From the IMG/VR virus record IMGVR_UViG_3300031857_000002, positions 1 through 64,000 of that record: a DNA stretch of 64,000 nt; one strand, written 5' to 3'. Below are positions 1 through 64,000 of the stretch, in pieces (position 1 is the first letter of the stretch; every line of letters begins with the position of its first letter). The notes beneath the pieces were generated by a model. The model was given only the letters and a program-made list of their open reading frames with translations. It had not been told where the DNA came from and made no database searches. The position numbers and the translations under genes were made by a program.

Positions 1-41
1 AAAATCCTATCAGTGGGTTAAATTGTATCATTGATTATTCT

Positions 42-320
42 TTAAGTGTAATATACAATTTCACCAGTGGTGGGATTGTAAGCCAATTGAAAAAATCCTG
101 CAGGAAGTCCTGAACTACCGCCGTTACCAATACCGGCAGCAATCTGTGTTAGTGCGCCAGAGCTGTTGCCTATGTACACCTGATCAGTAGTTTGATCAAC
201 TACTAGTTCGCCAGGTCTAGCATTGCCGTTGTAATTGGCCAATGTTACTTGTGCGTTGTCTTTCATTACAGCACGGCTAATACCTGTAATGTTGTCGTAT
301 GGTGGGGGCGGATTGGCCAT
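42..320 (-). CDS. small virion/fibre-associated protein (hypothetical)
   Basis: 92-aa ORF whose start overlaps the upstream stop; 'ARPGELVVDQTTDQVYIGN' resembles the GE(L/I)..D.....(Y)IG N-terminal module of phage fibre proteins. Confidence 0.5.
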   Translation of the reverse strand: MANPPPPYDNITGISRAVMKDNAQVTLANYNGNARPGELVVDQTTDQVYIGNSSGALTQIAAGIGNGGSSGLPAGFFQLAYNPTTGEIVYYT

Positions 321-703
321 TATTTGTATCCTTTAAACCCTTTGACTGGGCTTTGTGTGCCTACAAATTCAGGCTCTTCACTGGCTGCTGTGCTCACTGG
401 CTTTTTGCCGCCAGGTGTCTTGGTCATTTTTAATGCGGCATCAATCACAGGGTCAACGTTGTTGTTGAATCCCACAATCACAGCATGTTCGCCAAATGCA
501 GTTTCTGCAGACCAAGCGGGTCGAAATTCATTTGCAGTGTCCGTTGCTTGGTCGCTTCTGGCACGAGCCATGGCCACACCAAATCGATAATTTTTATAAG
601 GATCCGATGCACTTAGCCCTGGAAGAACAAATGTATTCTTCATGGGTTCTTTAGTTTCTTCAGGCAAGTCAGCCTGCTCGGTGATAAACTCACGTGCTCG
701 CAT
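320..703 (-). CDS. putative internal head protein, paralog of 703..1068
   Basis: N-terminus MRAREFITE resembles the T4 capsid-targeting sequence (MKTYQEFIAE); shares N- and C-terminal motifs (SPxxGFKGY) with its neighbour. Confidence 0.55.
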   Translation of the reverse strand: MRAREFITEQADLPEETKEPMKNTFVLPGLSASDPYKNYRFGVAMARARSDQATDTANEFRPAWSAETAFGEHAVIVGFNNNVDPVIDAALKMTKTPGGKKPVSTAASEEPEFVGTQSPVKGFKGYK

Positions 704-1068
704 CAGTAGCCCTTGAACCCTTGCATGGGGCTGGTAGTGTTCACTGCTGGGTGTTCTTCTGAGTCTAAGTCACCGTGATTTAAATCTATATGACTTGCAC
801 CTGCGGCTTTGAAAGCCTGCTTGAGCATTTGTTGTTCGATTTCAGTATAGGGAAATGCCGCACGTTTTTTGCCTATCCAACTTTTGCTGTCCATTTTGAT
901 AGGTGCATCGCTTCCGTCGGCCATGGCCACAGCCATCATCACACGATTAAGAGTATAATCACTGCTGGTGCGTTCTGCATCACTAAACAAATTAAGGCCC
1001 ACAGTAGCAACTTGTCTACGTTTGCCTATTTTGCCATCTTGTTCTGTGATAAACTCTTGTGCTCTCAT
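703..1068 (-). CDS. putative internal head protein, paralog of 320..703
   Basis: N-terminus MRAQEFITE; C-terminus SPMQGFKGY; coupled start/stop overlaps. Confidence 0.55.
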   Translation of the reverse strand: MRAQEFITEQDGKIGKRRQVATVGLNLFSDAERTSSDYTLNRVMMAVAMADGSDAPIKMDSKSWIGKKRAAFPYTEIEQQMLKQAFKAAGASHIDLNHGDLDSEEHPAVNTTSPMQGFKGY

Positions 1069-1355
1069 TAGCTACCTGCGCCAATCACTCCTGCGGTAGC
1101 AGAACTTGCTGTGCCCAGTTCTAGTGCTGTCCAGTTTGAACCTGTGATAGTAACTTTATTGCCTGCGCCTGAATATGTTTCATAAACTGTGTTGGCAGGA
1201 ATGTTAATAGCCGCAGAGTACAAGTTGCCAACAGCGTTGGCTGTGCCCAGGGCCACAGCATACACTTGACATGTGACTGCTGTGTTTCCTGTGGAAATTT
1301 GCAATTTGTCTGTGTAAACTGTTGCGTTTGAAAGACTTGTATAAACGTTAGCCAT
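1068..1355 (-). CDS. small beta-rich hypothetical (possible virion protein)
   Basis: 95-aa Thr/Ala/Asn-rich ORF in a coupled late operon. Confidence 0.55.
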   Translation of the reverse strand: MANVYTSLSNATVYTDKLQISTGNTAVTCQVYAVALGTANAVGNLYSAAINIPANTVYETYSGAGNKVTITGSNWTALELGTASSATAGVIGAGS

Positions 1356-1525
1356 TATTTGGCATCCTTGTTGGGTTGCGACACCACTGGTTGGAACAGC
1401 TCACGAGTTTGATACATCACACCTGGGATTTCCACGGGTGTTTGTCGTCCAGTTTGTGGCGCAGGTGCATGCGGGTTCATGACCGGCACGGTAGTCAACA
1501 CAGATTCTTTTAGAATTTTGCTCAT
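1355..1525 (-). CDS. small hypothetical protein (MSKILKES...)
   Basis: ATG at 1525 lies just after the stop of the upstream gene; the longer ORF-track start overlaps that gene. Confidence 0.5.
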   Translation of the reverse strand: MSKILKESVLTTVPVMNPHAPAPQTGRQTPVEIPGVMYQTRELFQPVVSQPNKDAK

Positions 1526-1529
1526 AATA

Positions 1530-3563
1530 TTAATCCTGATATTTTTTCCATAAAGCACGAGTGCTGGCCAAGATGCCTTCGTCGATGTCTTTTTTCTTGA
1601 TAGCATTGGTTCCAGGAATTTTGTCACCAACTTTAACATTGTCGTCTTCTAGACCTTTGGTAAACAAGTTACCTTCGGCGGTTTTTTCTTCATCAACTTC
1701 TTTTTTCTTAACACCGGCCATTTCCATCATGCGGTGTAGTGCATCTTCTTCTGCTTCGGCATAGCTGTGTTGACGATCATCTTGACTGGCCAACACAGGT
1801 ACTGTGCTTTGACCTGTTGACTTAGGGCCATCTAATCCACCGCTGTACTGCATTGAACTACCTGTTTCTGTGTTGGTAGGATAGTCAGGTTCATTCATTG
1901 ACACTTCGTCAATTTCTTGTTCGCCACATGAGCAGTCAGGAGTACCACATCCGCATGCTGACTTATAGCCTGACCCGCCGTAGCCTTCGCTATCGCCACC
2001 GCCTAGGCCTGCTGACTTCAACAATGTTGCCAACTTCAGTGCATCTTCATCACTGGCAGTAATAGTTAGGCTCTTGCCGCCTTCTGTGGAGTCGCTCATG
2101 TTGATACTCATCGACTCATCAAGTTGACTCATTGATTCTGTAATAGCGTTTTCAAGATCGCGATTCAATGAATCATAAATGCCTTGGCCGTAACTGAATC
2201 CACTTGACGCTGTGGGTGTACCAGAGCCGCCTGCTTCTTCAGTCTTTTCTTTCTTCTTGGACTTTTTCTCGTCGTACTCAATGTCCTTGGCCACTTTCTT
2301 GCCGGCTTTTTCTGCTTTGTCATCTTCAGCACCACGCTTGCTGCCATGAATGCCATCTTTTTTCTTTTCGTCGTACTCAATGTCTTTGGCTACTTTCTTG
2401 CCGGCTTTTTCAGCATGATCGTCACGAGTAGTTGTGCTTTCTTCATCAACAGATTTACTAACTTTGTAGCCGGCTTTCTTCAACAGCGCCATGGCTGCTT
2501 TTAGATCACCAGAGTCATTGTTGGTTGGATCAGTATCGCCTTCTTTCATTTTGTTTCTAACACTTACTTTGCCTGGCTCATTTTTTGGCTTGTTGCCAAT
2601 CATGAATCCTTGCAGTGCTTTGCCTGAGTCAGATACTGAACCAGCAGATCCTTTTTTCTCACGCTCACCTTTGTGCTTGATTGCTTTGCTGGTCACACGT
2701 TCTGTACCCTTGGCAGGCCCCTTTGGACGACCACGGCTGCGTTTCTCTTGTGCGTTGCCTTCGTCATCAGTCTCGGATCCAACTGAAATACCTTGGTCAT
2801 CTGTGCGGCGGGTGACTTTACGACCTGTTGCTGTGTGCTTGATATCATGTTTGGAACCGTGTTCTACATCTCCCACACGTGGTTTGTCAGCACGTGGCTT
2901 CTTGTAGTTTGTGAACGGGTTGTTATCGTCTTCTTCGGCTGTTTTTTGTTTGCCACCTTTGCGTAACATAGCAAAGTCATTGGCATCTAATTTGCCATTG
3001 TCGTTTTTATCCAGTGTCTTTTGGCGGCCACTCAGTGCCGATTTCATGGCTTCGGCAGCAACGTCGCCTAGCATTTCGTCAACTTCTTTTTTAGCGCCAG
3101 CAATCTTGTCAGCAAAAGTAATCTTGTCTTTTGGTGGTGCCAAGGCAGCAAAACTCTTGGCCTTGGCAGGATTCATTTTTTCTTTGATAGGACTTTGTTG
3201 ACCCAAGCGTTGTTGAGCACGTTTCAATCCTTCAGGACTAGTAGGGCTCTGTGTGCGCTCTTTGTCTAGGTCTTGTAAAGTCATTCTGTTGCCAGGACGA
3301 TTCACAGCAGGGATCTGACTCTTGTCTGGACCGCCTTGGTAAGCACCTTCGTCTACTTCATTGTCATACTTGTCGTATTTTTTACGAACAGGATCCAATG
3401 CTTTGCCTTCACGACCGGCCTTGGCCAAGGCTTCCATACCTTGTTTGCCGTATTTCTCGTAACCCTTGGCAGCACGACTCATGTCACGCTCATTGAGTTG
3501 TTTGGATTCTGGTGCGTCGTTGACAGCAGCCAGGCGTTTGTTTAAGTCATAGAAAAATGTCAT
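1530..3563 (-). CDS. highly charged putative internal head (poly)protein
   Basis: 677 aa, K/E/D/G-rich; many (L/I/V/M)xE sites; AT-hook-like RGRP, EF-hand-like DKNDNGKLDANDF, internal repeat AEKAGKKVAKDIEYDEKK. Confidence 0.6.
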   Translation of the reverse strand: MTFFYDLNKRLAAVNDAPESKQLNERDMSRAAKGYEKYGKQGMEALAKAGREGKALDPVRKKYDKYDNEVDEGAYQGGPDKSQIPAVNRPGNRMTLQDLDKERTQSPTSPEGLKRAQQRLGQQSPIKEKMNPAKAKSFAALAPPKDKITFADKIAGAKKEVDEMLGDVAAEAMKSALSGRQKTLDKNDNGKLDANDFAMLRKGGKQKTAEEDDNNPFTNYKKPRADKPRVGDVEHGSKHDIKHTATGRKVTRRTDDQGISVGSETDDEGNAQEKRSRGRPKGPAKGTERVTSKAIKHKGEREKKGSAGSVSDSGKALQGFMIGNKPKNEPGKVSVRNKMKEGDTDPTNNDSGDLKAAMALLKKAGYKVSKSVDEESTTTRDDHAEKAGKKVAKDIEYDEKKKDGIHGSKRGAEDDKAEKAGKKVAKDIEYDEKKSKKKEKTEEAGGSGTPTASSGFSYGQGIYDSLNRDLENAITESMSQLDESMSINMSDSTEGGKSLTITASDEDALKLATLLKSAGLGGGDSEGYGGSGYKSACGCGTPDCSCGEQEIDEVSMNEPDYPTNTETGSSMQYSGGLDGPKSTGQSTVPVLASQDDRQHSYAEAEEDALHRMMEMAGVKKKEVDEEKTAEGNLFTKGLEDDNVKVGDKIPGTNAIKKKDIDEGILASTRALWKKYQD

Positions 3564-3567
3564 TGTA

Positions 3568-4176
3568 TTATCCTCTTGGTTTGGCGCCAGTTGCTGGCTT
3601 GGGTTGTCTCTTGATGTTGGTCATTGGGCTGGTTGTGCCCATTGGCAAATCATTAGAAGTTTTAGCAGGAGGAGTTTTGCCGCCGGCTACTGTGAAATTT
3701 GAACGATAGGCATTCTTCAACACCACATGGTTGTATGGGTCTGCAGAATAATCTTTCTTGAGATCCTTTTGCATTTTGTCATCTGCTGGATAGTCAGGAT
3801 CGTCTAATAGATCTTTGTTTTGATCTGTAATCTTTACTGACTCTACGTCAAGACTTTCTTCGTAAGGTGTGGTCATCATCACAATACGATTTTCGTCTAG
3901 TCCCAATAATCTAGCAATTTGTTTAATCTGTGGTTCAATAGCAGGGTACTTGAACTCTACATCAACTCTTGTGACAGATTGATTGGGGAAAGCAGGAAAG
4001 TCAGGAATCACAGCACGTACAGGTGTACTCTTGGGAGTTGACATTTTGACAACGTCAAATTGATCCATTTTTTCTTCAAATGATTTGAAGAAGCCTGGGG
4101 GAATATCACCTACCACTTTGATGCGGTATTGATATGTACGTTCACTTTCTGCGAGATATTTTGCAAATGGTTTCAT
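3568..4176 (-). CDS. conserved hypothetical late protein with capsid-targeting-like N-terminus
   Basis: MKPFAKYLAE start; AGGA RBS; late promoter at 4194-4199. Confidence 0.6.
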   Translation of the reverse strand: MKPFAKYLAESERTYQYRIKVVGDIPPGFFKSFEEKMDQFDVVKMSTPKSTPVRAVIPDFPAFPNQSVTRVDVEFKYPAIEPQIKQIARLLGLDENRIVMMTTPYEESLDVESVKITDQNKDLLDDPDYPADDKMQKDLKKDYSADPYNHVVLKNAYRSNFTVAGGKTPPAKTSNDLPMGTTSPMTNIKRQPKPATGAKPRG

Positions 4177-4193
4177 GTCAGTATCCTATTGTA

Positions 4194-4199
4194 TATTTA
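4194..4199 (-). promoter_or_regulatory. late promoter TAAATA (representative; others at 4691, 7348, 10752+, 12944, 33176, 33819, 36644, 38123, 38161+, 44622, 44906, 46695, 62951+, 63867+)
   Basis: The hexamer recurs 4-30 nt upstream of late gene starts in the coding orientation, matching the encoded gp55. Confidence 0.75.
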
Positions 4200-4685
4200 T
4201 ACTTTTCCGTTATTTTGGTCTTTGCCTTTAAGCAAACGTTCCAATAAATCGTTGCGATTCAGCACTTGACCTTGTGCTGTGGCCAGTTGTTCTTCAGCCG
4301 GAGTCTGTTGATCCAGTCGCATTTTCTTCAACTGTAGATCAATAACCTTGAGTTTCTTGTTCATTTTAGCTGTTTTAGCAGTGATAGCATGGCCCAGCAT
4401 GGTGCCTGCTACATTGAATATCTCGCTGGCAAAGCGTGAGTCTACCTGCATGCCAAGATCCATGAGATCTTTGTAGCTGTCTTTGGCCAAGTCTGCCAGT
4501 TCATCCATTTCGCCATCACTGGCGTCAAGATCTCGCACAGCTGGCAATGCTGAATCAATCTTGTCAATGGCATCATCTATCACAGCCAACTGCGCCCGTG
4601 TTTCTGCAATGGTAGGGATTTCATTTTCTGTTTCAATTTCAACAGAAGAGGGTAGGTCAAAAAGGTCTTCTAATTTCCGCGTCAT
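4197..4685 (-). CDS. probable terminase small subunit (gp16-like)
   Basis: 162-aa helical/coiled-coil protein with an acidic N-terminus and 'VLNRNDLLERL' C-terminus as in T4-like small terminases; own late promoter; head module context. Confidence 0.5.
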   Translation of the reverse strand: MTRKLEDLFDLPSSVEIETENEIPTIAETRAQLAVIDDAIDKIDSALPAVRDLDASDGEMDELADLAKDSYKDLMDLGMQVDSRFASEIFNVAGTMLGHAITAKTAKMNKKLKVIDLQLKKMRLDQQTPAEEQLATAQGQVLNRNDLLERLLKGKDQNNGKV

Positions 4686-4700
4686 GCGGATATTTATGGG

Positions 4701-5132
4701 TCAGTTACGACCATTGGCAAACATATCGTTTTCGGTGATCACTCTAAACGCTAGCCCTTGGCGGGCACACCACTTCTGGGCGGCTGCCCATTTGGCATAG
4801 TTAACAGCCACTACAGCACGGTCGCGACTGCTCATTTTGCTTTCAATCACGCTTTGCTTTTTGGGTTTGATTTCAATTAGTTCTGCTTTGACTGTGTTGT
4901 TCTTTTGGCGATAGGTAATAAGAAAGTCAGGCACATAGTTGCTTTTTTTGCCTGTCACAGGATTCATGTAGGGAATGGCAATACTTTCGCTGGCCCACTG
5001 TAGCACATTATCGTTGGTATCGCAAAAACGCATGAAGCTGTGTTCCCATCCTGAGCGATATCTAGGTACACCTTTGCCCACATATTTTGCAGGGTTCAAC
5101 ACCACGTACTGACCTTGTGCCCAGCGACTCAT
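4701..5132 (-). CDS. head completion nuclease (T4 gp4-like, TnsA-type PD-(D/E)xK fold)
   Basis: Motifs YRSGWE..FM..CD, W.SE.I.IPY, YVPDF, IEIKP, N.AKW.AA. Confidence 0.9.
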   Translation of the reverse strand: MSRWAQGQYVVLNPAKYVGKGVPRYRSGWEHSFMRFCDTNDNVLQWASESIAIPYMNPVTGKKSNYVPDFLITYRQKNNTVKAELIEIKPKKQSVIESKMSSRDRAVVAVNYAKWAAAQKWCARQGLAFRVITENDMFANGRN

Positions 5133-5488
5133 TGTAGTACTAGTCTGGCTGCGTATTGATTGGGAACTGTGCTGGCGTTGATACCCAGCAATGTAGCTCG
5201 GCTACGGATTGAATTAAGATAGTAAGCCAGGCTTGCTGTGAGATTCAATCCTGTCTGGCCTTTCATTGCGTCTAGCAACGTCAGTGCAGGTATATTGGTT
5301 TCTTCGGCTACTCTAAACAAACTCACAGTGAAGTTGCCAGCAATACGAGCTGTGGCCATTACACTGCGAAAATACGAATACACAATATCATACTCGTCTG
5401 CAGGAACATTGACATCGTAGTTGTAAAAACTGTCAAATACTCTGACAGTTAAGTCTTTGTTATAGTTGGTATAATTTACTGTGCTCAT
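5129..5488 (-). CDS. hypothetical protein
   Basis: 119-aa ORF coupled (ATGA overlaps) in the tail operon. Confidence 0.7.
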   Translation of the reverse strand: MSTVNYTNYNKDLTVRVFDSFYNYDVNVPADEYDIVYSYFRSVMATARIAGNFTVSLFRVAEETNIPALTLLDAMKGQTGLNLTASLAYYLNSIRSRATLLGINASTVPNQYAARLVLQ

Positions 5489-6669
5489 ACCCCACCGCCT
5501 GCAATTTGTCCTTGGTTGATCTGATTCAATGTGGCTGTGTTACGTGCCGCGGTTGCTGTTGGAAAAAACACTCCATCGGCTTTGTTGGCTACACTGCGAA
5601 TAGCGCCGGGTAAACTGCCTACAATCACTTGTGTACCAATTGCAGTGACTTCTGATTTGACAATACTCTTGAGATTTTTGCCTTTGAATGTGTTGTAAAC
5701 TGTGCTGGCTTTTTGTGCCGCGCCAAGCAGACCCAGTACAGACCCTGACTGCAAGTCGCTGGAAATGCCGCCTGCAACATCTAATATACCACCTTGACCC
5801 AAAATAGTAGCTGTGGTACCAGGGCGAGCCAATGGACTTGGTGTTGTATCGTAGTGTGCTGGATTGGCAAAGCCAGGAGCAGACTTGTTGGGTGCGCCTT
5901 GTTTGTATTTCACAGTTTCGTAAGCAATGGTCATGGAGTGTTGCATGAGTCCGTTGCCTTGACTGTAGTCATAGGTGTCATGTGCCCAGTTTGAAATCAA
6001 CGGATTGATCAGAATGTATTCAGCAAACTTGTGCTGATAGTCAAATCCAAAAATTCTAATGTCAGAGAAAAACGGTGGCTTGCCTGATGAGCTTGTTGTG
6101 CCGTCATCAATTGCCTCGCCAATATAGCCCCAGTCGTTAACTCCGCCCATGCGGTCTTGATTGTAAATGTCTCGGCCGTTGTAGCCAAATCCTTTGGTGC
6201 CATTGCCTTCTGCACCCATGCTGCCATTGTTGTTGTTGGTAGAGCCATATGCCTGGCTGGCGTCTTTGTAGTAGTAGCTGTAGTAGTTGTACCACATGTT
6301 ACGCACTAGGTCAGAGCCGTCATCATGAAAAGTGATATTCACAGGATCATAGTTGATCTTGGTTTGAATCACACGTTTGCGATTGTACTGATTGAGTGTT
6401 TCTGTAGCAATAGTGTACTTAGGCAGGTCAACTGTTTTGACTACCAAACTAAGATTAGCAATGTCTTGTAGACCAATTGCGCCACGTATTTTGGGAATTA
6501 CTGCTGAGTTGATTGTGAACGCTACATGAAATAAAAACTTAAATCGTGGTTTGAGTTCGTAACCGTTGGGGGTAAAAACACGATTTGCGTGATCGTAACC
6601 ACGCAAACCATCTACTGCGCTAAATCCTTTGAAGATTTGCTGACCAAATGATGCTAACGACGATGACAT
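5485..6669 (-). CDS. tail tube-like protein (gp19/gp54 family tube initiator)
   Basis: PRFKFLFHV, VKTVDLP, Y.PVNITFHDD and YDYS...Q.S.TIAYE motifs of the tube fold; lies next to gp19. Confidence 0.7.
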   Translation of the reverse strand: MSSSLASFGQQIFKGFSAVDGLRGYDHANRVFTPNGYELKPRFKFLFHVAFTINSAVIPKIRGAIGLQDIANLSLVVKTVDLPKYTIATETLNQYNRKRVIQTKINYDPVNITFHDDGSDLVRNMWYNYYSYYYKDASQAYGSTNNNNGSMGAEGNGTKGFGYNGRDIYNQDRMGGVNDWGYIGEAIDDGTTSSSGKPPFFSDIRIFGFDYQHKFAEYILINPLISNWAHDTYDYSQGNGLMQHSMTIAYETVKYKQGAPNKSAPGFANPAHYDTTPSPLARPGTTATILGQGGILDVAGGISSDLQSGSVLGLLGAAQKASTVYNTFKGKNLKSIVKSEVTAIGTQVIVGSLPGAIRSVANKADGVFFPTATAARNTATLNQINQGQIAGGGV

Positions 6670-6687
6670 TAGTTATTAGCCAGTTTA

Positions 6688-7323
6688 TTAGCTGGCTGCA
6701 CCAGCACCTGTAACAACGTCACCTAGTGTTCGGCCAATTGCACCACCAACACCAGCACCGTTAGACCCTGATGGGATCTGGTTGGCGTTATCGTACGCAA
6801 TACCCAGACTGATTGTAACTACTGCGCTTTCAGCATAGCTTAATTGCCCGTAGTCTGCTGACTTCAAGTAGCAGCCATACAACTCCCAAGTTTCAAGAAC
6901 TGTGGGTTCAGCAGAGCCGTTGCCACCGTCTAGGATTTCCAACCGTGTTAGGAACTTGTAGTCAATACCAGAACTGGCTGAAGCCATTTCCAAAAAGTCC
7001 ATCTGCTTTTGAAGTTGCGACCCGACTAATTTACTCACTGAGCCTGATGCGTCGTCACGAATTTCGCAAGTGACATCAGCCCATGTAGGTTTGCCGGCCA
7101 ACTTCAGGGTTGAGTTGTAGATTGGTATAGTAATGTCTTCAAAACTCAGATTGGGTCTGTTAAAAGTCATTACCTGTTTTGTTAATTCAGTGGTAGGGCT
7201 TGCGCTTGCGCCAAAGTTCTCAAAAAACACACGGAAGCGATATTTGAGTTTGGGCATCAACAAGCCCTGATCAGCCTGGCCGCCCAGTGGAACTGACATT
7301 CTTGATAGTGATGAACTTGCCAT
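6688..7323 (-). CDS. tail tube protein (gp19-like)
   Basis: LMPKLKYRFRV, RPNLSF, AGKPTW, ETWELYGC, YDNA motifs; follows the sheath gene; AGGAG RBS. Confidence 0.85.
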   Translation of the reverse strand: MASSSLSRMSVPLGGQADQGLLMPKLKYRFRVFFENFGASASPTTELTKQVMTFNRPNLSFEDITIPIYNSTLKLAGKPTWADVTCEIRDDASGSVSKLVGSQLQKQMDFLEMASASSGIDYKFLTRLEILDGGNGSAEPTVLETWELYGCYLKSADYGQLSYAESAVVTISLGIAYDNANQIPSGSNGAGVGGAIGRTLGDVVTGAGAAS

Positions 7324-7361
7324 TTTTTTGGTATCTCCTGTTACGTTTATTTACCTGAATT

Positions 7362-7383
7362 GGTGGGTGATTTTTCACCCACC
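7362..7383. terminator. perfect 9-bp hairpin between sheath and tube genes (terminator or processing stem)
   Basis: GGTGGGTGA-TTTT-TCACCCACC; no long U tract on the - strand. Confidence 0.5.
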
Positions 7384-7390
7384 GTTTTCA

Positions 7391-10300
7391 TTAGGATGCC
7401 TGTCCTGAGATTTCGCCAGTGTTCTTGATACGCAATGGAATGTAGATAAATTCCACAGCTTTTACTGGCTCAATAGCAATATCCAACCACAACTCATTGC
7501 GGTCAATACGTGCTGGAGTATTGTTACTCAAGTCGCAAACCACCAAGTAGTCATAGATACCACGCTTGGCCACCAAGTCAATCATCAAGCTGTTGACTGT
7601 GTTGGTGATTTCGGCACGAGTAATATCGTCATTGGGTTCAAACAAATACAGTTTGCCAATTTCTTCAAGTCTACCACGCAAGAACGCAACCAAACGACTT
7701 ACATTGATACGATCCAGTGCGCTGGTAATACTGGTTGTGGTCTTGTTACCAAAGTTAACAATACCCACACCTGGAATAAAGGTAATTGGGTTGATGTCGT
7801 TTTCATACAAGACATCACGTAGACCTTGTCCCATGTTCAACTGCTGGAATTCACCAGTGGCTGCATCAATATAACCAATAGCAATAGCATTGTCAACAAC
7901 GCCACGACGTGTACCAGCAGGGGCTAACCATGGATAGCTCACTGCATCACTGCGGATAATAGTACGCATCATCATGTGACTTGGTGCTGTTACCACTGTG
8001 TTGCCTGACAAATCTGTGGTCTGGCAGCTTGGATAGAATGTGCCCAAGTACTGGCTGGCAGTTACTAGTCCGTCTTCTGTTCGGAAACCTAGTCCGCCAT
8101 TGTTTGTGGCCCAGGCAGCAAGATCTGTACCTGTTGCAGGCAAACGCATTGGAGTATCACCAACCACAAACAGTGTGTTGTTACGCTCATTGCTGAGTGC
8201 AACCATGTTAGGAATCAACTCTGGATAAGCTGTGGCAGCAATCAAGCTGAACTGATTTTGTTCTTCACGTGCTGCTTCGCTAGTGTCAATGCCTGCTTTC
8301 ATTGCTTGAATGATCAACTGACGTTGTGCTTGACGACCTGACCACATGGCACCGTCGTCTCTGTTGCCAGACGCTGTTAACCAAGTGCTCTTGACTGTTG
8401 GCAGTGTGTCATCAGGATATGATTCAGCATTGAAGTAATCACTTTGGAAGCTCTTGACATTGTATCCTGAACGGCGTGTGTTAAACAACAACATACCTTC
8501 AGGATATAGATCAGGATTAGGAGCATCTAAATCCAAGTAATTGCTAGTTAACAAACTTTCAATAGTTGGGAACGGATCCATCACAGGATCAGTTGTGCCA
8601 TTGCCGGCCCAACGTGCATCTGCAAACAAGATACCATTTTGTGTAACCTGGTCTGTGGTGTCAACTTCTACCCACTGTGCAACACCGCTCACTAGTTCCC
8701 AACGATACAGTTTGGGATAGTTTTCCAGGTCGCTGGTGTCAATCCACAAATCACCGTACTCCAACTGCGTACCGTCACTTTGTTCAATAGGAGCGGTGGC
8801 AGCAATCAACGGCCCTGCAGGGTCTGTGTCGCTTAGATCAAACCCACGAACATCGTTGGTATCGTTTCGATAACCAACCCAGGCTCCGCTGTTCTGAATC
8901 AAGATATCTGCATCGCTTACTGTGCTGTAGTACCACAAGCGGCCATCTACAGGATCTTGATCAGGTTCTGTGGTACTAGCAGTATAGGTAAATTCTGGTG
9001 CTGTTACCCAATTGCTCAATGTAAGTGTGTCTACTGCTGTAAATGATGGCAAGCAACCTGGGGTGTCAACGGTAAATCCAGCCAATGTTACAGGAGTTCC
9101 AGTAATATTTTTCAAACTCATATTGCCGCCATTGGAGTGTGTAAGCACAATTGCTCCAGATGAGTTTACGCTGGCGCTGACGTTGGGGATATTAGCCGAG
9201 CTTACCGCTGTGATAAAAGCAGCAGTGTTTGTGCCACTTATAGTAACAGTAGCAGATTGACTGATACCACTAGTCTGGGTTCCTGAAATCTCAAATTGAG
9301 TTCCATTTACAAATGGTCCAGGTGTAGCCGTAGATCCTGTAATTATAGTAGCACCAAGCGTGCTACGTTCAAGAATTTCCAAAGCCATGAGCGGTTCAAC
9401 ACTGGCGGCGCCAATGGCGTCCCAAATTGCAATAGTGGTACCAACTGGAATATTTTTGCCTCCGCCTGTGGGGTCTAGTGTATAATTTGCTAGGCGTAGA
9501 TTTGCATAAGTTGTTGTTGTTTGACTAACAAATGTGCCTAGGGCTGAGCTGTATTTTTTAATCCTTAAAGCTACACCGCTGTTAGCAGGACTCATGTTGT
9601 TCCATACAGAGCCTGTAGGTGATGGCCAATTAGTTGTAGTGACTGGTTGACCAACTGCCCAACGTGGTGCCTGATAACTGTATGAAGGCAAGTATGTTGG
9701 TGCGTAGTACACTCCAGCAGGGATACCAAGTGCAGTTAACAATGCAGCCGAGCTGGTAATATTAATATCAATTGCGCCGCCAACCAAGCTACTAACGTCA
9801 GGGGTAGTAAGGCTGTTTGCAGTTAGTTGTAATTTACTTGATACAACTGACGCAGTAACTCCTGGAATTGCAGCGGCATTGATATCAATAGACAACTGAG
9901 CCAATGTGTTGGTAGCAGAAACAGTAACAGTGACACCATTAATCACAATAATATTACCAACTGTAAGGCTAGTTGGTGATCCTGTTCCTGTGATAGTGGG
10001 CCAAGACACTTTCCACGCATCGCTGCCGACTAATACCCATGCATTTGATGAATTTTTATAATAGCCTGGATTTGATGTAGCCACTGCTGAAATAGCATAG
10101 TCACCAATACTGCCAATTGATGCAACAGGTGTGTAGTTATCATTCTCAAAATCTACTACATCTGCTGTGTCAGTGATAACAATAGGAGTTTTTACTGTGA
10201 ATGTGTTGGTGGTTTGATTCCACTCCTGGATGCCCCACAAACTTGTTGATGTATCTAACCAATAGTCGCCGTCGTTGGGGGTGCCTGTAGGACGAACTAA

Positions 10301-10666
10301 ACTAGCAGTTAGTTCTGACAAGTCAATGTTGGCACGTTGTACATAGCAACGATTTGTAATGCCCAGGGATGAATACGCAGCCAGTAAGCCGTATTCATTG
10401 AGCTCATAGCCGTTGATTGGTGTACCTGTTGTGGTCTGATAGAAGAATGGCACGCCAAATGTGGCAGCCAAGTCTCGTTGACTTGTGATTAGATACGTCT
10501 TATTGGCATTTGCTGCCAATGTTCCAGCGGCAACTGTTACGCCATCTGAACTTACTTTATTCTGTGCAGTAGCGATTAAAAAATACGGTACTGTGTTAAC
10601 AGCGGAAGGGATATATTGACTTTCGTCAATAACTGTTACTTCTACGCCTGGTGATACTAGAGCCAT
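7391..10666 (-). CDS. contractile tail sheath protein (gp18-like), enlarged
   Basis: Starts MALVSPGVEVTVIDES; C-terminal PWLAPAGTRRG, INPI, GNKT, LDRINVSRL, LFEPND, CDLSNNTP..ID, EFIYIP; AAGGA RBS. Confidence 0.95.
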   Translation of the reverse strand: MALVSPGVEVTVIDESQYIPSAVNTVPYFLIATAQNKVSSDGVTVAAGTLAANANKTYLITSQRDLAATFGVPFFYQTTTGTPINGYELNEYGLLAAYSSLGITNRCYVQRANIDLSELTASLVRPTGTPNDGDYWLDTSTSLWGIQEWNQTTNTFTVKTPIVITDTADVVDFENDNYTPVASIGSIGDYAISAVATSNPGYYKNSSNAWVLVGSDAWKVSWPTITGTGSPTSLTVGNIIVINGVTVTVSATNTLAQLSIDINAAAIPGVTASVVSSKLQLTANSLTTPDVSSLVGGAIDINITSSAALLTALGIPAGVYYAPTYLPSYSYQAPRWAVGQPVTTTNWPSPTGSVWNNMSPANSGVALRIKKYSSALGTFVSQTTTTYANLRLANYTLDPTGGGKNIPVGTTIAIWDAIGAASVEPLMALEILERSTLGATIITGSTATPGPFVNGTQFEISGTQTSGISQSATVTISGTNTAAFITAVSSANIPNVSASVNSSGAIVLTHSNGGNMSLKNITGTPVTLAGFTVDTPGCLPSFTAVDTLTLSNWVTAPEFTYTASTTEPDQDPVDGRLWYYSTVSDADILIQNSGAWVGYRNDTNDVRGFDLSDTDPAGPLIAATAPIEQSDGTQLEYGDLWIDTSDLENYPKLYRWELVSGVAQWVEVDTTDQVTQNGILFADARWAGNGTTDPVMDPFPTIESLLTSNYLDLDAPNPDLYPEGMLLFNTRRSGYNVKSFQSDYFNAESYPDDTLPTVKSTWLTASGNRDDGAMWSGRQAQRQLIIQAMKAGIDTSEAAREEQNQFSLIAATAYPELIPNMVALSNERNNTLFVVGDTPMRLPATGTDLAAWATNNGGLGFRTEDGLVTASQYLGTFYPSCQTTDLSGNTVVTAPSHMMMRTIIRSDAVSYPWLAPAGTRRGVVDNAIAIGYIDAATGEFQQLNMGQGLRDVLYENDINPITFIPGVGIVNFGNKTTTSITSALDRINVSRLVAFLRGRLEEIGKLYLFEPNDDITRAEITNTVNSLMIDLVAKRGIYDYLVVCDLSNNTPARIDRNELWLDIAIEPVKAVEFIYIPLRIKNTGEISGQAS

Positions 10667-10690
10667 GGTCAATTCCTTTTCAAGATACAA

Positions 10691-10698
10691 TATTTATA
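10691..10698 (-). promoter_or_regulatory. T4-type late promoter (TATAAATA) for sheath
   Basis: Exact T4 gp55 consensus 24 nt upstream of the ATG. Confidence 0.85.
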
Positions 10699-10761
10699 GG
10701 TATATTCAAAAAAGGCGGTGTTACAGTGCCCTTTGGCAAAGGTCCTGCCGCTAAATACCGT

Positions 10762-11106
10762 ATGAGACCCATTTGCCCAGCTTGTAATCAACGTCCTTGT
10801 GCTGTAAACTACATCAAAGATGGAGTCAAGCATTATCGCACTAGATGTGACAACTGCCTTCGTAAAGGACGTGGGATTAAAAAGAGAATACCCCGCTGGG
10901 AGGCAGCAGGGTACAAGAAGAAAATGATCTGCGACAAGTGCGGGTTTAAAGCCCGCTACTCTGCTCAAACTCTAGTGTATCATATGGACGGAGATCTCAA
11001 CAATACTGCTCTGAAGAATCTCAAAACTGTGTGTCGGAACTGCGAAGTTGATTTAGCCAAGTCTGATTCTGTATGGCGTCCTGGTGACTTGCAACCAGAC
11101 TTGTAA
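10762..11106 (+). CDS. Zn-finger/HNH-like protein
   Basis: CxxC pairs (CPAC, CDNC, CDKC) and H.DG...N....NL..VCRNC HNH-like motif; TAAATA 4 nt upstream of ATG 10762. Confidence 0.7.
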   Translation: MRPICPACNQRPCAVNYIKDGVKHYRTRCDNCLRKGRGIKKRIPRWEAAGYKKKMICDKCGFKARYSAQTLVYHMDGDLNNTALKNLKTVCRNCEVDLAKSDSVWRPGDLQPDL

Positions 11107-11590
11107 CTAGTTCACGGGTGTTGCGTTTGAGATCTTCAAGTGTTCCGTTGTTGTCAATCACGTAGTCAGCCATCCAAATTTCCAGGCTCATGCTAGATCG
11201 ATCTTCCTGGGGCAAATGATCACTGCGATCTACCCAAACAGCATAATCGAACACACCTGTATTACGCATGGCATGAAATTCACCTTTATTGCGCAGGCCG
11301 CAGTAGATTGAATTTTCAGCAAAGATTTCTCTACCTAGTCTAGCATAATCGTCTTTACAGTAAGCATGAATCATGTCGTACCACTCAGCACGATGATTGT
11401 GTCGATCCTCAAAACATTGTGCATAAGAGGTGTATCCATATTTGACTTTGAGCTCGTCATAGATAAACTTTTCAGCGCAAAAGTCTGAACTAGAACGAAA
11501 ACTATATCCAAATTCTTCACGCAGGATATCACATACTGTGTCTTTGCCGTGACGAGCATTACCAATAATCAGCAGTTTAGGAAGGGTCAT
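11021..11590 (-). CDS. deoxynucleoside monophosphate kinase (gp1-like)
   Basis: P-loop IIGNARHGKDT; R...E; C-terminal D..IDNNGTLEDL. Confidence 0.75.
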   Translation of the reverse strand: MTLPKLLIIGNARHGKDTVCDILREEFGYSFRSSSDFCAEKFIYDELKVKYGYTSYAQCFEDRHNHRAEWYDMIHAYCKDDYARLGREIFAENSIYCGLRNKGEFHAMRNTGVFDYAVWVDRSDHLPQEDRSSMSLEIWMADYVIDNNGTLEDLKRNTRELVTSLVASHQDAIQNQTWLNQLRSSDTQF

Positions 11591-12111
11591 TTTAAGGAGG
11601 TTACGTTGAGATGATCAAGTGTACGCTGTAGCATGCCAATTTGTCTGCGGCAGTCTTCTAGCGCATGATGACTAGTAGGAGGGATAGGCTGATCAGGCCA
11701 TAACGAGAATACAGTACGGCTATCACGCACCATGTAGTACTTCCAAGGCAATGGCTTGCCGTAGCTCTTGTAAGCATGTTCCAGAATGTTCATATCGTAA
11801 GTGGGACCTTGTGCCCATATTCTATTAGAGTGCCAAATCAACCGTCCTAGTCCATCTAATGCCTGATCTAGTGGGATACGGTCTTGTTCGTTGAACGCTT
11901 CGTCCCGAACCACAGCAGGTTGTGTAGCCCACCAATCAATTGTGCCTTGATCAATAGCACGGTCTTCTTGGCTTTCTAATGTGACTCTAGCATAGTAACT
12001 CTGGCCAGAATGTCCTTGCCCAAACGGGTCAAAGCTCTGGGCCGCAATAGTTAGTATTGTAGTATCTGGGCCTGTTGCAAGCCCTTCTAAGTCGATCATT
12101 AAATCTGCCAT
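11587..12111 (-). CDS. 3'-5' exonuclease, DEDDh (DexA/RNase AS-like)
   Basis: MIDLE, WAQGPTYD..IL, RDSRT, HHALED motifs. Confidence 0.85.
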   Translation of the reverse strand: MADLMIDLEGLATGPDTTILTIAAQSFDPFGQGHSGQSYYARVTLESQEDRAIDQGTIDWWATQPAVVRDEAFNEQDRIPLDQALDGLGRLIWHSNRIWAQGPTYDMNILEHAYKSYGKPLPWKYYMVRDSRTVFSLWPDQPIPPTSHHALEDCRRQIGMLQRTLDHLNVTSLK

Positions 12112-12117
12112 ACAACA

Positions 12118-12146
12118 AGTATAACAGAATTTCTGATATGCGTCTA
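12118..12146 (-). promoter_or_regulatory. sigma70-type early/middle promoter for the exonuclease/kinase genes
   Basis: TAGACG-17 nt-TATACT with extended TG; -10 lies 6 nt before the ATG. Confidence 0.55.
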
Positions 12147-12153
12147 CTGTATG

Positions 12154-12924
12154 TTAGCCGATTACCCAAGTAAGTGGTTGGCTGGCATCCACATAGTTCT
12201 TAAGCTGGTCTTCCAGGGCAATGATAGCTTCTTTGGCTTCGGCTTTCATTGCGGCACCGTTTAGGGTACCGCCGCCTTGTGGGCCTGCAATTGATCCAAA
12301 CTTTTCACGTGCTTCGCCAATGATCATTTTACAGTTGGCAACCATGTAATCCTTGACCCATTGACTAATTTGGAAGTCTTGTAGTAGGTTGATTTCGGGT
12401 TTGAGATTGTATGTCCAAAGCAACACATTCTCGCCAGTGCCTTTTGGGTCACGGATCAGCTGGATTTTCTTTGTGACAGAGTTGTAGGTGTAGTTCATGT
12501 AGCCACCAAACATACGTGCGGCTAGTTCTACATACTGTGAGTAGAAGTCGTATGTGGCAAGACCACCTGCTACGTTAAAATTCATTAGATACACGTTCAA
12601 ACTAGCCTGCGCAAACGGATCAAAGTTTGATGCAAACGGACCTGTAGCATCACCAAACGTTCTACGGAATACCTGTCGTACACTTACTACCTCTTGTGGC
12701 AACTGATAGATATTGACATCTTTGACCAGTTCCATAAAGCTGTAGCTTTCCTCGTAGGCATTGCTGGCCCGTTGGCGGTAAGTGCCTAGTGTTTTTTGAT
12801 AGGCGGCTTCGTAGTGAGCAGGATCCAGCTCAATGTCAATGATCTGATCACCAAGTTGAAGCTTTACATATTCTACTAAGTTTTGCTTGAGTGTCTCAAG
12901 CGAGTTTTGTTGCTGTTCTGCCAT
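12154..12924 (-). CDS. neck protein (gp13-like head-tail adaptor)
   Basis: LG...IDIELD, W.KDY..A..K.I.GEAREKF..I.GP.GG.TLNG; late promoter at 12944-12949. Confidence 0.85.
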   Translation of the reverse strand: MAEQQQNSLETLKQNLVEYVKLQLGDQIIDIELDPAHYEAAYQKTLGTYRQRASNAYEESYSFMELVKDVNIYQLPQEVVSVRQVFRRTFGDATGPFASNFDPFAQASLNVYLMNFNVAGGLATYDFYSQYVELAARMFGGYMNYTYNSVTKKIQLIRDPKGTGENVLLWTYNLKPEINLLQDFQISQWVKDYMVANCKMIIGEAREKFGSIAGPQGGGTLNGAAMKAEAKEAIIALEDQLKNYVDASQPLTWVIG

Positions 12925-12946
12925 TGGGGGACTCCGTCCCCTTTAT

Positions 12947-14104
12947 TTACCAACTTTTAAGGATGATCAAGTTCTCTGTACCACGTCCGTTAAACGGTGT
13001 TTCTGTAGTGGTCAAGTCCTTGTAGATCTTTCTTGCGGCTGGCTTGCCTGCGGCACTCATGGCTCGGAGCACGTCTGCTGGCTTACGCAGAGTTTTTTGC
13101 TGGCTTTCTAGTGTGCTAAATCCAATGATAGCGTTGCTCTTTACAGTAAATGCCTGTGCATGGCTGTCAGCAACAATATGGATTAGCTTGCGTTTTTTAG
13201 TGTCATACAACCAGGCTTCTGCCTTGTCCACTAAACTTGCGGCTGGTAAGCCTTTGAGCTTGAGCTCTGCAAATTCCGTAATACACTTGAACTTTGCGGC
13301 ACGTTTCTCTGGGCTCACTGCCTTAACTGCACGTGGCTTGCGCTCGACCTTTTTAATCTGTACATAGGCGCCACAGTCTGAGATCACAAGCTCACAGAAC
13401 TTTACGCAATTCTTTAACTGTATTTTGGTAAGATAGTTATAGCCCTGTGTCAAGTCTGCATCTTTGCCTGCTACTGCCTCGTCAAATTCCGCAAGTTTAC
13501 GGGTCCAGATTTGCTTGATGTCATTCACCATTTGTGGGGCAATGTTTAGGCTACGCATGAGCACCACGGGCTTGTAGTCTGCGTTGAGTTTGGCTCCTGA
13601 CGCAATGAAGTCGTCAAACAAGCCATCTAACTCACCTGCGCATTCCGATACCTTCTCACGCAGGCGATCTTGGATGGTAATTCGTGGCACTGAATCATCA
13701 ACGGGTACTTCTGCTACCTCTTCATCTTGCTTGGATTCTAGTATCTCTTTAAGCAAGTTATCCAATTTAATCTGTTCATGCTCGGTAAGTTCTAGTCCCA
13801 CCATGCTCATGCGGCACAACCAACCTGTTGTGAGTCGAATTGAGCTGTCCGGAATACGTTTGAGTGTGCGCACGTCGTCCTTACGATCGTGTGCTTCCAG
13901 GTAGTTTACAATCATCTCACGGGCATCTTTTTTACCATAAAAGTAGTTGTACCACGAGAACGCATGACTAAAGGCACTGACGCGGCCTTCTGTGGGTTGC
14001 ACTCGCCATGTAGGCTCCATGCCCATGGCATTGGTATCCGCACTACGTGGATTTAGGGGTTTGACAGGTTTTGTTGCGACTTTCATACGTTCTCCAAAAA
14101 GCAA
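12947..14104 (-). CDS. conserved hypothetical early/middle protein
   Basis: ~380-aa ORF (start possibly at 14086) ending KTLRKP...NGRGTENLIIL; driven by a consensus sigma70 promoter. Confidence 0.7.
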   Translation of the reverse strand: MLFGERMKVATKPVKPLNPRSADTNAMGMEPTWRVQPTEGRVSAFSHAFSWYNYFYGKKDAREMIVNYLEAHDRKDDVRTLKRIPDSSIRLTTGWLCRMSMVGLELTEHEQIKLDNLLKEILESKQDEEVAEVPVDDSVPRITIQDRLREKVSECAGELDGLFDDFIASGAKLNADYKPVVLMRSLNIAPQMVNDIKQIWTRKLAEFDEAVAGKDADLTQGYNYLTKIQLKNCVKFCELVISDCGAYVQIKKVERKPRAVKAVSPEKRAAKFKCITEFAELKLKGLPAASLVDKAEAWLYDTKKRKLIHIVADSHAQAFTVKSNAIIGFSTLESQQKTLRKPADVLRAMSAAGKPAARKIYKDLTTTETPFNGRGTENLIILKSW

Positions 14105-14112
14105 TAACTGTA

Positions 14113-14141
14113 ATTATAGCAGAGATTGATTTAGGTGTCAA
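14113..14141 (-). promoter_or_regulatory. perfect sigma70 promoter
   Basis: TTGACA-17 nt-TATAAT with extended TG; overlapped by a 10-bp inverted repeat (14120-14147). Confidence 0.85.
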
Positions 14142-14162
14142 TCTCTGTTATATGTGTTGTTT

Positions 14163-14420
14163 TTAGAACACAGTGCCGCGAAACTGCTCGTAATCGTAGA
14201 ATGCTACTAAAGTACTATCTCGAAAGTAAACTGTAATGCCGCCCAAATCCTCGCGAGCGTCCCAGGCGGTTTGTTCCAAAATAACATTAGTAGCACGTAC
14301 CTCAAGCTCGTCCATTAGGTCCTCGCCTGTGTCCCGGTAGCTTTGCAGGGCTTCTGCCTCATAATCTAAAGTGTATACTTCAGTATTATTAATTTGTGCG
14401 CTTTGTGCATCTGTAAGCAT
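14163..14420 (-). CDS. small acidic hypothetical early protein
   Basis: 85 aa; AAGGAG RBS; own sigma70 promoter. Confidence 0.75.
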   Translation of the reverse strand: MLTDAQSAQINNTEVYTLDYEAEALQSYRDTGEDLMDELEVRATNVILEQTAWDAREDLGGITVYFRDSTLVAFYDYEQFRGTVF

Positions 14421-14448
14421 AGTGGCTCCTTTGTGTTGTCAAGCCCTA

Positions 14449-14477
14449 ATTATAGCAGTTCGGGAATATTCAGTCAA
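14449..14477 (-). promoter_or_regulatory. sigma70 promoter
   Basis: TTGACT-17 nt-TATAAT with extended TG. Confidence 0.8.
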
Positions 14478-14486
14478 CCAGAATGC

Positions 14487-14494
14487 TATAAATA
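14487..14494 (+). promoter_or_regulatory. T4-type late promoter TATAAATA
   Basis: Exact consensus 5 nt upstream of ATG 14500. Confidence 0.85.
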
Positions 14495-14499
14495 ACACT

Positions 14500-15873
14500 A
14501 TGCCACGCCTAAGCCTATACCGCCCCAATCGAACTCGCGACTACCAATTTTTGGATCGTACCATCCGAGAAATGTACACTGTCGGAGGGGTAGATATCTA
14601 TGTTCACAAATACATGGGACCAGAAACAGGTGGCGAGGATTCAGCATTTTCAGGCAATGCCGATGCTACACAGCCCATTTACGACGAGCTAAGTCCGCTA
14701 AACATTCAAGACTTGCTGTTGCTGGAGAACCGTGACAGAATTTACGACCAGGACATCTATGTCATGCGCGGTGTTTACAATGCTCAAGACGTGGATTTTG
14801 ACTTGAGCCAGTTTGGCTTGTTTTTGAACAACGATACGCTGTTCATCACGTTTCACTACAACAACATGATTGACGTTTTTCAACGCAAACTCATGGTAGG
14901 TGATGTGTTGGAACTGCCCAACTTAAAAGACTACTATCCCTTGAACTCAAACATTCCTGAGGCACTGCCCAAATACTATGTGATTCAGGATGCTGCCTTT
15001 GCCTCAGAAGGTTTTAGCCAAACTTGGTTGCCACACTTGTGGCGTGTGAAAGCCACACCGTTGACCAATGCTCAAGAATACAAAGATATTCTTAAAAAGC
15101 CCATGGTCAAATCTACCATCTGGGACAATGACAACTTCTATCCTGCTGGCGACATTGTGAACCAAGGTGATGTGTATTATCAAGCTAGAGTAAATGTTCC
15201 TGCAGGCACAGACATAACCAACACCACTTATTGGCGGGTGTACACTCCAGGCACAGAGAGCGAGTTAATGAGTACTCGTACCAAAGATCAACAGATCAAC
15301 GATGCTATTCTTACGCAAGCTGATGTGGAAGTTCCCAAGTCTGGATATGATGCAACCAAGATGTACGTGGTGCCAACTACACTAGATGGCCAACCTGCTA
15401 ATCCTGTGGGCTTGACCACAGACGGTGCCACAACTGTAGACGGCACCGAAGGCGGTATGAACCTAACTCCAGATAGCGATGGCTATACAGTGGGCTATTT
15501 GACCGGAGATGGTATTCCACCTAATGGATTCCCAACTTCGGCTGGTGTTGCGTTCCCGGACAATCCATCAGTGGGCGACTATGCACTGCGTTTGGATTAT
15601 TTCCCTAATCGCTTGTTCCGGTATTCCGGCACACGTTGGACACGCATTGAAGATAATGTTCGTACTGATCTCAACAATGGCAGCAACAACAATACTTTAC
15701 GCTCAGGCTTTGTGAACAATACATACACAGTGAAAACAACAGACATGGGTAATATTCCAAGTCGTCAGAGCTTGAGTGAAATTCTCAAGCCCAGAGCAGA
15801 CAATGGTGATGACAACGGCAACAAGCCGCCAAATCCATTCCCAGACACCAGACCTGGACAAAGATCGAGTTAA
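14500..15873 (+). CDS. neck/head-closure protein (gp14-like), extended
   Basis: MPRLSLY start; LSQFGLFL..D.LFITFH, GDVLELP; lies between gp13 and gp15. Confidence 0.7.
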   Translation: MPRLSLYRPNRTRDYQFLDRTIREMYTVGGVDIYVHKYMGPETGGEDSAFSGNADATQPIYDELSPLNIQDLLLLENRDRIYDQDIYVMRGVYNAQDVDFDLSQFGLFLNNDTLFITFHYNNMIDVFQRKLMVGDVLELPNLKDYYPLNSNIPEALPKYYVIQDAAFASEGFSQTWLPHLWRVKATPLTNAQEYKDILKKPMVKSTIWDNDNFYPAGDIVNQGDVYYQARVNVPAGTDITNTTYWRVYTPGTESELMSTRTKDQQINDAILTQADVEVPKSGYDATKMYVVPTTLDGQPANPVGLTTDGATTVDGTEGGMNLTPDSDGYTVGYLTGDGIPPNGFPTSAGVAFPDNPSVGDYALRLDYFPNRLFRYSGTRWTRIEDNVRTDLNNGSNNNTLRSGFVNNTYTVKTTDMGNIPSRQSLSEILKPRADNGDDNGNKPPNPFPDTRPGQRSS

Positions 15874-15876
15874 ACA

Positions 15877-17274
15877 ATGCAACAATTTTTTTACGACGAA
15901 CAAATACGTCGCTTTCTATTACAGTTTACCAGGATATTTTCTGGCTTCCAAGTTGAGTACGGACGTCAAGAAAACTCTGATGCGGCTGCATTGCTGAGAG
16001 TCCCTGTGCGCTATGGTGATGCCAGTCGTAATGCACAAACAATCATACAAGAAAACTCAGCAAACTTTTTGCCTGCTACACCCATGATGACCTTTTATAT
16101 TTCTGGCCTGGATTACGATCGTCCCAGAATGCAAGAGCCGTATCATGTGAGCAAACGCACTATTCGTCAACGCACATACGACCCAGACACAGAAACTTAT
16201 GAAACCACACAGGGCAATGCATTCACTGTTGAACGCTTAATGCCTGTACCTTACAAGTTGACCATTACTCTGGACATTTGGACCTCAAACACCAATCAAA
16301 AGTTTCAGATCCTGGAGCAGATTCTCACACTGTTTAATCCTGCACTAGAAGTACAAAGCACAGACAACTTCTTGGATTGGACATCACTCAGTGTGGTTGA
16401 GCTTGAATCCACGCAATGGACCAGTCGTACTATACCTATCAGCACAGAAAATCCCATTGACATTTGCACGTTGAGATTTAACTTGCCTATCTGGATCAGC
16501 TCACCTGCCAAGGTCAAGAAACTGGGCATTATTGAGCGTGTGATTGCCAGCATGTACGATGCCCAAGGCGACTTTGTGGATGCTATTATCAACAATGACT
16601 TGTTGTTGGGCACAAGACAAAAAATCACACCATACAATTATGCTGTGGTTGTGATTGGCAATCAAATTCAGTGTTTACAACAACAATTGATAGTGCAAGA
16701 GCCCACCAACGACGAACTGGCTGCTACCACTGTTGTGAGCGACAGTACGCTGTTGTGGCCAGCTGTGATTGGCATGTATGGTGTTTTGCGTCCAGGCATT
16801 AGTCAAATTAGGTTGGATCAAGATGATGGTAGCCAGGTGATTGGTACCATTGCGGTAAACCCCAATGATGAAAGATTCTTGATATTCAACATTGACGCCG
16901 ACACTGCACCTCAGAATAGTTTGCCAGCTATCAACGCAGTGATAAATCCATTAGCAAGTGGCCCTGGTCAAGGACTGCCGGCCGCAGCCGCAGGACAACG
17001 ATATTTGTTGACCGAAGCTACTGGCGCTGAAGACAACTCAGCGCCTGCCACAGCCTGGGTTGGTGCCAGTGGAAGACCACTAGTGGCCAGCGCAAACGAC
17101 ATCATTCAATATGATGGTGCAAGATGGGACGTGGCGTTTATTGCTGACACCCAAACTGAAATACAGTTTGTTACAAATTTAACAACTTCAATACAATACA
17201 AATGGACGGGCGCAGAATGGATAAAAAGCTATCAAGGAGTGTACCCCGGAGGGGACTGGAGTCTGGTCCTGTAA
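15877..17274 (+). CDS. tail terminator / sheath stabilizer (gp15-like) with C-terminal extension
   Basis: FFYDEQIRR.L.QF..IFS, VPVRYG, MPVPY.L...L.IW, Q..QILEQIL..FNP. Confidence 0.85.
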   Translation: MQQFFYDEQIRRFLLQFTRIFSGFQVEYGRQENSDAAALLRVPVRYGDASRNAQTIIQENSANFLPATPMMTFYISGLDYDRPRMQEPYHVSKRTIRQRTYDPDTETYETTQGNAFTVERLMPVPYKLTITLDIWTSNTNQKFQILEQILTLFNPALEVQSTDNFLDWTSLSVVELESTQWTSRTIPISTENPIDICTLRFNLPIWISSPAKVKKLGIIERVIASMYDAQGDFVDAIINNDLLLGTRQKITPYNYAVVVIGNQIQCLQQQLIVQEPTNDELAATTVVSDSTLLWPAVIGMYGVLRPGISQIRLDQDDGSQVIGTIAVNPNDERFLIFNIDADTAPQNSLPAINAVINPLASGPGQGLPAAAAGQRYLLTEATGAEDNSAPATAWVGASGRPLVASANDIIQYDGARWDVAFIADTQTEIQFVTNLTTSIQYKWTGAEWIKSYQGVYPGGDWSLVL

Positions 17275-17690
17275 ATGCCGTAGGTGTTTGGTTTCGTAGC
17301 AATCAAACTGCTAGATATTTGTACTTACTACGTAACGATTCCAAACATCCCGGTGCCTGGGGTTTACCAGGCGGCAAAGTAGAATCTGGCGAAACCTTGC
17401 TGGGTGGCATGGAACGAGAATGTATTGAAGAGCTTGGCAGTTTTCCCACATACCAAAAACTAATTCCCATAGAAAAATTCACATCAGCAGATGGCGACTT
17501 TGTGTATCACACGTTTGTTTGTGTTGTGGAGTCAGAGTTTGTGCCTGTGCTAAATGACGAACACCTGGGCTATGCCTGGATAGATTCGGGCACATGGCCA
17601 AGACCCATGCACCCTGGCTTGTGGTCAACTGTGAATATGGAAGCTGTACAAGACAAGATCCTGCGTGTGGAGCAGGACCTTGCTCGTTGA
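17202..17690 (+). CDS. NUDIX hydrolase
   Basis: Nudix box GGKVESGETLLGGMERECIEELG; true start uncertain (overlaps the gp15 3' end). Confidence 0.9.
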   Translation: MDGRRMDKKLSRSVPRRGLESGPVNAVGVWFRSNQTARYLYLLRNDSKHPGAWGLPGGKVESGETLLGGMERECIEELGSFPTYQKLIPIEKFTSADGDFVYHTFVCVVESEFVPVLNDEHLGYAWIDSGTWPRPMHPGLWSTVNMEAVQDKILRVEQDLAR

Positions 17691-17692
17691 TG

Positions 17693-20600
17693 TTAGGCCT
17701 GTGATTCCTGGAACTGCAACTGCACCTCGCCCACTGGGCTTGACTGTGTTGTCAACGCAGTGACCTGAATAGCCAGCAACTCTGGACCATCTGGATACAC
17801 GCCTGTTCCTGGCACAGCACTGGTACCAATCTGTTTGACTGAACTCAAGTCCAACACACCAGCATTGGTTGTGGAGATTGGAATGGCAAACAAGCGTTCT
17901 CCGCCCACAATCTCAGTTGTAATCGCAGCAATAGTCAAGGCCAAATCGTTCCCTGGAGTTGATCCGCCTATAACATTACCCAGAACTTTCACTGTGTCTC
18001 CCACAGCATATCCAGTACCTGCATTCTGAATTGTGATCTGTGTAGTTGAGTTGGTGTATACGGTACCTGTTGGAGTCAACTGCACAGTGACGTTGGCGTT
18101 GGCTCCTGAACTTACCACGTTGGTCAGGCTCAATCCTGCAAAGGTTCTAATGGCAGTGCCTGAGAATGTGGCCTTGGTTCCTGACTTGGCGAAACCACCT
18201 GTGGATCCAAACAGTGATGATGTCACACCGCCTGTGGTCTCACCGTTGTAACGTGGAGAAGTGGAGAACTGTGAGAAGCTAGGCTGGAACCCACCACCGG
18301 TGTTGTTGAGTCCTGAGAAGGTTGTGTTAGTAGCGTCAATGTTTGACGGATTCAAGATACCTTCAACCAAGTAACGTCCTGCGCTTACCTGCACAGTCAT
18401 GTTGGCCAAGGTCAACTGCGCACGATTGATCAGTTCACGTTCGCCTAGATTACCAATAATACCATTGCTGACTGACGGGCTCAATCGCATGACGAACACA
18501 GTTTGTTTGGCACCAATCACACCTGGCAAACCATAGTTGGTACGGTTGAATGTAAACTGATAACCTTCGTCGTTGTCAAACTGGCCGTCCATGATAACCG
18601 CTGAACCCCAGTGGTTGACCAGTGGAGTACATGTGTTGGATACCAGTATCACACCAGTGTTGTCTGAGTGAGCAGCGGCTGCGCTGGATGTAAAGCTACG
18701 GCTTGCGCCGTCAGTCCACTGTGTGAATGTAGCGGCACGTGTGACACCTGTTAGGGTGTTGCCTGCTTTGCCTGAATACTTGATCATTTCTGAATCAATC
18801 ATACAGAACACAGGGTATGTTACACTTGCGTTTGGATAGAATGTAGCATCACGCAACGGGATTGTTGTTTGAATGTCAGTAATAGCACCATCTAGGCTTG
18901 ATACTGGTGTTTCGTTAATGGCTTCGTAACGACCTGGCAAGTTACCTGAACGCATGTAGGCTTCGTTGTTCAAGTTATTGTTGGGTCTACGATGTGCCAT
19001 AATAAACGCACCATCTTGTCCACGAACCATCCACTGTACATAACCAGCACCGTACCATGAGTATTCAACTCCCAACATCTGCATCTTTGTTGGGTCAATT
19101 GTGTAACCAGATACGCCTGTGCCATCTAGTGGATCAATGTTGAAGTTGGGCTGTGTCACACGAATTTCGTTGCGCAGGGCCATCTTAACACGAGTCAAGT
19201 TTTCAACACCACGGAATGTTGGCACCACCGTCATACGGTTGTTGTCCAGCACAGATGTCACAGTGTGTGTCATACCTTGTATGACCACTGTGTCGCCGTT
19301 GTTGAGTTGATCTTGGAATCGGCAAGTTCCGTCACCTGTTACCAAGTTTGATCCTGTACCAACTGACACAAATCCAGCCAACTGCTGTGTGCTTGAACGT
19401 TGTACAACGTTTAGACTTTGGCCGCTGTCCTCCCAGAACAATCCGTTTTGATCGTCAAATATACCAGCACGAATACTAGCACCGTGCCATGCTGTTACGT
19501 TAACACGTGGTTGTTGTCCCAGTTCAGGATTCACAGAACCCAGAGTGTTTTGTGCTTCAACTACAAACGCTATATCGCTACCAATGCTGGTTACAGTGTA
19601 GTTAGTGTCGTCATATCCCGAGGTGGTTACACCGCTGATTTGAATCACTGCGCCGGCGTTCAGGCCGTGCTCAATATCTGTGGTTACTGTGATATTGCTA
19701 CCTGCCGCTGTGCCTGATGCTGCCAGGGCAACAATGTCAAATGTTGGTTGCAACATTGTACCTGATGTGAACAAGATACCTTTACCAGATTGATAACGGA
19801 AGTATTTCTTTGTTTGACGTACAGCACTTGCGCCACGTGTGGGAGTTCCTGGTCCAAGGATAACACCGCCGTCAAACGGTCTTGGCAAGAACACAGCATT
19901 ACTGCGCACGTTCACTGTGCCCGTAATTGATCCACTTACGGCTGCACCTGTTTTGGCCAAGTACGTGAATGTGGTTGTACTTGGAACTTCTGTAGCAAAG
20001 AAACTGCCTGTAGCATACGAAGCATTTGTGCCTGCTGATAGTGCAATAATCATTGGAGTACCAGGCACAAGACCGTGAGCATAACGTGTGGTCACTGTGA
20101 TTGTGCTTGGATTGCCGCCATCGCTGGTGATACTTAACACATCAAGGTCAGCACCTGTATATGGAAAGGCTTGACGCACAATTGAGTCAATTTGGTTGAG
20201 TGGATATCCCACTGCTGTGCCAGTAGTTCTTGGTGGGTAGTAGGCAAAATTGTTGTCGTTGGCGTAGTAAACATAACTCACACCTTCGGCATTGCTGTTG
20301 GCTTGATTTTGATTGCTCACATAATCTGTAGCAACAAGTCCATGATCATCAGCATTAACTGCAATCTGTGGAATATCAGCATTGCCAGTTGCGTTAAAAA
20401 TACCAGTCATACGTATCACAGGAGATCCTGCACCGGCGGCTGTGAGTGCTGTGGTACTAAATTGTCCACGAGCAATGGTCTGTGTGCCATTGACTGCGGT
20501 GTTGATTGAGCTCATGTTGACCAATTCAACGTTGCCACTGAGTTTCTGGAATACTGAGCCTGCTACAAATGCATTAGCAGGAGTAGTATTGTACCATCCA

Positions 20601-21658
20601 CGTGTTAATTGCAATGTGGTAGCATCAGTAACTTCATAAATTTGCGCAACTTCAAGACTGCTCACTGCAAAAACGCCATTGCCAATTGTGATATTGGCGC
20701 TGCCTGCATTTGTGTTGTTTACTTGACGAACAACTGTCAACGCATTTGTTGAAACGTTGGTAACTGCCATGACTTCATACACGTTGGCTGTGTTAGTTTG
20801 CACAATAATGTAACTACCATCACTAATACCAGCGGCAGCTACGTTGGCACAGTTAACTGTGGTTGTGCCTGTACTGGTAATGTTGGCCACAGCAAGTGTT
20901 GTACCGCCTGTGCCTGGATTACCAATAATAATAATATTGTCACCAGCACTAAAGTTTGTGGTGCTTGCCACAGTAAATGTACGTTCTGCAGAACTGTTGA
21001 TATTTGCTGTTAGATAGTTGCTGTAGAAAGGCGTTGTGTTACCTTGTGTTTGACTGATCATCAATGCAAAGTCGTTGGCTACCCATTGAGGCGAGCCTGG
21101 GTTTTGCAATCTAACTGACGTGTCTGAATTGCTGGTGATTGGATCATCGCCTGCAATCAAACTAACATAGCCGTTGGTGTTGATTGTGATGTCTGCGCCA
21201 ATATCCTCATAAAACGCAGGAATATTTTGAATAGTACTTACGTTCTGCCACTTGGTGTTTTGCAAGCCGTATTCAAAGTCAGCGTCAATTAGCGACTGTG
21301 GATTTGATACTCGAGCGCGACCAATGGCGTCTGTGCCAAAAGCCCAAGGTATTGTTTCTAAACTAGAGTACTCAACGTAAATGGCCAACAAGTCATTGGC
21401 ATTCATCAAACTGGTGTCCCAGTCTAGGCTCAGTGTGGTCACGCCAGCATAGGCTGTGGGAAAATCCACAGTGGGTGTGGCAGTAAATGCCACTGTTCCA
21501 CCTTGTGCGGTGTCACCAAAGTTGTAGATCGATATCTGATCTGTGGTGTTATAAATGGCCAAAAAGTCCTCTAGGTTGATACGTCCAGGAACCTTGATTG
21601 TGCCAGCACCGCTAACTCCCGGTGTGAACACATAATTATTTAATCTTTGTCTTGCCAT
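17693..21658 (-). CDS. large virion structural protein (fibre/baseplate appendage)
   Basis: 1321 aa, T/G/S/N-rich beta modules (ITVTT..HGL..G....I repeats; DSE.I.Y......LTG.TR). Confidence 0.65.
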   Translation of the reverse strand: MARQRLNNYVFTPGVSGAGTIKVPGRINLEDFLAIYNTTDQISIYNFGDTAQGGTVAFTATPTVDFPTAYAGVTTLSLDWDTSLMNANDLLAIYVEYSSLETIPWAFGTDAIGRARVSNPQSLIDADFEYGLQNTKWQNVSTIQNIPAFYEDIGADITINTNGYVSLIAGDDPITSNSDTSVRLQNPGSPQWVANDFALMISQTQGNTTPFYSNYLTANINSSAERTFTVASTTNFSAGDNIIIIGNPGTGGTTLAVANITSTGTTTVNCANVAAAGISDGSYIIVQTNTANVYEVMAVTNVSTNALTVVRQVNNTNAGSANITIGNGVFAVSSLEVAQIYEVTDATTLQLTRGWYNTTPANAFVAGSVFQKLSGNVELVNMSSINTAVNGTQTIARGQFSTTALTAAGAGSPVIRMTGIFNATGNADIPQIAVNADDHGLVATDYVSNQNQANSNAEGVSYVYYANDNNFAYYPPRTTGTAVGYPLNQIDSIVRQAFPYTGADLDVLSITSDGGNPSTITVTTRYAHGLVPGTPMIIALSAGTNASYATGSFFATEVPSTTTFTYLAKTGAAVSGSITGTVNVRSNAVFLPRPFDGGVILGPGTPTRGASAVRQTKKYFRYQSGKGILFTSGTMLQPTFDIVALAASGTAAGSNITVTTDIEHGLNAGAVIQISGVTTSGYDDTNYTVTSIGSDIAFVVEAQNTLGSVNPELGQQPRVNVTAWHGASIRAGIFDDQNGLFWEDSGQSLNVVQRSSTQQLAGFVSVGTGSNLVTGDGTCRFQDQLNNGDTVVIQGMTHTVTSVLDNNRMTVVPTFRGVENLTRVKMALRNEIRVTQPNFNIDPLDGTGVSGYTIDPTKMQMLGVEYSWYGAGYVQWMVRGQDGAFIMAHRRPNNNLNNEAYMRSGNLPGRYEAINETPVSSLDGAITDIQTTIPLRDATFYPNASVTYPVFCMIDSEMIKYSGKAGNTLTGVTRAATFTQWTDGASRSFTSSAAAAHSDNTGVILVSNTCTPLVNHWGSAVIMDGQFDNDEGYQFTFNRTNYGLPGVIGAKQTVFVMRLSPSVSNGIIGNLGERELINRAQLTLANMTVQVSAGRYLVEGILNPSNIDATNTTFSGLNNTGGGFQPSFSQFSTSPRYNGETTGGVTSSLFGSTGGFAKSGTKATFSGTAIRTFAGLSLTNVVSSGANANVTVQLTPTGTVYTNSTTQITIQNAGTGYAVGDTVKVLGNVIGGSTPGNDLALTIAAITTEIVGGERLFAIPISTTNAGVLDLSSVKQIGTSAVPGTGVYPDGPELLAIQVTALTTQSSPVGEVQLQFQESQA

Positions 21659-21661
21659 TTC

Positions 21662-22054
21662 TTAAACTCCAAATATGATTTGATTAGCTGTCAACGTTGC
21701 TCGAGTGTTCGTTGAAAACTTGCTGTAACTGATTGTACCATTTACAATCTTGCTGTCGGATACGGTATTATCGCTAGGTGTGCCAGTATATAGTGTGTCG
21801 CCCATGAGTATGCCAAAGAACGGTGTCAACGCAGCCGGGGCTGTTACAAAACTTATTGTTGATCCAGAGATACTGTAATCAACTCCGGGATTTTTGACCA
21901 CATTATTTAGACTCACCATCATGGTATAAACAGTAGGAGGCGCAAAACCTACTCCTGCAACAGTGATTGGAAATGTAGTTTGGGTGCCGTCAAACGCCGG
22001 CGTGTCCATGTATCTATATTGTCCAATCTGCGGTGTATTACCCAAATAAGCCAT
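21662..22054 (-). CDS. small fibre-associated virion protein
   Basis: MAYLGNTP...FDG....F.....V.LN.V...P..DY.ISG..I.F..AP module shared with the N-terminus of 22064..25684. Confidence 0.65.
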   Translation of the reverse strand: MAYLGNTPQIGQYRYMDTPAFDGTQTTFPITVAGVGFAPPTVYTMMVSLNNVVKNPGVDYSISGSTISFVTAPAALTPFFGILMGDTLYTGTPSDNTVSDSKIVNGTISYSKFSTNTRATLTANQIIFGV

Positions 22055-22063
22055 TTGTTTTCC

Positions 22064-25000
22064 TTATAGTCTGCCAACCACAACTTCAATTGTGCCTGAC
22101 TCTCCGTTGAAATCTTCCAACGCTTTTCCAATTACACTGCCAAGTGTGGGTGTTGTGCAGGCCATGGCATGACCGTTGCCTGCTGACACCATCATTTGTC
22201 CTTTGCGTACTGCGCCAATGACCTTGACTGGCACACGGCCCATCAAAGCAATGCCAGCCACGTGGTCTGCTTGCAAATGACTGTTCATCAAGTAAGCAGG
22301 ATTTGTTGTCACAACACCTGCAACAGTAGAACTGGCTGCTGTGTTGCTCACAGTAACTTCGTGACTGCCACCAAACTCCAATACAGTACCTGGTTCGTAT
22401 TCAGCATCAGCGGCGTAGTTTTCTGCCAAGTCAGCGTATTGTGCTGTGGTTGCTTTGGCGAACACAGTGTTGAATGTGGTAGTTGTGCTACCAATGTTGC
22501 CAACACCTGTTGACGCACCATTCACAATGGCTGTAGCGGCTGCGCCAGAGTTAACTGTGATTGCGCCACTCACTGTGAGTGCTGTGAGTGTGCCAACACT
22601 GGTGATGTTGCCTTGTGCGGCACCACTTACTGTTGCGGCATAACCTGTGGTATTAACGCTCAATGTGCCAGTTACGTTGGCAGCAGGAATCGATGTTAAT
22701 CCAGCGCCCGAACCGTTAAACTGTGATCCAGTTACTCCGCCGGTTGCTGATATCAATCCGCCAGTACGCAAGTTGCCGCCGTCAATATTACCAGTAACAT
22801 TAACTGTAGTACCAGTATGTGTTGTGGCATTGACATTGGCACCACCTAGTACGTTGCCGCCGGTGATGTTACCAGTTGCACTTACTTGACCTGCTGTGGT
22901 GATGTTACCGCCAGCCACGTTACCTGTTACGGCTAAACTTGTCAATGTACCCACTGATGTAATATTAGTTTGTGCGGCTGTGGTCAGTGTACCAACAATG
23001 CTTGTGCCTTGCAAGTTACCTGAAGTAATATTACCTGTTACTGCCAAACTTGTGAGTGTACCAACACTTGTGATGTTGCCTTGTGCGGCTGTGGTCACTG
23101 TGCCTGCTGTTGTGGCTGCGCCACTCAGTGTAGCTGTGATTGTATTGGCAGCAAAGTTACCTGACGCATCACGAGCAACAATTGCATCGGCTGTGTTGGC
23201 ATTGGTAGCATTTGATGTAATAGTCAAAGCACCTGTACTGGCATTGATACTAATACCTGTTCCAGATACTGCCAGTGTGCCTACACCAGTATGAGTGTGA
23301 TCTGCTCTTGCCCAGCGAGTGCTTGTGCCTATTGCACCTGTGCCGATTGCTGTTGGTGTTGTTGAACTTGCTTGGCCAATAACATAAGCTGTGGTAGCAA
23401 CTTGTGTGGTATTTGTGTCTGCGGCTGCATTGGCTGCTGTCACAATGTTGGTAAATGCCGCATTGTTAGCAGTTACATTTCCTGACACACTGACACTTGC
23501 ACCCAACAAGGCTGCGGTAGCAATGATGTTGCCGCCTGCAACATTACCAGCTGAAGTGACGTTGCCTGTGGCAGTTACCAACCCACCTGTGTTGATGTTG
23601 CCACCTGTTACGTTAGCTGTTGCGCTGATTGCACCAACTGCGCTGATTGCACCACCAGTAATTACGTTACCACCTGTGATGTTACCAGTCACACTTACTA
23701 CAGTACCTGTGTGGTTAGTGGCAGCAATGTTGCCCCCGGTGATGTTACCAGTTGCAGTGATTAGCCCGCCTGTGTTGATGTTACCACCTACAACATTACC
23801 TACTGCTGTGAACAATCCACCTGTGATAATATTACCACCAGTAATATTACCTGTAGCTACTGTTGCACCAGTTGAACTGAGTGTGGTAGCAGTAATAACG
23901 TTGGCGCCGGTGATGTTGCCGCCTGATCCGCTGGTAACTATGTTGCCACCAGTTACGTTGCCTGAAGCACTTACTACTCCTGTAACTGCTAGACCTGTAC
24001 TAGACACTACTATCACGTTGTCTGTGCCTGCACTTTGAATAGTGATATCACCGTTGGCAATAACACGCACATTTGATGTGCCGTTTGTTAAACTGCTGGT
24101 GCTCAATCCTGTTAGCAAACTACCATTACCAAAAATGTAGTTTCCAGTGATGTTGCCGGCAGCACTGATGTTGCCTGCACTGGTCAAGTTGCCGCCAGTT
24201 ACGTTGGCAGTTACTGAAACTGTTGTACCTGTATGAGTTGTGGCATTGACATTGGCTCCGCCAAGTATGTTGCCGCCTGTGATGTTACCAGTTGCTGAAA
24301 TTAATCCGCCAGTGTTAATATTACCACCAGTGATGTTGCCAGTTGCTGTGATCAATCCACCAGTGATAACATTGGCGCCTGTTACATTGCCTGAACCACT
24401 GATAGCAGTACCAGAAATAGTTGTACCTGTGATTGCACCAGCTGCGCTGATAGCGGCACCAGATGAAATATTGCCACCTGAAATATTGGCTGCACTTGTG
24501 ATGTTACCTGTTGCAGTGATCAATCCGCCAGTTTGTACATTGGCACCAATTACGTTGCCTGCGGCACTGACGTTTGATGTTGCTGTTACTAATCCTGTAA
24601 CTGCTACACCAGTTGAACTTACTGTAGCAATTGTGATAGCATTAACGTTGGCAACAATGTTACCGTTAGGGCTGGCAATGATAACTTTAGAATTGGCATT
24701 GAGAATCTGTGTAGTATCTGTAGAAATACCTGTTAGTGCGCTACCGTCACCAACAAAGTAAGAAGCAACAACGTTGCCTGAAGCACTCAAGTTGGCCAAG
24801 ATAACATTGGCATAGCTAAAACTTGGATCGCTGGTGGCTACAGTGGTTGTTGGTTGTGTCAACAGGTTACCAAAGAATTTGTATTGGCCACTGTCACTTA
24901 CATCGCGAAAGTAACCGCTGTAGCGTGTGTTAGCGCCATCATAGTATTGTGTGACCACACCAGAGTCGTATGTGTCGCCTGGATTGTTGTTGGCCAAAAA

Positions 25001-25684
25001 GATGAACGGATCTGTCACGTCCAAGCTGTCTGTACCTGTGGTAGTAAATGTCCCGTTGACTGTGAAGTCTCCCACGCAAACAATGTTACCGCCAATGTTC
25101 AAATTGGCAGCAACGCCAAGGCCGCCAGCAATAGTTACAGCACCTGTTGATACGTTGCCACTTTGTGTGGAGTCTAGTACTCGTACAATACCACCAGTGT
25201 ATATGTTACCTGTTAGGCCAAGTCCACCTTCGATGGTAATGGCACCTGATGTTGTAGTGGTAGAATTTTCAGTGGCATTAAATTGGGCAGTGCTAACACC
25301 TGCCACAGTCACAGTCATTGAGGTAGCATTGCCCCAAAAGATACCTGTGTTGTTGGCAGATAAACTGTAAACGCCAGGAGCACCTTCGGTGCCTGCTGGA
25401 AACGCTGTGGCCTGTAAATTTAAGGTGTTCAGTGCGCCTGCACGATATGTCACTGTGATGTTATTGGTTCCTGCTCCAGGAGCCGCTGTAAACAACAGAA
25501 CATTACCTTCAGCTTCGTAATCTGTGTTAGGACGCTGAAGTGTGTTGCCAATCATCACGTCCAAATCACTAGCACTGGCAACATTTCGACCTAGAGCAAA
25601 TTGTTGATTTACGCCATTGCCGCTGAATGTTTCCGTGCTGGTGTTCAGCAGTGGTACATTAGGATTAAGACCAATATAACTCAT
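22064..25684 (-). CDS. tail fibre protein with GN-rich repeats and C-terminal intramolecular-chaperone/peptidase-like domain
   Basis: 1206 aa; (A/T)GN(I/V)TGGN repeats; C-terminal YADLAENY...PGTV..FGG...GVV.TNPAYLMN...GRVPVKV.G...KG. Confidence 0.75.
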   Translation of the reverse strand: MSYIGLNPNVPLLNTSTETFSGNGVNQQFALGRNVASASDLDVMIGNTLQRPNTDYEAEGNVLLFTAAPGAGTNNITVTYRAGALNTLNLQATAFPAGTEGAPGVYSLSANNTGIFWGNATSMTVTVAGVSTAQFNATENSTTTTSGAITIEGGLGLTGNIYTGGIVRVLDSTQSGNVSTGAVTIAGGLGVAANLNIGGNIVCVGDFTVNGTFTTTGTDSLDVTDPFIFLANNNPGDTYDSGVVTQYYDGANTRYSGYFRDVSDSGQYKFFGNLLTQPTTTVATSDPSFSYANVILANLSASGNVVASYFVGDGSALTGISTDTTQILNANSKVIIASPNGNIVANVNAITIATVSSTGVAVTGLVTATSNVSAAGNVIGANVQTGGLITATGNITSAANISGGNISSGAAISAAGAITGTTISGTAISGSGNVTGANVITGGLITATGNITGGNINTGGLISATGNITGGNILGGANVNATTHTGTTVSVTANVTGGNLTSAGNISAAGNITGNYIFGNGSLLTGLSTSSLTNGTSNVRVIANGDITIQSAGTDNVIVVSSTGLAVTGVVSASGNVTGGNIVTSGSGGNITGANVITATTLSSTGATVATGNITGGNIITGGLFTAVGNVVGGNINTGGLITATGNITGGNIAATNHTGTVVSVTGNITGGNVITGGAISAVGAISATANVTGGNINTGGLVTATGNVTSAGNVAGGNIIATAALLGASVSVSGNVTANNAAFTNIVTAANAAADTNTTQVATTAYVIGQASSTTPTAIGTGAIGTSTRWARADHTHTGVGTLAVSGTGISINASTGALTITSNATNANTADAIVARDASGNFAANTITATLSGAATTAGTVTTAAQGNITSVGTLTSLAVTGNITSGNLQGTSIVGTLTTAAQTNITSVGTLTSLAVTGNVAGGNITTAGQVSATGNITGGNVLGGANVNATTHTGTTVNVTGNIDGGNLRTGGLISATGGVTGSQFNGSGAGLTSIPAANVTGTLSVNTTGYAATVSGAAQGNITSVGTLTALTVSGAITVNSGAAATAIVNGASTGVGNIGSTTTTFNTVFAKATTAQYADLAENYAADAEYEPGTVLEFGGSHEVTVSNTAASSTVAGVVTTNPAYLMNSHLQADHVAGIALMGRVPVKVIGAVRKGQMMVSAGNGHAMACTTPTLGSVIGKALEDFNGESGTIEVVVGRL

Positions 25685-25685
25685 A

Positions 25686-26018
25686 TTATGTTATTTCCAA
25701 AATACTTAATACAGCATCAATTGAACTGGCTGCACTGCTTTGCACGAACACTTTATCACCAGTGATCAAGACCAATTTCTGATCTCCACCAACTGCTACC
25801 AGGCTAGAGCCTGATGATATTGGTGCATTAGATGAGATGAAAGTATTTGCTGCTCCATCGTTGATGAATACGTTGGCGGTAATAGAACTGCCTGTTTTGT
25901 TAGTAACAGTAAGTCCCACAACTACCACGGTAGTATTTGCAGCCACAGTATAGGAATTAATGGCAGTTGCCGTTGTTCCCACATTTTGACTCAATTTTCT
26001 TGTAAAAGTATTTGCCAT
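25686..26018 (-). CDS. small fibre-associated protein
   Basis: 110 aa, beta-rich, ends SILEIT; follows a fibre ending in AIALSIALG. Confidence 0.65.
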   Translation of the reverse strand: MANTFTRKLSQNVGTTATAINSYTVAANTTVVVVGLTVTNKTGSSITANVFINDGAANTFISSNAPISSGSSLVAVGGDQKLVLITGDKVFVQSSAASSIDAVLSILEIT

Positions 26019-26025
26019 TTCGTTT

Positions 26026-29000
26026 TTATCCTAATGCTATCGATAATGCTATTGCATCGTTAATCGTCGCTGCCAGGGCACCGTTGATATTTATGACCCC
26101 AGATACTGACACATTTCCTGCTGTGACATTACCTGTGGCGCTGACCAAACCTGTTGTGCGTAAATTGCCTGCTTGTACGTTGCCAGTTACGCTGGCCAAT
26201 CCTGCAGTGTTAACATTCCCAGCTGTGATGTTGCCAGTAACAACAGCAAGACCGCCTGTGGTCAAATTGCCACCTGACACGTTGGCAGTTGAGTTAATAT
26301 TGCCAGTTGCAGTAACTACACCGCTTGTGATTAAGTTACCACCTGTGATGTTGCCTGTGGCAACCACAGTAGTTGGTACTACCAGTGCGTTGATGTTACC
26401 TGTGCTGGTAATGTTCAAGTTAGCACCGTTGACATTGCCTGTTGCTACCACATTGCCTGTAGTGGTAACTATTGCGGCTGTGATATTGCCAGTTACATTC
26501 AATGCACTTACAACGTTACCACTTAGACTCAATCCTGCGGCGTTTAGGTTGCCACCTGTTACATTACCTGCGGCGCTGATCAATCCTGCTGTGTTTATGT
26601 TGGAACCAGACACATTGCCTGCAGACAATATAAATCCACCAGTTGCTATATTAAGACCAGAAATATTTCCAGTAGCATCAATATATCCTGAAGCGTTTAC
26701 ATTAACTGAGCTAACATCACCTGTGGCGCTGATTGCACCTGATGAGTTAATATTGCCACCAGCAATATTGGCTGCGCTTGTGATGGTTCCTGTGGTTGAC
26801 AGTGCACCTGTAGAACTAATATTACCGCCAGCAATATTGGCTGCACTTGTGATGTTACCTGTTGCACTCATTGAACCAGTTGCTGTAATGTTTCCACCGT
26901 TGGCTGTGCTGATTGGACCGCCAACTGTGAACGCATTTCCAACTTTGTTAAATACCAATCCTGCGGATCCTGCTGTGGCTCCTGAATCGTTAAAAACAAC
27001 CTGTGTGTTAGAACTAGACAGTACCAAGTTACCAATCACGTTGTTGGCATATACGTTACCAACTGCGCTGACATTGCCCAAAGCATTGACATTGCCACCT
27101 GTTACATTACCAGTTGCTACAATTAATCCACTGGTAGTTAAGTTGCCTCCAACCACATTGGCTGTAGTTGTAATATTGCCTGATGCAAGCACAAATCCAG
27201 CAGTTCCAAAATTGGCACCTGATATATTGCCTGTGGCATCTACTCGCCCACCTGTGATCAAATTGCCAGCAGTAAGGTCTGCGGTGATCACAGTGTTACC
27301 AGTAACATCTAGCGTTCCGCCTGCAACAATATTACCACTGGCACTGAAGTTTACAGAGTTAACATTACCAGCTGAAACATTAGCACTGGATACAATGTTG
27401 CCTGTGGCAACTACTCTGCCACCTGTGACCAAGTTTCCACCGGCTACGTTGGCAGTAGATACAATATTGCCAGTTGAAGTAACAATACCACCTGTGGTAA
27501 TATTGCCACCAGTGACATTGGCAGTAGATACAATATTGCCAGTTGAGGTAACAACACCACCTGTGGTAATGTTGCCTCCAGTTATGTTGGCAGTAGATAC
27601 AATATTGCCAGTTGCACTGACAATTACTGTATTAACGTTACCACTATCAACGTTTCCAACTACGCTAAGACTTGTTAAAGTACCAACTCCTGTAGCTATC
27701 ACTCCTGTTAACTGCGATCCGTTGCCTAGGAAGAACCCACCAGCAATGTTGGCTGTGGTTGTGATATTGGCTGTGGTATTGATTGCACTTACAACGTTAC
27801 CACTCAGGCTCAACCCTGTAGCATTTACGTTACCACCAATGATGTTACCGGTTGCGCTCACAACGACTGTGTTTACATTTCCGCCAACAATGTTGCCAGT
27901 TGCACTTACAATGCCAGCATTAACGTTGCCGCCTGAAATATTACCTGTAACACCTAAGCTGCCTAGTGTGCCAACTGCTGTAATATTGGTTTGACTAGCT
28001 GTGATCAACGTACCAGCAATGCTGACACCTTCTAAGTTACCACCAGTAATGTTACCAAATGCGCTGATCAATCCCAGAGTGGTAATATTACCGCCTGTAA
28101 CATTGCCTGCAGAAACTATATTGCCTTGTGCGCTGACTAATCCAGCGGTATTAATGTTGCCGCCAGTTACGTTTCCAACTGCACTAGCAGCGCCAGCTGA
28201 GTTAACTGTGCCTGCTGTAACTGTTCCTGTTACGTTTAGCGCACTCACAACGTTGCCACTTAGGCTCAATCCTGCGGCATTTAAATTGCCACCATTGACG
28301 TTGGCAGTAGCGTTGATATTGCCAGTTGCAGTAATCACACCGCCTGTAATAATATTGCCGGCGCTGACATTGCCTGTGGCCACGACATTACCTGTTGTGC
28401 TGACAACGGCTGTGTTAACGTTACCACCATTGATGTTACCAGTTGCACTTACTGTGCCGGCTGTGGTCAGGTTGCCACCTGTGACATTGCCTGTGGCAAT
28501 TACAACACCTGTTGACGACACAGTAGATCCAGCATTGACATTGGCTCCACTAACATTGCCAGAGAATATAGCTGTGGTGCCAAGTATGTTGCCACCTGAT
28601 ATGTTGGCAGATGACGTGATGTTGCCAGTTGCTTGAACATAACCACCTGTAAACAAGTTGCCACCAGTGATGTTGCCCACAGCATTGACTGTGGCAGACA
28701 CGTCAATGTCTGCGGCATCTAGACCACCAACTTGGAATGTACCGTATGATCCAATTGTGACAACATCGTTGGCAATTGTGACATCCACAGCCGCAAACAG
28801 GTTGCCTGTTGAGTTGTCCAGGCCAATAAATGCCTGACGTTCTGTGGTGTTGAAATACCATAAATCTACACCACGATCTTTGCCATCGTTGGCGGCCAGC
28901 GGAGTGTTGTTTGGTCCACGACCAAGTCCAATGATTGGGTCTTCAACTTCCAGTGTGGCAACATTAACATAGGTCACGTTGCCGTTGATTGTTAAGTCTC

Positions 29001-32000
29001 CACCAATTACTGCATTACCAGAAGTTACCAATGTGGCTGCTTCTACGCCTGTTGCGGTAATGATGTTTCCGGCAGCTGATACCAATCCAGCTGTGGTCAA
29101 GTTACCTGTTACTGTGTTACCAGTAACACTCAAACTAGGCAGGGTGCCAATGCTGGTAGCAACTACACCAGTTAACTGGCTACCGTTACCAACAAAGTAA
29201 GGAGCAGTTACATTGGCGCTGACATTCAGCGGAGAAACAATATTACCTGTTAAGCTGGCTCCTGTGGCCAACAAGTAACTGGCTGTTACATTACCGGTTG
29301 CGCTGAAGATATCACCAAACACGTTGCCGGTTGTGCTGATCAATCCTGTTCCAACTACTCCTGTGGTGATCACATTGCCGCCACGAATATTACCTGTAGT
29401 TGTGATGTTGGCTGTAGAGTTAATTGCACTAACAACGTTGCCACTTAGACTCAATCCCGCGGCATTTACATTACCACCAACCACATTGCCTGTTGTTGAA
29501 ACCAAACCGCTGGTGTTGATATTGCCACCAGTGATGTTACCAATGGTGTTTACACCGCCTGTGGAACTCAATACACCTGCAGTATTGACATTTCCTGCAA
29601 TCACATTGCCTGTAGCACTGAGTGTTACACCAGCAATTACGTTGGCGCCACTAATGTTGCCTAGTGATCCAGATGTTGTGATGTTGCCAGCAGTGATATT
29701 AGCACTGGTTGTGATGTTGGCTGTGGTATTGATTGCGCTAACAACGTTGCCACTCAGGCTCAATCCTGCGGCATTTAGGTTGCCGCCAGTGATGTTACCA
29801 GTTACTGAAACTGTGGTACCCGTATGTGTTGTAGCATTAACGTTGGCTCCACCCAATATGTTGCCACCGGTGATATTACCAGTTACTGAAACTGTGGTAC
29901 CCGTATGTGTTGTAGCATTAACGTTGGCTCCACCCAATATGTTGCCACCAGTGATGTTGCCAGATGTGGATATTGGATTATTTGCAAAAGCAGCCAAATT
30001 GGCTGCCACGTTAGCATTGCCGTATGTTGCTGCCAGGCCTGTTAGTTGTGATCCGTTACCAATAAAGAATCCGCCAGCAATGTTAGCAGTGGTTGTGATA
30101 TTGCCACTTACGCTTGCGACACCTGTCACGCCTAATCCAGTTGACGAGAATGTACCAACTGTTGTGCCTGCTACACCAACTGTGGCATTACCGTTTAGTG
30201 CTACTGCAACATTTGATGTTCCATTAGTAATTGAAGAGCCAGCAGCCACTGTAATACCAGTTAGTTGACTACCATTACCAATAAAGTAATTGCCTGCAAT
30301 GTTGGCTGTGGTTGTAATGTTACCCGATGCTGTTACCAGTCCACCTGTGGTTAAATTTGCACCAGTAACATTGGCAGTTGTTATGATATTTGCAGAATTT
30401 GTGCCAGAAGCTAGATATGTTGAAACATCTGCATTGCTGTATCCTGCAGGTAACCCAGTTAGCTGGCTACCGTTACCTAAAATGTATCCACCTGAGATGT
30501 TAGCTGTGGTTGTGATGTTGGCTGCTGATACTAATGCACCTACCACGTTGCCACTCAAACTCAATCCTGCGGCATTGATGTTACCACCAGTAATATTACC
30601 AGTTGCAGAAATTAATCCAGCAGTACGTAAATTGCCACCATCAATGTTGGCGGTTACATTAACTGTGGTACCAGTGTGTGTTGTGGCATTGACATTAGCG
30701 CCACCAAGTATATTGCCGCCACTGATATTTGCAGTTGTTGTGATATTACCAGTTGAGCTAATTGGGTTAGAGCCAAATGCTGCCAAGTTGGCTGCCACGT
30801 TGGCATTGCCATATGTCGCTGGCAAGCCAGTTAGTTGGCTACCGTTACCTAATATAAAGTTACCGCTGATGTTGGCAGTGGTTGTGATATTGGCAGTGGT
30901 GTTGATTGCACTTACAACGTTACCACTTAGGCTCAATCCTGTGGCATTGACGTTGCCACCACCGATATTACCTGTAACTGCTAATGATCCAAGTGTGCCA
31001 ACTGAAGTAATGTTTGTTTGAGAAGCTGTTGCCAATGTACCAACAATGTTAGTACCACTCAAGTTGCCGCCTGTAATGTTGCCGGTAGCACTAATTAAGC
31101 CAGCTGTGTTGATGTTACCACCAGTTACGTTACCGCTTGCACTGACAGTTGCACCTGCAACTGCGCTGGTAACTGAAATATTACCGGCTGCAATATTACC
31201 AACTGTGTTTACGTTACCTGCATTTACGTTGCCTTGAGCACTAACGTTTCCAAGCACTGCAAGTACATTGGAATCTTTGTTATAGGTTAATCCGCCAACT
31301 GCATCTGCATTGCCATTGGTGTTGAAGAGAATTTGTGTGTTAGCGCCAGGTACAACAATGTTACCTGTAACATTACCAGCAAAGTTACCAACAAAGTAAC
31401 CAGCAGTAGTAATATTGCCAGTTGCTGATACTTGACCTTGTGTGGTCAAGTTGCCGCCAGCGACGTTGCCTGTAGCAGTAACAGATGCTGGACTAAATGC
31501 ACCAGACAAACTTAAATTGCCACCTGCAATGTTGGCGGTGGTAACAATGTTGGCTGTAGAATTAAGTGGGCTTAGGACATTGCCACTCAGACTCAATCCT
31601 ACAGCATTTACATTGGCAGCAGTGACATTGCCAGACGCACTTACTCTTATTGCAGTAACATTAGCAGCCGCACTCAAGTCTACTGCACTAACGCTGGAAA
31701 ATCCATCAAGACTTGGTGCGGGGCTTGCAAATACGGCTGTAATCTTTGAATTTGGAGGCAGTATAATACTACCAGGTACGGTCAAATTACCAACAGTGTC
31801 AAAGGTCCAGGAATTAGCACCAGCAGTGAGAGTCAAGTTTCCAGTGTCAACAATGTTGCCAGTTATGTTAAGATTACCAGTGTTGATGTTACCTGTACCG
31901 CTAACTACCCCAGAACCAAACAATAAGTTACCACCAGTGATGTTGCCAATTGCACTAACGTTACCAGATGCACTTACTGTACCGCCGGTTATTAAATTAC

Positions 32001-33153
32001 CACCAGTAACGTTACCAGTTGCAACAATCAATCCACCTGTAAGGACGTTGCCACCTGTGATACTAGCAGTTGCGCTGATCAACCCGGCTGTGGTAATGTT
32101 ACCGCCTGCGATGTTGCCAGTTGTGATAATGTTAGCTGTGTCTGTTCCAGAAGCTAGGTAGTTTGCAACATCAGCGTTGCCATAACTTGAAGCAACACCT
32201 GTTAAGAAAGCACCGTTACCTAAAATGTAAGTACCGCTGACGTTAGCACCACTGGTGATGTTGCCACTAGCACTGATTACGCCTGTTACATATTCACCTG
32301 TCGTGGCAAATGTAGCAACATTTGTACCAGCCACACCCACAGTAACGTTGCCTGAAGCGGCTGCTACCACATTGGATGTGCCGTTGACAATTGAACTTGG
32401 GGTTCCGCCGCCGCCAGATATGCCAGTCAGCAACGAACCGTTACCAATAAAGAAGTTGCCGCTGATGTTGGCTGTGGTGGTTACGTTACCTTGTAGTGCT
32501 GCCAAGTTGCCTGTATATGTGGGCAAGTATGTGGCCACATTGGCATTGCTGTAGTTTGCTGTGATGCCCGATAATTGGCTACCATTACCAAGAAAGAATC
32601 CTGCTGTGACATTGCCTGTGGTCAATATAGGATTTGAACCAAATGCCGCCAAGTTGGCTGCCACATTGGCGTTGCCATAAGAAGTAAGTGTGCCAGATCC
32701 AGTGATAACTGTTTGTTGACCCGACTCGTTGGTCATTACAACTGATGTGGCGTTGGCACTGATTGTGGCGTTGCCTAAGAAAATAGTACTGTTAGCCAAG
32801 TACAGATCATTAAACGCATTGGTTGGGCTACCAAGATTTTTGCTGACATTGCCTGCGGGCAACAAGTTGCCAGAAATTGTCAGGTCAGTACTGGAAAATA
32901 CTGCTACATTACCCACACCTGCAACACCTACTGTTACATTGGCTCCTGCTCCGCCAATGCTGACATTAGATGAACCATTGGTAATTGCGGCACCACCGGA
33001 TGCCACAATGCCAGTAAGAGCAGCACCATTACCAATAAAGTAGTTGCCAGCTACGTTGCCTGTGGCGGTAACATTCCCGGCTGTAACTAAATTAGCACCT
33101 TGTATATTACCAGATGCGCTAATGCCCGTTGTTCCGTCTAGTTGAATTGCCAT
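26026..33153 (-). CDS. very long GN-repeat fibre/adhesin-like virion protein
   Basis: 2375 aa of (S/A/T)GN(I/V)xGGN(I/L/V) repeats; 'VEDPIIGL...DRG' module; late promoter at 33176-33181. Confidence 0.75.
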   Translation of the reverse strand: MAIQLDGTTGISASGNIQGANLVTAGNVTATGNVAGNYFIGNGAALTGIVASGGAAITNGSSNVSIGGAGANVTVGVAGVGNVAVFSSTDLTISGNLLPAGNVSKNLGSPTNAFNDLYLANSTIFLGNATISANATSVVMTNESGQQTVITGSGTLTSYGNANVAANLAAFGSNPILTTGNVTAGFFLGNGSQLSGITANYSNANVATYLPTYTGNLAALQGNVTTTANISGNFFIGNGSLLTGISGGGGTPSSIVNGTSNVVAAASGNVTVGVAGTNVATFATTGEYVTGVISASGNITSGANVSGTYILGNGAFLTGVASSYGNADVANYLASGTDTANIITTGNIAGGNITTAGLISATASITGGNVLTGGLIVATGNVTGGNLITGGTVSASGNVSAIGNITGGNLLFGSGVVSGTGNINTGNLNITGNIVDTGNLTLTAGANSWTFDTVGNLTVPGSIILPPNSKITAVFASPAPSLDGFSSVSAVDLSAAANVTAIRVSASGNVTAANVNAVGLSLSGNVLSPLNSTANIVTTANIAGGNLSLSGAFSPASVTATGNVAGGNLTTQGQVSATGNITTAGYFVGNFAGNVTGNIVVPGANTQILFNTNGNADAVGGLTYNKDSNVLAVLGNVSAQGNVNAGNVNTVGNIAAGNISVTSAVAGATVSASGNVTGGNINTAGLISATGNITGGNLSGTNIVGTLATASQTNITSVGTLGSLAVTGNIGGGNVNATGLSLSGNVVSAINTTANITTTANISGNFILGNGSQLTGLPATYGNANVAANLAAFGSNPISSTGNITTTANISGGNILGGANVNATTHTGTTVNVTANIDGGNLRTAGLISATGNITGGNINAAGLSLSGNVVGALVSAANITTTANISGGYILGNGSQLTGLPAGYSNADVSTYLASGTNSANIITTANVTGANLTTGGLVTASGNITTTANIAGNYFIGNGSQLTGITVAAGSSITNGTSNVAVALNGNATVGVAGTTVGTFSSTGLGVTGVASVSGNITTTANIAGGFFIGNGSQLTGLAATYGNANVAANLAAFANNPISTSGNITGGNILGGANVNATTHTGTTVSVTGNITGGNILGGANVNATTHTGTTVSVTGNITGGNLNAAGLSLSGNVVSAINTTANITTSANITAGNITTSGSLGNISGANVIAGVTLSATGNVIAGNVNTAGVLSSTGGVNTIGNITGGNINTSGLVSTTGNVVGGNVNAAGLSLSGNVVSAINSTANITTTGNIRGGNVITTGVVGTGLISTTGNVFGDIFSATGNVTASYLLATGASLTGNIVSPLNVSANVTAPYFVGNGSQLTGVVATSIGTLPSLSVTGNTVTGNLTTAGLVSAAGNIITATGVEAATLVTSGNAVIGGDLTINGNVTYVNVATLEVEDPIIGLGRGPNNTPLAANDGKDRGVDLWYFNTTERQAFIGLDNSTGNLFAAVDVTIANDVVTIGSYGTFQVGGLDAADIDVSATVNAVGNITGGNLFTGGYVQATGNITSSANISGGNILGTTAIFSGNVSGANVNAGSTVSSTGVVIATGNVTGGNLTTAGTVSATGNINGGNVNTAVVSTTGNVVATGNVSAGNIITGGVITATGNINATANVNGGNLNAAGLSLSGNVVSALNVTGTVTAGTVNSAGAASAVGNVTGGNINTAGLVSAQGNIVSAGNVTGGNITTLGLISAFGNITGGNLEGVSIAGTLITASQTNITAVGTLGSLGVTGNISGGNVNAGIVSATGNIVGGNVNTVVVSATGNIIGGNVNATGLSLSGNVVSAINTTANITTTANIAGGFFLGNGSQLTGVIATGVGTLTSLSVVGNVDSGNVNTVIVSATGNIVSTANITGGNITTGGVVTSTGNIVSTANVTGGNITTGGIVTSTGNIVSTANVAGGNLVTGGRVVATGNIVSSANVSAGNVNSVNFSASGNIVAGGTLDVTGNTVITADLTAGNLITGGRVDATGNISGANFGTAGFVLASGNITTTANVVGGNLTTSGLIVATGNVTGGNVNALGNVSAVGNVYANNVIGNLVLSSSNTQVVFNDSGATAGSAGLVFNKVGNAFTVGGPISTANGGNITATGSMSATGNITSAANIAGGNISSTGALSTTGTITSAANIAGGNINSSGAISATGDVSSVNVNASGYIDATGNISGLNIATGGFILSAGNVSGSNINTAGLISAAGNVTGGNLNAAGLSLSGNVVSALNVTGNITAAIVTTTGNVVATGNVNGANLNITSTGNINALVVPTTVVATGNITGGNLITSGVVTATGNINSTANVSGGNLTTGGLAVVTGNITAGNVNTAGLASVTGNVQAGNLRTTGLVSATGNVTAGNVSVSGVININGALAATINDAIALSIALG
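27454..27616. repeat. ~69-bp (23-aa) tandem repeat in the fibre gene
   Basis: GTAGATACAATATTGCCAGTTG recurs three times at ~69-nt spacing. Confidence 0.8.
29789..29950. repeat. near-perfect 81-bp (27-aa) tandem duplication in the fibre gene
   Basis: GTTACTGAAACTGTGGTACCCGTATGTGTTGTAGCATTAACGTTGGCTCCACCCAATATGTTGCCACC occurs at 29801 and 29882. Confidence 0.9.
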
Positions 33154-33178
33154 TTAGTTCAGTCCTTTTATTCTATAT

Positions 33179-33796
33179 TTATGGGATTACCTGGAATGTT
33201 GATGTGCCGGGTACCGTAATTGATAAGCCACTGGGAATAGTCAATGGACTAATCATCATAGCTGACACATTGGCGCTAATTACAACATTTGCAGAAAGTG
33301 TTCGTGGAGTGGCTATTGCACCGTTTACAAGCATCTGTGATTGCGATATCACAACTACATTGCCTGTGCCATTGATGCCAATAGTTACATTACCATTGGC
33401 TGTGGTGATTGCCACATTGGATGTGCCGTTAACAATGGCTTGCCCATTGCCCGACCCACCAGAGATGCCTGTTAAGAATGCACCGTTACCATAATAGTAA
33501 CCAGCGTAAACTGTGTCAAATCTCAGCGCGGCACTGCCCAGATCATACACATTGTCAATGCTGGGTAACACCGCGGCATTGGCTTGTATTACTCCAATGC
33601 CATTGGGCTTGAGTACTATGTTGCCGTTGAGAGCTGTGTTGGTTATAACATTGCCAGAAATAGCAATATTGCTGCCAACAGGACCAGCAGTGTAAATCTC
33701 CGTGAAATTTGAGTTTACGGCTGTAAACGCATTACGTAATGATTCACCTGTTCCATCGTTGGCTGCGGCACCAACGTCAATTATCTGTTGCGACAT
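33179..33796 (-). CDS. virion protein with T4 gp9/gp10-like N-terminal motif
   Basis: I.VG..ANDGTG.SLR.AF..VN.NF.EIY motif typical of baseplate wedge/fibre connectors. Confidence 0.7.
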   Translation of the reverse strand: MSQQIIDVGAAANDGTGESLRNAFTAVNSNFTEIYTAGPVGSNIAISGNVITNTALNGNIVLKPNGIGVIQANAAVLPSIDNVYDLGSAALRFDTVYAGYYYGNGAFLTGISGGSGNGQAIVNGTSNVAITTANGNVTIGINGTGNVVVISQSQMLVNGAIATPRTLSANVVISANVSAMMISPLTIPSGLSITVPGTSTFQVIP

Positions 33797-33878
33797 GAAT
33801 AATCCATTCCTCTGGTTGTATTTACCAAAGAGATAGATCTATGATTTGAGCAAAAATACGGTTGTTGGTACCGTTAGA

Positions 33879-36626
33879 TTAGATTCTGCCCACTACCACT
33901 TCAATTGTGCCAGATTCACCGCTGAAGTTTTCCAGGGCTTTTCCAATCACTGCACCAGTTTTGGGTTCTGCTTCTGATCTGGCAGCACCATTCCCCGCTG
34001 ATACCATCATGTCACCTTTGCGTACAGGGCCTTGCACCCGGCACGCCACACGACCTTGCAGAGCAACCACTGCCACGTGTTCAGCATCTAGTCCAGCATT
34101 CATCAGGTAGCTGGGGTTGGTACTTACAACTCCAGCAACTCTGCGATCTGAATCCCATATACTAAGTGTTACTTCTTCAGTGCCGCCAAATGATACCACT
34201 GTACCTGGAGCATAGTCAGTGTCAGCTGTGTATTTTTCAGCCAAGTCAGCGTAGAGTGCTGTGGTAGCTGTGGCAAACAATCGATTAAAGTAGCCTGTTG
34301 AGCTACCAATATTGCCAACTCCATTGGCTGCACCGTTCACAATAGCAATTGCTGTGTTGCCAGTATTGACCAGTAGAACACCAGCTGTGTTAACGTTACC
34401 ACCAGTTACATTGGCTGTGGCACTGATTGCACCAACTGCGCTGATTGCCCCACCAGTGATCACGTTGCCACCAGTAATGTTACCAGCTGCACTGACAATA
34501 CCTACGCTGTAAAGATTGCTACCGTTAATGTTGCTACCTGAAACGTTACTACCTGCTGTGATGTTGCCAGTTGCTGATACTAGGCCGCCTGTAATAATAT
34601 TGCCACCAGTAATGTTGGCAGTGACATTAACAGTAGATCCAGTAAACGTAGTAGAACTAACATTGGCCACACTTAAGATGTTGCCAGCTTGAATGTTACC
34701 AACTACAGAAATTTCTCCTGGAGAAAATAAGTTGCCGCCTGTGATGTTGCCAATCACACTTACAGTTGTACCAGTATGTGTGATAGCATTGACATTGGCG
34801 CCGCCTAATATGTTGGCACCTTGAATGTTACCAGTAGCTGAAATATTTCCAACAGCACTGACAGCACCGGCTGTGATAACGTTGCCAGCAATTATGTTGC
34901 CTGTAGCGGTGACCAGTCCTGCAGTACCAAAATTTCCGCCTGTGACGTTGCCTGTAACCGCTAATGAGGTTAGTGTTCCTAAACTAGTAATATTTCCTTG
35001 CGCCGCATTGGTTACTGTGGCAGCTGTACCAGCACTACCTGTAATGCTGATGGTGTAGCTGCCGCTTAGTCGATCGCTAGATACTGTGCCTGATGTTAGA
35101 GCATTGGCATTGATATTGGTAGTAATCAATGTGCCAATGTTAGCAATACCAGTGGTAAAGATGTTGGCACCATTGATATTACCAATAGCACTGATGTTAC
35201 CCGAAGCGTTGACATTACTACCAGACACATTGCCTGTGGCAGAGATTACGCCTGTTATTAATTGGCCGCCAGTGTAAACAGTCAATATGCTTACACCATT
35301 TACAACACCGTCAATATTTGCGCCAGATGAAGCTATTGATAAAACTGTTGGTCCGTTATTAATTTGATCAGGTGCGGCCGCGGCCCCAATACCAGTCATA
35401 AAGCTGGCATTACCATAAACATACCCAGCGCCAGCTGACCCAGCAAATAGATTTCCACCAAACACATTACCTATTGCGCTGACATTACCAACAGCACTAA
35501 CTGCTCCACCAGTAATTATGTTGCCGCCTGTGATGTTGCCTGTAGCAGTGATCAATCCACCTGTTTGTACATTGGCTGAGATCACATTTCCAACTGCACT
35601 GACATTGCCAAGTGAATTGACATTGCCGCCAATGACATTGCCTTGAATTGATCCAAAGCCAACTATAGTTAAATCACCTGTGGCCGAAATGGCTGCATCA
35701 CTGAGTAAGTTACCACCACGCACGTTGCCTGTGGTTGATATAGCGCCATTGGCTGTAACACTGCTTGTGGTAATGTTATTGCCTGTAATGTTTCCGGTCA
35801 CTGTGAGCAATCCACCAGTGACTAAATTAGCACCAGTTACATTGCCTGTGGCACTAACATTTCCTGCTGTGTCAACATTGCCGCCAGTGATGTTGCCCAC
35901 AGCAGTTATAGTAGTGCTGACATAAACGTTGCCTGCAACTGCTAAATTTGAATTTGGAAGAATATTACCAACTCCAACTTCACCAGTACTTAATACAATA
36001 ACTTTAGTTGATATTGCGGCACCATTAGTTGACGTTAAAATATGTACATCTGCGTTACCTGCCACACCACCAACATTGCTGGTTATTGATCGAATAGCAG
36101 ACGTTGTTCGTGCACCTAATGTAACATCAGAAGTGTACCACTCAATTGATCCAATGGTCTGATTATTTGCTGCCGCGGTATCAGTATCTAAAAATATCAG
36201 TGTTGGTTGGGCAACACCTGCATCACGTGTGATGATTGCATTGCCATTTGAGATTAAATTGCCGCCAGTGATGTTGCCACTGGCACTTAAACTTGCTAAA
36301 CTAAACGAACCTGTCAGTGCTAAATTACCTGCGTTGATGTTACCTGCTACTGTCATGCCTGTGGTCGTAAAAATTGCCACATTGCTAACACCTCCAATTG
36401 AGATGTTAGAATTTCCGCCTGGGGTTTGTATTTCAATTGACGATGTACCATTGAATAACTTGTCGCCAGAGATGTTGCCTGATAACGTAGCGTTTCCGCT
36501 AACTGACAAATTACCATTGATAAAAACAGTAGCGGTGTTAGGGCTTGGTCCTTCAAAGGTCACGAGACCAGTTGAATCAAGAGTTTGAATTGTTAAGTTG
36601 CCGCTGACACGCTTGTAGGTAGACAT
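33879..36626 (-). CDS. GN-repeat tail fibre with C-terminal chaperone/peptidase-like domain (paralog of 22064..25684)
   Basis: 915 aa; YADLAEKY...PGTVV.FGG...GVVSTNPSYLMN...IGKALE...GTIEVVVGR. Confidence 0.75.
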   Translation of the reverse strand: MSTYKRVSGNLTIQTLDSTGLVTFEGPSPNTATVFINGNLSVSGNATLSGNISGDKLFNGTSSIEIQTPGGNSNISIGGVSNVAIFTTTGMTVAGNINAGNLALTGSFSLASLSASGNITGGNLISNGNAIITRDAGVAQPTLIFLDTDTAAANNQTIGSIEWYTSDVTLGARTTSAIRSITSNVGGVAGNADVHILTSTNGAAISTKVIVLSTGEVGVGNILPNSNLAVAGNVYVSTTITAVGNITGGNVDTAGNVSATGNVTGANLVTGGLLTVTGNITGNNITTSSVTANGAISTTGNVRGGNLLSDAAISATGDLTIVGFGSIQGNVIGGNVNSLGNVSAVGNVISANVQTGGLITATGNITGGNIITGGAVSAVGNVSAIGNVFGGNLFAGSAGAGYVYGNASFMTGIGAAAAPDQINNGPTVLSIASSGANIDGVVNGVSILTVYTGGQLITGVISATGNVSGSNVNASGNISAIGNINGANIFTTGIANIGTLITTNINANALTSGTVSSDRLSGSYTISITGSAGTAATVTNAAQGNITSLGTLTSLAVTGNVTGGNFGTAGLVTATGNIIAGNVITAGAVSAVGNISATGNIQGANILGGANVNAITHTGTTVSVIGNITGGNLFSPGEISVVGNIQAGNILSVANVSSTTFTGSTVNVTANITGGNIITGGLVSATGNITAGSNVSGSNINGSNLYSVGIVSAAGNITGGNVITGGAISAVGAISATANVTGGNVNTAGVLLVNTGNTAIAIVNGAANGVGNIGSSTGYFNRLFATATTALYADLAEKYTADTDYAPGTVVSFGGTEEVTLSIWDSDRRVAGVVSTNPSYLMNAGLDAEHVAVVALQGRVACRVQGPVRKGDMMVSAGNGAARSEAEPKTGAVIGKALENFSGESGTIEVVVGRI

Positions 36627-37211
36627 TTAGAGTTCCTTTGTGTTATTTATGCGGTTTAGGAAGTCTGCAATATCCATAGTTCGAAAGTTTTTAACAGCAT
36701 CAAACTCGGAGATAGCGGCTGTAGTACCTGCCATCACACGCACAAATGCTATTTTAGGAAAGTCTTTCATAACTGTGGTCAACTGTCGTGCCCAGTTGCC
36801 GGTAAATGTAGGTGGTGCTGAGCTTTTTTTATAGAATTCTGTGTCAGCATACACATTGTTAAATTTGGTATGTACTGGACCCATATCAAACCCAATCAAG
36901 TAAACGATTACAGCATTGTCAAAGGCAGCAATGCTGGCAGCTATTGGGCCCGAACTGTAGCCGTAGTACTTTTGTGGCACAGGCAGTGCACCTGATCCCG
37001 GAGTGGGTTTGCGAGTGTAAAATTTGTGTTCTAGTGCGTAGCCTGAATCTTGTATGCGCTCGCTGATGGGGCGATCTGTGCTGACTAGTACCGTGGGTTT
37101 GAAGTCTCTGTACAGGGCATTACACCCATAGATAGGACCAAAATGCTTTAAATTTTCTAAGTCTACCTGTTGTCGGCTTACACCGTTGCCCAATACAAAT
37201 GCTCTGCTCAT
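36627..37211 (-). CDS. DUF115/Maf/sialyltransferase-like Rossmann-fold protein (putative glycosyltransferase)
   Basis: AFVLGNG.SR, YGCNALYR, SSG..A, VYLIGFD motifs. Confidence 0.6.
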   Translation of the reverse strand: MSRAFVLGNGVSRQQVDLENLKHFGPIYGCNALYRDFKPTVLVSTDRPISERIQDSGYALEHKFYTRKPTPGSGALPVPQKYYGYSSGPIAASIAAFDNAVIVYLIGFDMGPVHTKFNNVYADTEFYKKSSAPPTFTGNWARQLTTVMKDFPKIAFVRVMAGTTAAISEFDAVKNFRTMDIADFLNRINNTKEL

Positions 37212-37243
37212 AAAAAATCCCCCCAGTAATTATCTGAGGGGAT
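37212..37243 (-). terminator. rho-independent terminator-like hairpin after the 256-aa gene
   Basis: On the - strand: AATCCCCTCAG-ATAATTA-CTGGGGGGATT followed by a T run; the loop holds a TAATTA late-promoter-like hexamer. Confidence 0.6.
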
Positions 37244-37259
37244 TGGTGAGTCAAATCAA

Positions 37260-38030
37260 TTAGGAAGTGACGTTGTCAACAATAACCACGTCAACCAAGT
37301 TCTGTTGTCCAGACACGTTGGCAGCAGCCGTTGTGCCAGACTTGATAACTGTGCCTTCGTCTGTGAAGAAGTTGGCAGAAAAACGAACATCATTTACAAC
37401 TTGATCAGCGGCGTATGTTGATCCGCCAGCCCAGTCCAACAAGAACTTGTTGGTCAACTTGCTGATTGGAGTAGCTGTAGAATCGTTGTTGGTGTATGTG
37501 ATGGCCATCAAACCGGCTGCAGGAGTCACATCGTTGTCAAGCACACAAACACCCACAGAATTTGCTGTGCCCGATCCTGCTCCGCCAACTGAAGTTGCTG
37601 TGAAAATTGTACCTACACCATAGTTGCTAGGTGCACCATACAAGTTCCAAGTTGTGGTTCCAACTGAAGTGATCTGATATGCTTGGCCAACCAAAAGGCT
37701 GCCATCATTAACAGCAGTAACAGAACCAACTAGATATTTGTGCGATCCTTTTTGGCGGATAATGTATCCTTGAGCAACACCAAGGCCAGCACCAGCAGGA
37801 TTGGCAATGTTAACAATTACATCCACACGAGGATTAGTTGCACTAGGAGTGTCTGTAGCGGCTGCGCCACCTACCACACCCAGATATTGAGCATTAGTCA
37901 TATTACCAACTGAGTTTTTAACTGGGTTAGTTAAACTGCCAAAGTCAGGAAAGCCTAGATCGATGCCTACACTGGCACCACCATTACCGGAACCGGTAGA
38001 TAATTTTTGAATTTTTAGAGGACGACCCAT
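37260..38030 (-). CDS. probable abundant virion structural protein
   Basis: 256 aa, MGRPLK start, YIIRQKG..KYLV motif; own late promoter, strong AAGGAG RBS and terminator. Confidence 0.6.
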   Translation of the reverse strand: MGRPLKIQKLSTGSGNGGASVGIDLGFPDFGSLTNPVKNSVGNMTNAQYLGVVGGAAATDTPSATNPRVDVIVNIANPAGAGLGVAQGYIIRQKGSHKYLVGSVTAVNDGSLLVGQAYQITSVGTTTWNLYGAPSNYGVGTIFTATSVGGAGSGTANSVGVCVLDNDVTPAAGLMAITYTNNDSTATPISKLTNKFLLDWAGGSTYAADQVVNDVRFSANFFTDEGTVIKSGTTAAANVSGQQNLVDVVIVDNVTS

Positions 38031-38170
38031 TTTGATTTCTCCTTATAGAAGCCCAATGCGGGTTCTAGCCGCTACGCTGTGGGTATTAATCTCAGCATAA
38101 AACACCGTATTGTGTTGACAAGTATTTATGGAAAATGTAAAATAGTACCATACTGGAGTGTAAATACCCG

Positions 38171-39319
38171 ATGGATATCAATCAAATTATAGAGCAAGGC
38201 AATCAATACCGTGCTGACAACCAGCCTGAGGCTGCGCTACAATGCTATGCTGAGGCAATGCGGCAGGATCGAAAAAATGCTGCCGCCTTCAACAACTACG
38301 GCAATGTGCTACGTGAAGTAGGCGAGCCAGAAGGCGCAATACCATTTTTAACCAGATCCATACAGCTAGATCCCAACAACATCACAGCACAGTTTAACCT
38401 TGCTGTGGCACACTTGTTGAGTGGCAACTATGCGCAAGGATGGCCTGCGTACGAAGTGCGATTTAACTATGAACACTTGGCTGGTACATTTCCAAAATTT
38501 ACACAGCCTCGATGGACCGGTCAAGATCTCAAGGGAAAAACTATTCTTGTGATAGGCGAGCAAGGACACGGGGACAACATTCAGTTTGTGCGCTTCTTGT
38601 ACAACTTACACGTGATGGGCGCAGAGATTATTCTGCAGGTCACAGATGGTCTTGTACCAATGCTGAGTGGCAGTCCCATAATCAAACGTGTGTCTGGATA
38701 CGACTACTCAGTGTCAGACTTTGACTACTGGGTGCCTATCATGAGTATCCCAGGAATATTAGGTATTACACTACAGAACTTACCTAGTCCAATGAATTAT
38801 CTAAATGCTGATGGTGGACTACAGCAACAATGGTTACAAAAGTTAGGTCCAAAAAAACGCATGCGTGTGGGATTTAGTTGGAGTGGCCGCAGAGATGCCT
38901 GGTTAAACCGCCACAAGGGCATGCCGTTTGAAGACATGTTAAAAATGATTCAGGCCAATCCACAGCACGAATGGATTAACTTGCAAATAGATGCCACTGA
39001 TGAAGAAACTGCAACCTTGGAGTCTGCTGGAGTTACAATGTATCCAGGCAGTATTCAAAGTTTTGCTGACACGGCTGCATTGATAGCAAATCTTGATGTA
39101 GTGGTCAGTGTGGATACTGCTATTGCACATCTAGCAGGCGCACTGGGTCGTCCCACATGGATCATGCTCAACTGGTTTGCTGTGGACTGGCGTTGGTTGT
39201 TGAATCGTGACTCTAGTCCGTGGTATTCAACTGCACGATTGTTTCGTCAACCAGTCATGGGCGACTGGACCAGTGTAACCAAGAAGGTTGGTCAATATCT
39301 GGGTTGGTTTAAAGTTTAA
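38171..39319 (+). CDS. TPR-repeat glycosyltransferase (GT9/GT-B-like)
   Basis: N-terminal TPRs (AFNNYGNVL, AQFNLA); EQG.GD.IQF.R; DTAALIANLD.V.SVDT..AHLAGALG.P.W; SPWY...RLFRQ. Confidence 0.85.
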   Translation: MDINQIIEQGNQYRADNQPEAALQCYAEAMRQDRKNAAAFNNYGNVLREVGEPEGAIPFLTRSIQLDPNNITAQFNLAVAHLLSGNYAQGWPAYEVRFNYEHLAGTFPKFTQPRWTGQDLKGKTILVIGEQGHGDNIQFVRFLYNLHVMGAEIILQVTDGLVPMLSGSPIIKRVSGYDYSVSDFDYWVPIMSIPGILGITLQNLPSPMNYLNADGGLQQQWLQKLGPKKRMRVGFSWSGRRDAWLNRHKGMPFEDMLKMIQANPQHEWINLQIDATDEETATLESAGVTMYPGSIQSFADTAALIANLDVVVSVDTAIAHLAGALGRPTWIMLNWFAVDWRWLLNRDSSPWYSTARLFRQPVMGDWTSVTKKVGQYLGWFKV

Positions 39320-40719
39320 AGACTGTTGTACCAGTTGGCCAGGCGTGGATAAGTGTCAACAAAACTTTTTCCACGACGTTGATCAAACTGTGTAAAGAAG
39401 CTTTTGAAATCTTGACTAAGGTCGTCAACATCAAATGTGCGATTCTCTTTGTCAAAGTCTTTGTTTTTGTCCCAACCAATCTTGACTTCTTTGTGAGGTA
39501 CTTCAGCCGTGGCCACATAGTGTATGAATCTGTTGATGTTGACCAAGTCGTACTCGTTAAACCACTTGAGGTTATCAGGGTTGTCCATATAGGCTCGAAT
39601 CTCTTGGCTGTATTGCTGGCGCAGTTCCATGGGCAAGATAAACAAATTTTGATAGGTTGGAAAGCGCACAGGAGTAATGCTGTAGTTCACAGCACCTGGT
39701 GATCCGGCGGCTTCTTTCTGTTCTTTGACCCAGTTCAAGAATCCCAAGAATCCATCAATAGCTGGCGCATTCACTGTGCCCATGATAAAGATGGGGTTCT
39801 TGATCAAGGGCGAGTTGCGAATCAATTCAAAGTTGCGAACAAATGTTTCCCATTCCAATCCGTCACGCACGTAGGTACCTTTGTCACCAAATGCTTCTCC
39901 GCTGGTTGTGATTTCAAAGTTTAAGCCGGTCTTTTCCACAATGTCCAAGAACTTGTGTACTTTTTCTGTGGGTATGCCCAAGTTAGTGCAGATGCTGATC
40001 TTAGCATCTGTTTTAAATCTGCCTTCAACCAGCATGTCAAAGAAATCCCAAAGGTATCCACTCATAAAAGGCTCACCGCCTGTGATTTTGAATGTCTTGA
40101 TTGACTTGTGCAGACTTTGATCCCACCACTTGAAGAACGCATTGATGTAAGGATTGTCTGAGCCGTAGTCAAACCCGTCGTCATCATAACTAGCGTGGCT
40201 GTGATGATTGCGAATGTCTGTGGGAAGATTAACGTAAGGTCCGTTTTTCTTTAGGTCTTTGACCCAGGTAGTGCTAGCGCCTGGCCAGCAGTAGCTACAG
40301 GCCATTTGGCATGTTCTGTCAAATGCAACTTCAATGTAGTCAAGGTCAATATCCTCATCCCAAGGTGCATCAAATGCACGTTGTAGATCTTCTTCTGAAG
40401 AGTGTTTGCTAAGGAACACACGATCACCTAAGTTGTCCGGATGTAGTTCTTCATAGGTCCAGCAATACTGACAGTTCAAGGGCTTCTCACCACGTTGCAT
40501 CATTCTGCGTTCTTCTTTTTTGATTGCAGTATTGTGTATGGCACTGGGATTTGTTTTGATTTCTTCAAGGTCTATGTTGTGACCTGGATTGTGATGGCAA
40601 CTAGCAGTTCTGCCGGGACGCAACCATATAGTAGAGTTAAACCACTTGGCTCCACAGAAGCTTTCGCTCTTGGTGTCTAGCACTCGTATTTTCCAACTTT
40701 TGATATCTTCGTTTTGCAT
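39316..40719 (-). CDS. radical SAM protein with N-terminal twitch/SPASM-like Cys cluster
   Basis: CQMACSYC, TGGEP; N-terminal C..KW...SCHH...CQYCW; TAAGTA 5 nt upstream of ATG 40719. Confidence 0.85.
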   Translation of the reverse strand: MQNEDIKSWKIRVLDTKSESFCGAKWFNSTIWLRPGRTASCHHNPGHNIDLEEIKTNPSAIHNTAIKKEERRMMQRGEKPLNCQYCWTYEELHPDNLGDRVFLSKHSSEEDLQRAFDAPWDEDIDLDYIEVAFDRTCQMACSYCWPGASTTWVKDLKKNGPYVNLPTDIRNHHSHASYDDDGFDYGSDNPYINAFFKWWDQSLHKSIKTFKITGGEPFMSGYLWDFFDMLVEGRFKTDAKISICTNLGIPTEKVHKFLDIVEKTGLNFEITTSGEAFGDKGTYVRDGLEWETFVRNFELIRNSPLIKNPIFIMGTVNAPAIDGFLGFLNWVKEQKEAAGSPGAVNYSITPVRFPTYQNLFILPMELRQQYSQEIRAYMDNPDNLKWFNEYDLVNINRFIHYVATAEVPHKEVKIGWDKNKDFDKENRTFDVDDLSQDFKSFFTQFDQRRGKSFVDTYPRLANWYNSL

Positions 40720-40736
40720 GCGAATACTTAGCCAAC

Positions 40737-40762
40737 AAAAAAGCACCCGGAGGTGCTTTTTT
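40737..40762. terminator. rho-independent terminator downstream of the major capsid gene (bidirectional geometry)
   Basis: AAAAAAGCACC-CGGA-GGTGCTTTTTT. Confidence 0.85.
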
Positions 40763-40782
40763 GATTTGAGTACAATCTCTGA

Positions 40783-41979
40783 TTAGGAGAAAGACAAGTT
40801 GGAAACAGCAATCTCACCAACGTAGTCACCAGCATTACCAAAAGATGATGCAGTGTTAGTTAGTTCGATGTAACCATAACGTGTCATGAATGACACAACT
40901 GGTTCGAATGTTGTTGGATCCAATACAACACCACTGCTCATCAATGGAATGTATGGGCAGTAGAATGCAGGAGCGTCAGCTTCTGAAGAACCTTTATAAC
41001 CAACCAACACAGGTGTTGTGTCGCTAGCATAAGAGTCAACGAACACACGCATAGCGCCGTTCAATGTACCAACAAACTTGGTGTTTGTAGGAGCTTCAAA
41101 TGTACCTTCTGTAGTACGTGCAAAGGCAGAAGTAGTTGCAGATTGCAACACTGTCAATGCGGCACTAGATACAACAGCGTAGTTACCAGCGCCACGACGT
41201 GTACGTTGGGCGATCAAGTTAGCAACACGGTTGATCAAAACAGCCAATGCGGCATGCTCGTCACCAACGAATGTAGCTGTACCAGAAACGGTAGCTTGGT
41301 TGTATGTGAACTCAGTAGCAGCCAAAGAACGTAGACTCAAGAGAATCTCTTGGTCGATCTCAGCTGTAATCTCTTGAGCCAAAGCAGCCATGATTTCTGC
41401 TTCAACGTCAATACCGTGCATGGCTTGTGCGTCTTGTGCAGATTCAAATGTCCAACGAGCTTGCAATTTGCGAGTCTTGGCTTCAACAGCTTGCTTCAAG
41501 ATTTGGACGGAAATTTGCTTACCGCCGTTACCTTCCATGGTAGCTGTGTTGCCACCAGTGTAAGCTGTTGCTGTTGCTGTGTCTTTTGGTACTGTAGAGT
41601 ATGCAGTAGCAATAGTGAATGGGCTCAATGCTTCTTGGCCAGCTGTAACGCTAGTTGCGGCAGCAGAAGAATCAGTCAAGCTCTGTGCATAACGTACACG
41701 CAGAGTGTGGATCTGACCAACTGGACCAGTCATTGGCTGAACACCAACCAACTCGTTAGCAATAACGGTTGGCATAACACGTCGAATCACGGGAAGAATC
41801 ACGCGGTTCAATGTGGCAATGTTGCCGGAACTTGTAGAACCTGCAGATGCATTTTCTTTCAAGTACTTGCGTGTGTTCTCAAGGATCACACTCATGGAAT
41901 TGCGACGGGTACCGTTCAAACCTTCGAGCAATGCTTCTTTGGTTTCGCCCCAGCGACTTTCTAACAATGGTTCTGACAT
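40783..41979 (-). CDS. major capsid protein (gp23-like)
   Basis: LVGVQPMTGPVGQI, VEAKTRKL.A.WT.E.AQD..A.HG.D.E, EI.AEID.E, FYCPYIPL, TRYG. Confidence 0.97.
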   Translation of the reverse strand: MSEPLLESRWGETKEALLEGLNGTRRNSMSVILENTRKYLKENASAGSTSSGNIATLNRVILPVIRRVMPTVIANELVGVQPMTGPVGQIHTLRVRYAQSLTDSSAAATSVTAGQEALSPFTIATAYSTVPKDTATATAYTGGNTATMEGNGGKQISVQILKQAVEAKTRKLQARWTFESAQDAQAMHGIDVEAEIMAALAQEITAEIDQEILLSLRSLAATEFTYNQATVSGTATFVGDEHAALAVLINRVANLIAQRTRRGAGNYAVVSSAALTVLQSATTSAFARTTEGTFEAPTNTKFVGTLNGAMRVFVDSYASDTTPVLVGYKGSSEADAPAFYCPYIPLMSSGVVLDPTTFEPVVSFMTRYGYIELTNTASSFGNAGDYVGEIAVSNLSFS

Positions 41980-42001
41980 TTAAGTCTCCTAAAAATTTAA
42001 A

Positions 42002-43096
42002 TTACAGTCCAGCCAGACGCTTGAGGTCGATCACATTGCTGCGATCTTCTTGATCAACGTTTTGGGTAGGAACAGTCTTATCACCGGTAACTGAGGAAAC
42101 ATTTTCTGTGATCACTTTAGAAGCTTTCACAGAGCGGTCTTCCAACACTGCTGGTAGATACTTTTCAAAAGCATTTTTCAAACGTGAAGTTTGGACGCTT
42201 TCGAGCAAATTACGCATGACATCGCGCTTTTCCTTGTTCAAGGGAGAAAGCAACATTTCCATCGTGCTGTCACGCTCGTTGGATTCTTTGATCATACGCA
42301 GTTCGCGTTCTTTACTCTCCACAACGACTTTCGCCTTTTGTGTGAGTTTGATGGCTTCCGCCAATTGCTGGTCCTTGCGGGACAATGCAGAGTATAACTT
42401 GCGTACTTCGGCTTTCTCATTCAAGTGAGTAGCACCAAATTCGCTTGCATACGCTTCAAAGATACGACGACCAAAATTGTTCTCACGAGCAACTTTAATG
42501 TCTTCTTGCAATTGTGTAAGTTCAGCCTTCAAGTGACGGCTAACAGCTTGACTCATTTTGTCTGCACTTTCTTTTACGAAACGTGCTTTTAATCCTTCGA
42601 GCTTGGAACGAGCTTCACGAACGAGGCGGACTTTTGTTTCCACTACGTCACGTTTGTCTGCAGCAAACTCTTGGATCTCACGAGCCAACGCATGCACCAT
42701 GAAGTTTTCTAGCTTGGCTAGACCTTCGGTGTGCATTTTACGATCTTTACGCAATTCGCCAATTTCTTCTGCAAGTTTACTAACCAAGAAGCCGTTAAAC
42801 TTCGTTGCTGATTCGTTCATCTTGCGTTGGAAACGGACGCGATCTTCAGCCAATGCTTGCTTTTCAGCAGCCACGGCTTGAATCTCTGCGGCGAGACCTT
42901 CTGTTACCATTTTGTCAAGGGCTTCCACCATTACTGACTTGTCGTGCTCGTAGCGTTGTGCAAACTCTTCTCTGAGTTCTACACGAGCCTGTTCACGAGC
43001 TTCATTTAGCTTGGTTTCCCAAGCTTCATTAATCTCCATGCGAGTTTCCTCGGTGATCAGGTCACTATCTAGCAATGGTTTGATAGCATCTAACAT
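42002..43096 (-). CDS. prohead core scaffolding protein (gp22-like)
   Basis: Coiled-coil E/K/A-rich protein between protease and capsid genes; AGGAG RBS. Confidence 0.8.
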   Translation of the reverse strand: MLDAIKPLLDSDLITEETRMEINEAWETKLNEAREQARVELREEFAQRYEHDKSVMVEALDKMVTEGLAAEIQAVAAEKQALAEDRVRFQRKMNESATKFNGFLVSKLAEEIGELRKDRKMHTEGLAKLENFMVHALAREIQEFAADKRDVVETKVRLVREARSKLEGLKARFVKESADKMSQAVSRHLKAELTQLQEDIKVARENNFGRRIFEAYASEFGATHLNEKAEVRKLYSALSRKDQQLAEAIKLTQKAKVVVESKERELRMIKESNERDSTMEMLLSPLNKEKRDVMRNLLESVQTSRLKNAFEKYLPAVLEDRSVKASKVITENVSSVTGDKTVPTQNVDQEDRSNVIDLKRLAGL

Positions 43097-43108
43097 GCCT
43101 GGTTCTCC

Positions 43109-43741
43109 TTATATTTTGAGATCTCTGATGAGCTTTTTGACTTCATCTTTGAGATATCTCTGCACTTTGTTGTTATGCCCAGATTCGCGAGCCACTTCAA
43201 GCAATCTATGTCCGTACTTCATGTTCATGAGTCCTTCGTAAATTGCTTTAGGATAAGCATTCGGAGCACTGGGTTGTGCAACCACATCTATAGTGACAAT
43301 TTCAAAGTCACTTACATGTCCTGTTCTGTCATCAACGTTGCCGCTTCCACGGCTTGATACACCTAGTCTAACACCAGATTGTAGCAACGTCTTGATCAAT
43401 TCTCCCATTGGAGTTGGCAAAATTTTAAGTTTGCCACATCCTGCGTCTCCATCCATCCACATGCCTTCAACGCTGTGGCACACACGATCCAAGTTAATCT
43501 TCAAATCATCTGGGTGATCCACTTCACCTAAAACGGAGTTACCTTCTTTAATCTGTTGATTAATAGTATTAACTGCCTTAGATATCTCGTGTAAAGGATA
43601 GACACGTTCATTTGCATTGCGCTTGTTGCCTTCAATACAAATGCCTTTAAGATAGAGATTCTTACCTCCGCTGATATCAGCTTCCTCCAACACCTGGATG
43701 TTGGCCTGATTAAAGGTAAGTTGTTCTCTTAGCGTTTTCAT
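43109..43741 (-). CDS. prohead protease (gp21-like)
   Basis: N.N.R.Y, LGE.DHP, GVSSRG.G, D.V..PSAP.A. Confidence 0.95.
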   Translation of the reverse strand: MKTLREQLTFNQANIQVLEEADISGGKNLYLKGICIEGNKRNANERVYPLHEISKAVNTINQQIKEGNSVLGEVDHPDDLKINLDRVCHSVEGMWMDGDAGCGKLKILPTPMGELIKTLLQSGVRLGVSSRGSGNVDDRTGHVSDFEIVTIDVVAQPSAPNAYPKAIYEGLMNMKYGHRLLEVARESGHNNKVQRYLKDEVKKLIRDLKI

Positions 43742-43747
43742 TGCCGA

Positions 43748-44590
43748 TTAGCCTCTAGCTACTGGAGACTTTGTGTTAACACCTGATGCTTGGCCCAAAT
43801 GAGGCTTAGTAGCAGGCTTTTGATCTTTCATGCTGGCACCAGCTTTGTTCTGGAAGTCGCCAATGAGATCTTTTGTGTTGTTGCTGTAAGCAGAAGTGTC
43901 GTGCTTGCCACCCATTTCGCCACCAGCGTGTACAGGCTTAACTGTGTTGCCAACAGGACCTTTAGCGCCTGCATTGGCTGCAACTGGGCTCTTGGAATAA
44001 GCACCTTGCTCACCAGTTACTGGCTTTGGGGCTGCTTTTAAGCTCACGGCTTCCATCATGCCCATTTCTTCTGTGTCGTCCATTTCAAGAGCGTCACCGC
44101 CTTCATCAGGACCCATCATGTCGCCATTTCCGTCCATGTCACCCATGTCGTCGTTGCCGCCCATGAGGTCTTCAAACTCGGCCATTAACTGGTCTAGTTT
44201 GTCTTCTAAATTCATGATGTCGTCTTTGGTAGCTGGCTCATCGCTGTCGCCGCCGAACTCATCATTGTCCATTTCCATGTCTTTGGTAAGATCTTCGCCG
44301 TCTTCTTCTGCTTCGTCGTCAAACTCCGCATCGTCGCCTTCGGCTTCCATGTTCATGTCAGATTCTTCTTCCATTTCCACGTCGTCGATTAGATCATTAC
44401 TGGCGTCACCACCCATGTCCATCTCGTCTAATTCTTCGTCTGCGCCTTCTTCGATTTCTTCGGCTTCTTCAGCCATGATGTCTTCGTAGATCTGGCGGCT
44501 TTTTTCCACAACGATGTCGTGGAATAGTTCGCGAGCTTTTTGCTCGTCATCATTGATCACATATTCAATCAATTGTTCAAAACGGTTCAT
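43748..44590 (-). CDS. highly acidic prohead core protein (gp67/gp68-position)
   Basis: 280 aa, D/E/M-rich; between portal and protease; late promoter at 44622-44627. Confidence 0.6.
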   Translation of the reverse strand: MNRFEQLIEYVINDDEQKARELFHDIVVEKSRQIYEDIMAEEAEEIEEGADEELDEMDMGGDASNDLIDDVEMEEESDMNMEAEGDDAEFDDEAEEDGEDLTKDMEMDNDEFGGDSDEPATKDDIMNLEDKLDQLMAEFEDLMGGNDDMGDMDGNGDMMGPDEGGDALEMDDTEEMGMMEAVSLKAAPKPVTGEQGAYSKSPVAANAGAKGPVGNTVKPVHAGGEMGGKHDTSAYSNNTKDLIGDFQNKAGASMKDQKPATKPHLGQASGVNTKSPVARG

Positions 44591-44681
44591 ATGAAAAACT
44601 CCTATAGGTAAAGTGTGTTGTTATTTACACACTAGATGAAATATAGGTGGTTTATGGGGGCAAAACGACAATAAATGCCGT

Positions 44682-44900
44682 TTACATTGGAGGGGCGGCT
44701 GGTGGTGAGTATTGTTGACGAACAAGTTTGAGTTTTTCTTTGTACTCATAGGCTCGTACATCATTCATCTTGCGCAGTTTGTTTAGCTGACGCAAGGTAA
44801 GGCGACTTTTACGCAGGTCGCCAATTTGAGGCTGGCTGTTGTCTTGTGCAACATCCTGATATGCTTCAGGTTCTTTATGCCAAAATTCTGTTAGTAACAT
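44682..44900 (-). CDS. small conserved head-module protein
   Basis: 72 aa, RK.RLTL.QLNKLRKM; TATAAATA at 44906-44913. Confidence 0.7.
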   Translation of the reverse strand: MLLTEFWHKEPEAYQDVAQDNSQPQIGDLRKSRLTLRQLNKLRKMNDVRAYEYKEKLKLVRQQYSPPAAPPM

Positions 44901-44908
44901 AGACGTAT

Positions 44909-46687
44909 TTATACTGGAGGGGGTGCGGCACCACCAGGCATTCCGCCTGGAGCAGGAGGCACAGCGCCAGGCATTCCGCCCATACCGCCATCTGGTGTCA
45001 TCTGACCAATGTCTTCGCCTGTTTGAATGTCTGTTTCTAGTGCGCCAGGAGTAATCCCTACTGATCGTAGATCTTGTCCTGTGGTAGGTTTCATCTCTGG
45101 TGAGTCACGTTCTTCACGCCACATCTCTTCGTTCTTCTTGATTTCGTCTTCAGTCAGGCCCAAGAAGCGTTCTAGCATAAAGCGTTTTGACATGTATGGC
45201 AGTTGTTCCATGCTGGTAAATGCTTGAATACGTGTGTTATCCAGCTCACTTTGACGGTAACTTGCAAAGTTTTGAGGTGCATTAAACTTGATGTTAAACA
45301 GGCTAGAGTCTATGTTAAACCCGCGCCACTTCATGAACATCTTGAATTCGTCGTCTAGTTTTTGGCAGATCAACGCCTGTAAACGTTCGCAATACTGATT
45401 GAATCTGTACTCTTGTATGAGTGCTGTGCCTACTTTTCCGTCGTCAAATGTCTTGCCTGAGTCGTCTGGACCTGTGGGCAAATAGCTTGACGGCACACGC
45501 AGACCACGGGCCATTTTGTTGTTAAAGTACTTTAAATCGTCAATTTCGCCTAGGTTCTGTCCGCCTGGCAATGTGTCCACGCTGGATCCACGACCGTCTG
45601 CTGTTTGTGGAAAGAAGTAATCTTCGTTGATGCTAAGTGGGTTATAACTGGCATCCATCATGTTCTGTCCACCACCAGTAGTGGTAGGAATTCTACGTTG
45701 ATGCATTTCGTTTTTGATACGTTCCACAAACTGCATGGCCAAGTGGCTGGGCATGTTGCCCACGTCAATCTTGAAAATACGTCGTTCAGGAGCACGACTC
45801 ACACGATAGATAAGAATTGAGTCTTCCAGCAGTTCTTTCTGCTTGAACACTTTGTAGATGTTTTCCAAGATGCTTTTGCCAAACGGCCAAAACACATCAA
45901 GTCCTTCGTTCAGGCTCATGTGCACCACGTGTTTGGCATCCAAGCAAACTTCGTTCATGGCCTGCATGAAACGACTGTTGCCCACACCGCCACCTGTGCC
46001 GCCATTGGGCATGGTGTAGTTGGCAGCACCCGAGATTGTGCCTGTTACAGGATTGGTCATGTAGTCTGTAGTAGTCTTGGCCGCCACAGTCATGTTTTGA
46101 AAGTTGGGGTTGATGTCACGAATCACATACTGTTCAGGACGCTTGCCTTCTGATTCGTTCACAATCACACGAGCTACCTTGCTCATGTCCACCCACATCA
46201 TTTCAAATGTTTCTGGATCACGCACAAAGATCTGATCGCCATACTTGATGGTATTACGGAACAGTTTGAAGATACGCTGATCCAATTTGTTTAATTTTGT
46301 CCACTGTTGCAACTGTTTACGGATGATGTCAATCTCGTGATCAGTAGGAGTGTCTGAATACTTTACTTCAAACGGTGTGCCGTTTTGTTCGTTTAGCTGT
46401 GTGGAGAACTCAGCAATAATGTCCAAACATGCATTGATCTCTGAGTCCATGTCCATGTTTTCGTACTGATTATAACGTTCAATACGGTTGGGATGACCTG
46501 AGTAAACTTCTGGCAGTCGGCTGGCATAGTTGCGATAAACCATGTCTGCAGGATAGTTATCGGTGCCGTTGTTCTTGCCGTAGCCTGGAAAGCCGTCAGC
46601 ATAGCGTCCTGAAATTGGACCTAACTGACCAGTGGTGTCGGCCACTTTGAAATATTTTTTCCAGCCGGGGGATTGTTTTTCTGCCAT
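44909..46687 (-). CDS. portal protein (gp20-like)
   Basis: LLEDS.LIYR..RAPERRIF.IDVGNMP...A, EDYFFP....GRGS.V.TLPGG.NL....D..YF..K....L.VP. Confidence 0.96.
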   Translation of the reverse strand: MAEKQSPGWKKYFKVADTTGQLGPISGRYADGFPGYGKNNGTDNYPADMVYRNYASRLPEVYSGHPNRIERYNQYENMDMDSEINACLDIIAEFSTQLNEQNGTPFEVKYSDTPTDHEIDIIRKQLQQWTKLNKLDQRIFKLFRNTIKYGDQIFVRDPETFEMMWVDMSKVARVIVNESEGKRPEQYVIRDINPNFQNMTVAAKTTTDYMTNPVTGTISGAANYTMPNGGTGGGVGNSRFMQAMNEVCLDAKHVVHMSLNEGLDVFWPFGKSILENIYKVFKQKELLEDSILIYRVSRAPERRIFKIDVGNMPSHLAMQFVERIKNEMHQRRIPTTTGGGQNMMDASYNPLSINEDYFFPQTADGRGSSVDTLPGGQNLGEIDDLKYFNNKMARGLRVPSSYLPTGPDDSGKTFDDGKVGTALIQEYRFNQYCERLQALICQKLDDEFKMFMKWRGFNIDSSLFNIKFNAPQNFASYRQSELDNTRIQAFTSMEQLPYMSKRFMLERFLGLTEDEIKKNEEMWREERDSPEMKPTTGQDLRSVGITPGALETDIQTGEDIGQMTPDGGMGGMPGAVPPAPGGMPGGAAPPPV

Positions 46688-46706
46688 AGTAAGTTATTTA
46701 CCGTGT

Positions 46707-49697
46707 TTACATGGAAGTTTGCAGTATTCTTTCCTGCACACTAACCGAGTTCTTTTGCTCTCTGATCATGTCTGACATTGCATTTATAAGCTGTTCTGTT
46801 TGCTCTCGCATGACGTTGACCAGTTCAGTCATTGCTCTGTTGTCTGATGATGCTACCGCAGTAACTTCACGCTCGGGTGCATCTTTCATGCTTTGCATCA
46901 TACCTTCAAACATCTTTTTCACGTCTGGCATTTCTAAATTGATAGGTATTGCCCCGTTGTCCAAAGGTATCATTGCCTCTGGGCCTTTTTCAGCCACCAT
47001 GGCAATTTGTGGAGTTGATGCAAGTCCGCCATCTGCATAGCCAGGAATCTGTGCATGAATATGTCCTGCTGTGGCTTTTGCACTGGGATTGTTGTACTCA
47101 TCAATGGCTACACTGGCACCCATGCTTTTGAGCCAGTTTGTGATTTCTTTGCCTTCTTCAACTGAAGGCTGTTTTGACAGTGCAAAGTCCATGGCACGAC
47201 CTGTGGTATGACTACTGCTAGGAGATTTTTCCTGATGGAACTTGTCGTTAAATCCAGAGAAATAAGCAAAATTAGGCATGTTGGCCTGTACTTGCTGTGC
47301 TAGTTCAATAATCTTGGGATCAATTTTACTGCCTTCGGCCTGCACATCGCCTGTCTTGAGCTTGAGCCCTATCTTGGTAAGATCGTTCTGCGATGCTATA
47401 CCTCCAGCAACACCTTGCCCTCCGCCCATGGCAGGCATGTTCCCTGCGGCAGGCATTTTCATCCCTGCACCTCCTGTCGCTCCACCAGTAGCAGATGATC
47501 CAGCGGCTGCTGTTTTTTGTTGCAAGATATCAATCTGTGACTTGAGATCCGGAGTTTCTAGATCCATCAACTGAGTTTTGAGATCCACATAACTCTTGTA
47601 TGCTATGCTGTATTTTTCAGCACGTTTTGTGTCTGCATCTGTAAGTCGTTCTAGTTTTACTGAATCTTTGGCTATTTCATCAAAGGCATCATCCATTTCT
47701 CTAGACCCTGTGGTCATGGACTTGGATACTACTGACAGTGTTGACATCAATGACTTTACTGTGTCTGCAGCCGACGGACCTGTTAAGGATGGTTGTTTTC
47801 CAAGCACTGACTCTGATGGGCTTGTTAAAGATTTTTGTTTACCGAGCACTGATTGTGCTGTGCCTGTTTTGGTCCCGTTGTCTAATTCAGACATTGGTAT
47901 CACAGCTTCTTCTCCATGAAGCATGGCCAGATACCCCGAAGTTGGCCCTTTAAGAATACCTCCATCAGCGGCTTTTGGTAATCCTGACATCTCGCCAAGA
48001 CCCTTTCCAAGTTCTTTACCTGCAGTGCCTCCTGCCCAGACACCAAGTGCTGATCCAATCAATCCACCTACCACTGCACCAACTGCATTGCCAATAATTG
48101 GAACTGCTGTGCCTAATGCGGCACCTACGGCTGCTCCTTTAAGGCCACCAGCAACTCCAAGGCCGATTGCACCAGCTCCTTCTCCAAGATTTTCTGCTGT
48201 GCTAGCAGTGACTTTCTTACCACCTGGAGTCAGTTCATTTAACATGTTGGCAGCGTTTTTAGTAGCAGTTGCTAGTGTTATCATAGCATCTTGTGCTGGA
48301 CCAATACCTTTCTCGATAAATGCTTCCATGGCCTTGTTGGCATCAATCTGAGCTTTAATTAACTGTGCTTGCTTGGCCAGCAACGGATCAACTCCGCCTT
48401 CAAGTATTTTTTGTTGATCTGCTTTGATCTTGGCCATGTTGACCGTGATATCACCTTGTGCCAACTGTGCTAATTTTAGTTGCTCGTTGATAGGACCAAA
48501 ACTTTCATTGTATGCACCAAACTGTCCCAGTACCACACCTACGCTGTCTGCAGTCTTGCCCATAGCTGTACCAGTTATGGTCACCGCATCAGTATAACTC
48601 ATTTGACCCGCAATAACTTTTTGCGTGGTCTCTAGCATGGCTCCGTTACTGGCCAAGTTGGCTGCTTGTGCATCAGCATTGCTTAGGTTACCTGTAACTG
48701 ATGCTTGGAAAGCGGCTGCCATCTTGGGTCCAGCCGCTTCGTAAATTGCGTTCATTTTCATCAGTTCTTCGGCTGCTTTTTTACCTTCGGGGCCTTGCAA
48801 TTGCAGTTCACGAATCTTGGCAGCAAACTGTTCACCTTGTAACGCACGCTCACGTTGATCTTCCATTTCCTTGCGTGTCTGACCAGTGAGCTTGGTCAAT
48901 GCATCTTGTTCAACTAGATACTTTTTAGCACCGTCAGCAAGTTCAGCATTGGTTTTACCTTGAGCATTGCCCAGGCGTGTCTGTATCTTTAGATAACCTA
49001 ACATGCCGTCAGACACGTCAGCCATGCTCATGCCCATTTTTAAGAAGTCTTCTCTACTGCCTTCAAGAGCTTGACCCATGTCGCCAAGACGTTGTCGTCC
49101 TTCATACACTGATCCAGAAAACAATGCTAGATCTTTGCTGTTGGCTGCAATTTGCCCCACAAACACATCTAGTTCACCTACACTGAGTCCCAGCTGATCA
49201 CTGGCTTTTTTGACTCCTGTCATGCCATCGCTAGCGGCTCCTCCAGCCTTGCTCAATCCTGAATATGTTTTGTATAACTGGTCTGCCATGGTGTTGGCAG
49301 CTTTGGTATAGGCTGCAAACGCACCTACTGCGGCTGTGACTCCTGCAATCAACAAGCCAACTACTTTGCCAAATGGATTCATTAGAGCTAGTGCCACTGC
49401 GGCTGCTGTTGCTGCCTGGGCCATGCTGTCAATGCTTTCGTTGAATGCGGTTGCACCTTTTTTGCCTTCCAACATGGCCTTGCCCGATGCCATTGCTGCC
49501 GCAGCCACATAACTGGCTGCCTCCCCAAATTTTTCTGCACCTTTGGTAGCATTGTTAATGCCGTATTTGGCTTTGACTTGAGCGTCGTGCATGTCTTCCG
49601 AAGTTAGTTTGGTTAGTTTGCCAAACTGAGCCATATCGTAATTTACTTGTTCTAGTATTCGAGCAAGTTCTTCCATCTGTGCATTTGTGTCGGCCAT
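46707..49697 (-). CDS. tape-measure-like / baseplate hub protein with C-terminal M15-like peptidase motif
   Basis: 996 aa, Ala/Gly-rich helical with two hydrophobic glycine-zipper segments; S.HTTGRAMDF...GHIHA motif; divergent from gp26. Confidence 0.65.
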   Translation of the reverse strand: MADTNAQMEELARILEQVNYDMAQFGKLTKLTSEDMHDAQVKAKYGINNATKGAEKFGEAASYVAAAAMASGKAMLEGKKGATAFNESIDSMAQAATAAAVALALMNPFGKVVGLLIAGVTAAVGAFAAYTKAANTMADQLYKTYSGLSKAGGAASDGMTGVKKASDQLGLSVGELDVFVGQIAANSKDLALFSGSVYEGRQRLGDMGQALEGSREDFLKMGMSMADVSDGMLGYLKIQTRLGNAQGKTNAELADGAKKYLVEQDALTKLTGQTRKEMEDQRERALQGEQFAAKIRELQLQGPEGKKAAEELMKMNAIYEAAGPKMAAAFQASVTGNLSNADAQAANLASNGAMLETTQKVIAGQMSYTDAVTITGTAMGKTADSVGVVLGQFGAYNESFGPINEQLKLAQLAQGDITVNMAKIKADQQKILEGGVDPLLAKQAQLIKAQIDANKAMEAFIEKGIGPAQDAMITLATATKNAANMLNELTPGGKKVTASTAENLGEGAGAIGLGVAGGLKGAAVGAALGTAVPIIGNAVGAVVGGLIGSALGVWAGGTAGKELGKGLGEMSGLPKAADGGILKGPTSGYLAMLHGEEAVIPMSELDNGTKTGTAQSVLGKQKSLTSPSESVLGKQPSLTGPSAADTVKSLMSTLSVVSKSMTTGSREMDDAFDEIAKDSVKLERLTDADTKRAEKYSIAYKSYVDLKTQLMDLETPDLKSQIDILQQKTAAAGSSATGGATGGAGMKMPAAGNMPAMGGGQGVAGGIASQNDLTKIGLKLKTGDVQAEGSKIDPKIIELAQQVQANMPNFAYFSGFNDKFHQEKSPSSSHTTGRAMDFALSKQPSVEEGKEITNWLKSMGASVAIDEYNNPSAKATAGHIHAQIPGYADGGLASTPQIAMVAEKGPEAMIPLDNGAIPINLEMPDVKKMFEGMMQSMKDAPEREVTAVASSDNRAMTELVNVMREQTEQLINAMSDMIREQKNSVSVQERILQTSM

Positions 49698-49710
49698 GGT
49701 GTATTACCTA

Positions 49711-49730
49711 TAAGTAGAAGTATATTTATA
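49711..49730. promoter_or_regulatory. overlapping divergent late promoters
   Basis: TAAGTA (+, 49711-49716) and TATAAATA (-, 49723-49730) in a 41-nt intergenic gap. Confidence 0.65.
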
Positions 49731-49738
49731 GGTGCAAA

Positions 49739-50581
49739 ATGACCCAAACTGCTAACCCGCTGAGACATTTTTTTAGACAACCAGCAATCTATCTTCGCTT
49801 GCCGTCAGATGGCAACTTCTGGCCCGAAGGCGATATTGCAATGACACAAAATCGCGAACTGCCGGTGTTGCCCATGACTGCCATAGACGAAATTACCTAT
49901 CGCACACCTGATGCCCTGTTCAACGGACAAGCTGTGATTTCAGTGATTCAAAGCTGTATTCCCAACATTAAAAATGCATGGTCAGCGCCCGGGCTTGACG
50001 TCAATGCTATTTTGATTGCTATCCGTATTGCCAGTTATGGGCACAACATGGGCATCAGTACTACTTGTCCAAAATGTCAAACCGAAGAACAGTACGAAAT
50101 TGATCTTCGCAACATGTTGGATCAGATTGCGTCACCTGACTACACCCAGACTATCACACACGGTGATTTGGAAATTGCGTTTCAGCCAGTGTCGTACAAG
50201 AATCAAAACGACACCAATCAAATGCAGTTTGAAGAACAGCGCATGATTCGTGCTATTCCTGGATCAGACTTGCCTGACGAAGAAAAGATACAAAAGCTCA
50301 ATGCTGCCTTGAAGCGTATTACTGAGCTCACAGTAGATGCCATGCAGTTCAGCATTGCCAGCATTAGAACTCCACAAGCCCTGGTCACTGAATCTCAGTT
50401 TATTCAAGAGTTTTTAAACAACTGCGATCGTAACTTGTTCAGCAAAATACGTGATCGTGTGATTGAGCTCAGAGTTGCTAGTGACTTGAAACCTATCAAG
50501 ATCACATGTACCAATTGTAGCAATGAATACGAACAATCAATGAATCTGGATCAAGCAAGTTTTTTCGAAACCGCCTCCTGA
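49739..50581 (+). CDS. baseplate hub assembly protein (gp26-like)
   Basis: NPL..FFRQP.IY..LPS, PMTA.DE, D...IL.AIR.AS.G, CPKC and CTNC Zn knuckles, ends ..SFF. Confidence 0.8.
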   Translation: MTQTANPLRHFFRQPAIYLRLPSDGNFWPEGDIAMTQNRELPVLPMTAIDEITYRTPDALFNGQAVISVIQSCIPNIKNAWSAPGLDVNAILIAIRIASYGHNMGISTTCPKCQTEEQYEIDLRNMLDQIASPDYTQTITHGDLEIAFQPVSYKNQNDTNQMQFEEQRMIRAIPGSDLPDEEKIQKLNAALKRITELTVDAMQFSIASIRTPQALVTESQFIQEFLNNCDRNLFSKIRDRVIELRVASDLKPIKITCTNCSNEYEQSMNLDQASFFETAS

Positions 50582-50607
50582 CCGCTTCAGCAGAACAAGT
50601 TTCTGCT

Positions 50608-50796
50608 ATGATTGACAGAATGGACCAGGAGGCCAATGACTTAAAACGTCAAGGGTTAAAAATGTCTTGGTACATGCGTGGCGGTGCCAGTTACAATGAT
50701 GTGATGAACATGAGTCATCAAGAACGGCAAATGGTCAGTGAACTGATCAAAGACAACTTAGACACAACTAAATCTAGCAAATTACCATTCTTCTAA
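50608..50796 (+). CDS. small gp51-like ORF; possibly the -1 frameshift extension of the gp26-like gene
   Basis: WYMRGG..Y....M...ER motif; its frame is open back to the slippery heptamer at 50560. Confidence 0.6.
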   Translation: MIDRMDQEANDLKRQGLKMSWYMRGGASYNDVMNMSHQERQMVSELIKDNLDTTKSSKLPFF

Positions 50797-51299
50797 TGTA
50801 CATTGAACAAGTCAAACAAGATATTGAAAATTGGATTGTGAACTTTGTAGAAGTTCCACATCCTGCCTTGGGTGGATTTCCGCCTTGTCCTTATGCCCGC
50901 AGTTCAAGACTCAAAAACAGTTACGATGTGTTCATTGGATCTGATCCGTATTTTGATCTCAAGAATCGAGCACGACATGGCATGGGCAACAAAGAAGTTG
51001 TGATATATGCATACGATCCTGTGGAATGGCCACATGACTTGTTTGCTGCCAGTTTAGATCATGCCAATCAAGACTTTTTGTTGACAGCCAACTTACTAAC
51101 CCTGGAAGATCATCCTGCTGACCAAGAAATTGTAAACGGCATCTGCATGAATCAAGGCACATATGCCCTGGCTCTTGTGCAGAGTCTCAGTGATCTCAAC
51201 ATCAAAGCACGGCTCATGGCCAGCAAAGGATTTTATGATTCTTGGCCAGAAGATTATCTAACTGCACTGTTTCAGCACAGAGAGGATCCTCGCAAATGA
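50796..51299 (+). CDS. hypothetical protein (DUF1415-like: W...FV......PCPYA...EDHP)
   Basis: 167 aa; TAATG coupling to the upstream stop. Confidence 0.55.
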   Translation: MYIEQVKQDIENWIVNFVEVPHPALGGFPPCPYARSSRLKNSYDVFIGSDPYFDLKNRARHGMGNKEVVIYAYDPVEWPHDLFAASLDHANQDFLLTANLLTLEDHPADQEIVNGICMNQGTYALALVQSLSDLNIKARLMASKGFYDSWPEDYLTALFQHREDPRK

Positions 51300-51727
51300 C
51301 ATATCAGTTTGCTAGAATTAATCTAGAAAAAACTACCTACAAGCCTGCAGTTGATTGGTTTTACATCACCAAACCCAACATTGCAGAACTACAAGACATA
51401 TACAGAACCTATTGCACATACAAACACTTTGCCAGTGTAATGCCGCTGTTTGACAGTCAGTTCACAGAGCCAGGCACAGATTTGATTGGTTATAGAGATC
51501 AAGGGCAGTTAGTAGCGTTTTCCATGATGAAACGTTACGACGACAAAAATTTATTAGCCGCACAATTTGCCTGGAACTATCGTAAACCTCGACTACGTTT
51601 GGGAATATCAAGTTTACAGACAGAATGTGCAATCTACAGAGAGCGAGGATTTGAGTACTTGTACTTGGATCAAGCTCACTTGTACAAACAGGACCTTGAA
51701 GGTTTTGAAATACTAGGACCACTATAA
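51296..51727 (+). CDS. GNAT-fold protein resembling the aminoacyl-tRNA-protein transferase (Ate/Bpt) C-terminal domain
   Basis: YR..G.LVAFS...LG..SL..E....R..GF.YLYL....YK....FE.L matches the Ate C-domain pattern. Confidence 0.55.
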   Translation: MTYQFARINLEKTTYKPAVDWFYITKPNIAELQDIYRTYCTYKHFASVMPLFDSQFTEPGTDLIGYRDQGQLVAFSMMKRYDDKNLLAAQFAWNYRKPRLRLGISSLQTECAIYRERGFEYLYLDQAHLYKQDLEGFEILGPL

Positions 51728-52062
51728 TGGACATTTACACAATTTGGGCAGACAAAGAAGGCGACATCTCAGACTTGGACTGGGTCAACGGCATGAAGAG
51801 CTTTTTTGATCATTTGAAATCAGAAGGCCGGATGGAAGACTATCGCATCACTAGATGCAAGATGGGATTCAGAAGTATCGCAGACATGCCCGAATGGATG
51901 ATACTCATGGAGTTCAAGGACATGGCTCAAATGGACTCGGCATTTAAACGTGTTGCTCCTCTTGAAGGAGAACTAGAAGCCAAACACAAGTCGTTCAATC
52001 AGTTTGTATCAGGCACAATACAACATGCATTGTTTCGTGATTGGCCTGACCAAAATCTATGA
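51727..52062 (+). CDS. DUF6614-like dimeric alpha/beta-barrel protein
   Basis: Y..W.D...D.......FF.HL..EG....YR.TR.K.GF......E....EF....Q.D.AF..V....G..E..H. Confidence 0.55.
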   Translation: MDIYTIWADKEGDISDLDWVNGMKSFFDHLKSEGRMEDYRITRCKMGFRSIADMPEWMILMEFKDMAQMDSAFKRVAPLEGELEAKHKSFNQFVSGTIQHALFRDWPDQNL

Positions 52063-53099
52063 ACAACGTATTTTGTGTCACTAGTTATAATTCTGTTGGC
52101 TGTACATTCATTGACTGGAGTGTTTATTTTCTAAGTAATCAATCCCATCACTACAATGTCAAGTCAAACAGATGGTTACCAGTATCACAGAATCCATTGA
52201 CTGAACTTAATGCACACGGTCATGATAAAAATCATCCGCACGGGCATGACACAACCAAAAGTTTTATAGAACATATCGAAACATTAACCTCTGACAGATT
52301 GCATTCGATATATCCGTGGGCATTAATGCTAGGCACCGCAGCTGAATATTTAAATTTACCACCAGAATCTATTACCAATACTGACGCGGTTAATCGTATA
52401 ACTCAATTTAAAAAAGATGATTACAATGAAATTTTGAATCTCTGCAGTGCAAAACAGATTAAAACTGTGTTTGTACAAAGTGATTCAAGATCAATTTTGT
52501 ATTTTCAAAAAAGAAGAGTACTTACACATTTGCTGTTAGACTATAAAACACCAGCCACTTCTGAGCAACAACTCAACGACGAATTTCAAACAGTGTTTTT
52601 TAACAAAAGCCTATTAGACTGGCAGGATAACGGGTTAACAGAAATCTGGGATGTGAGAGAAAGACTAGCATTAGACACTCGTCCATTTGATCAAGACTTG
52701 ATAAATTTTGTTCCAGACTTGCAACATCCTTATCTGTGGATCAACAGCTTCGATCTATGGACACGCACACCCGATGTACTTGAAAAAATAATGAAATTTC
52801 TAGAACTACCAATAGACCATGAAAAATTTATTCAATGGTTACCTATCTGTAGCAAGTGGCAGAAAATACAACTAGACATACTGGAGTTTTGTTTTAACCA
52901 AGAACACATAGTAAAAGCCATCATCAACAACTGGCATTACGAAATAGATCTAACATTTGATCAAGAAGTGATTATACAACACTGTTTGATTTACCAGCAC
53001 GGACTAAATCTCAAAACGTGGCAGTTGGAAAAATTTCCCAAGAATACTAAAGATTTACATAAACTGTTAGAACCCAACATACATCCAATTGTTCTCTAA
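52059..53099 (+). CDS. hypothetical protein (possible degenerate sulfotransferase/P-loop fold)
   Basis: 346 aa, AT-rich; N-terminal S..SVGCTF..WS; late 'DL......L.KI..FL.L' segment. Confidence 0.55.
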   Translation: MNNVFCVTSYNSVGCTFIDWSVYFLSNQSHHYNVKSNRWLPVSQNPLTELNAHGHDKNHPHGHDTTKSFIEHIETLTSDRLHSIYPWALMLGTAAEYLNLPPESITNTDAVNRITQFKKDDYNEILNLCSAKQIKTVFVQSDSRSILYFQKRRVLTHLLLDYKTPATSEQQLNDEFQTVFFNKSLLDWQDNGLTEIWDVRERLALDTRPFDQDLINFVPDLQHPYLWINSFDLWTRTPDVLEKIMKFLELPIDHEKFIQWLPICSKWQKIQLDILEFCFNQEHIVKAIINNWHYEIDLTFDQEVIIQHCLIYQHGLNLKTWQLEKFPKNTKDLHKLLEPNIHPIVL

Positions 53100-53509
53100 C
53101 ACATGCAAGACTTGCCCTGCAAGTCTGTTAATTTCGCTATCGCTCATTAACCAATTATTTTCTTTAAAAGCTATTATCTAGATTACGTGGTCATAGTTCA
53201 CCGTATGCACGGTGAACAAAAAACGCCATTATCTGAGTATAGCAGTCATCTATCATAATGAGATTGTAGTTTCCTACACGGAGGCGGTTGACCGGTACCC
53301 CCTACTCAAGCTTCACGTATCAACGGAACCCTAGTAACCCGATATAGATCCAAGTTCTATAAGCTGGGGTTGTATCTTTTTCACATAGCCCCGACCATTT
53401 GTTGCCTTAAGTTAGCAATTGCCTTTGACGCCCAAGTCCGAATTGGGTATCTCACCAATCCTCAATGGGGTTGAGCCACGTCGCCCAACACAGTGTCTTA
53501 ATCGTTGCC
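53100..53509 (-). ncRNA. candidate ~410-nt structured non-coding element (RNA or origin) downstream of the GIY-YIG gene
   Basis: Largest intergenic gap in the window; at least 8 stem-loops, including a GAAA tetraloop and a UUCG-containing loop on the - strand. Confidence 0.5.
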
Positions 53510-53938
53510 TTACAGTTTGTCTATTATATGAGAGCCATGCACACGCACTTGTATGTGGCCATTGTAATAATCTCGTGATTCCAACACTCTTCTTGAAAAT
53601 TGCTCTCTTGCTTCGATGTAACTACATTCCGATTTGGAGTTGCAATAAAAAAGTATTTCTCTGGTGAAGTTTTCGGTGCCTAGTTTGATTACGTCTGAAG
53701 TTAATTCTGGGCTTGACCCATAGTACTCTCTCCAGTCTGAGTCGACCTTTGATCGTATCTTTTTCTTCTTCTTGATGCCGTTCTTTTGCTTAACTGTCTT
53801 GTATGTTGTCTTGCTAAATTTTGCTAATTTTTTGCCTATGTACTTGCGTCCAGTGAGATTATTTGTGATCAAGTAAACAAATCCAACACATTCTTCGGGC
53901 AACGTCTCAATTGGGGTATCTTGATATAGCCATGTCAT
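53510..53938 (-). CDS. short GIY-YIG family nuclease-like protein
   Basis: GFVYLITN...GRKYIGKK...Y.GSS...F.REIL...E...YYN; Lys-rich insert. Confidence 0.85.
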   Translation of the reverse strand: MTWLYQDTPIETLPEECVGFVYLITNNLTGRKYIGKKLAKFSKTTYKTVKQKNGIKKKKKIRSKVDSDWREYYGSSPELTSDVIKLGTENFTREILFYCNSKSECSYIEAREQFSRRVLESRDYYNGHIQVRVHGSHIIDKL

Positions 53939-53978
53939 GTGTTGTATGCGATTTATCCTTGCTGTATAGTTATCTCCG

Positions 53979-54989
53979 TTACCAAGAAGTTGCGTATTTT
54001 TTGTCTACTACTGAAGTTTTGCATTTGCTTTGACATTCTTGCCACTTGAATGTTTGAAATTCAGTGGACCAGAATGAATCTGCAAGCACAGTTGTTAAAG
54101 TTTTTGTGTGTAAATCAAAGTTGTTTGCTAGTTGTTGCCAGTCTGAATTGTGATTGTATCGGTTGGCTACCCAACAGCAGGGAAATAACCTGCCTTGAGC
54201 ATCAATATACAACCCTTTGTTGCCTATCTCGCACAACGGAGTAATACCGTTGCGACTTTTAGTTTGATTGAATAGTTGTATGTTTGTTTGAGAAACAGTT
54301 TCATCTGCTCCCCTAGTTGTAAATGCTGTGGTGTCTCGTTCAAACCGATGACTACTGCTGATATATTTTACACTGGGTTGCAGTGGATCGTTTACACCAT
54401 AAGAGGGATACACGCTGCCAAATTTTGTACTCTTGGTCAACTGGAATTGGTCTACTCCTAGATCTTTAGCAAACTGCTTCATGCGTTCTATATGACTTTC
54501 ATTGAACTTGAATGCAATTGCAGCCCATACAAGTTGACATTGACTTGCTGATCGCAGTGCTTGAATTCCTGCAACAATGCTAATGTAGTCGCTGTTAACT
54601 CTGTACAAGTTGTTGCTGGTGTTGTCATATCCGTCAATACTGAAATGCACACTGTCAGAAGAGTCTAGTAGTTTGCCTAACTCCAACCACCATGCTGATT
54701 TCTTATGCGATCCATTGGTAACAATCACAATCTCCACAGGCTTGATACTTTTGATATATTCAATTACAGATATTAAGTCATGCGCATAGATAGGGTCTCC
54801 GTCATCACCACAGAACGTGATCTTCTCTACATTAGTCAACACAAACTCGGGTGTAAAATTACGTTTGAAGAACGCTAGATCAAGTTCAGTGTTGATCAAA
54901 CTGTCAGGCACTTCTTGGCGAGCGCAACGAGGACAGCGCAAGGTACACTTACTGGAAATTTCAATGTGAAAGTGCCAAGAGGCTAGCAT
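53979..54989 (-). CDS. radical SAM/SPASM-twitch protein
   Basis: CTLRCPRC, CG..GDP, TNG, FSIDG; C-terminal C...G.L.PCCW...C...C. Confidence 0.9.
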   Translation of the reverse strand: MLASWHFHIEISSKCTLRCPRCARQEVPDSLINTELDLAFFKRNFTPEFVLTNVEKITFCGDDGDPIYAHDLISVIEYIKSIKPVEIVIVTNGSHKKSAWWLELGKLLDSSDSVHFSIDGYDNTSNNLYRVNSDYISIVAGIQALRSASQCQLVWAAIAFKFNESHIERMKQFAKDLGVDQFQLTKSTKFGSVYPSYGVNDPLQPSVKYISSSHRFERDTTAFTTRGADETVSQTNIQLFNQTKSRNGITPLCEIGNKGLYIDAQGRLFPCCWVANRYNHNSDWQQLANNFDLHTKTLTTVLADSFWSTEFQTFKWQECQSKCKTSVVDKKYATSW

Positions 54990-55849
54990 AGTTGTGTTTC
55001 CCTCCGCCATTGATTTGAAAAACTTGTGACAGCATCTTGTGTGCCGCACGTATTCATGCATATTTGATTGGGCTGTGGACTGGTCCACGAAGTTTCAATA
55101 GATTTAAAATCTGTAACAAAGTCTTTTTGTCTAGCACCTAGCCAGCAACAAGGACTTAGGTTGCCACGAGCATCGATGTATGCGCTTTGTTCATTAAGTG
55201 CATGACAGTTGACTCGGGTTCCTTGCACGTTGGTCGAGAGCCAGCCAATTGGCGCTTCGAGTCTATCTGTAAAACCACGTTTGGATACTTTAGCACGGAA
55301 CCATCGGAACCCCATGTCTCGGGCCAGTTGTTCACATTCGTCCACTTGATGTTGGTTGTGTTTGTATACCAGCATGTCCCAGTGTGCAGATCCGCCTGCT
55401 TCTATGAATGAACGTGCGTTGGCCATTAACTTGGACCAATCTACATTCTTACGATACACATGATTAGTGCTTTCTAATCCGTCAATACTAAACACCACAA
55501 AGTCTTGTGGTTGATTTAGAATTTTAGCAAGTCCGTACCACCAGAACGGATTCTGAATAGCACCATTGGTGTTTAATCCTAATACAATACCTGGATTAAC
55601 AGATCTAAAATACTGATATAGGTCAACAGTGTACTTGCCAGCAACTGGATCGCCGTAGTTGCCGCACATGAACATCTTGGTCAAGTTAGCAATAGCTTGA
55701 TCATCAAAATGCTGTTGTACCTGTCTAACTGACAGGTGGTGTTGTTGATGCTTGTGAAATGCTTTGTCAGTTTCGCGAGAACACAACGGACATGCGGCCT
55801 GGCACACATCCGTTGGTTCTAAGTGTAAGACTTTTATATTACGCAACAT
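54983..55849 (-). CDS. radical SAM/SPASM-twitch protein (paralog of neighbour)
   Basis: CQAACPLC, CGNYGDP, NTNG, FSIDGL, PCCW, C..TC. Confidence 0.9.
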   Translation of the reverse strand: MLRNIKVLHLEPTDVCQAACPLCSRETDKAFHKHQQHHLSVRQVQQHFDDQAIANLTKMFMCGNYGDPVAGKYTVDLYQYFRSVNPGIVLGLNTNGAIQNPFWWYGLAKILNQPQDFVVFSIDGLESTNHVYRKNVDWSKLMANARSFIEAGGSAHWDMLVYKHNQHQVDECEQLARDMGFRWFRAKVSKRGFTDRLEAPIGWLSTNVQGTRVNCHALNEQSAYIDARGNLSPCCWLGARQKDFVTDFKSIETSWTSPQPNQICMNTCGTQDAVTSFSNQWRRETQLC

Positions 55850-57920
55850 CTATATCTGTATTATACGACGTAAAGCCGTTTTCTTTTACAACTTTGAGAA
55901 TGTTCTCAACCCGTCCGGCTAGTTCGTCTCTGTGACTAACTAACCAAATACTTTTGTGACGTTCACGACTCATCTTCTTTAACAATGCCAGTGCATTCTC
56001 TACACCTTGTGTGTCTAGCCCGTTGTCTATGAGTTCATCAATAAACAACAAGTTAATTGGGCTGTACAAACTTTCCCAAACATCACGGAATGCCCATGAC
56101 ATAGATAGGATCAATCGATTGCGTTCGCCGCGACTCAAGTTATCAAAGTCTAGCTCACGGCCCAGTTCTTCAATCATCACACTCAAATCGTTTTGGAACT
56201 TCACAGTGTGTGGTAAACCAATACGATCTAGGTAGTGAGTGAGTCGTGCATTCAGATAACTCAGGTTCTGATCAATAATCTTTTTACGCACAAACGAATC
56301 TTTGGATGTTAACAGTTTAAGCAAGAAGTCTTGGTGCTCTTGTAACCTTGTGAGATCGTTAAGTGCATCGTAACTCACAGTCTGTAATGCCTGTTGTTGC
56401 ATTTCTGTAATCTGTTCTGTGTACGGATCCTTCTCTTCGCCTTTGGTGGCAATCTGTGTCAGCAGTGTGTTCATGCGACTGCGATGTTCAACGGCTTGTG
56501 CTTCTGTATCGTAGTGTGTGACAGGTTGTGTTCCAACTTCTACAGGCATGTGCTCTGCCAGTTGTTCAGCATAGGGATCTGTTTCGGCACGTTTTGCATC
56601 AATCTTGTGCTGAATGTTTTCTAGTTCACTTGAATGCCGAATGGCTTCTGTTTCTGTTCGGTAGTGTGTGGTAGGTTTGGTGCCCAACACGCCTAATGCA
56701 GCCAATGCATCTGTATTTTCCATCCACTGACCATTGGTACTCAATGCTTGCAGTGCGGCTTCTTGTAGGGCTTTCTCTTTTGTTGCCAACACCGTTTCGT
56801 GGTTAGTGTCATGAAAGTCTTGACCACATGCATAGCACTTGTGATTTTTTAGTTCTTCAATTTCAGCTCGAAGTTTGTCAATTATCTTTTGTTCTTTAGC
56901 CTCATCAGCGACGCATCTAGCAATCAGTTTTTCAAGGTCAGCAATGTCTTTGGCTCGTTGTGTGTGTGCAGCCAAATCCACATGTGCCTGTAGTTCTGCT
57001 GTGATATCAATATGGCTGAGATTGTTGTAAGTTAGTTCTAACTCGCTGATATCTTTTTGTTGTTTTTGCTTCCAAGCAGTTTGTCGACCAACAAGAGCAG
57101 TATACGCATCTTGTTGTTGTTTCCTTGTGGTCCACACAGCTAGATCTTTGTGAGCCAGTAATTCTACTTCAATGTCAATCTTGGCCAGATCATCATATTG
57201 TGCCACAAGGTACGCTACATCGCTGTCGTACTTCTTTTGCCAAAGTACTTGCCTGCGTTTCAAACTTTCGATCTGTTCTTCAATGCGTTTGTTGGCTTCT
57301 TGCTCGGCACGGATACGAAATTCTTCTTGCGAAATGCTGTCTTTGGTCTGCCGATTGAGTTCTTTGATAGCGTCTGCACGTTCTGAAAGCAAGGTGATGC
57401 CCAACAACTGCTCAATGATGTTGCGTTGGTCATTGGCTTTTAAACTCAAGAACGGTTCGGTGTAGGTGTTTAGTGCCAGCACATGTTTGAACATGTCGTG
57501 ACTCATGTTCATCACATGTTCAATTGCATCTTGTGTTTCGCGACTATCGCCTTGAGCTTCGTCTGTGGACACTTGTGCTTCGTTGTTGACATAAAAACGC
57601 AAAACATTGGGTTTACGTCCACGTTCAATCCGGTACTCTTGCCCATTTACAATAAAGTCCAGACTGACCAACATGTTCTTGCCGTTGGTCTTGTTTACAA
57701 GATTATCCTTGCGAATGTTACTCAGTGCTTGCCCATATAATGCATAGCTGAGAGCGTTAATGATAGTAGTCTTGCCTGTGCCGTTACGGCTGCCGTCGCC
57801 GCCGAGATCTAAATTTTCGCCCAACACCAACGTAAGGTCATTACGGTCAAAGTCGATGCCTTGTGTGGCCGCTCCCACACTCATGAAGTTTTTAACAGTT
57901 AAATTTTTAATTTGTATCAT
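55839..57920 (-). CDS. recombination endonuclease ATPase subunit (gp46/SbcC/Rad50-like)
   Basis: KNFMSVG, Walker A NGTGKTT, zinc hook CYAC, signature LSRGE, Walker B LLFIDE, SH. Confidence 0.95.
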   Translation of the reverse strand: MIQIKNLTVKNFMSVGAATQGIDFDRNDLTLVLGENLDLGGDGSRNGTGKTTIINALSYALYGQALSNIRKDNLVNKTNGKNMLVSLDFIVNGQEYRIERGRKPNVLRFYVNNEAQVSTDEAQGDSRETQDAIEHVMNMSHDMFKHVLALNTYTEPFLSLKANDQRNIIEQLLGITLLSERADAIKELNRQTKDSISQEEFRIRAEQEANKRIEEQIESLKRRQVLWQKKYDSDVAYLVAQYDDLAKIDIEVELLAHKDLAVWTTRKQQQDAYTALVGRQTAWKQKQQKDISELELTYNNLSHIDITAELQAHVDLAAHTQRAKDIADLEKLIARCVADEAKEQKIIDKLRAEIEELKNHKCYACGQDFHDTNHETVLATKEKALQEAALQALSTNGQWMENTDALAALGVLGTKPTTHYRTETEAIRHSSELENIQHKIDAKRAETDPYAEQLAEHMPVEVGTQPVTHYDTEAQAVEHRSRMNTLLTQIATKGEEKDPYTEQITEMQQQALQTVSYDALNDLTRLQEHQDFLLKLLTSKDSFVRKKIIDQNLSYLNARLTHYLDRIGLPHTVKFQNDLSVMIEELGRELDFDNLSRGERNRLILSMSWAFRDVWESLYSPINLLFIDELIDNGLDTQGVENALALLKKMSRERHKSIWLVSHRDELAGRVENILKVVKENGFTSYNTDIDVA

Positions 57921-58660
57921 GGTTTGTTTTTTACTGCTTCCTGATAATGTTTGTACAGCATGTTTTCAACTGCATTAATTTCATGCTCAAACCGCCACTG
58001 AAGATCAACCCTGGGCATTATATACTGTTTGACAAAATCAAATGCAACCAATGGTGTTGGCTGTACAATGCCAAGATCTAGGTTGGCATATTTACTTTTG
58101 CGCTTGAAATCACTCATGCCTTTGAACGGCTCATGACAAATCCAGTTGGCGTTGATTCCGAGATACTCGCCATCATCTACCAACATAAAATGATAATCAA
58201 TGTTTTGTTGTTCAAGCAACAGTTTAGCATACTCAACAAATATTTGCGATCTCATTTGGTGTTGTTTGAGAGATATATATCGTTGATGATATTCTTGTAC
58301 CGCATGAGTTTTAGATCCACTGCTGATCCAAAATTTGTTGTGGGCACACTCTACTACATTGTTGGAGTAAACTTGATCACTTGCAATAACATCATTCCAA
58401 AAGGCAGGGTCACTGTGGTCAAGAATCAAATCCAATCTATTTGGTTGTGCCCACTGCACTATGACCACATCAGCAGAATCAATGTTGTTTTTCAACTGAT
58501 TGACCATGAACTCATTGCCAGCACCGTATCTACTACAGTTGTTAAGAAACACACCTTTGGTCATTAATTTAATAATTTCTGGCCACTTCCAGTACTTAGG
58601 ATACCAGGATGGCACTGCAACACTGTCGCCATAGCCGTCAGACAATGTTAATAGTCTCAT
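57917..58660 (-). CDS. SGNH-hydrolase-like hypothetical protein
   Basis: W.WP, N....GAGN, VIVQW....RLD pattern; catalytic motifs appear degenerate. Confidence 0.45.
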   Translation of the reverse strand: MRLLTLSDGYGDSVAVPSWYPKYWKWPEIIKLMTKGVFLNNCSRYGAGNEFMVNQLKNNIDSADVVIVQWAQPNRLDLILDHSDPAFWNDVIASDQVYSNNVVECAHNKFWISSGSKTHAVQEYHQRYISLKQHQMRSQIFVEYAKLLLEQQNIDYHFMLVDDGEYLGINANWICHEPFKGMSDFKRKSKYANLDLGIVQPTPLVAFDFVKQYIMPRVDLQWRFEHEINAVENMLYKHYQEAVKNKP

Positions 58661-59457
58661 CGAATCAATCCTATAATTTGATCAGTATTGGTAAAAAAGT
58701 CAGCAAAGTCGTTGTGCGGAACTTCGATTCCAAACTCCAACCAAATATAATAGTAAATCACGGCCTGTGTCCATACATCTGTAATGTGTGTTAGATTAGA
58801 TGACCATTGCAATTTTACATCATTTAACACGCTCTTTGCGGCTTTGATCGGATTGAAATATTGAGCATTTGCAGTGCGCCACTCTTTCCATAGATCGCCG
58901 CACTGATTTATTTGCACAATAGAATTTAATGTATTAAAAAACTCATCATAGTCATTGTACAACTCATCTATGTAAATTGCACAGTGTTCTTTGGATCGCC
59001 AGGCATGCCTGAGTTTGTGATCACGCAAAAACAAAAAATACTTTTCTCGACGTGCCCAAGCGGCATCTGTGTTCCAAACATCAGTTGGCAATTGTTCTTC
59101 GATACTACTTTCCATAGCTTTGTCAATCATAGTTCGAGCAACAACGGGCCAAGTACGATCTGTATAACAAATTTTGATAATAGTTGAATTGGAAAAAGTA
59201 GATGTAAACTGAGTCGATTCGTTGTTGATGCCGTTGTCTATTAGCACACAATAATTTTTATCATCGCGGAACTCGAATCCTCCAGGCCAGCATTCCTGCA
59301 GATACTTGGGAACAACCAAGTCAAGACTGTGACTGTTACCGTTTGCAGAAAACTCTAAAGATTTTTTTGGCCTTACAAAGTTGTTACCATGCAACGTTAA
59401 TATTGCGTTGATAAAGTGTCCAAATCCACCACTAGGATACCAAACACAGTAGATCAT
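58657..59457 (-). CDS. hypothetical protein (possible sulfotransferase-like fold)
   Basis: Start MIYCVWYPSGGFGHF; ATG at 59457. Confidence 0.5.
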   Translation of the reverse strand: MIYCVWYPSGGFGHFINAILTLHGNNFVRPKKSLEFSANGNSHSLDLVVPKYLQECWPGGFEFRDDKNYCVLIDNGINNESTQFTSTFSNSTIIKICYTDRTWPVVARTMIDKAMESSIEEQLPTDVWNTDAAWARREKYFLFLRDHKLRHAWRSKEHCAIYIDELYNDYDEFFNTLNSIVQINQCGDLWKEWRTANAQYFNPIKAAKSVLNDVKLQWSSNLTHITDVWTQAVIYYYIWLEFGIEVPHNDFADFFTNTDQIIGLIR

Positions 59458-59470
59458 AGAGTTTGATAAA

Positions 59471-60958
59471 TCATTTGTTGTATCCCATAACATGTGCAAT
59501 TTCTGGATGAGAATCACTAAAGTGTTGATTCCTAAGCATATCAAAGTGCTTGCATATTTGTCTAAATTTCTTTCCATCCGATTCGGGTGATGTTCTAATA
59601 TAATTTAGAATATCTTGAACTACCGGATGAGGGTGAGTATGAAACTTATCAAGTATTAATTTCCTAGCGTCAACAGTTAGATCTTTGAGGTCAAATCCCG
59701 GAGGAGTTGTAACATAAAGTGGATTAACTAGTAATCCGAGATTATTGGCCCAATCTAGTAACTCGTCTAGGTAAAAAATGTTCATGATACTAATAGCCGG
59801 CATGATACTAATGCTAACATTAGGTAAATTAAGATCTACTAATTTTCTAATGTTTGAGTCAATGGATTCCCACGACCCGCCACGTTCTATTTCAAATCGT
59901 TGACCAATGTTATCGATACTAAATTGTATATCTATGTGTTTGAAATGTTTCCAATGCCCTATCAACGCTGTAGGGTATATAGACCCGTTGCTATTGTAAT
60001 GCAATCTAATATTGCTAGCATGTCCAGATGTAACACTTTGTTCAACTAATTTTGTTAGATGCTTGATTAAAAACGGTTCGCCGCCGTACATGTCAATGTT
60101 TGTTAACGAAGGCAACAGATCTGTTATTTCGTCAAAAGCATTACTATCTTCGGTCCAGTTAAACGACCGAACAGACAGTTGATTACTTTTTGCATACTCT
60201 TGCTCAAACAACGAACTTGATTTAGGATTGCAAATACGACATTTAAAATTACAAGTATTACCAGGTTTGATGTCCAAACTTTTAATTTTGGGTTGATCTA
60301 TATAGGTGGTTAGCAAATCCTTCTTTAAGAAACTCATATGATAGTTTCTATTGCTAACTAACCCTCTACTTTCTAACTCCCAACATTTACTACATCCTGT
60401 TGGTTTGTTGCCGCTGAGTAACTGTTGTCTTAGATTGGATACATTGTGACTATAGAATGTGTCATGCAATGACGAATTTTTAATGTTTCCAACATTGTTG
60501 CGATATACGCAACAAGGTTTAATTTCTCCTTGTGCTGAAATTTCTAAGTGCGTCCAAGGCATCGGACACAGTGTATCCGACAACACAAAATTATTTTGTA
60601 ACTTTTTTGTTTCTTCAAATTCTATTTGTAATGTCTGAAATGCTGTACGGTCACTAAAATAGGACGACGCAACAGATTCTACTTGCGGTTTAATGTTGTT
60701 CGGACTGCAAATTAATACAAAAAAATTAGATATGTCTATTAACCCAGTAGCCTGGTACAAATGCTGTAACAACATATTTGAAATAGGCTGGGTAGTATAG
60801 AGAACTAGTCTATCGTTGTTATCAAACACCTCTTGATAATGCATTTGAAAGTTTTTATAAGCTACATTAGGTGCATTGGTTAGTTGTTCTAAGTCAACAA
60901 AACACTTTAGTATGTACTCACGGGACAGTATCTGATTTAACTCATTGATAGAAATCAT
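59471..60958 (-). CDS. radical SAM protein with twitch domain and N-terminal extension
   Basis: CPMPW...G.IKPCC...CSKCW; CNFKCRIC; GGEPF; SNG; FSID. Confidence 0.9.
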   Translation of the reverse strand: MISINELNQILSREYILKCFVDLEQLTNAPNVAYKNFQMHYQEVFDNNDRLVLYTTQPISNMLLQHLYQATGLIDISNFFVLICSPNNIKPQVESVASSYFSDRTAFQTLQIEFEETKKLQNNFVLSDTLCPMPWTHLEISAQGEIKPCCVYRNNVGNIKNSSLHDTFYSHNVSNLRQQLLSGNKPTGCSKCWELESRGLVSNRNYHMSFLKKDLLTTYIDQPKIKSLDIKPGNTCNFKCRICNPKSSSLFEQEYAKSNQLSVRSFNWTEDSNAFDEITDLLPSLTNIDMYGGEPFLIKHLTKLVEQSVTSGHASNIRLHYNSNGSIYPTALIGHWKHFKHIDIQFSIDNIGQRFEIERGGSWESIDSNIRKLVDLNLPNVSISIMPAISIMNIFYLDELLDWANNLGLLVNPLYVTTPPGFDLKDLTVDARKLILDKFHTHPHPVVQDILNYIRTSPESDGKKFRQICKHFDMLRNQHFSDSHPEIAHVMGYNK

Positions 60959-61971
60959 AAAGTTTGATAAATCTTCAGTAGTAATTTGTTGTCGTAGAAC
61001 TCTGACTCAATGTTGGTGATCTGATCTGTTACAATCTGATCCACTGATTCAAACTTGACTTCGCCGGGCGCCATGTCTGTATCAACCCCGGCATTCTTGT
61101 TGGGTATCAATGCCATCTCTCGCAATTGATACTGTTTAATAAATGTTTCTTTAATGAAGTTGGCTTCTTCATAGCTAATTTCAATGTCTAATTGCACACG
61201 CACATGCATGTCTGGTGCAAGCACCGTGGCAGCATTGTCAATCACAGAACTCAATCCCATCACACGGTACCTAGGTTGATTGGGCCATGCATGGTACACA
61301 GGATCTTGACCCCACTCTAGTATAGTCAACCCGCGATCGTCGTCGCCAGCGTCGGCATAGTTGTGCGGAAAGCAGTTGCCAATGTAGGTAATGTTCTTTT
61401 TGGTCTGACGTTTGTGAAAGTGCCCAGTAAACACATGCTCAAAGTTGTTGAAGTCTTCTCTACGTATCTCTCCATGGTCTGGCATCTCTACCATGGCATT
61501 CATCATGTACCCAGGCAGTTCAAAATGCCCAAACATGTACTTGCCCTTTAGCTTGGGAATACGCTTGTGGTCATCGCCACACAGCCAAGGAGCAATCACC
61601 ACATCACCACTAGTGAACCAATTGTTACAAATTTCAACATTGGGAAGATGTCTTGCCCACTCTACACTTTGTATATCACGTTTGTCTCGATAATACAAAT
61701 CGTGATTACCGGGAATAAAGTAAACACGTTCGAAGTTGGCGTTCATGTGCTCCAGTGCTTGGAGACTGTAGTTCAAAGTTACAATGTTTAGACTTGATCG
61801 ATTGTTGTGCCAGTCGCCTAAAAACAAGCAGGTTTCGCAACCTTCTGCCTTGGCCTTGGCAGTAGCCCACTTGACAAAAGCCAAACAGTCTTCGTTGTGT
61901 AACGTGCTGTTTGACTTTAGTCCAAAGTGGATGTCAGTGAATATTGCGGCTTTTTTAAATAGATTACTCAT
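60955..61971 (-). CDS. recombination endonuclease nuclease subunit (gp47/SbcD/Mre11-like)
   Basis: DIHFG, LGDW, GNHD, GHFE, GHFH metallophosphoesterase motifs. Confidence 0.95.
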   Translation of the reverse strand: MSNLFKKAAIFTDIHFGLKSNSTLHNEDCLAFVKWATAKAKAEGCETCLFLGDWHNNRSSLNIVTLNYSLQALEHMNANFERVYFIPGNHDLYYRDKRDIQSVEWARHLPNVEICNNWFTSGDVVIAPWLCGDDHKRIPKLKGKYMFGHFELPGYMMNAMVEMPDHGEIRREDFNNFEHVFTGHFHKRQTKKNITYIGNCFPHNYADAGDDDRGLTILEWGQDPVYHAWPNQPRYRVMGLSSVIDNAATVLAPDMHVRVQLDIEISYEEANFIKETFIKQYQLREMALIPNKNAGVDTDMAPGEVKFESVDQIVTDQITNIESEFYDNKLLLKIYQTL

Positions 61972-61983
61972 CTATGTATTATA

Positions 61984-62883
61984 CTACTCATCCAAACTAC
62001 TTACAACCGGTCCGGACATGGCTGCCATGCCAGCCTTGCCAGAATTCTGACGAGTCCAAGATGGATTAAGTCCGTTCATTTCCAAGATGTCATCTCGGAT
62101 GTTTTGATTTTTCTTTTCAATGTTTAGGATACGAGTAAAGCTGTTGGTGATAGCTGCCGTGTAGTAGGCAAAGGGATTTTGCGATTTTGATTCATCAAAC
62201 TGTAGACCAATTTGACTGAGTTGTAGCAAGGCTTGACCTCGCATCTCTTCGTTGTAGGTATAGCCTCGCCAGTTTGATCTTGTGGCATAGCGTTCACACA
62301 GTTTCATAAACATCATGGCCAACTTCTTGGTCATGTTGCCATGATCTCTAGAGAACTCACCTGTTTCTAAATCGCCCCGCCAATGACTACGGCCAACAAG
62401 ATACGGATTCTTGTCTTCGTCTAATCGATAATGTTCAAACGGAGGAAAGTTTAGACGCACATAGTTCATGTCTAGTACAGGCACATCCACTAAGTCTGCC
62501 AAGGGATCATCTTCTACAGCATCGTCAAGATCCAGAATTTCTTCCAGCTTGCGTTTTTTGGCTTCGGCCTTGGTGATCTTTTTGGGTGCTTTGGGAATGT
62601 GATCCCAGCAGGTGATACGAAACACTAGATCAGTGTTGGGAATTTTCTTTTGATCAACAACCACACCTGTTTCACGTTTGATACGATCAGCACGATTCTT
62701 ACGTGCATCAACTACAGTGCGTTGATTGATCTTGTCAATGCTGGGCAGAATCAAATCAAACTGGTGATCAGTAGCTCTGTCTTGATACCAACAATAGGTA
62801 TTTTTGCTGTGATGAATTTCTTTTAGAATGTCACGATTGTTAAGGTAGTTGACCTTGGCGGCCGGTTTTGGTAATAAAGACAT
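61984..62883 (-). CDS. late-transcription sigma factor (gp55-like)
   Basis: NYLNN, N.RGYTY.EEM...A, F...KS.NPFAYYT....NSF...L..EKK; AGGAG RBS; upstream of gp47/46 as in T4-like phages. Confidence 0.85.
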   Translation of the reverse strand: MSLLPKPAAKVNYLNNRDILKEIHHSKNTYCWYQDRATDHQFDLILPSIDKINQRTVVDARKNRADRIKRETGVVVDQKKIPNTDLVFRITCWDHIPKAPKKITKAEAKKRKLEEILDLDDAVEDDPLADLVDVPVLDMNYVRLNFPPFEHYRLDEDKNPYLVGRSHWRGDLETGEFSRDHGNMTKKLAMMFMKLCERYATRSNWRGYTYNEEMRGQALLQLSQIGLQFDESKSQNPFAYYTAAITNSFTRILNIEKKNQNIRDDILEMNGLNPSWTRQNSGKAGMAAMSGPVVSSLDE

Positions 62884-62911
62884 GGATGTCTGTTCTCCTG
62901 AGTGTGTACTT

Positions 62912-62939
62912 ATTGTAGCATAAACACAACAGTTGTCAA
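62912..62939 (-). promoter_or_regulatory. sigma70-type promoter for gp55
   Basis: TTGACA-16 nt-TACAAT with extended TG. Confidence 0.65.
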
Positions 62940-62974
62940 CCAGAATTTGGTAAATATGGTAAACAGGAGCCACC

Positions 62975-63835
62975 GTGGACTACTCAGCTTATATCGCACA
63001 ACAACAATATTACCAACAGCAAGCACAACAGCAGGCGTATTATCAATACCAGCAACAGCTTGCTCAACAGCAGGCTTATCAGCAATATCAAGCCCAGCAA
63101 CAGCAGGCTCAACAACAGCAGGCCTATGCACAGTATCTAGCGCAACAACAATACCAAGCTCAGCAACAGGCGCAACAGGCGGCACAAGCAGCCGCACAAC
63201 AAGCAGCCATACAAGCTCAGGCTGCTGCCGCACAAGCAGCCGCACAACAAGCTGCCTACCAGGCTGCACAAGAAGCTGCCTACCAAGCACAATTGGCAGC
63301 TCAGGCTCAAGCTTCTCAACAAGCTGCCTATGAAGAAGCCGCACGTCAAGCTGCTTACCAAGCACAGTTGGCTCAACAACAAGCCGAGGCTGCTTATCAG
63401 GCACAGCAACAAGCTCAAATTCAACAACAGATATACCAACAGCAACTGGCCCAAGATGCACAAGAACAACAAATTATTGCACAATCTCAAGCACAGGCTG
63501 AAGCACAAGTGGCAGTCACTGCTGTGGCAGCAGGTAGAACACGTACCATAATTGATGCTGAAGCAGCAGCCGCTGCCGCCACCGCTGCAACAACTCCAAC
63601 CTATTACACTGACCCACAGTACACAGCAACGCAGCCAGTGAATGTGCGCATTGGTCCAACATCCACACAGTCTGATCCCACAGTAACTTCCAGGGTTACC
63701 AGAACCGCCACAGCAGTTTCGCCTGTGGTAAATTACACAGTGAATCCATCCGCAGACCTTCAGTTGGCCATACAGCAGTTGGACAATCAGCCTTTCATTG
63801 GCATACCTGTACAGCCACCTAGAGCAACAGTGTAA
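62975..63835 (+). CDS. Gln/Ala/Tyr-rich low-complexity late protein
   Basis: GTG start with AGGAG RBS and TAAATA at 62951-62956; ~190 aa of QQQA/AYQAQ repeats followed by a T/P/V-rich tail. Confidence 0.65.
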   Translation: MDYSAYIAQQQYYQQQAQQQAYYQYQQQLAQQQAYQQYQAQQQQAQQQQAYAQYLAQQQYQAQQQAQQAAQAAAQQAAIQAQAAAAQAAAQQAAYQAAQEAAYQAQLAAQAQASQQAAYEEAARQAAYQAQLAQQQAEAAYQAQQQAQIQQQIYQQQLAQDAQEQQIIAQSQAQAEAQVAVTAVAAGRTRTIIDAEAAAAAATAATTPTYYTDPQYTATQPVNVRIGPTSTQSDPTVTSRVTRTATAVSPVVNYTVNPSADLQLAIQQLDNQPFIGIPVQPPRATV

Positions 63836-63890
63836 TTTTTATAAACTGCCCAGTTTTTTATACCGGTAAATAAGGTATAGGAACACAAAT

Positions 63891-64000
63891 ATGGCAGCAG
63901 GTTACGATCCAGCAAAAGCAGCAGAGTTTAACAAACTGATTCTTCAGGGCATCGAATACGACGAAGCCCTGATCATGGCTGAAATCTCACTAGAAGAAGT
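63891..64000 (+). CDS. partial late gene (MAAGYDPAKAAEF...), runs off the window
   Basis: TAAATA at 63867-63872, AGGA RBS, open frame to the window end. Confidence 0.6.
   Translation, partial: MAAGYDPAKAAEFNKLILQGIEYDEALIMAEISLEE

What the first reader, a model, noticed from the sequence alone, without database searches (positions are those of the whole stretch)
1530..3563. 677-aa apparent polyprotein of gp21-cleavable peptides carrying mini-motifs
Seen: about 15 hydrophobic-x-Glu sites punctuate the protein (QLNE, EVDE x3, PIKE, KMKE, SVDE, AITE, QLDE, EIDE, DIDE and others). The segments between them carry an EF-hand-like loop (DKNDNGKLDANDF, ~2975-3015), an AT-hook (KRSRGRPKGP, ~2715-2745), a duplicated AEKAGKKVAKDIEYDEKK (~2265-2415) and a CGCGTPDCSC cluster. 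Established: T4 gp21 cleaves after (L/I)xE in core and internal proteins. Inference: it is packaged into the head and cut into many small DNA- or metal-binding peptides that condense DNA or are injected into the host.
Basis: partly seen in the sequence, partly recalled or inferred. Interest (0 to 1): 0.6.

Follow-up and report, generated by a model that had tools for sequence, protein, structure and literature searches.

The report
Likely protease-cut phage head-internal protein
A 677-residue, mostly disordered protein of an uncultured freshwater giant phage carries about eight conserved hydrophobic-x-Glu motifs of the type cut by the phage's own T4-type head protease, so it is probably a head-internal precursor cut into DNA-binding and acidic pieces, though neither cleavage nor packaging has been shown.

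Summary

**What it is.** It founds a very large, unannotated family of uncultured viral proteins: 1440 clusters at 50% identity. It has no Pfam or PHROG family and no match in cultured phages. The host genome is a 320-kb freshwater jumbo myophage with a T4-type head module (Peptidase_S77 protease, Gp23-family capsid protein, gp20-type portal).

**For the cleavage idea.**
- In this one sequence the count of [LIVM]xE sites (13) is not beyond composition (P=0.06).
- Across the family, 8 of 13 conserved Glu columns have a conserved hydrophobic residue exactly two positions upstream (P=2.6e-5).
- The phage's scaffold and protease show the same signature; the sheath, tubes and other neighbours do not.
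- Neighbouring small proteins start with T4-like capsid-targeting sequences (MRAxEF[ILVM]xE).
- The gene sits where PA5oct encodes gp281, a protein found in virions by mass spectrometry.

**Against, or limiting it.**
- Insertion and deletion junctions do not coincide with the sites.
- Only about 8 sites are conserved, not 15.
- The EF-hand loop is optional in the family.

**Motifs.** The AT-hook and a four-Cys cluster are strongly conserved.

**Verdict.** A plausible processed head-internal precursor and a new variant of a known kind. Cleavage and packaging remain untested.

The parts
1530..3563 (-). ORF of 677 aa (P0001). The N-terminal half (26-341) is basic, net +21. The C-terminal half (342-662) is acidic, net -23.
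3489..3563 (-). Residues 1-25: conserved N-terminal helix MTFFYDLNKxL, ending in the near-invariant LNE25|R. Candidate propeptide.
3348..3488 (-). Residues 26-72: confident helical-hairpin mini-module (pLDDT about 90) ending in VDE72|G. Some homologs carry a different module here.
3039..3179 (-). Residues 129-175: most conserved block, TFADKIAGAKKEVDE163|MLGDVAAEAMK. The site lies inside a predicted helix.
2973..3011 (-). Residues 185-197: EF-hand-like Ca loop inside a predicted helix-loop-helix. An optional module in the family.
2778..2873 (-). Residues 231-262: conserved small beta module, GxKHD..TATGRKVTRRxDxxGxSVG (pLDDT 86-89).
2715..2744 (-). Residues 274-283: AT-hook. The G278-R279-P280 core is kept in about 90% of representatives.
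2442..2510 (-). Residues 352-374: helix LKAAMALLKKAGY followed by the conserved site VDE374|E/K at the start of a long disordered stretch.
2262..2414 (-). Residues 384-434: duplicated AEKAGKKVAKDIEYDEKK unit. The family has 0, 1, 2 or 4 copies; some homologs carry a DUF3008-like unit at this place instead (five of the 12 in A1), and 51 of 149 representatives carry such a unit.
2235..2243 (-). Residues 441-443: TEE here, VEE in most of the family. Conserved site closing the variable module.
2004..2201 (-). Residues 455-520: small alpha/beta module holding ITE476|S (P3 100%, P1 98%, P2 variable) and the ALKLATLLKSAGL helix.
1926..1955 (-). Residues 537-546: four-Cys cluster (family consensus CxxC-x4-CxC; C539, C544 and C546 kept in over 93%). 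Followed by IDE553|V at 1905-1913.
1794..1895 (-). Residues 557-590: conserved but predicted-disordered motif NEPDYPTNxE...YSGGLxGPKSTGQxT.PV.
1713..1754 (-). Residues 604-617: helix EEDALHRMME614|MAGV. Copies of the LxR[LM]xxLAG motif are also found at the C-termini of the scaffold and of other putative head proteins.
1533..1595 (-). Residues 657-677: C-terminal helix holding IDE662|G (P3 95%, P1 100%).
43109..43741 (-). Prohead protease of the T4 gp21 family, the presumed processing enzyme.
42002..43096 (-). Scaffold-position protein with 23 conserved hydrophobic-x-Glu sites, ending ...LKRLAGL. Positive control for the motif signature.
3568..4176 (-). Upstream 202-aa gene, homolog of the PA5oct virion protein gp282. 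It starts MKPFAKYLAE|S, which looks like a capsid-targeting sequence.
320..1068 (-). Two downstream paralogous small genes (703-1068 and 320-703) starting MRA[QR]EFITE|Q, also like a capsid-targeting sequence.

Best explanation
P0001 is the precursor of a head-internal protein of a T4-core jumbo myophage. It is made late from the conserved structural cluster and, by inference, built into the prohead core. There the Peptidase_S77 (gp21-type) prohead protease would cut it after Glu at about eight conserved hydrophobic-x-Glu sites: 25, (72), 163, 374, 443, 476, 553, 614 and 662.

Cutting would remove a 25-residue N-terminal propeptide and separate a basic N-terminal part from acidic C-terminal pieces. 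The basic part (about residues 26-374, net charge about +20) carries the AT-hook, a beta module and an optional EF-hand loop. The acidic pieces (residues 375-662) carry the four-Cys cluster.

The basic fragments would stay bound to the packaged DNA and could leave with it. The acidic fragments would mostly be expelled, as T4 core fragments are.

Shown here: the gene, its conservation, its motif signature, its synteny and its disorder. Inferred: incorporation, cleavage and the fate of the fragments.
For: 1. **T4-type head module in the same genome.** Peptidase_S77 E=6e-23, Gp23-family capsid protein, Portal_T4.
2. **Family-level motif.** Among 149 representatives at 50% identity, 8 of 13 conserved Glu columns have conserved L/I/V/M/F at exactly -2. 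Offsets -5, -4, -3 and -1 give 1-2. Background is 11.7%, binomial P=2.6e-5. P2 is variable at sites 25, 374, 443, 476, 614 and 662. The P1 Glu residues are more conserved than other Glu (0.65 against 0.42, P=0.012).
3. **Replication and controls.** An independent IMG/VR set gives 10 of 27, P=0.003. Sheath, both tubes, the gp4-like protein and the 162-aa and 202-aa neighbours give P=0.12-0.69. Scaffold gives 23 of 47 (P=0.001) and protease 9 of 14 (P=0.007).
4. **The lineage uses such sites.** Four conserved L/I-x-E sites lie in the first 42 capsid-protein residues; the Pfam Gp23 match begins only at residue 54. Neighbouring small proteins start MRAxEF[ILVM]xE or MKxFxxY[LI]xE, with hydrophobic and Glu fixed and the middle residue free. 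This matches the T4 capsid-targeting-sequence logic (PMC9026906; Alt ITE-6, PMC5694885).
5. **Synteny.** The order sheath, tubes, gp4-like, 162-aa gene, 202-aa gene, then this gene recurs in a 348-kb relative, and most of the 80 IMG/VR loci also carry homologs of these neighbours (202-aa gene in 77). In PA5oct the same slot holds gp282 and gp281, both annotated in the PA5oct record as detected by ESI-MS/MS (note field; products 'structural protein'). The 202-aa protein is homologous to gp282 (E=2e-11).
6. **Structure.** The AF2 model has 312 of 677 residues below pLDDT 50 and small confident modules. Low-confidence linkers start at 20, 70, 125, 370 and 622, just before sites 25, 72, 128, 374 and 625.
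7. **Embedded mini-protein.** A full-length DUF3008 unit (model positions 1-57 of 57) occurs in homologs, and 51 of 149 representatives carry the KHKGLPEK-type motif; where seen in A1 it starts right after VDE374.
8. **Precedent.** T4 gp21 cuts gp22, gp67 and gp68 into multiple fragments.
Against: - No experimental datum exists for this protein or any homolog. No cultured phage has a sequence homolog, and similarity to PA5oct gp281 is not significant (BLASTP E=0.83, hhalign probability 0.7%).
- In the single sequence the site count is not above composition (P=0.06), and the gene ranks only 23rd in the genome by z-score.
- Insertion junctions are not enriched near the sites: 9% against a null of 13% within 5 aa, with no enrichment at either junction. 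No gene fission was seen in 76 loci.
- Five sites (163, 476, 483, 614, 662) lie inside predicted helices, where a protease may not reach them.
- P3 is often Val or Met, whereas the T4 rule is Leu/Ile.
- The N-terminus is not a 10-residue capsid-targeting sequence.
Confidence: 0.5

Rival explanations
1. It is a packaged internal or ejection protein that works as one long, mostly intact chain. At most the 25-residue N-terminal propeptide is removed. The conserved hydrophobic-x-Glu motifs are short linear binding motifs, for instance for the core, the capsid interior or DNA, rather than cut sites.
For: - The most conserved motifs lie inside long invariant blocks and predicted helices (163, 476, 614, 662).
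- The LxR[LM]xxLAG motif around 614 recurs at the C-termini of the scaffold and of other putative head proteins, and in Rak2 ORF050, annotated a 'virion structural protein'. That suggests a binding motif.
- Indel junctions ignore the sites.
- It is always one ORF.
Against: - The enrichment is specific to offset -2, with a free middle residue and no helical periodicity at -3 or -4. That is what a protease motif predicts and not what an amphipathic helix predicts.
- The same signature marks the scaffold and protease, whose T4 counterparts gp22 and gp21 are substrates of this protease family.
Confidence: 0.25
2. It is a sacrificial core or scaffold-accessory protein, like T4 gp67 and gp68. It helps build or size the large prohead, is chopped up, and essentially all of it leaves before DNA enters, so nothing DNA-bound remains.
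For: - T4 core proteins are cut into multiple fragments that mostly exit the head.
- The C-terminal half is acidic like T4 core proteins.
- It shares the RLAG-type motif with the scaffold.
Against: - The near-invariant AT-hook and the strongly basic 26-374 part argue for DNA contact.
- PA5oct gp281, in the same genomic slot, is still detected in mature virions.
Confidence: 0.12
3. It is a non-virion DNA-handling accessory expressed with the packaging genes, for example a nucleoid or concatemer organiser acting with terminase. In a 348-kb relative and in PA5oct this slot lies upstream of the large-terminase gene; the 162-aa gene's likeness to a small terminase is my unconfirmed guess.
For: - Gene position next to the 162-aa gene, whose resemblance to T4 small terminase I recall from memory and no search supported; in the relative it lies upstream of TerL.
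- AT-hook present.
Against: - The small-terminase identity of the 162-aa gene is not confirmed (no Pfam or PDB match).
- PA5oct gp281 and gp282, in the same slot, are annotated as detected by ESI-MS/MS.
- The protease-motif signature would be left unexplained.
Confidence: 0.08
4. The motifs are compositional accidents of a Lys-, Asp- and Glu-rich disordered protein and mean nothing.
For: The single-sequence count is not significant.
Against: Family-level conservation and offset specificity. The AT-hook and Cys cluster are near-invariant.
Confidence: 0.03

Closest known systems
T4 prohead core proteins gp22, gp67 and gp68 (substrates of gp21, Peptidase S77)
   Same: - Encoded by a phage with a gp21-family protease.
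- Multiple conserved hydrophobic-x-Glu motifs.
- Partly acidic and largely unstructured.
- The T4 proteins are cut into multiple fragments (PMC9026906, PMC5694885).
   Different: - No sequence homology (no Pfam or PHROG hit).
- Much longer (677 aa).
- Encoded about 38 kb from the protease, scaffold and capsid genes, next to the tail and packaging genes.
- Bipolar, with a basic AT-hook half.
- P3 is often Val or Met.
T4 internal proteins IPI, IPII, IPIII and Alt, with their capsid-targeting sequence
   Same: - A basic, DNA-associated packaged protein with an N-terminal piece ending in hydrophobic-x-Glu.
- Neighbouring genes carry convincing look-alikes of the targeting sequence (MRAxEFIxE, MKPFAKYLAE).
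   Different: - P0001's own N-terminus has its first site at residue 25, not 8-10.
- The T4 internal proteins are cut once, or twice in Alt, not about eight times.
- No homology.
phiKZ, 201phi2-1 and SPN3US inner-body or ejection proteins cut by gp175-type proteases
   Same: Jumbo-phage head-internal proteins cut after Glu at several sites; some are DNA-associated.
   Different: - A different motif (S/A/G-x-E or A-x-E).
- A different phage lineage.
- No sequence similarity.
- The inner-body proteins of Rak2-like phages are unidentified (PMC7247149).
PA5oct gp281 and Rak2 ORF049-051 (annotated structural proteins; gp281 with an ESI-MS/MS note)
   Same: - The same genomic slot, after the homolog of the 202-aa gene.
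- Acidic and low-complexity.
- They share LxR[LM]xxLAG-type motifs (Rak2 ORF050 LARMMELAGQ; PA5oct gp281 ILRLAGV).
   Different: No significant alignment (BLASTP E=0.83; hhalign probability 0.7%). They lack the AT-hook, the Cys cluster and the basic half.
Polyvalent proteins of phages and conjugative elements (Iyer and colleagues 2017, cited from memory)
   Same: Multi-module proteins thought to be packaged and delivered with the DNA.
   Different: Those are strings of enzymatic domains. Here the modules are 30-100-residue mini-motifs, and no enzymatic domain was detected.

Membership tests
Substrate of a T4 gp21-type (Peptidase_S77) prohead protease | A gp21-family protease is encoded by the same phage | tested here: met
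   43109-43741(-): Peptidase_S77 E=6.1e-23; phrog_207 E=1.5e-57.
Substrate of a T4 gp21-type (Peptidase_S77) prohead protease | L/I-x-E motifs under selection | tested here: met
   8 of 13 conserved Glu columns have a conserved hydrophobic residue at -2 (P=2.6e-5). Replicated at P=0.003, with negative controls on the neighbours. P3 includes V and M as well as L and I, as do this lineage's own targeting-sequence look-alikes.
Substrate of a T4 gp21-type (Peptidase_S77) prohead protease | Cleavage after Glu demonstrated (semi-tryptic peptides, N-terminal sequencing or an in vitro assay) | not testable with these tools
   No proteomic data for any family member. The PA5oct supplements are not held.
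Substrate of a T4 gp21-type (Peptidase_S77) prohead protease | Presence in proheads or virions | not testable with these tools
   Indirect only: in PA5oct the protein in the same slot (gp281) and the homolog of the upstream 202-aa gene (gp282) carry an ESI-MS/MS note in the PA5oct record.
T4 gp22, gp67 or gp68 homolog | Sequence or profile similarity to these families | tested here: not met
   No Pfam family at E<=0.01 (best: EF-hand_7 0.068, Cdc6_lid 0.083), and no PHROG, PDB-sequence or Foldseek match.
T4-type internal protein with a capsid-targeting sequence | A roughly 10-residue N-terminal sequence with a hydrophobic residue at 8 and Glu at 10 | tested here: not met
   The first site in P0001 is LNE at 23-25. 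The neighbours at 3568-4176, 703-1068 and 320-703 do fit.
EF-hand | A 12-residue Ca loop flanked by helices, with family-level conservation | tested here: inconclusive
Pfam EF-hand_7 reaches only E=0.068, below cut-off. The strict pattern occurs in 27 of 149 representatives, and natural variants replace the segment.
AT-hook | R-G-R-P core flanked by basic residues, conserved | tested here: met
   KRSRGRPKG. G278, R279 and P280 are kept in 116, 108 and 112 of 124 aligned representatives. DNA binding itself was not tested.
DUF3008 (PF11450) | Match to the Pfam model | tested here: not met
   P0001 has no match. 4 of 12 and 3 of 10 scanned homologs match the full model at E of 2e-4 to 4e-3, below the gathering score.
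phiKZ-type inner-body protein | Homology to the phiKZ inner-body proteins, or the S/A/G-x-E motif | tested here: not met
   No tblastn match in 50,697 phage records. [SAG]xE is not enriched: 15 against 15.5 expected.

The most novel reading that the evidence does not exclude
This family is a true polyprotein of a dsDNA phage. It would be the so far unidentified DNA-embedded internal or 'inner body' material of T4-core jumbo phages of the Rak2/PA5oct-related lineage. It would be built into the prohead as one chain and cut by the gp21-type protease into a set of mini-proteins that organise the 320-kb genome in the head and enter the host with it. Those mini-proteins would include an AT-hook peptide, a four-Cys metal knuckle, an optional EF-hand, DUF3008 or AEKAGKKV units, and acidic spacers. 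Module content would vary between strains.
Probability: 0.22. Interest if true: 0.75.

Novelty: new variant of a known kind. Interest (0 to 1): 0.55.

Why it matters
- Jumbo phages of the Rak2 group (phAPEC6, 121Q) have a radiation-sensitive inner body whose proteins are unknown (PMC7247149). This unannotated family has 1440 clusters at 50% identity. Near-identical copies of this gene occur in lake and other freshwater metagenomes, plus a few runs labelled fungus, subsurface or marine, across 14 studies. It gives a concrete, testable candidate class for head-internal, DNA-bound material in the T4-core jumbo lineage.
- It also gives a candidate rule for how that material is processed.
- If the multi-site cleavage is real, it would extend the T4 scheme of targeting sequence plus gp21 cleavage from single propeptide removal to polyprotein-style release of mini-proteins.
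- It would also place DUF3008, a family of unknown function, inside a packaged and possibly processed phage protein, a first functional context for it.
- If it is not real, the family is still a large, conserved, modular disordered virion-cluster protein with an invariant AT-hook and Cys knuckle.

Tried and rejected
**Searches that found nothing useful.**
- Pfam and PHROG scans of P0001: nothing significant.
- megablast and three tblastn searches (whole protein, 130-260, 440-677) against 50,697 phage records: no match.
- BLASTP and hhalign against PA5oct gp281, the protein in the same slot: not significant.
- PDB sequence profile search: one chance hit at E=0.69.
- Foldseek against the PDB with the AF2 model: nothing at E<=0.001.
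- ESM Atlas features: only unnamed viral clusters, scores 0.85 or lower.
- PA5oct paper: no cleavage or coverage data in the text, and its supplements are not held.
- Paralog search in the 320-kb genome: none; the hit to the acidic 280-aa protein is compositional.

**Tests of 'modules gained or lost at xxE boundaries'.**
- Insertion positions against conserved sites: 9% against a null of 13%.
- Site occurrence at the left and right junctions: equal to the null. Both are negative.
- An alignment-based listing shows a few coincident cases, for example the module after LNE|RD, but no general rule.
- Gene fission at the sites: none in 76 loci.

**Ideas dropped or left unconfirmed.**
- Small-terminase identity of the 162-aa neighbour: not confirmed by Pfam or PDB.

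**Not run.**
- Complex prediction of protease with substrate. The contact is transient, the substrate is disordered and I had no diverse protease alignment, so a negative result would say nothing.

**Housekeeping.**
- No alternative genetic code was used.
- Read laying was given 2,034 letters.
Full report
**1. The observation**

ORF 1530..3563 on the minus strand is open from ATG to stop and gives 677 aa, stored as P0001. I count 13 [LIVM]xE sites and 18 [LIVMAF]xE sites.

- EF-hand-like loop: residues 185-197, window 2973-3011.
- AT-hook: residues 274-283, window 2715-2744.
- Duplicated 18-mer: residues 384-401 and 417-434. At DNA level it is a 62-nt repeat, 85% identical, period 99 nt.
- Cys cluster: residues 537-546, window 1926-1955.

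In the single sequence the site count is not beyond composition. Thirteen sites compare with 8.4 +/- 2.5 in shuffles (P=0.06). Strict [LI]xE gives P=0.31. By z-score the gene ranks 23rd in its genome, although it has the highest count (10) of [LIVM][DNT]E.

**2. The genome**

The window is the first 64 kb of a single 320,175-bp contig. The head module is T4-type:
- Peptidase_S77 protease at 43109-43741 (E=6e-23).
- Gp23-family capsid protein at 40783-41979.
- gp20-type portal at 44909-46687.

The capsid protein is 65% identical to those of PA5oct, Vibrio phage 2.275.O and other phages of the Rak2-related jumbo group.

Near-identical DNA occurs in lake and freshwater metagenomes from 14 studies, and contigs from RNA libraries also cover the gene. 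That does not prove transcription.

**3. The family**

P0001 has no Pfam family at E<=0.01 (best rows: EF-hand_7 E=0.068, Cdc6_lid E=0.083), no PHROG family and no match in 50,697 phage records. It is nonetheless the founder of a very large uncultured family:
- More than 3356 word-search hits, down to about 50% identity in the 120 listed.
- 1440 clusters at 50% identity with E<=1e-3, of which 335 have E<=1e-30.
- 383 loci in IMG/VR.

I used the large search because the word search and the family scans left the protein unannotated.

In every one of 76 loci the homolog is a single ORF of 565-903 aa. Synteny is fixed: sheath, tube, tube, a 119-aa gene, a gp4-like TnsA-fold protein, a 162-aa gene, a 202-aa gene, this gene, then small genes, then (in a 348-kb relative) the large terminase.

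PA5oct has the same order, with gp282 and gp281 in the last two slots. Both carry an 'ESI-MS/MS' note in the PA5oct record and are annotated 'structural protein'. The 202-aa protein is homologous to gp282 (E=2e-11). P0001 and gp281 are not detectably homologous and share only LxxLAG-type motifs.

**4. Architecture**

AlphaFold2 with an 85-sequence alignment gives a mean pLDDT of 58, with 312 residues below 50. Small confident modules stand out:
- A helical hairpin at 28-62 (pLDDT about 90).
- A helix-loop-helix at 181-201, around the EF-hand loop.
- A beta module at 233-250.
- A helix at 352-363.
- An alpha/beta module at 463-517.
- Helices at 604-615 and 657-676.

Foldseek finds no solved relative.

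The chain is bipolar. Residues 26-341 carry net +21 and residues 342-662 carry net -23.

The alignment of 12 diverse homologs (A1) shows whole modules inserted, lost or swapped:
- A GKHNN...GSKAAGERVAGA module after LNE|RD.
- A DUF3008-like unit in place of the AEKAGKKV repeats. Pfam matches the full model (positions 1-57 of 57) at E of about 2e-4.
- Extra units ending in RMxEMAG.

Natural variants in the sequencing runs replace the EF-hand segment (2937-3043) and the repeat module (2267-2433).

**5. Are the sites meaningful?**

I aligned 149 representatives at 50% identity to a P0001-anchored profile.
- The P1 Glu of [LIVM]xE sites is more conserved than other Glu: 0.65 against 0.42, P=0.012.
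- Conserved sites, by P1 position: 25 (LNE), 163 (VDE), 374 (VDE), 443 (VEE in the family, TEE here), 476 (I-x-E), 553, 614 (M-x-E) and 662. Site 72 is intermediate, with P3 hydrophobic in 73% and P1 Glu in 61%.
- At 25, 374, 443, 476, 614 and 662 the middle residue varies freely while P3 and P1 are fixed.
- Of 13 conserved Glu columns, 8 have conserved L/I/V/M/F at exactly -2. Offsets -5, -4, -3 and -1 give 1-2. Background is 11.7%, P=2.6e-5.
- In an independent IMG/VR set the result holds: 10 of 27, P=0.003.
- The same test is negative for the sheath, both tubes, the gp4-like protein and the 162-aa and 202-aa neighbours (P=0.12-0.69).
- It is positive for the scaffold (23 of 47, P=0.001) and the protease (9 of 14, P=0.007). 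These are the classic gp21 substrates in T4.

The capsid protein has four conserved L/I-x-E sites in its first 42 residues, upstream of residue 54, where its Pfam Gp23 match begins.

Five low-confidence linkers in the model begin 2-5 residues before sites 25, 72, 128, 374 and 625. A post-hoc estimate gives P of about 0.01.

**6. What argues against a cassette-like polyprotein**

- The 109 insertions of 15 aa or more in the representatives are not nearer to conserved sites than chance (9% against 13%). Their own junctions carry no excess of sites.
- No genome splits the gene.
- Five motifs lie in predicted helices, and the best conserved one, VDE163, sits in the middle of a 35-residue invariant block.

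**7. The mini-motifs**

- The AT-hook core GRP is kept in about 90% of aligned representatives.
- The Cys cluster is a conserved CxxC-x4-CxC. C539, C544 and C546 are kept in over 93%. P0001 has the first Cys shifted by one position.
- The strict EF-hand pattern is present in 27 of 149.
- The AEKAGKKV unit occurs in 0, 1, 2 or 4 copies.
- A DUF3008-like unit is present in 51 of 149.

**8. Context that strengthens the head-internal reading**

Small neighbouring genes start with look-alikes of the T4 capsid-targeting sequence:
- MRA[QR]EFITE at 703-1068 and 320-703.
- MKPFAKYLAE at 3568-4176.
- More copies at genome positions 183749, 201771, 211696, 213153, 215019 and 311030.

Relatives keep F/Y, then a hydrophobic residue, then any residue, then Glu, with a free middle residue and P3 drawn from I, L, V or M.

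In T4, the first 10 residues of IPIII target it to the core, and residues 8 and 10 govern processing. gp21 cuts after L/I-X-E, Alt is cut at ITE-6 and LTE-619, and gp22, gp67 and gp68 are cut into multiple fragments that mostly leave the head (PMC9026906; PMC5694885).

A second recurring motif, LxR[LM]xxLAG[LIV], ends the scaffold (..LKRLAGL). It also ends, or nearly ends, three proteins at 213-215 kb. It occurs in P0001 at 604-617, in Rak2 ORF050 (annotated 'virion structural protein') and at the N-terminus of PA5oct gp281. It may be a core-incorporation motif, but that is inference.

Rak2-like phages phAPEC6 and 121Q have an inner body whose proteins are unidentified (PMC7247149).

**9. Conclusion**

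The most likely reading (about 0.5) is a head-internal precursor processed by the gp21-type protease at about eight conserved sites. This would separate a basic AT-hook-bearing part from acidic pieces.

The main rival (about 0.25) is the same packaged protein acting largely intact, with the motifs serving as binding elements.

The motif is real at family level and the context fits. The cassette picture, the count of 15 sites, and the claims of metal binding, DNA condensation and injection are not established.

It is a new variant of a known kind: protease-processed phage head-core or internal proteins.

Noticed in passing
window 320-703(-), 703-1068(-), 3568-4176(-); genome C1 183749-184360, 201771-202412, 211696-213153, 213153-213671, 215019-215456, 311030-311389 (all -): At least nine proteins start with a look-alike of the T4 capsid-targeting sequence: MRAxEFIxE, MKPFAKYLAE, MKFNDFIVSE, MKINHIIDE or MNIDQILKE. 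For the three genes in the window (320-703, 703-1068, 3568-4176), IMG/VR relatives keep F/Y, a hydrophobic residue, any residue, then Glu, while the middle residue varies. They are candidate packaged internal proteins.
   Followed up: partly
window 42002-43096(-) C-terminus; genome 213668-215008(-), 215019-215456(-), 213153-213671(-); P0001 residues 604-617; L002 (Rak2 ORF050); L001 (PA5oct gp281 N-terminus): A recurring motif, LxR[LM]xxLAG[LIV], ends the scaffold (..VIDLKRLAGL) and lies at or near the C-terminus of three proteins at 213-215 kb (the last residues of two of them). It also occurs in proteins annotated as structural (Rak2 ORF050, PA5oct gp281). It may be a core- or capsid-binding signal.
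   Followed up: partly
window 1355-1639(-): The listed 94-aa ORF overlaps the 3' end of P0001 by 110 nt. The likely true start is the internal ATG at 1525 (MSKILKES..., 56 aa), 5 nt after the P0001 stop. Some relatives share that N-terminus and the conserved LKE7.
   Followed up: partly
window 320-1068(-); L002 10391-10795 (Rak2 ORF051): The two MRAxEFITE paralogs end in ..SP[VM]xGFKGY(K). Rak2 virion protein ORF051 ends in ..SSRQGFTG. The 202-aa and acidic 280-aa proteins end in ..TSPM.. and ..KSPVARG. This is a possible shared C-terminal motif of unknown role.
   Followed up: no
window 43748-44590(-) and 44682-44900(-): A very acidic 280-aa protein and a 72-aa protein (MLLTEF...) lie between the protease and the portal. 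In T4, as I recall the gene order (not checked here), genes 67 and 68 sit between portal and protease. Neither has a Pfam or PHROG match.
   Followed up: partly
window 4701-5132(-): A 143-aa protein with a TnsA-like endonuclease N-terminal fold (PF08722, E=8.5e-23). It lies in the slot annotated as gp4 head completion or head closure in Rak2 and PA5oct.
   Followed up: partly
window 2937-3043 and 2267-2433: Contigs from freshwater RNA-library runs carry variants in which the EF-hand segment is replaced by 36 other letters and the AEKAGKKV repeat module by 78 other letters. This is population-level module exchange inside the gene.
   Followed up: partly
window 26026-33153(-); genome 76833-91160(+): Two giant ORFs of 2375 aa and 4775 aa. 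Not examined.
   Followed up: no
window about 50000-62000: G+C falls to 0.38-0.43, against about 0.45-0.48 elsewhere in the window. Not examined.
   Followed up: no
window 46707-49697(-): A 996-aa protein just upstream of the portal, with Gly/Ala-rich hydrophobic stretches. Its C-terminal region contains ..SSHTTGRAMDF.., which by eye and from memory recalls a cell-wall peptidase motif; no domain search was run on it. It could be a tape-measure or an ejected lytic protein.
   Followed up: no

Follow-up and report, generated by a model that had tools for sequence, protein, structure and literature searches.

Comparative evidence that a gp26-like baseplate hub gene of a freshwater virus is very likely decoded by programmed -1 ribosomal frameshifting

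Our analysis indicates that a single gp26-like baseplate hub gene in the virus record IMGVR_UViG_3300031857_000002 very likely gives rise to two proteins through programmed -1 ribosomal frameshifting, with slipping itself and its efficiency being inferred in the absence of protein, ribosome-profiling or reporter evidence. In the mechanism that we propose, most ribosomes would translate positions 49739-50581 into a 280-aa gp26-like protein, while some would slip one base back on U UUU UUC (50560-50566), where both tRNA-Phe can re-pair on UUU, aided by a predicted helix located 6 nt downstream (50573-50580 with 50626-50633). The slipped ribosomes would then read CGA AAC CGC and onward up to TAA 50794-50796, generating a 352-aa product with the same body and a 76-residue helical tail. 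T4 gp26 would be the counterpart of the short form and T4 gp51 that of the long form, both being non-virion chaperones required for assembly of the baseplate hub around the tape-measure protein. Lambda G/GT would provide the logic, in which a chaperone and its extended form, encoded beside the tape-measure gene, are made at a fixed ratio.

The window, i.e., the whole stretch of DNA that was analysed, corresponds to the first 64 kb of a virus record of 320,175 bp that is 92% complete according to CheckV. Near-identical sequence was found in lake-water and freshwater metagenomes, and a blastn search of the locus against phage records returned no match. The hub gene (Table 1) is the sole PF12322 gene in the 320-kb genome, and its product, which contains two CxxC pairs, matched PF12322 in Pfam (1.9e-14, residues 63-276) and phrog_150 'baseplate hub' in PHROGs (5.1e-18). 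The gene ends with AGT TTT TTC GAA ACC GCC TCC TGA, in which the third base of the AGT codon provides the X of the heptamer. The -1 frame has no stop from 50527 to 50796, runs through FFRNRLLTASAEQVSAM into ATG 50608, and gives a predicted fusion of 276 + 76 = 352 aa with the junction ...ASFF/RNRLLTASAEQVSAM... and the C-terminus LPFF. AF2 modelled the hub protein with a pLDDT of 85.7, the last nine residues, at the junction, being disordered, and the extension, also with a pLDDT of 85.7, as a four-helix module. The divergent neighbour is syntenic with a 'virion structural protein' of PA5oct, 121Q and RaK2 and is followed by a T4-type portal gene, while the tube and sheath genes lie at 6.7-10.7 kb of the window, far from the hub gene.

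Table 1. Coordinates of the features of the putative frameshift locus and of related genes in the window.
Feature	Position	Strand	Remarks
Hub gene, 0 frame, gp26-equivalent (likely)	49739..50581	+	280 aa, PF12322 T4_baseplate
Slippery heptamer T TTT TTC	50560-50566	+	X XXY YYZ register, 0 frame; octamer TTTTTTCG 50560-50567 invariant
Spacer, heptamer to helix	50567..50572	+	6 nt
Predicted helix, 5' arm GCCUCCUG	50573..50580	+	Overlaps 0-frame stop TGA 50579-50581
Predicted helix, 3' arm CAGGAGGC, register 1	50626..50633	+	Some relatives pair 21 nt further downstream
Inner hairpin AGCAGAA/UUCUGCU	50589..50607	+	Within outer-helix loop; present here, not conserved
-1 frame coding segment	50566..50796	+	76 codons + TAA; first base re-read is C50566
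Tape-measure-like divergent neighbour	46707..49697	-	996 aa; phrog_167 tail length tape measure, 1.4e-8
Tail tube protein gene	6688-7320	-	

The original prediction, made from the sequence alone, had placed the heptamer at the end of the gp26-like gene, an open -1 frame leading into ATG 50608 to give a fusion of about 350 aa, and a tape-measure-like gene as the immediate divergent neighbour; all three claims held, with the heptamer in the correct register. Its central claim, a programmed -1 frameshift joining the two reading frames, is supported by the comparisons described below. The check that it had proposed, the presence of the heptamer and an open -1 frame in homologues, was passed without exception wherever the extension lies in the -1 frame.

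The slip signal is conserved at the nucleotide level beyond what the protein requires, since the residue preceding the two phenylalanines varies while the T stays. We fetched 80 relatives from IMG/VR with amino acid identities of 53-96%, of which 79 were readable and 69 distinct. All 79 readable sequences carried TTTTTTC 19 nt upstream of the stop, and the octamer TTTTTTCG showed zero entropy in 69/69 distinct relatives while the neighbouring third positions were saturated. The codon bearing the X encoded Ser, Asn, Ala, Thr or Leu across these relatives, with a final T every time, and Phe-Phe pairs found elsewhere in the same hub genes used all four codon pairs. Given an x-F-F motif, the expected frequency of T TTT TTC was 0.064 per independent lineage. 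In-frame X XXY YYZ heptamers are common in the long ORFs of the window (48 in 18,888 codons), so that the site alone is unremarkable and its conservation is what counts.

The same signal was recovered well outside of this clade. Searches with tblastn detected the hub gene at approximately 30% identity in jumbo phages, with T TTT TTC present in Phosso, Atu_ph07, PA5oct, 121Q, RaK2, Yen9-04 and Salicola SCTP-2, and T TTT TTT in XacN1, Xoo-sp13 and RsoM2USA; the conserved extension was in the -1 frame in all ten of these distant phages. Additionally, IMG/VR provided 59 distinct loci of the cyanophage type, and 59/59 kept T TTT TTC G at a distance of 10 nt from the stop (a combined count of heptamer invariance covered 69 + 54 distinct sequences), and the gp26 gene of cyanophage S-RIM4 ends in GCT TTT TTC GAG TAG. 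In Mel-JY01, LIS04, SP-15 and HSE3 the homologous extension is in the +1 frame, so a -1 slip is not a feature of the whole family.

The clade alignment showed an open -1 reading frame on which coding selection acts from the shift site onward. Before the heptamer, the third positions of the 0 frame were the most variable, and from the hub stop on, ahead of any ATG, the peak of variability moved to the third positions of the -1 frame, where entropy was 1.25, 0.88 and 1.58 at codon positions 1, 2 and 3, respectively. This periodicity was already visible before +48, the site of the ATG of the window, and residues F1, F2, R3, L6 and L7 of the extension were invariant in the clade. No conserved start accompanies this coding signal: the first ATG of the -1 frame in the 69 sequences was located at +48 in 29, at +60 in 25 and elsewhere in seven, with none within 100 nt in the remaining eight, and in PA5oct there was no ATG, GTG or TTG within 100 nt in the -1 frame. 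ATG 50608 is thus internal to the extension and not conserved. The extension conserved in the cyanophage-type loci (60-66 aa) likewise lacks a conserved start. Gene callers assigned 58-96 aa to the downstream ORF, and its GenBank annotation varies from full to partial or none. The lack of a Shine-Dalgarno sequence before ATG 50608, which had been put forward as evidence for the frameshift, is weak and uninformative, since a GGAG, GAGG or AGGA motif was found upstream of only 20/43 long ORFs in the window.

A downstream RNA helix may contribute to the slip, and its conservation as a stimulatory element is suggestive, not proven, and rests on model prediction. The minimum free energy fold contains an 8-bp helix that begins 6 nt after the heptamer (-25.2 kcal/mol, z -4.3). 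At least five consecutive base pairs starting from the position of the 5' arm could be formed in 65/69 relatives vs 21% of codon-shuffled controls, and at least seven in 53/69 relatives (77%) vs 3.9% of these controls. The 3' partner occurs either at +73 or at +94, two mutually exclusive registers that are 21 nt apart: register 1 only was found in 43 relatives, register 2 only in 19, both in three and neither in four (Fisher p 2.3e-10, not corrected for phylogeny). Compensation was observed where a 5' arm changed to GCCUCUU is matched by the partner AAGAGGC, and the Glu codon in the 3' partner was GAG in 45/50 cases. The 5-bp core of the helix is unvarying in the clade, and classical covariation amounts to one or two positions besides the register switch. 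Moreover, both arms are also coding (RLL and AS in the 5' arm, EA in the 3' arm), and part of their conservation could therefore be at the protein level.

Other helices of different sequence are predicted 5-7 nt after the heptamer in the distant phages, with 10 bp in Phosso and Atu_ph07 and 11 bp in XacN1, where Xoo-sp13 shows a G-U change. The z values of these helices ranged from -2.1 to -6.3; 121Q, RaK2 and Yen9-04 gave only weak support for a structure and cyanophage S-RIM4 gave none (z +0.6), and a search of the locus in Rfam gave no family match. The conserved outer stem had gone unnoticed in the original prediction, which pointed instead to the 7-bp hairpin just before ATG 50608. The pairing of this hairpin held and its role as stimulator was rejected: it starts 22 nt past the heptamer and is not conserved in relatives, pairing in 43% of cells vs 29-48% in slid controls.

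The two predicted products are homologous to T4 gp26 and gp51. Both T4 proteins (208 and 249 aa) match PF12322 end to end (8.8e-64 and 3.9e-52), gp51 having about 48 additional C-terminal residues (Gp51_C in newer Pfam), so that the domain is shared by all three proteins. When a profile built from 45 non-redundant predicted fusion proteins was compared with a profile of 92 gp51 homologues, 221 columns aligned across the junction to the C-terminus (Prob 88%, P 2.8e-6), with FFRxRLL...EEI of the fusion facing xFKLLxNPDEx of gp51 and Y....M...ER.....LI.K present in both. The extension alone scored 25.7 against the gp51 tail in profile-profile comparison, and the maximum in 200 column-shuffled controls was 16.5. 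The cyanophage extension matched both the gp51 tail (Prob 94.6%, P 6.8e-8) and the extension of the window's clade (Prob 93.4%, P 2.5e-7), and in S-RIM4 the 3' part of the -1 extension is annotated as 'baseplate hub assembly catalyst', i.e., gp51.

This homology of the extension emerged only by profile-profile comparison and with the cyanophage intermediates. When the T4 gp51 tail was compared with a single HMM built from the extensions, the score was 2 bits, which was not significant and was exceeded by shuffles; precomputed Pfam annotation of the small downstream ORFs contained no PF28602 match; and Pfam and PHROGs searches with the 62-aa ORF or the 78-aa extension found no meaningful family. 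With regard to the hub protein, fold matches in BFVD were T4-like baseplate hub assembly proteins with TM up to 0.90, while comparison of its model with PDB folds gave no Foldseek match at E <= 0.001 and only generic helical hairpins with VIA-align, and a PDB sequence search returned one marginal match, 9hnh_A (E 0.006). The downstream ORF had been called 'gp51-like' at the outset, and this description held more strongly than it was meant, as the extension and the C-terminal tail of T4 gp51 are homologous.

From this homology, it is likely that gp26 has its counterpart in the 0-frame product and gp51 in the -1 product, because the fusion aligns with gp51 across the junction, PF12322 is shared, a single gene is present here, and the heptamer is missing where the genes are separate. 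The predicted -1 product is collinear with gp51 including the Gp51_C tail, and the 0-frame product terminates where gp26 does. T4 differs in having two divergently transcribed paralogous genes with no heptamer (TTC TTT) and no overlap, whereas one putatively recoded gene is found here. The heptamer was missing from the gp26 end in six T4-type phages in which gp26 and gp51 are separate genes; this end reads TTC TTT, TTT ATT or lacks FF altogether, and in these phages gp26 stops right where the gp51 tail begins. These negative controls were drawn from contigs encoding gp51 homologues, the search with T4 gp26 having given only seven near-identical loci.

Among the alternative explanations, the best supported is that the downstream ORF is an ordinary small gene translated from ATG 50608 or 50620, for instance by termination-reinitiation after TGA 50579, and that the heptamer is a by-product of a conserved Phe-Phe motif combined with T-rich codon use. 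In its favor, an in-frame ATG occurs 27 nt past the hub stop, databases list ORFs of this kind as genes of their own, FF is a motif of the family that T4 gp26 shares, and TTT accounts for 68% of the Phe codons. Nonetheless, the start is not conserved and PA5oct has none at all, while the -1 periodicity and the invariant residues begin at the heptamer, upstream of all candidate starts. Besides, the T before the Phe codons is constant though the residue changes, FF and heptamer are both lost in those T4-type phages that have a separate gp51, and the single-ORF homologue gp51 has the junction in frame. Taken jointly, the independent gene and the by-product heptamer are very unlikely, and programmed frameshifting remains the preferred reading; it is still possible that ATG 50608 and ATG 50620 additionally give an independent short product in this phage.

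Transcriptional slippage, in which RNA polymerase would add one U on the T6 run and thereby yield the long form, is also very unlikely. The site is a homopolymer, and it reaches T7 in XacN1 and Xoo-sp13 and T9 in RsoM2USA, lengths that do slip, so a contribution of this mechanism is possible in RsoM2USA. Six T followed by an invariant C is a short run for polymerase slippage. The strict X XXY YYZ register, the invariant C at Z, the 6-nt spacer and the predicted helix are features of ribosomal frameshifting and not of slippage during transcription, and no run-length variant was seen in DNA and metatranscriptome contigs, which is a weak test, as assembly drops rare variants. Finally, a fortuitous overlap in which the -1 ORF belongs to no functional protein, for which it can be said that in-frame heptamers are not rare, is all but excluded by the conservation of the extension at the protein level across lake-water jumbo phages, cyanophages and T4 gp51, and by its confident modelling as a four-helix module.

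Under the ribosomal frameshifting that we favor, the role of the two forms as chaperones is inferred from T4 genetics and is not shown here. T4 gp26 and gp51 have been classed as hub assembly chaperones, and gp51 is described as an essential protein that is not part of the particle and whose function is unknown (PMC3004832). In the PA5oct record, an ESI-MS/MS flag is found on the portal and tape-measure-like neighbours and none on the hub gene, as far as record annotation alone can tell. The tape-measure-like 996-aa protein is the likely client of the putative chaperones, its binding being inferred. G/GT chaperones are classically encoded between tube and tape measure (PMC5009743), and the order sheath-tube-PF12322-tape measure is found among Gram-positive relatives in the Listeria phage LIS04 and the Bacillus phages SP-15 and HSE3, and likewise in the Microcystis phage Mel-JY01, whose large downstream ORF is unnamed. 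The ORF downstream of the PF12322 gene is annotated as tape measure in LIS04 and HSE3, as 'putative tail protein' in SP-15 and as hypothetical in Mel-JY01; in the jumbo phages, the PF12322 gene abuts the tape-measure-like gene.

The G/GT analogy drawn in the original prediction is backed by this gene position, and the chaperone function that it assumed remains an inference. The frameshift of lambda gpG/gpGT and of the tail-assembly chaperones of long-tailed phages was described by Levin (1993) and Xu, Hendrix and Duda (2004) and is summarised in PMC5009743. As in lambda, the putative -1 slip is located near the 3' end of a small gene for a presumed non-virion chaperone, the short and long products would have a common N-terminal body, and the gene adjoins that of the tape measure. 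Unlike in lambda, the body belongs to PF12322, carries Cys pairs and is 280 aa long, vs approximately 140 aa for gpG, the gene is divergent from the tape measure and far from the tube and sheath genes, and the heptamer is U UUU UUC instead of G GGA AAG. No similarity in sequence or fold to solved chaperones was found, and the search of the hub protein against Pfam revealed no chaperone family. Considering that known chaperones are very diverse, the missing similarity weakens the case for homology and not that for analogy; by analogy, the system would resemble G/GT in its working, with partner binding inferred, and no homology to gpG/gpT could be demonstrated.

The mechanism and its logic are already known, and what appears to be new is their extension to the gp26/gp51 family and the reading of the T4 pair as a hard-wired version. 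None of the 15 GenBank records that we inspected has a joined CDS annotated, the word frameshift is absent from the genome papers of PA5oct, RaK2, 121Q and Atu_ph07, and no report of a frameshift in gp26/gp51-type genes was found in the open-access literature searched. A 2016 review of recoding regarded T4 as an exception to G-T frameshifting (PMC5009743). We lean, by a narrow margin, towards a scenario in which the T4-like and jumbo contractile-tail phages, too, descend from ancestors with the tail-chaperone frameshift, and T4 gp26/gp51 is a G/GT pair that became fixed as paralogues after duplication of the recoded gene. If this is true, T4 would no longer be an exception to the G/GT rule, the function of gp51 would be that of an extended chaperone form, and the cyanophage T4 core genes '26' and '51' would be a single recoded gene.

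On the favored frameshift reading itself, relatives of T4 would frameshift in the gp26 gene, with gp51 as the long product, the slipping being again inferred. This would give gp26 and gp51 a function that can be tested: they would be one chaperone in a short and an extended version, working together with the tape-measure/hub protein. Hundreds of cyanophage and jumbo-phage genomes would have their annotation corrected, as their small 'gp51' or hypothetical ORFs would be fragments of trans-frame proteins. The -1 slip, the +1 arrangement and the two separate genes would also offer a natural series for a recoding site replaced by gene duplication.

The predicted signal can also be compared with the frameshift cassettes of the IS3 family and dnaX. 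IS elements employ the U_UU.U_UU.C motif, which is efficient in E. coli; its class, H_HH.U_UU.Y, ranks there with the most efficient -1 motifs (PMC4066793). The likeness to the IS3-family and dnaX cassettes includes the X XXY YYZ heptamer, a spacer of 5-8 nt and a downstream helix. The locus described here differs from them in that no upstream Shine-Dalgarno-like enhancer was seen and in that the predicted helix is long-range, closing a loop of 45 nt (or approximately 68 nt), vs a compact hairpin or pseudoknot in these systems.

The cassette is conserved at the nucleotide level, as illustrated by contigs from metagenomes and metatranscriptomes: those of diverged relatives align with an island of about 40 nt (window 50541-50586), comprising the heptamer and GCCUCC, and with no other part of the window, and they diverge on either side of it. 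The 5' arm of the proposed stimulatory helix, GCCUCCU (window 50573-50579), is similar to the end of 16S rRNA that carries the anti-Shine-Dalgarno sequence; within the 3' arm there is a perfect AGGAGG (window 50627-50632). Once freed, this AGGAGG might conceivably pause ribosomes as well, but its position is too far downstream for a classical upstream enhancer.

At the protein level, the extension has a strongly conserved end, ...TTKKSGLPFF (window 50776-50793), in which P76 and F78 are invariant across the window's clade, and the extensions of Phosso and Atu_ph07 finish ...LPIL and ...IPIL, respectively. Judging from its appearance only, this tail may represent a short docking peptide. In the records of other phages the extension is left unannotated (PA5oct and RaK2) or annotated only in part (Atu_ph07), and in cyanophage records a 43-aa fragment of it is named gp51, which together amount to systematic annotation gaps. 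In T4, gp26 and gp51 are divergently transcribed paralogues that both belong to PF12322 (L085, the T4 locus compared here, and also loci L186-L189). The C-terminus of gp26 reads ...FFELL before its stop, and gp51 runs on from exactly that point as ...VFKLLVNPDEI..., so that T4 gp26 resembles a gp51-type gene cut short after the junction.

Positions of extensions, the T4 pair and other window genes (L handles denote phage loci compared with the window)
Feature	Locus	Coordinates	Strand	Annotation or match
+1-frame extension, Microcystis phage Mel-JY01	L090	2234-2470
+1-frame extension, Listeria phage LIS04	L092	3214-3440
+1-frame extension, Bacillus phage SP-15	L093	3121-3320
+1-frame extension, Bacillus phage HSE3	L094	3231-3401
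Extension, PA5oct	L003	3334-3561		unannotated
Extension, RaK2	L096	2022-2245		unannotated
Extension, Atu_ph07	L002	3331-3567		annotated only as 40-aa fragment
T4 gp26/gp51 pair	L085	3803-4429 and 4480-5229	(-) and (+)
210-aa tube protein	window	6688-7323	(-)	phrog_4542, 4.5e-48
393-aa tail-tube-like paralogue	window	5485-6669	(-)
ORF downstream of cassette	window	51242-51727		PF04377, sub-threshold
Next ORF	window	51727-52062		DUF6614, 5.6e-23

In Mel-JY01, LIS04, SP-15 and HSE3, the homologous extension lies in frame +1 relative to the PF12322 gene (profile E 8e-9 to 6e-8); the -1 frame controls were negative. In three of the four, a run of six or seven T stands at the same Phe-Phe motif, HSE3 has TTC TTT plus its own ATG, and no ATG follows the hub stop in LIS04. 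This arrangement points to a variant with +1 or -2 recoding, or else to initiation independent of the hub gene. The slip site of Ralstonia phage RsoM2USA is a run of nine T (L089, its locus, 2266-2274) with a perfect 11-bp hairpin 14 nt after it and, given the length of the run, transcriptional slippage possibly supplements or replaces ribosomal slippage there.

Elsewhere in the window, two tail-tube-like genes lie side by side below the sheath gene (7391-10690), about 40 kb away from the chaperone and tape-measure pair, so this genome carries its tail module in separate parts. The ORF downstream of the cassette matched the arginyl-tRNA-protein transferase C-terminal domain at 8.8e-5 and 23.5 bits, below the cut-off of 25, and both this ORF and the DUF6614 ORF are unusual beside tail genes.

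Follow-up and report, generated by a model that had tools for sequence, protein, structure and literature searches.

The locus lies in a window of 64,000 nucleotides (positions 1 to 64,000 of the IMG/VR record IMGVR_UViG_3300031857_000002), which belongs to a freshwater jumbo phage. The genes and features are summarized in Table 1. As shown in Table 1, three genes encoding A167, B143 and C111 are joined on the plus strand by short overlaps of stop and start codons, and the overlap chain extends further in both directions, starting at a small 62-aa ORF and running on into a fourth gene of the cassette, D346. The coupled chain therefore has five genes, not the three of the original prediction.

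Table 1. Features of the locus, with positions in the 64,000-nucleotide window.
Positions	Strand	Feature	Assignment	Junction with the next gene
49723-49730	minus	TATAAATA	Serves the divergent 996-aa gene
49739-50581	+	Context gene	T4-type baseplate hub/assembly protein (gp26/gp51-like), not part of the module
50608-50796	+	62-aa ORF	Probably belongs to the baseplate block	TAATG; stop TAA (50794-50796) overlaps the A167 ATG (50796)
50796-51299	+	A167	DUF1415/DUF6875 ("cytochrome P422")-like; probable Cys-ligated heme oxygenase	ATGA; stop TGA (51297-51299) overlaps the B143 ATG (51296)
51296-51727	+	B143	Minimal single-domain GNAT of the ATE_C (arginyl/leucyl-tRNA-protein transferase) family	TAATG; stop TAA (51725-51727) overlaps the C111 ATG (51727)
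51727-52062	+	C111	DUF6614 protein	ATGA; stop TGA (52060-52062) overlaps the D346 ATG (52059)
52059-53099	+	D346	346 aa, no recognisable family
53108-53126	+	Hairpin	Terminator-like; possible end of the operon

The observation of the original prediction, a translationally coupled cassette carrying an aminoacyl-tRNA-protein transferase-like gene, was confirmed. However, the cassette is not located directly behind the baseplate gene, as had been claimed, because the conserved 62-aa ORF lies between that gene and A167. With regard to the late transcript that the genes had been proposed to share, the only TATAAATA nearby is on the opposite strand. The terminator-like hairpin after D346 was found in a consensus scan and has an 8-bp stem with 4 GC pairs; its T tract is weak, and the number of such sites in the region is no higher than in shuffled sequences.

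The context gene matches Pfam T4_baseplate (1.9e-14) and phrog_150 "baseplate hub" (5e-18). It precedes the module only in the phage lineage of the window and is absent beside the module in the related loci L092, L111 and L148 (related loci are numbered with the prefix L). The 62-aa ORF gave no family hit. It always travels with the gp51-like gene, and insertions of about 640 nt separate it from the A gene in L023-25 and L083. The start of B143 was placed at ATG 51296 rather than at TTG 51242, which follows from the 143-144-aa length of its homologues.

Family and predicted fold of the encoded proteins

The label of an Ate/Bpt-like GNAT given to B143 in the original prediction was supported at the family level. 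In the Pfam scan at E<=1, ATE_C (PF04377) is the only family matched by B143, at 6.9e-5 and 23.9 bits, which is just under the cut-off of 25 bits. Relatives score 24.6-33.8 bits, long-form relatives pass the cut-off, and 38 of 47 family representatives hit ATE_C, the best at 1e-12. None of the 47 members hits an acetyltransferase family at E<=0.01, where the only other GNAT hits are Acetyltransf_6 (FemAB-like, 2 members) and LPG_synthase_C (1 member). Single-sequence and shallow-profile searches of solved structures with B143 returned nothing, whereas the deep family profile hits only ATE1 among PDB sequences, at 1.5e-8, and aligns to residues ~234-313 of K. lactis and yeast ATE1 through the hallmark L-G...Y-x-Y-L-G...Y-K-x-x-F-x-G motif.

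The AF2 model of B143 (pLDDT 88.8) has the GNAT fold. Structural comparison gave Z-scores of 12-14.5 to the second GNAT lobe of FemX, MprF, VipF and NMT, and ATE1 is among the Foldseek hits, although the first Foldseek hit is a tandem acetyl-CoA-type GNAT. Fold search alone cannot tell an acyl-CoA donor from an aminoacyl-tRNA donor, and only the sequence profiles are ATE-specific. B143 differs from ATE1 and bacterial Bpt in that it starts at the first GNAT strand and has neither the ATE_N (PF04376) region with its Cys cluster nor a C-terminal extension; in ATE1, the N- and C-termini together form the acceptor-binding domain, while the GNAT domain binds tRNA (PMC10115844). No ATE_N hit was obtained even for the long forms, whose N- and C-extensions are Cys-less. 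B143 also differs in being encoded by phages beside a P422-like gene.

The label "DUF1415-like" for A167 is supported by predicted fold. The AF2 model (pLDDT 95.1) has the element order a1-a2-b1-a3-b2-a4-b3-b4-a5, an alpha/beta sandwich with a four-strand sheet, and gives a TM of 0.83 to a DUF1415/DUF6875 (PF07209/PF21780) cluster of the Atlas. A Foldseek search of solved structures returned no hit under 1e-3, but an exhaustive VIA-align search gave AglA (9ub3_A), a heme-thiolate guanidine N-hydroxylase, at Z 7.0 with 149 residues aligned, the next best being Z 4.2. A Z of 7 is a middling score, even if AglA stands alone. The Pfam DUF6875 match covers only residues 8-46, the heme-binding region, and at 16.2 bits it is below the cut-off of 24.5; 27 of 31 homologues show the same weak N-terminal match, the best at 1.1e-4.

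A167 keeps a near-invariant C31-P32 within W/F-x-P-C-P-Y-A-R, where C-P-[FY]-A-[KR] is universal in the family, and an invariant D105-H106-P107. DUF6875 has been shown to be a thiolate-heme family with an RxGxVCP ligand motif before helix 2 (bioRxiv 10.64898/2025.12.11.692455), and AglA uses Cys44 as its heme ligand (PMC12866846). In A167, the upstream R-x-G-x-V is replaced by G-G-x-x-P. An hhalign comparison places C31 on the conserved Cys of YqcI/YcgG proteins, but the match is weak (E 0.023, 35 columns), and PF08892 (YqcI_YcgG) has no match in the whole phage genome at E<=1, so that the resemblance to these proteins is in fold and Cys position only. A167 is also shorter than the P422 proteins (167 aa against 180-300 aa). 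Characterized P422 enzymes act on L-tryptophan, and none is known from a virus or beside an ATE-like gene.

C111 is a clear DUF6614 (PF20319) protein, with a Pfam match at 5.6e-23 and 81.6 bits (cut-off 25) over residues 1-109 of 111, and all 30 top Atlas feature hits are DUF6614 clusters. It is the most conserved member of the module, with 87-100% identity across the clade and invariant R40, R43, K45, E56, H87, N91, H100, R104 and D105. Its sequence pattern alone gives the impression of a ferredoxin-like beta-alpha-beta-beta-alpha-beta protein. D346 gave no hit in Pfam, PHROG, NCBIfam or PDB sequences. Profile searches of solved structures with A167, C111 and D346 returned nothing meaningful. 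A predicted complex of B143 and C111, computed to see whether C111 could replace the missing acceptor domain in trans, scored 0.02 against a mark of 0.32, which is not evidence either way; the idea rests only on the occurrence of C with short-form B alone.

Linkage of the genes in related loci

The A, B and C genes co-occur in hundreds of phage contigs in many gene orders. In essentially all loci without an insertion, A and B overlap by 4 nt, and the B>C junction is at −1 to +2 nt. The A gene lies upstream of short-form B in 78 of 83 and 71 of 80 loci, whereas with long-form B the order is reversed (B>A, 15 loci) or convergent (5 loci). C is found only with short-form B, never with long-form B. 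Homologues of D346 follow C on the same strand in 26 loci and lie on the opposite strand in 10, which makes D a frequent but movable companion.

In 36 related loci, for example L006, a gene of ~380 aa (E) sits inside the module. The E profile hits L-arginine:glycine amidinotransferase (AGAT) at 6e-24, SxtG at 1e-18 and StrB1 at 5e-17, and also HsvA, with the catalytic His (G-G-H-S-D) and Cys (G-G-x-H-C-x-T-x-D) aligned to AGAT; E carries a lineage-specific insert of ~60 residues. The orders A>E>B>C, A>B>E>C and A>B>C>E were observed, as well as B with A<E<C< on the other strand. The cassette in the window has no amidinotransferase, and the three paralogues in the genome lie elsewhere. In other phages the module sits in unrelated contexts with PRPP synthase/RpiB, sugar-nucleotide genes or radical SAM genes.

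The pairing of A and B is not obligatory. Of 82 long-form B loci (80 from the IMG/VR scan plus L087 and L088), 62 show no A within 4.5 kb of B, and A-like genes also occur alone in cultured phages and in a Bdellovibrionia chromosome, where the neighbors (an Mrp/NUBPL-type ATPase, a class II aminoacyl-tRNA synthetase and a LysM transglycosylase) are uninformative. Gene gp66 of the cultured Puniceispirillum phage HMO-2011 is a homologue of A167. DUF6614 was found neither in 301 genomes of the phylum of this Bdellovibrionia MAG nor in 14 control genomes, so no bacterial context was obtained for C111. Searches of GenBank phages, where near relatives may be missing, by tblastn and blastn with the region, B143, C111 and a long-form B gave no match. 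The family is nevertheless abundant: the short form alone has 2,598 clusters at 90% identity, and more than 590 IMG/VR stretches were found for the short form and more than 530 for the long form.

Candidate function of the module

The interpretation of the original prediction, a phage tRNA-dependent tagging or modification module, was partly supported. The kinship of B143 with the Ate/Bpt C-terminal GNAT domain, the translational coupling and the wide co-occurrence in several gene orders hold; neither of the outcomes that had been named beforehand as refuting, assignment of B143 to an ordinary acetyl-CoA GNAT and absence of co-occurrence elsewhere, was obtained. A tRNA-dependent modification module remains the best generic reading, whereas the specific idea of tagging acidic protein N-termini is not supported.

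We consider it about as likely as not (probability about 0.5) that A167 and B143 are the core of a conserved, mobile phage biosynthetic or tailoring module, with which C111, often D346 and in many relatives an amidinotransferase travel. In this view, B143 would be the tRNA-binding catalytic domain of an ATE/Bpt-type transferase and would most likely move an aminoacyl group, with arginyl as the leading guess and leucyl possible, from charged tRNA onto an amine acceptor. A167 would be a P422/YqcI-type cysteine-ligated heme oxygenase that most likely oxidizes (N- or C-hydroxylates) the amino-acid side chain of the substrate or product, and the amidinotransferase, where present, would bring in or move a guanidino group taken from arginine. 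The likely acceptor would therefore be a small molecule or short peptide rather than a protein N-degron. The anatomy, the family and fold kinships and the linkage conserved in several gene orders were established directly by the analysis, whereas the transfer reaction and its tRNA donor, heme binding, the amino acid used, the acceptor, the order of steps and a shared transcript are inferred, in the absence of biochemical evidence for any step.

This logic mirrors argolaphos biosynthesis in Streptomyces monomycini, where AMPn-Arg, the substrate of AglA, is made by AglC with ArgRS and tRNA (PMC12866846). Arg-tRNA-dependent amide formation by AglC is followed by heme-thiolate N-hydroxylation by AglA, a non-P450 enzyme of the four-strand "sandwich" fold, and the cluster lists a YqcI/YcgG protein (AlpD) together with GNAT-type genes annotated PF13480 and COG3146 (PMC8976061). 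However, the sequence relation is very remote, B143 belongs to the ATE_C branch, and there are no phosphonate genes here. The phage encodes 25 tRNAs, three of them tRNA-Arg. On the other hand, no 2Fe-2S ferredoxin gene (Pfam Fer2), a usual redox partner, was found in the genome, and because P422 enzymes act on tryptophan and bacterial Bpt uses leucine, arginine is a guess.

A more far-reaching possibility, which is doubtful on present evidence, is that phages of lakes and oceans carry a compact, mobile, aminoacyl-tRNA-dependent natural-product-like pathway of a minimal ATE-type transferase, a P422/YqcI-type heme-thiolate oxygenase, an amidinotransferase and DUF6614. During infection it would make an oxidized (for example N-hydroxy) guanidino or arginyl conjugate acting as an antimetabolite, signal or defense-countering molecule. 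As far as is known, it would be the first such pathway in viruses, and it would show that the ATE GNAT domain can work without its protein-substrate domain.

Enzymes that divert aminoacyl-tRNA away from the ribosome (ATE1/Bpt, L/F-transferase, Fem, MprF and natural-product ligases) are few, and in the papers and GenBank phage records that could be searched, neither this module nor any phage-encoded member of the ATE/Bpt or tRNA-dependent ligase kinds was found described. The enzyme kinds themselves are known. If the module makes a modified arginine or guanidino compound, an unrecognized class of viral auxiliary metabolism would come into view, a minimal ATE domain would be available for mechanistic work, and the newly defined P422 heme family would extend into viruses. 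The linkage also gives three families of unknown function a testable context.

Among the alternatives, all of which are considered unlikely, a counter-defense module survives slightly better than the others. In this reading, C111, perhaps with A and B, would neutralize a host immune system, for example by modifying or depleting a host factor or signal. A phage anti-Druantia type I protein (Druad1, ORF71 of DruSM1) was "predicted" to belong to DUF6614 (bioRxiv 10.1101/2024.04.14.589459), C111 is under the strongest purifying selection of the set, and the module moves between accessory regions. However, Druad1 has 44 aa against 111 aa here, the method of its prediction is not given, its authors found no homologues at BLAST <0.1, and the reading is not backed by any PADLOC or defense-related hit. 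It does not exclude the biosynthetic reading and may describe the purpose of the product.

N-degron-type tagging, in which B143 would add Arg or Leu from aminoacyl-tRNA to N-terminal Asp/Glu of phage or host proteins and A, C and D would be accessory or unrelated, is not excluded but is less likely than the main reading. The sequence kinship is specifically with ATE1/Bpt, whose known members act on protein N-termini, and the module lies next to virion genes in this lineage. However, B143 lacks the parts that hold the protein acceptor in ATE1, the conserved partners are relatives of enzymes that act on free amino acids or small conjugates, and in other phages the module sits in metabolic islands rather than structural blocks.

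It is similarly improbable that B143 is an ordinary acyl-CoA-dependent GNAT and that the cassette has nothing to do with tRNA. The highest structural Z-scores include VipF with acetyl-CoA, N-myristoyltransferase and MshD (Z 12.8-14.5), but these are tied with MprF, FemX and Sba18/Sbb17, and the family searches described above returned no acetyltransferase family. In addition, the loop before helix 3 reads P-R-L-R-L-G-I-S-S, which follows the ATE-type L-G..S pattern and not the Q/R-x-x-G-x-G/A pyrophosphate loop of CoA-dependent GNATs.

Finally, mere joint inheritance of neighboring hypothetical genes is largely refuted, because although most of the 163 short-form loci belong to one broad clade of freshwater T4-superfamily jumbo phages with conserved synteny, the linkage survives at 33% (A) and 48% (B) identity and is kept across at least eight different gene orders and orientations, with two B architectures, in unrelated flanking contexts.

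Gene arrangement and genome context

The window is the first 64 kb of a virus record that is 320,175 bp long and is rated 92% complete by CheckV. The coordinates of the features described here are collected in the table below.

Features of the cassette, its surroundings and related sites elsewhere in the same genome
Feature	Coordinates	Strand	Description
Portal protein	44909-46687		Portal_T4 7e-105
996-aa protein	46707-49697	-	Ala/Gly-rich, no Pfam hit
Late-promoter word	49723-49730	-	T4-type, TATAAATA
T4-type baseplate gene	49739-50581	+	Pfam T4_baseplate 1.9e-14
small62	50608-50796	+	62-aa ORF
A167	50796-51299	+	
B143	51296-51727	+	
C111	51727-52062	+	
D346	52059-53099	+	
Hairpin	53108-53126		Follows D346
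Endonuclease and two radical-SAM-like genes	53510-55849	-	SegE-type GIY-YIG (8.6e-33); radical-SAM-like genes overlapping, with C-C-W motifs
Amidinotransferase paralogue, outside the window	113082-114101	-	Full-length
tRNA array and tmRNA, outside the window	136698-148365	-	25 tRNA genes on the minus strand; permuted tmRNA
Amidinotransferase paralogue, outside the window	203666-204724	-	Full-length
Amidinotransferase paralogue, outside the window	280953-281978	-	Full-length

Four successive start/stop overlaps, TAATG, ATGA, TAATG and ATGA, join small62 through D346. The observation on which this work was based, namely three genes joined by TAATG/ATGA overlaps, held, as both its coordinates and its junctions are right. 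However, the coupled chain consists of five genes rather than three, and a small ORF separates the cassette from the baseplate gene, which it had been said to follow directly. B143 starts at the ATG at 51296 and not at the upstream TTG, because its homologues are 143-144 aa long and begin at the same residues. In four relatives (loci L023-L025 and L083), an insertion of about 640 nt lies between the small62 and A167 homologues and separates the baseplate block from the module. The only T4-type late-promoter word nearby is on the opposite strand, 26 nt upstream of the start of the 996-aa protein, and the original prediction of a shared late transcript therefore remains a supposition. The 996-aa protein lies next to the portal gene and is possibly a tail-length or hub protein.

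The portal protein is about 50% identical to those of the jumbo phages Atu_ph07, PA5oct and Phosso. Relatives come from lake metagenomes, on contigs of up to 347 kb. The tRNA array of the genome includes three tRNA-Arg genes (TCG, ACG and TCT) and three tRNA-Met genes, and the tmRNA carries the tag ANDEQFALAA.

Sequence and predicted-fold relationships of the encoded proteins

For B143, Pfam gives only ATE_C, at 23.9 bits against a cut-off of 25. An exhaustive search of 1.8 billion representatives found 128 relatives in two architectures, a short form of 139-153 aa and a long form of 225-268 aa, the latter with an N-terminal extension of about 80 aa and a C-terminal extension of about 50 aa. 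The long forms pass the ATE_C cut-off. Of 47 representatives of the family, 38 hit ATE_C (best 1e-12), and the only other GNAT families hit are Acetyltransf_6 (FemAB-like) and LPG_synthase_C. A profile of the family finds only ATE1 among all PDB sequences (1.5e-8), where the alignment runs through the L-G...Y-x-Y-L-G...Y-K motif. One representative of 232 aa (P0149) carries an unrelated N-terminus of about 95 residues ahead of its B-like part, and its C-terminus departs from the conserved ending of the family. This N-terminus resembles, by eye only, the start of a DNA polymerase III delta subunit (HolA), and the sequence is probably a chimeric gene call.

The AF2 model of B143 (pLDDT 88.8) is a single GNAT domain, which superposes on the second lobe of tandem-GNAT enzymes. 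The Z-scores are tied at 12-14.5 for acyl-CoA users (VipF, NMT and MshD) and aminoacyl-tRNA users (MprF, FemX and Sba18/Sbb17), so that the fold does not identify the donor and only the sequence does. In ATE1, the GNAT domain is the main binding site of the tRNA acceptor arm, and the N- and C-termini together build the substrate-binding domain (PMC10115844). By this comparison, B143 keeps the tRNA/catalytic part and lacks the protein-acceptor part.

The AF2 model of A167 is confident (pLDDT 95.1). Although a Foldseek search with it found nothing, the exhaustive VIA search singled out AglA (9ub3_A) at Z 7.0 with 149 residues aligned, where the next best score was Z 4.2. The Atlas search gave a TM of 0.83 to clusters annotated DUF1415/DUF6875. 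Pfam DUF6875 matches only the first 40 residues or so, weakly, in 27 of 31 homologues.

Two recent papers give these families a function. DUF6875 is "cytochrome P422", a thiolate-ligated b-heme enzyme with a four-strand sandwich fold, whose ligand Cys sits in an RxGxVCP motif and which hydroxylates tryptophan or forms C-S bonds (bioRxiv 10.64898/2025.12.11.692455). AglA, of the YqcI/YcgG family, has the same kind of fold, uses Cys44 as the heme ligand and N-hydroxylates the guanidine of AMPn-Arg (PMC12866846). A167 has a near-invariant Cys31-Pro32 in the loop before helix 2, and C-P-[FY]-A-[KR] is universal in every A-like protein that we inspected. An hhalign comparison with YqcI/YcgG proteins taken from bacterial genomes aligns Cys31 with their conserved Cys, though only weakly (E 0.023), and PF08892 itself does not hit the phage. 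We conclude that A167 is probably a distant, minimal member of this heme-thiolate superfamily, with heme binding inferred.

C111 is a full-length DUF6614 protein (5.6e-23) and the most conserved gene of the set (87-100% identity), with a constellation of invariant Arg, Lys, His and Asp residues. D346 has no recognisable family.

Linkage of the genes across phage lineages

In what follows, A, B and C denote A167, B143, C111 and their homologues. In 83 loci of the clade of the window, A is adjacent upstream of B in 78 and C is adjacent downstream in 68; in 80 further short-form loci, the counts are 71 and 59, respectively. The A-B pair persists at 33% (A) and 48% (B) identity. With long-form B, the order is reversed and again overlapping (B>A, 15 loci) or convergent (5 loci), and C never accompanies long-form B.

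A gene of about 380 aa (E) lies inside the module in 36 loci. Its profile matches L-arginine:glycine amidinotransferase (6e-24), SxtG, HsvA and StrB1, with the catalytic His and Cys aligned. E occurs as A>B>E>C, A>E>B>C, A>B>C>E and A>B>E, and in two contigs A, E and C lie on the strand opposite to B. The cassette of the window lacks E; however, the same genome has three paralogues, about 30% identical to the in-module gene of relatives, and several other ORFs that match only the middle insert of that gene.

The flanking genes differ completely between lineages. They are baseplate and portal genes here, whereas elsewhere they are PRPP synthase and RpiB, sugar-nucleotide enzymes and PTPS, or radical SAM/SPASM genes. 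In one related locus (L148), three radical SAM/SPASM genes flank a shuffled copy of the module, and the endonuclease and the two radical-SAM-like genes just downstream of the present cassette may belong to an extended cluster. This pattern is what a functional gene cluster looks like, and it is not what inherited synteny looks like.

Two contigs of 148 kb and 183 kb from a Haliscomenobacter sp. MAG (NZ_JBBAKG010000003.1 and NZ_JBBAKG010000001.1; loci L249 and L250) carry the complete A-B-C cassette at 62-72% (A) identity, which is either a hint at the host or the result of phage contigs mis-binned into the MAG. In Bdellovibrionia MAGs (loci L253 and L254; 709-kb contig), an A-like gene with 28% identity and a G-G-W-A-P-C-P-Y-A-R motif sits alone in a bacterial chromosome, beside an Mrp/NUBPL iron-sulfur ATPase and a class II aminoacyl-tRNA synthetase.

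Proposed pathway and alternative readings

The closest precedent is argolaphos biosynthesis, in which AglC builds AMPn-Arg from Arg-tRNA (made with ArgRS and tRNA in vitro) and AglA then hydroxylates the guanidine (PMC12866846). That cluster lists a YqcI/YcgG protein together with GNAT genes (PMC8976061). By analogy, we propose that B143 would transfer an aminoacyl group from charged tRNA to an amine, that A167 would oxidise the amino-acid side chain, and that the amidinotransferase, where present, would handle a guanidino group taken from arginine. Three of the enzyme types of the module point to arginine or guanidino chemistry, with the two caveats that P422 enzymes use tryptophan and that bacterial Bpt uses leucine. 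While the gene arrangement, the sequence and predicted-fold relationships and the linkage are results of the analysis, heme binding, all the catalytic steps, the acceptor and the product are inferred. We give this reading a probability of about 0.5.

Among the alternatives, a counter-defence role is unlikely but survives best. It rests on a 44-aa anti-Druantia protein that was reported as "predicted DUF6614"; the link is thin, and this reading is compatible with a biosynthetic module. The original interpretation, a tRNA-dependent tagging or modification module with acidic protein N-termini among its possible substrates, is partly supported. Its N-degron form is doubtful and only slightly less likely than counter-defence, because it is weakened by the missing acceptor domain and by the nature of the partner genes. 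About equally improbable is an acyl-CoA-dependent GNAT, which the fold allows but which no sequence evidence supports. Mere synteny is very unlikely, as the shuffled arrangements speak against it.

The enzyme kinds are known, and what is new, as far as the searches went, is the form in which they occur here and their setting. A comparative review of jumbo phages mentions no ATE, aminoacyl-tRNA transferase, amidinotransferase or YqcI gene, and literature searches for the DUF names gave only the papers cited here. Cultured phages carry A-like genes alone, annotated as hypothetical. These are gp66 of Puniceispirillum phage HMO-2011 and gene 100 of Synechococcus phage S-SCSM2R, both marine phages without B, C or E beside the gene and usable as experimental handles for the heme question, together with genes of CRP-345 and CRP-810.
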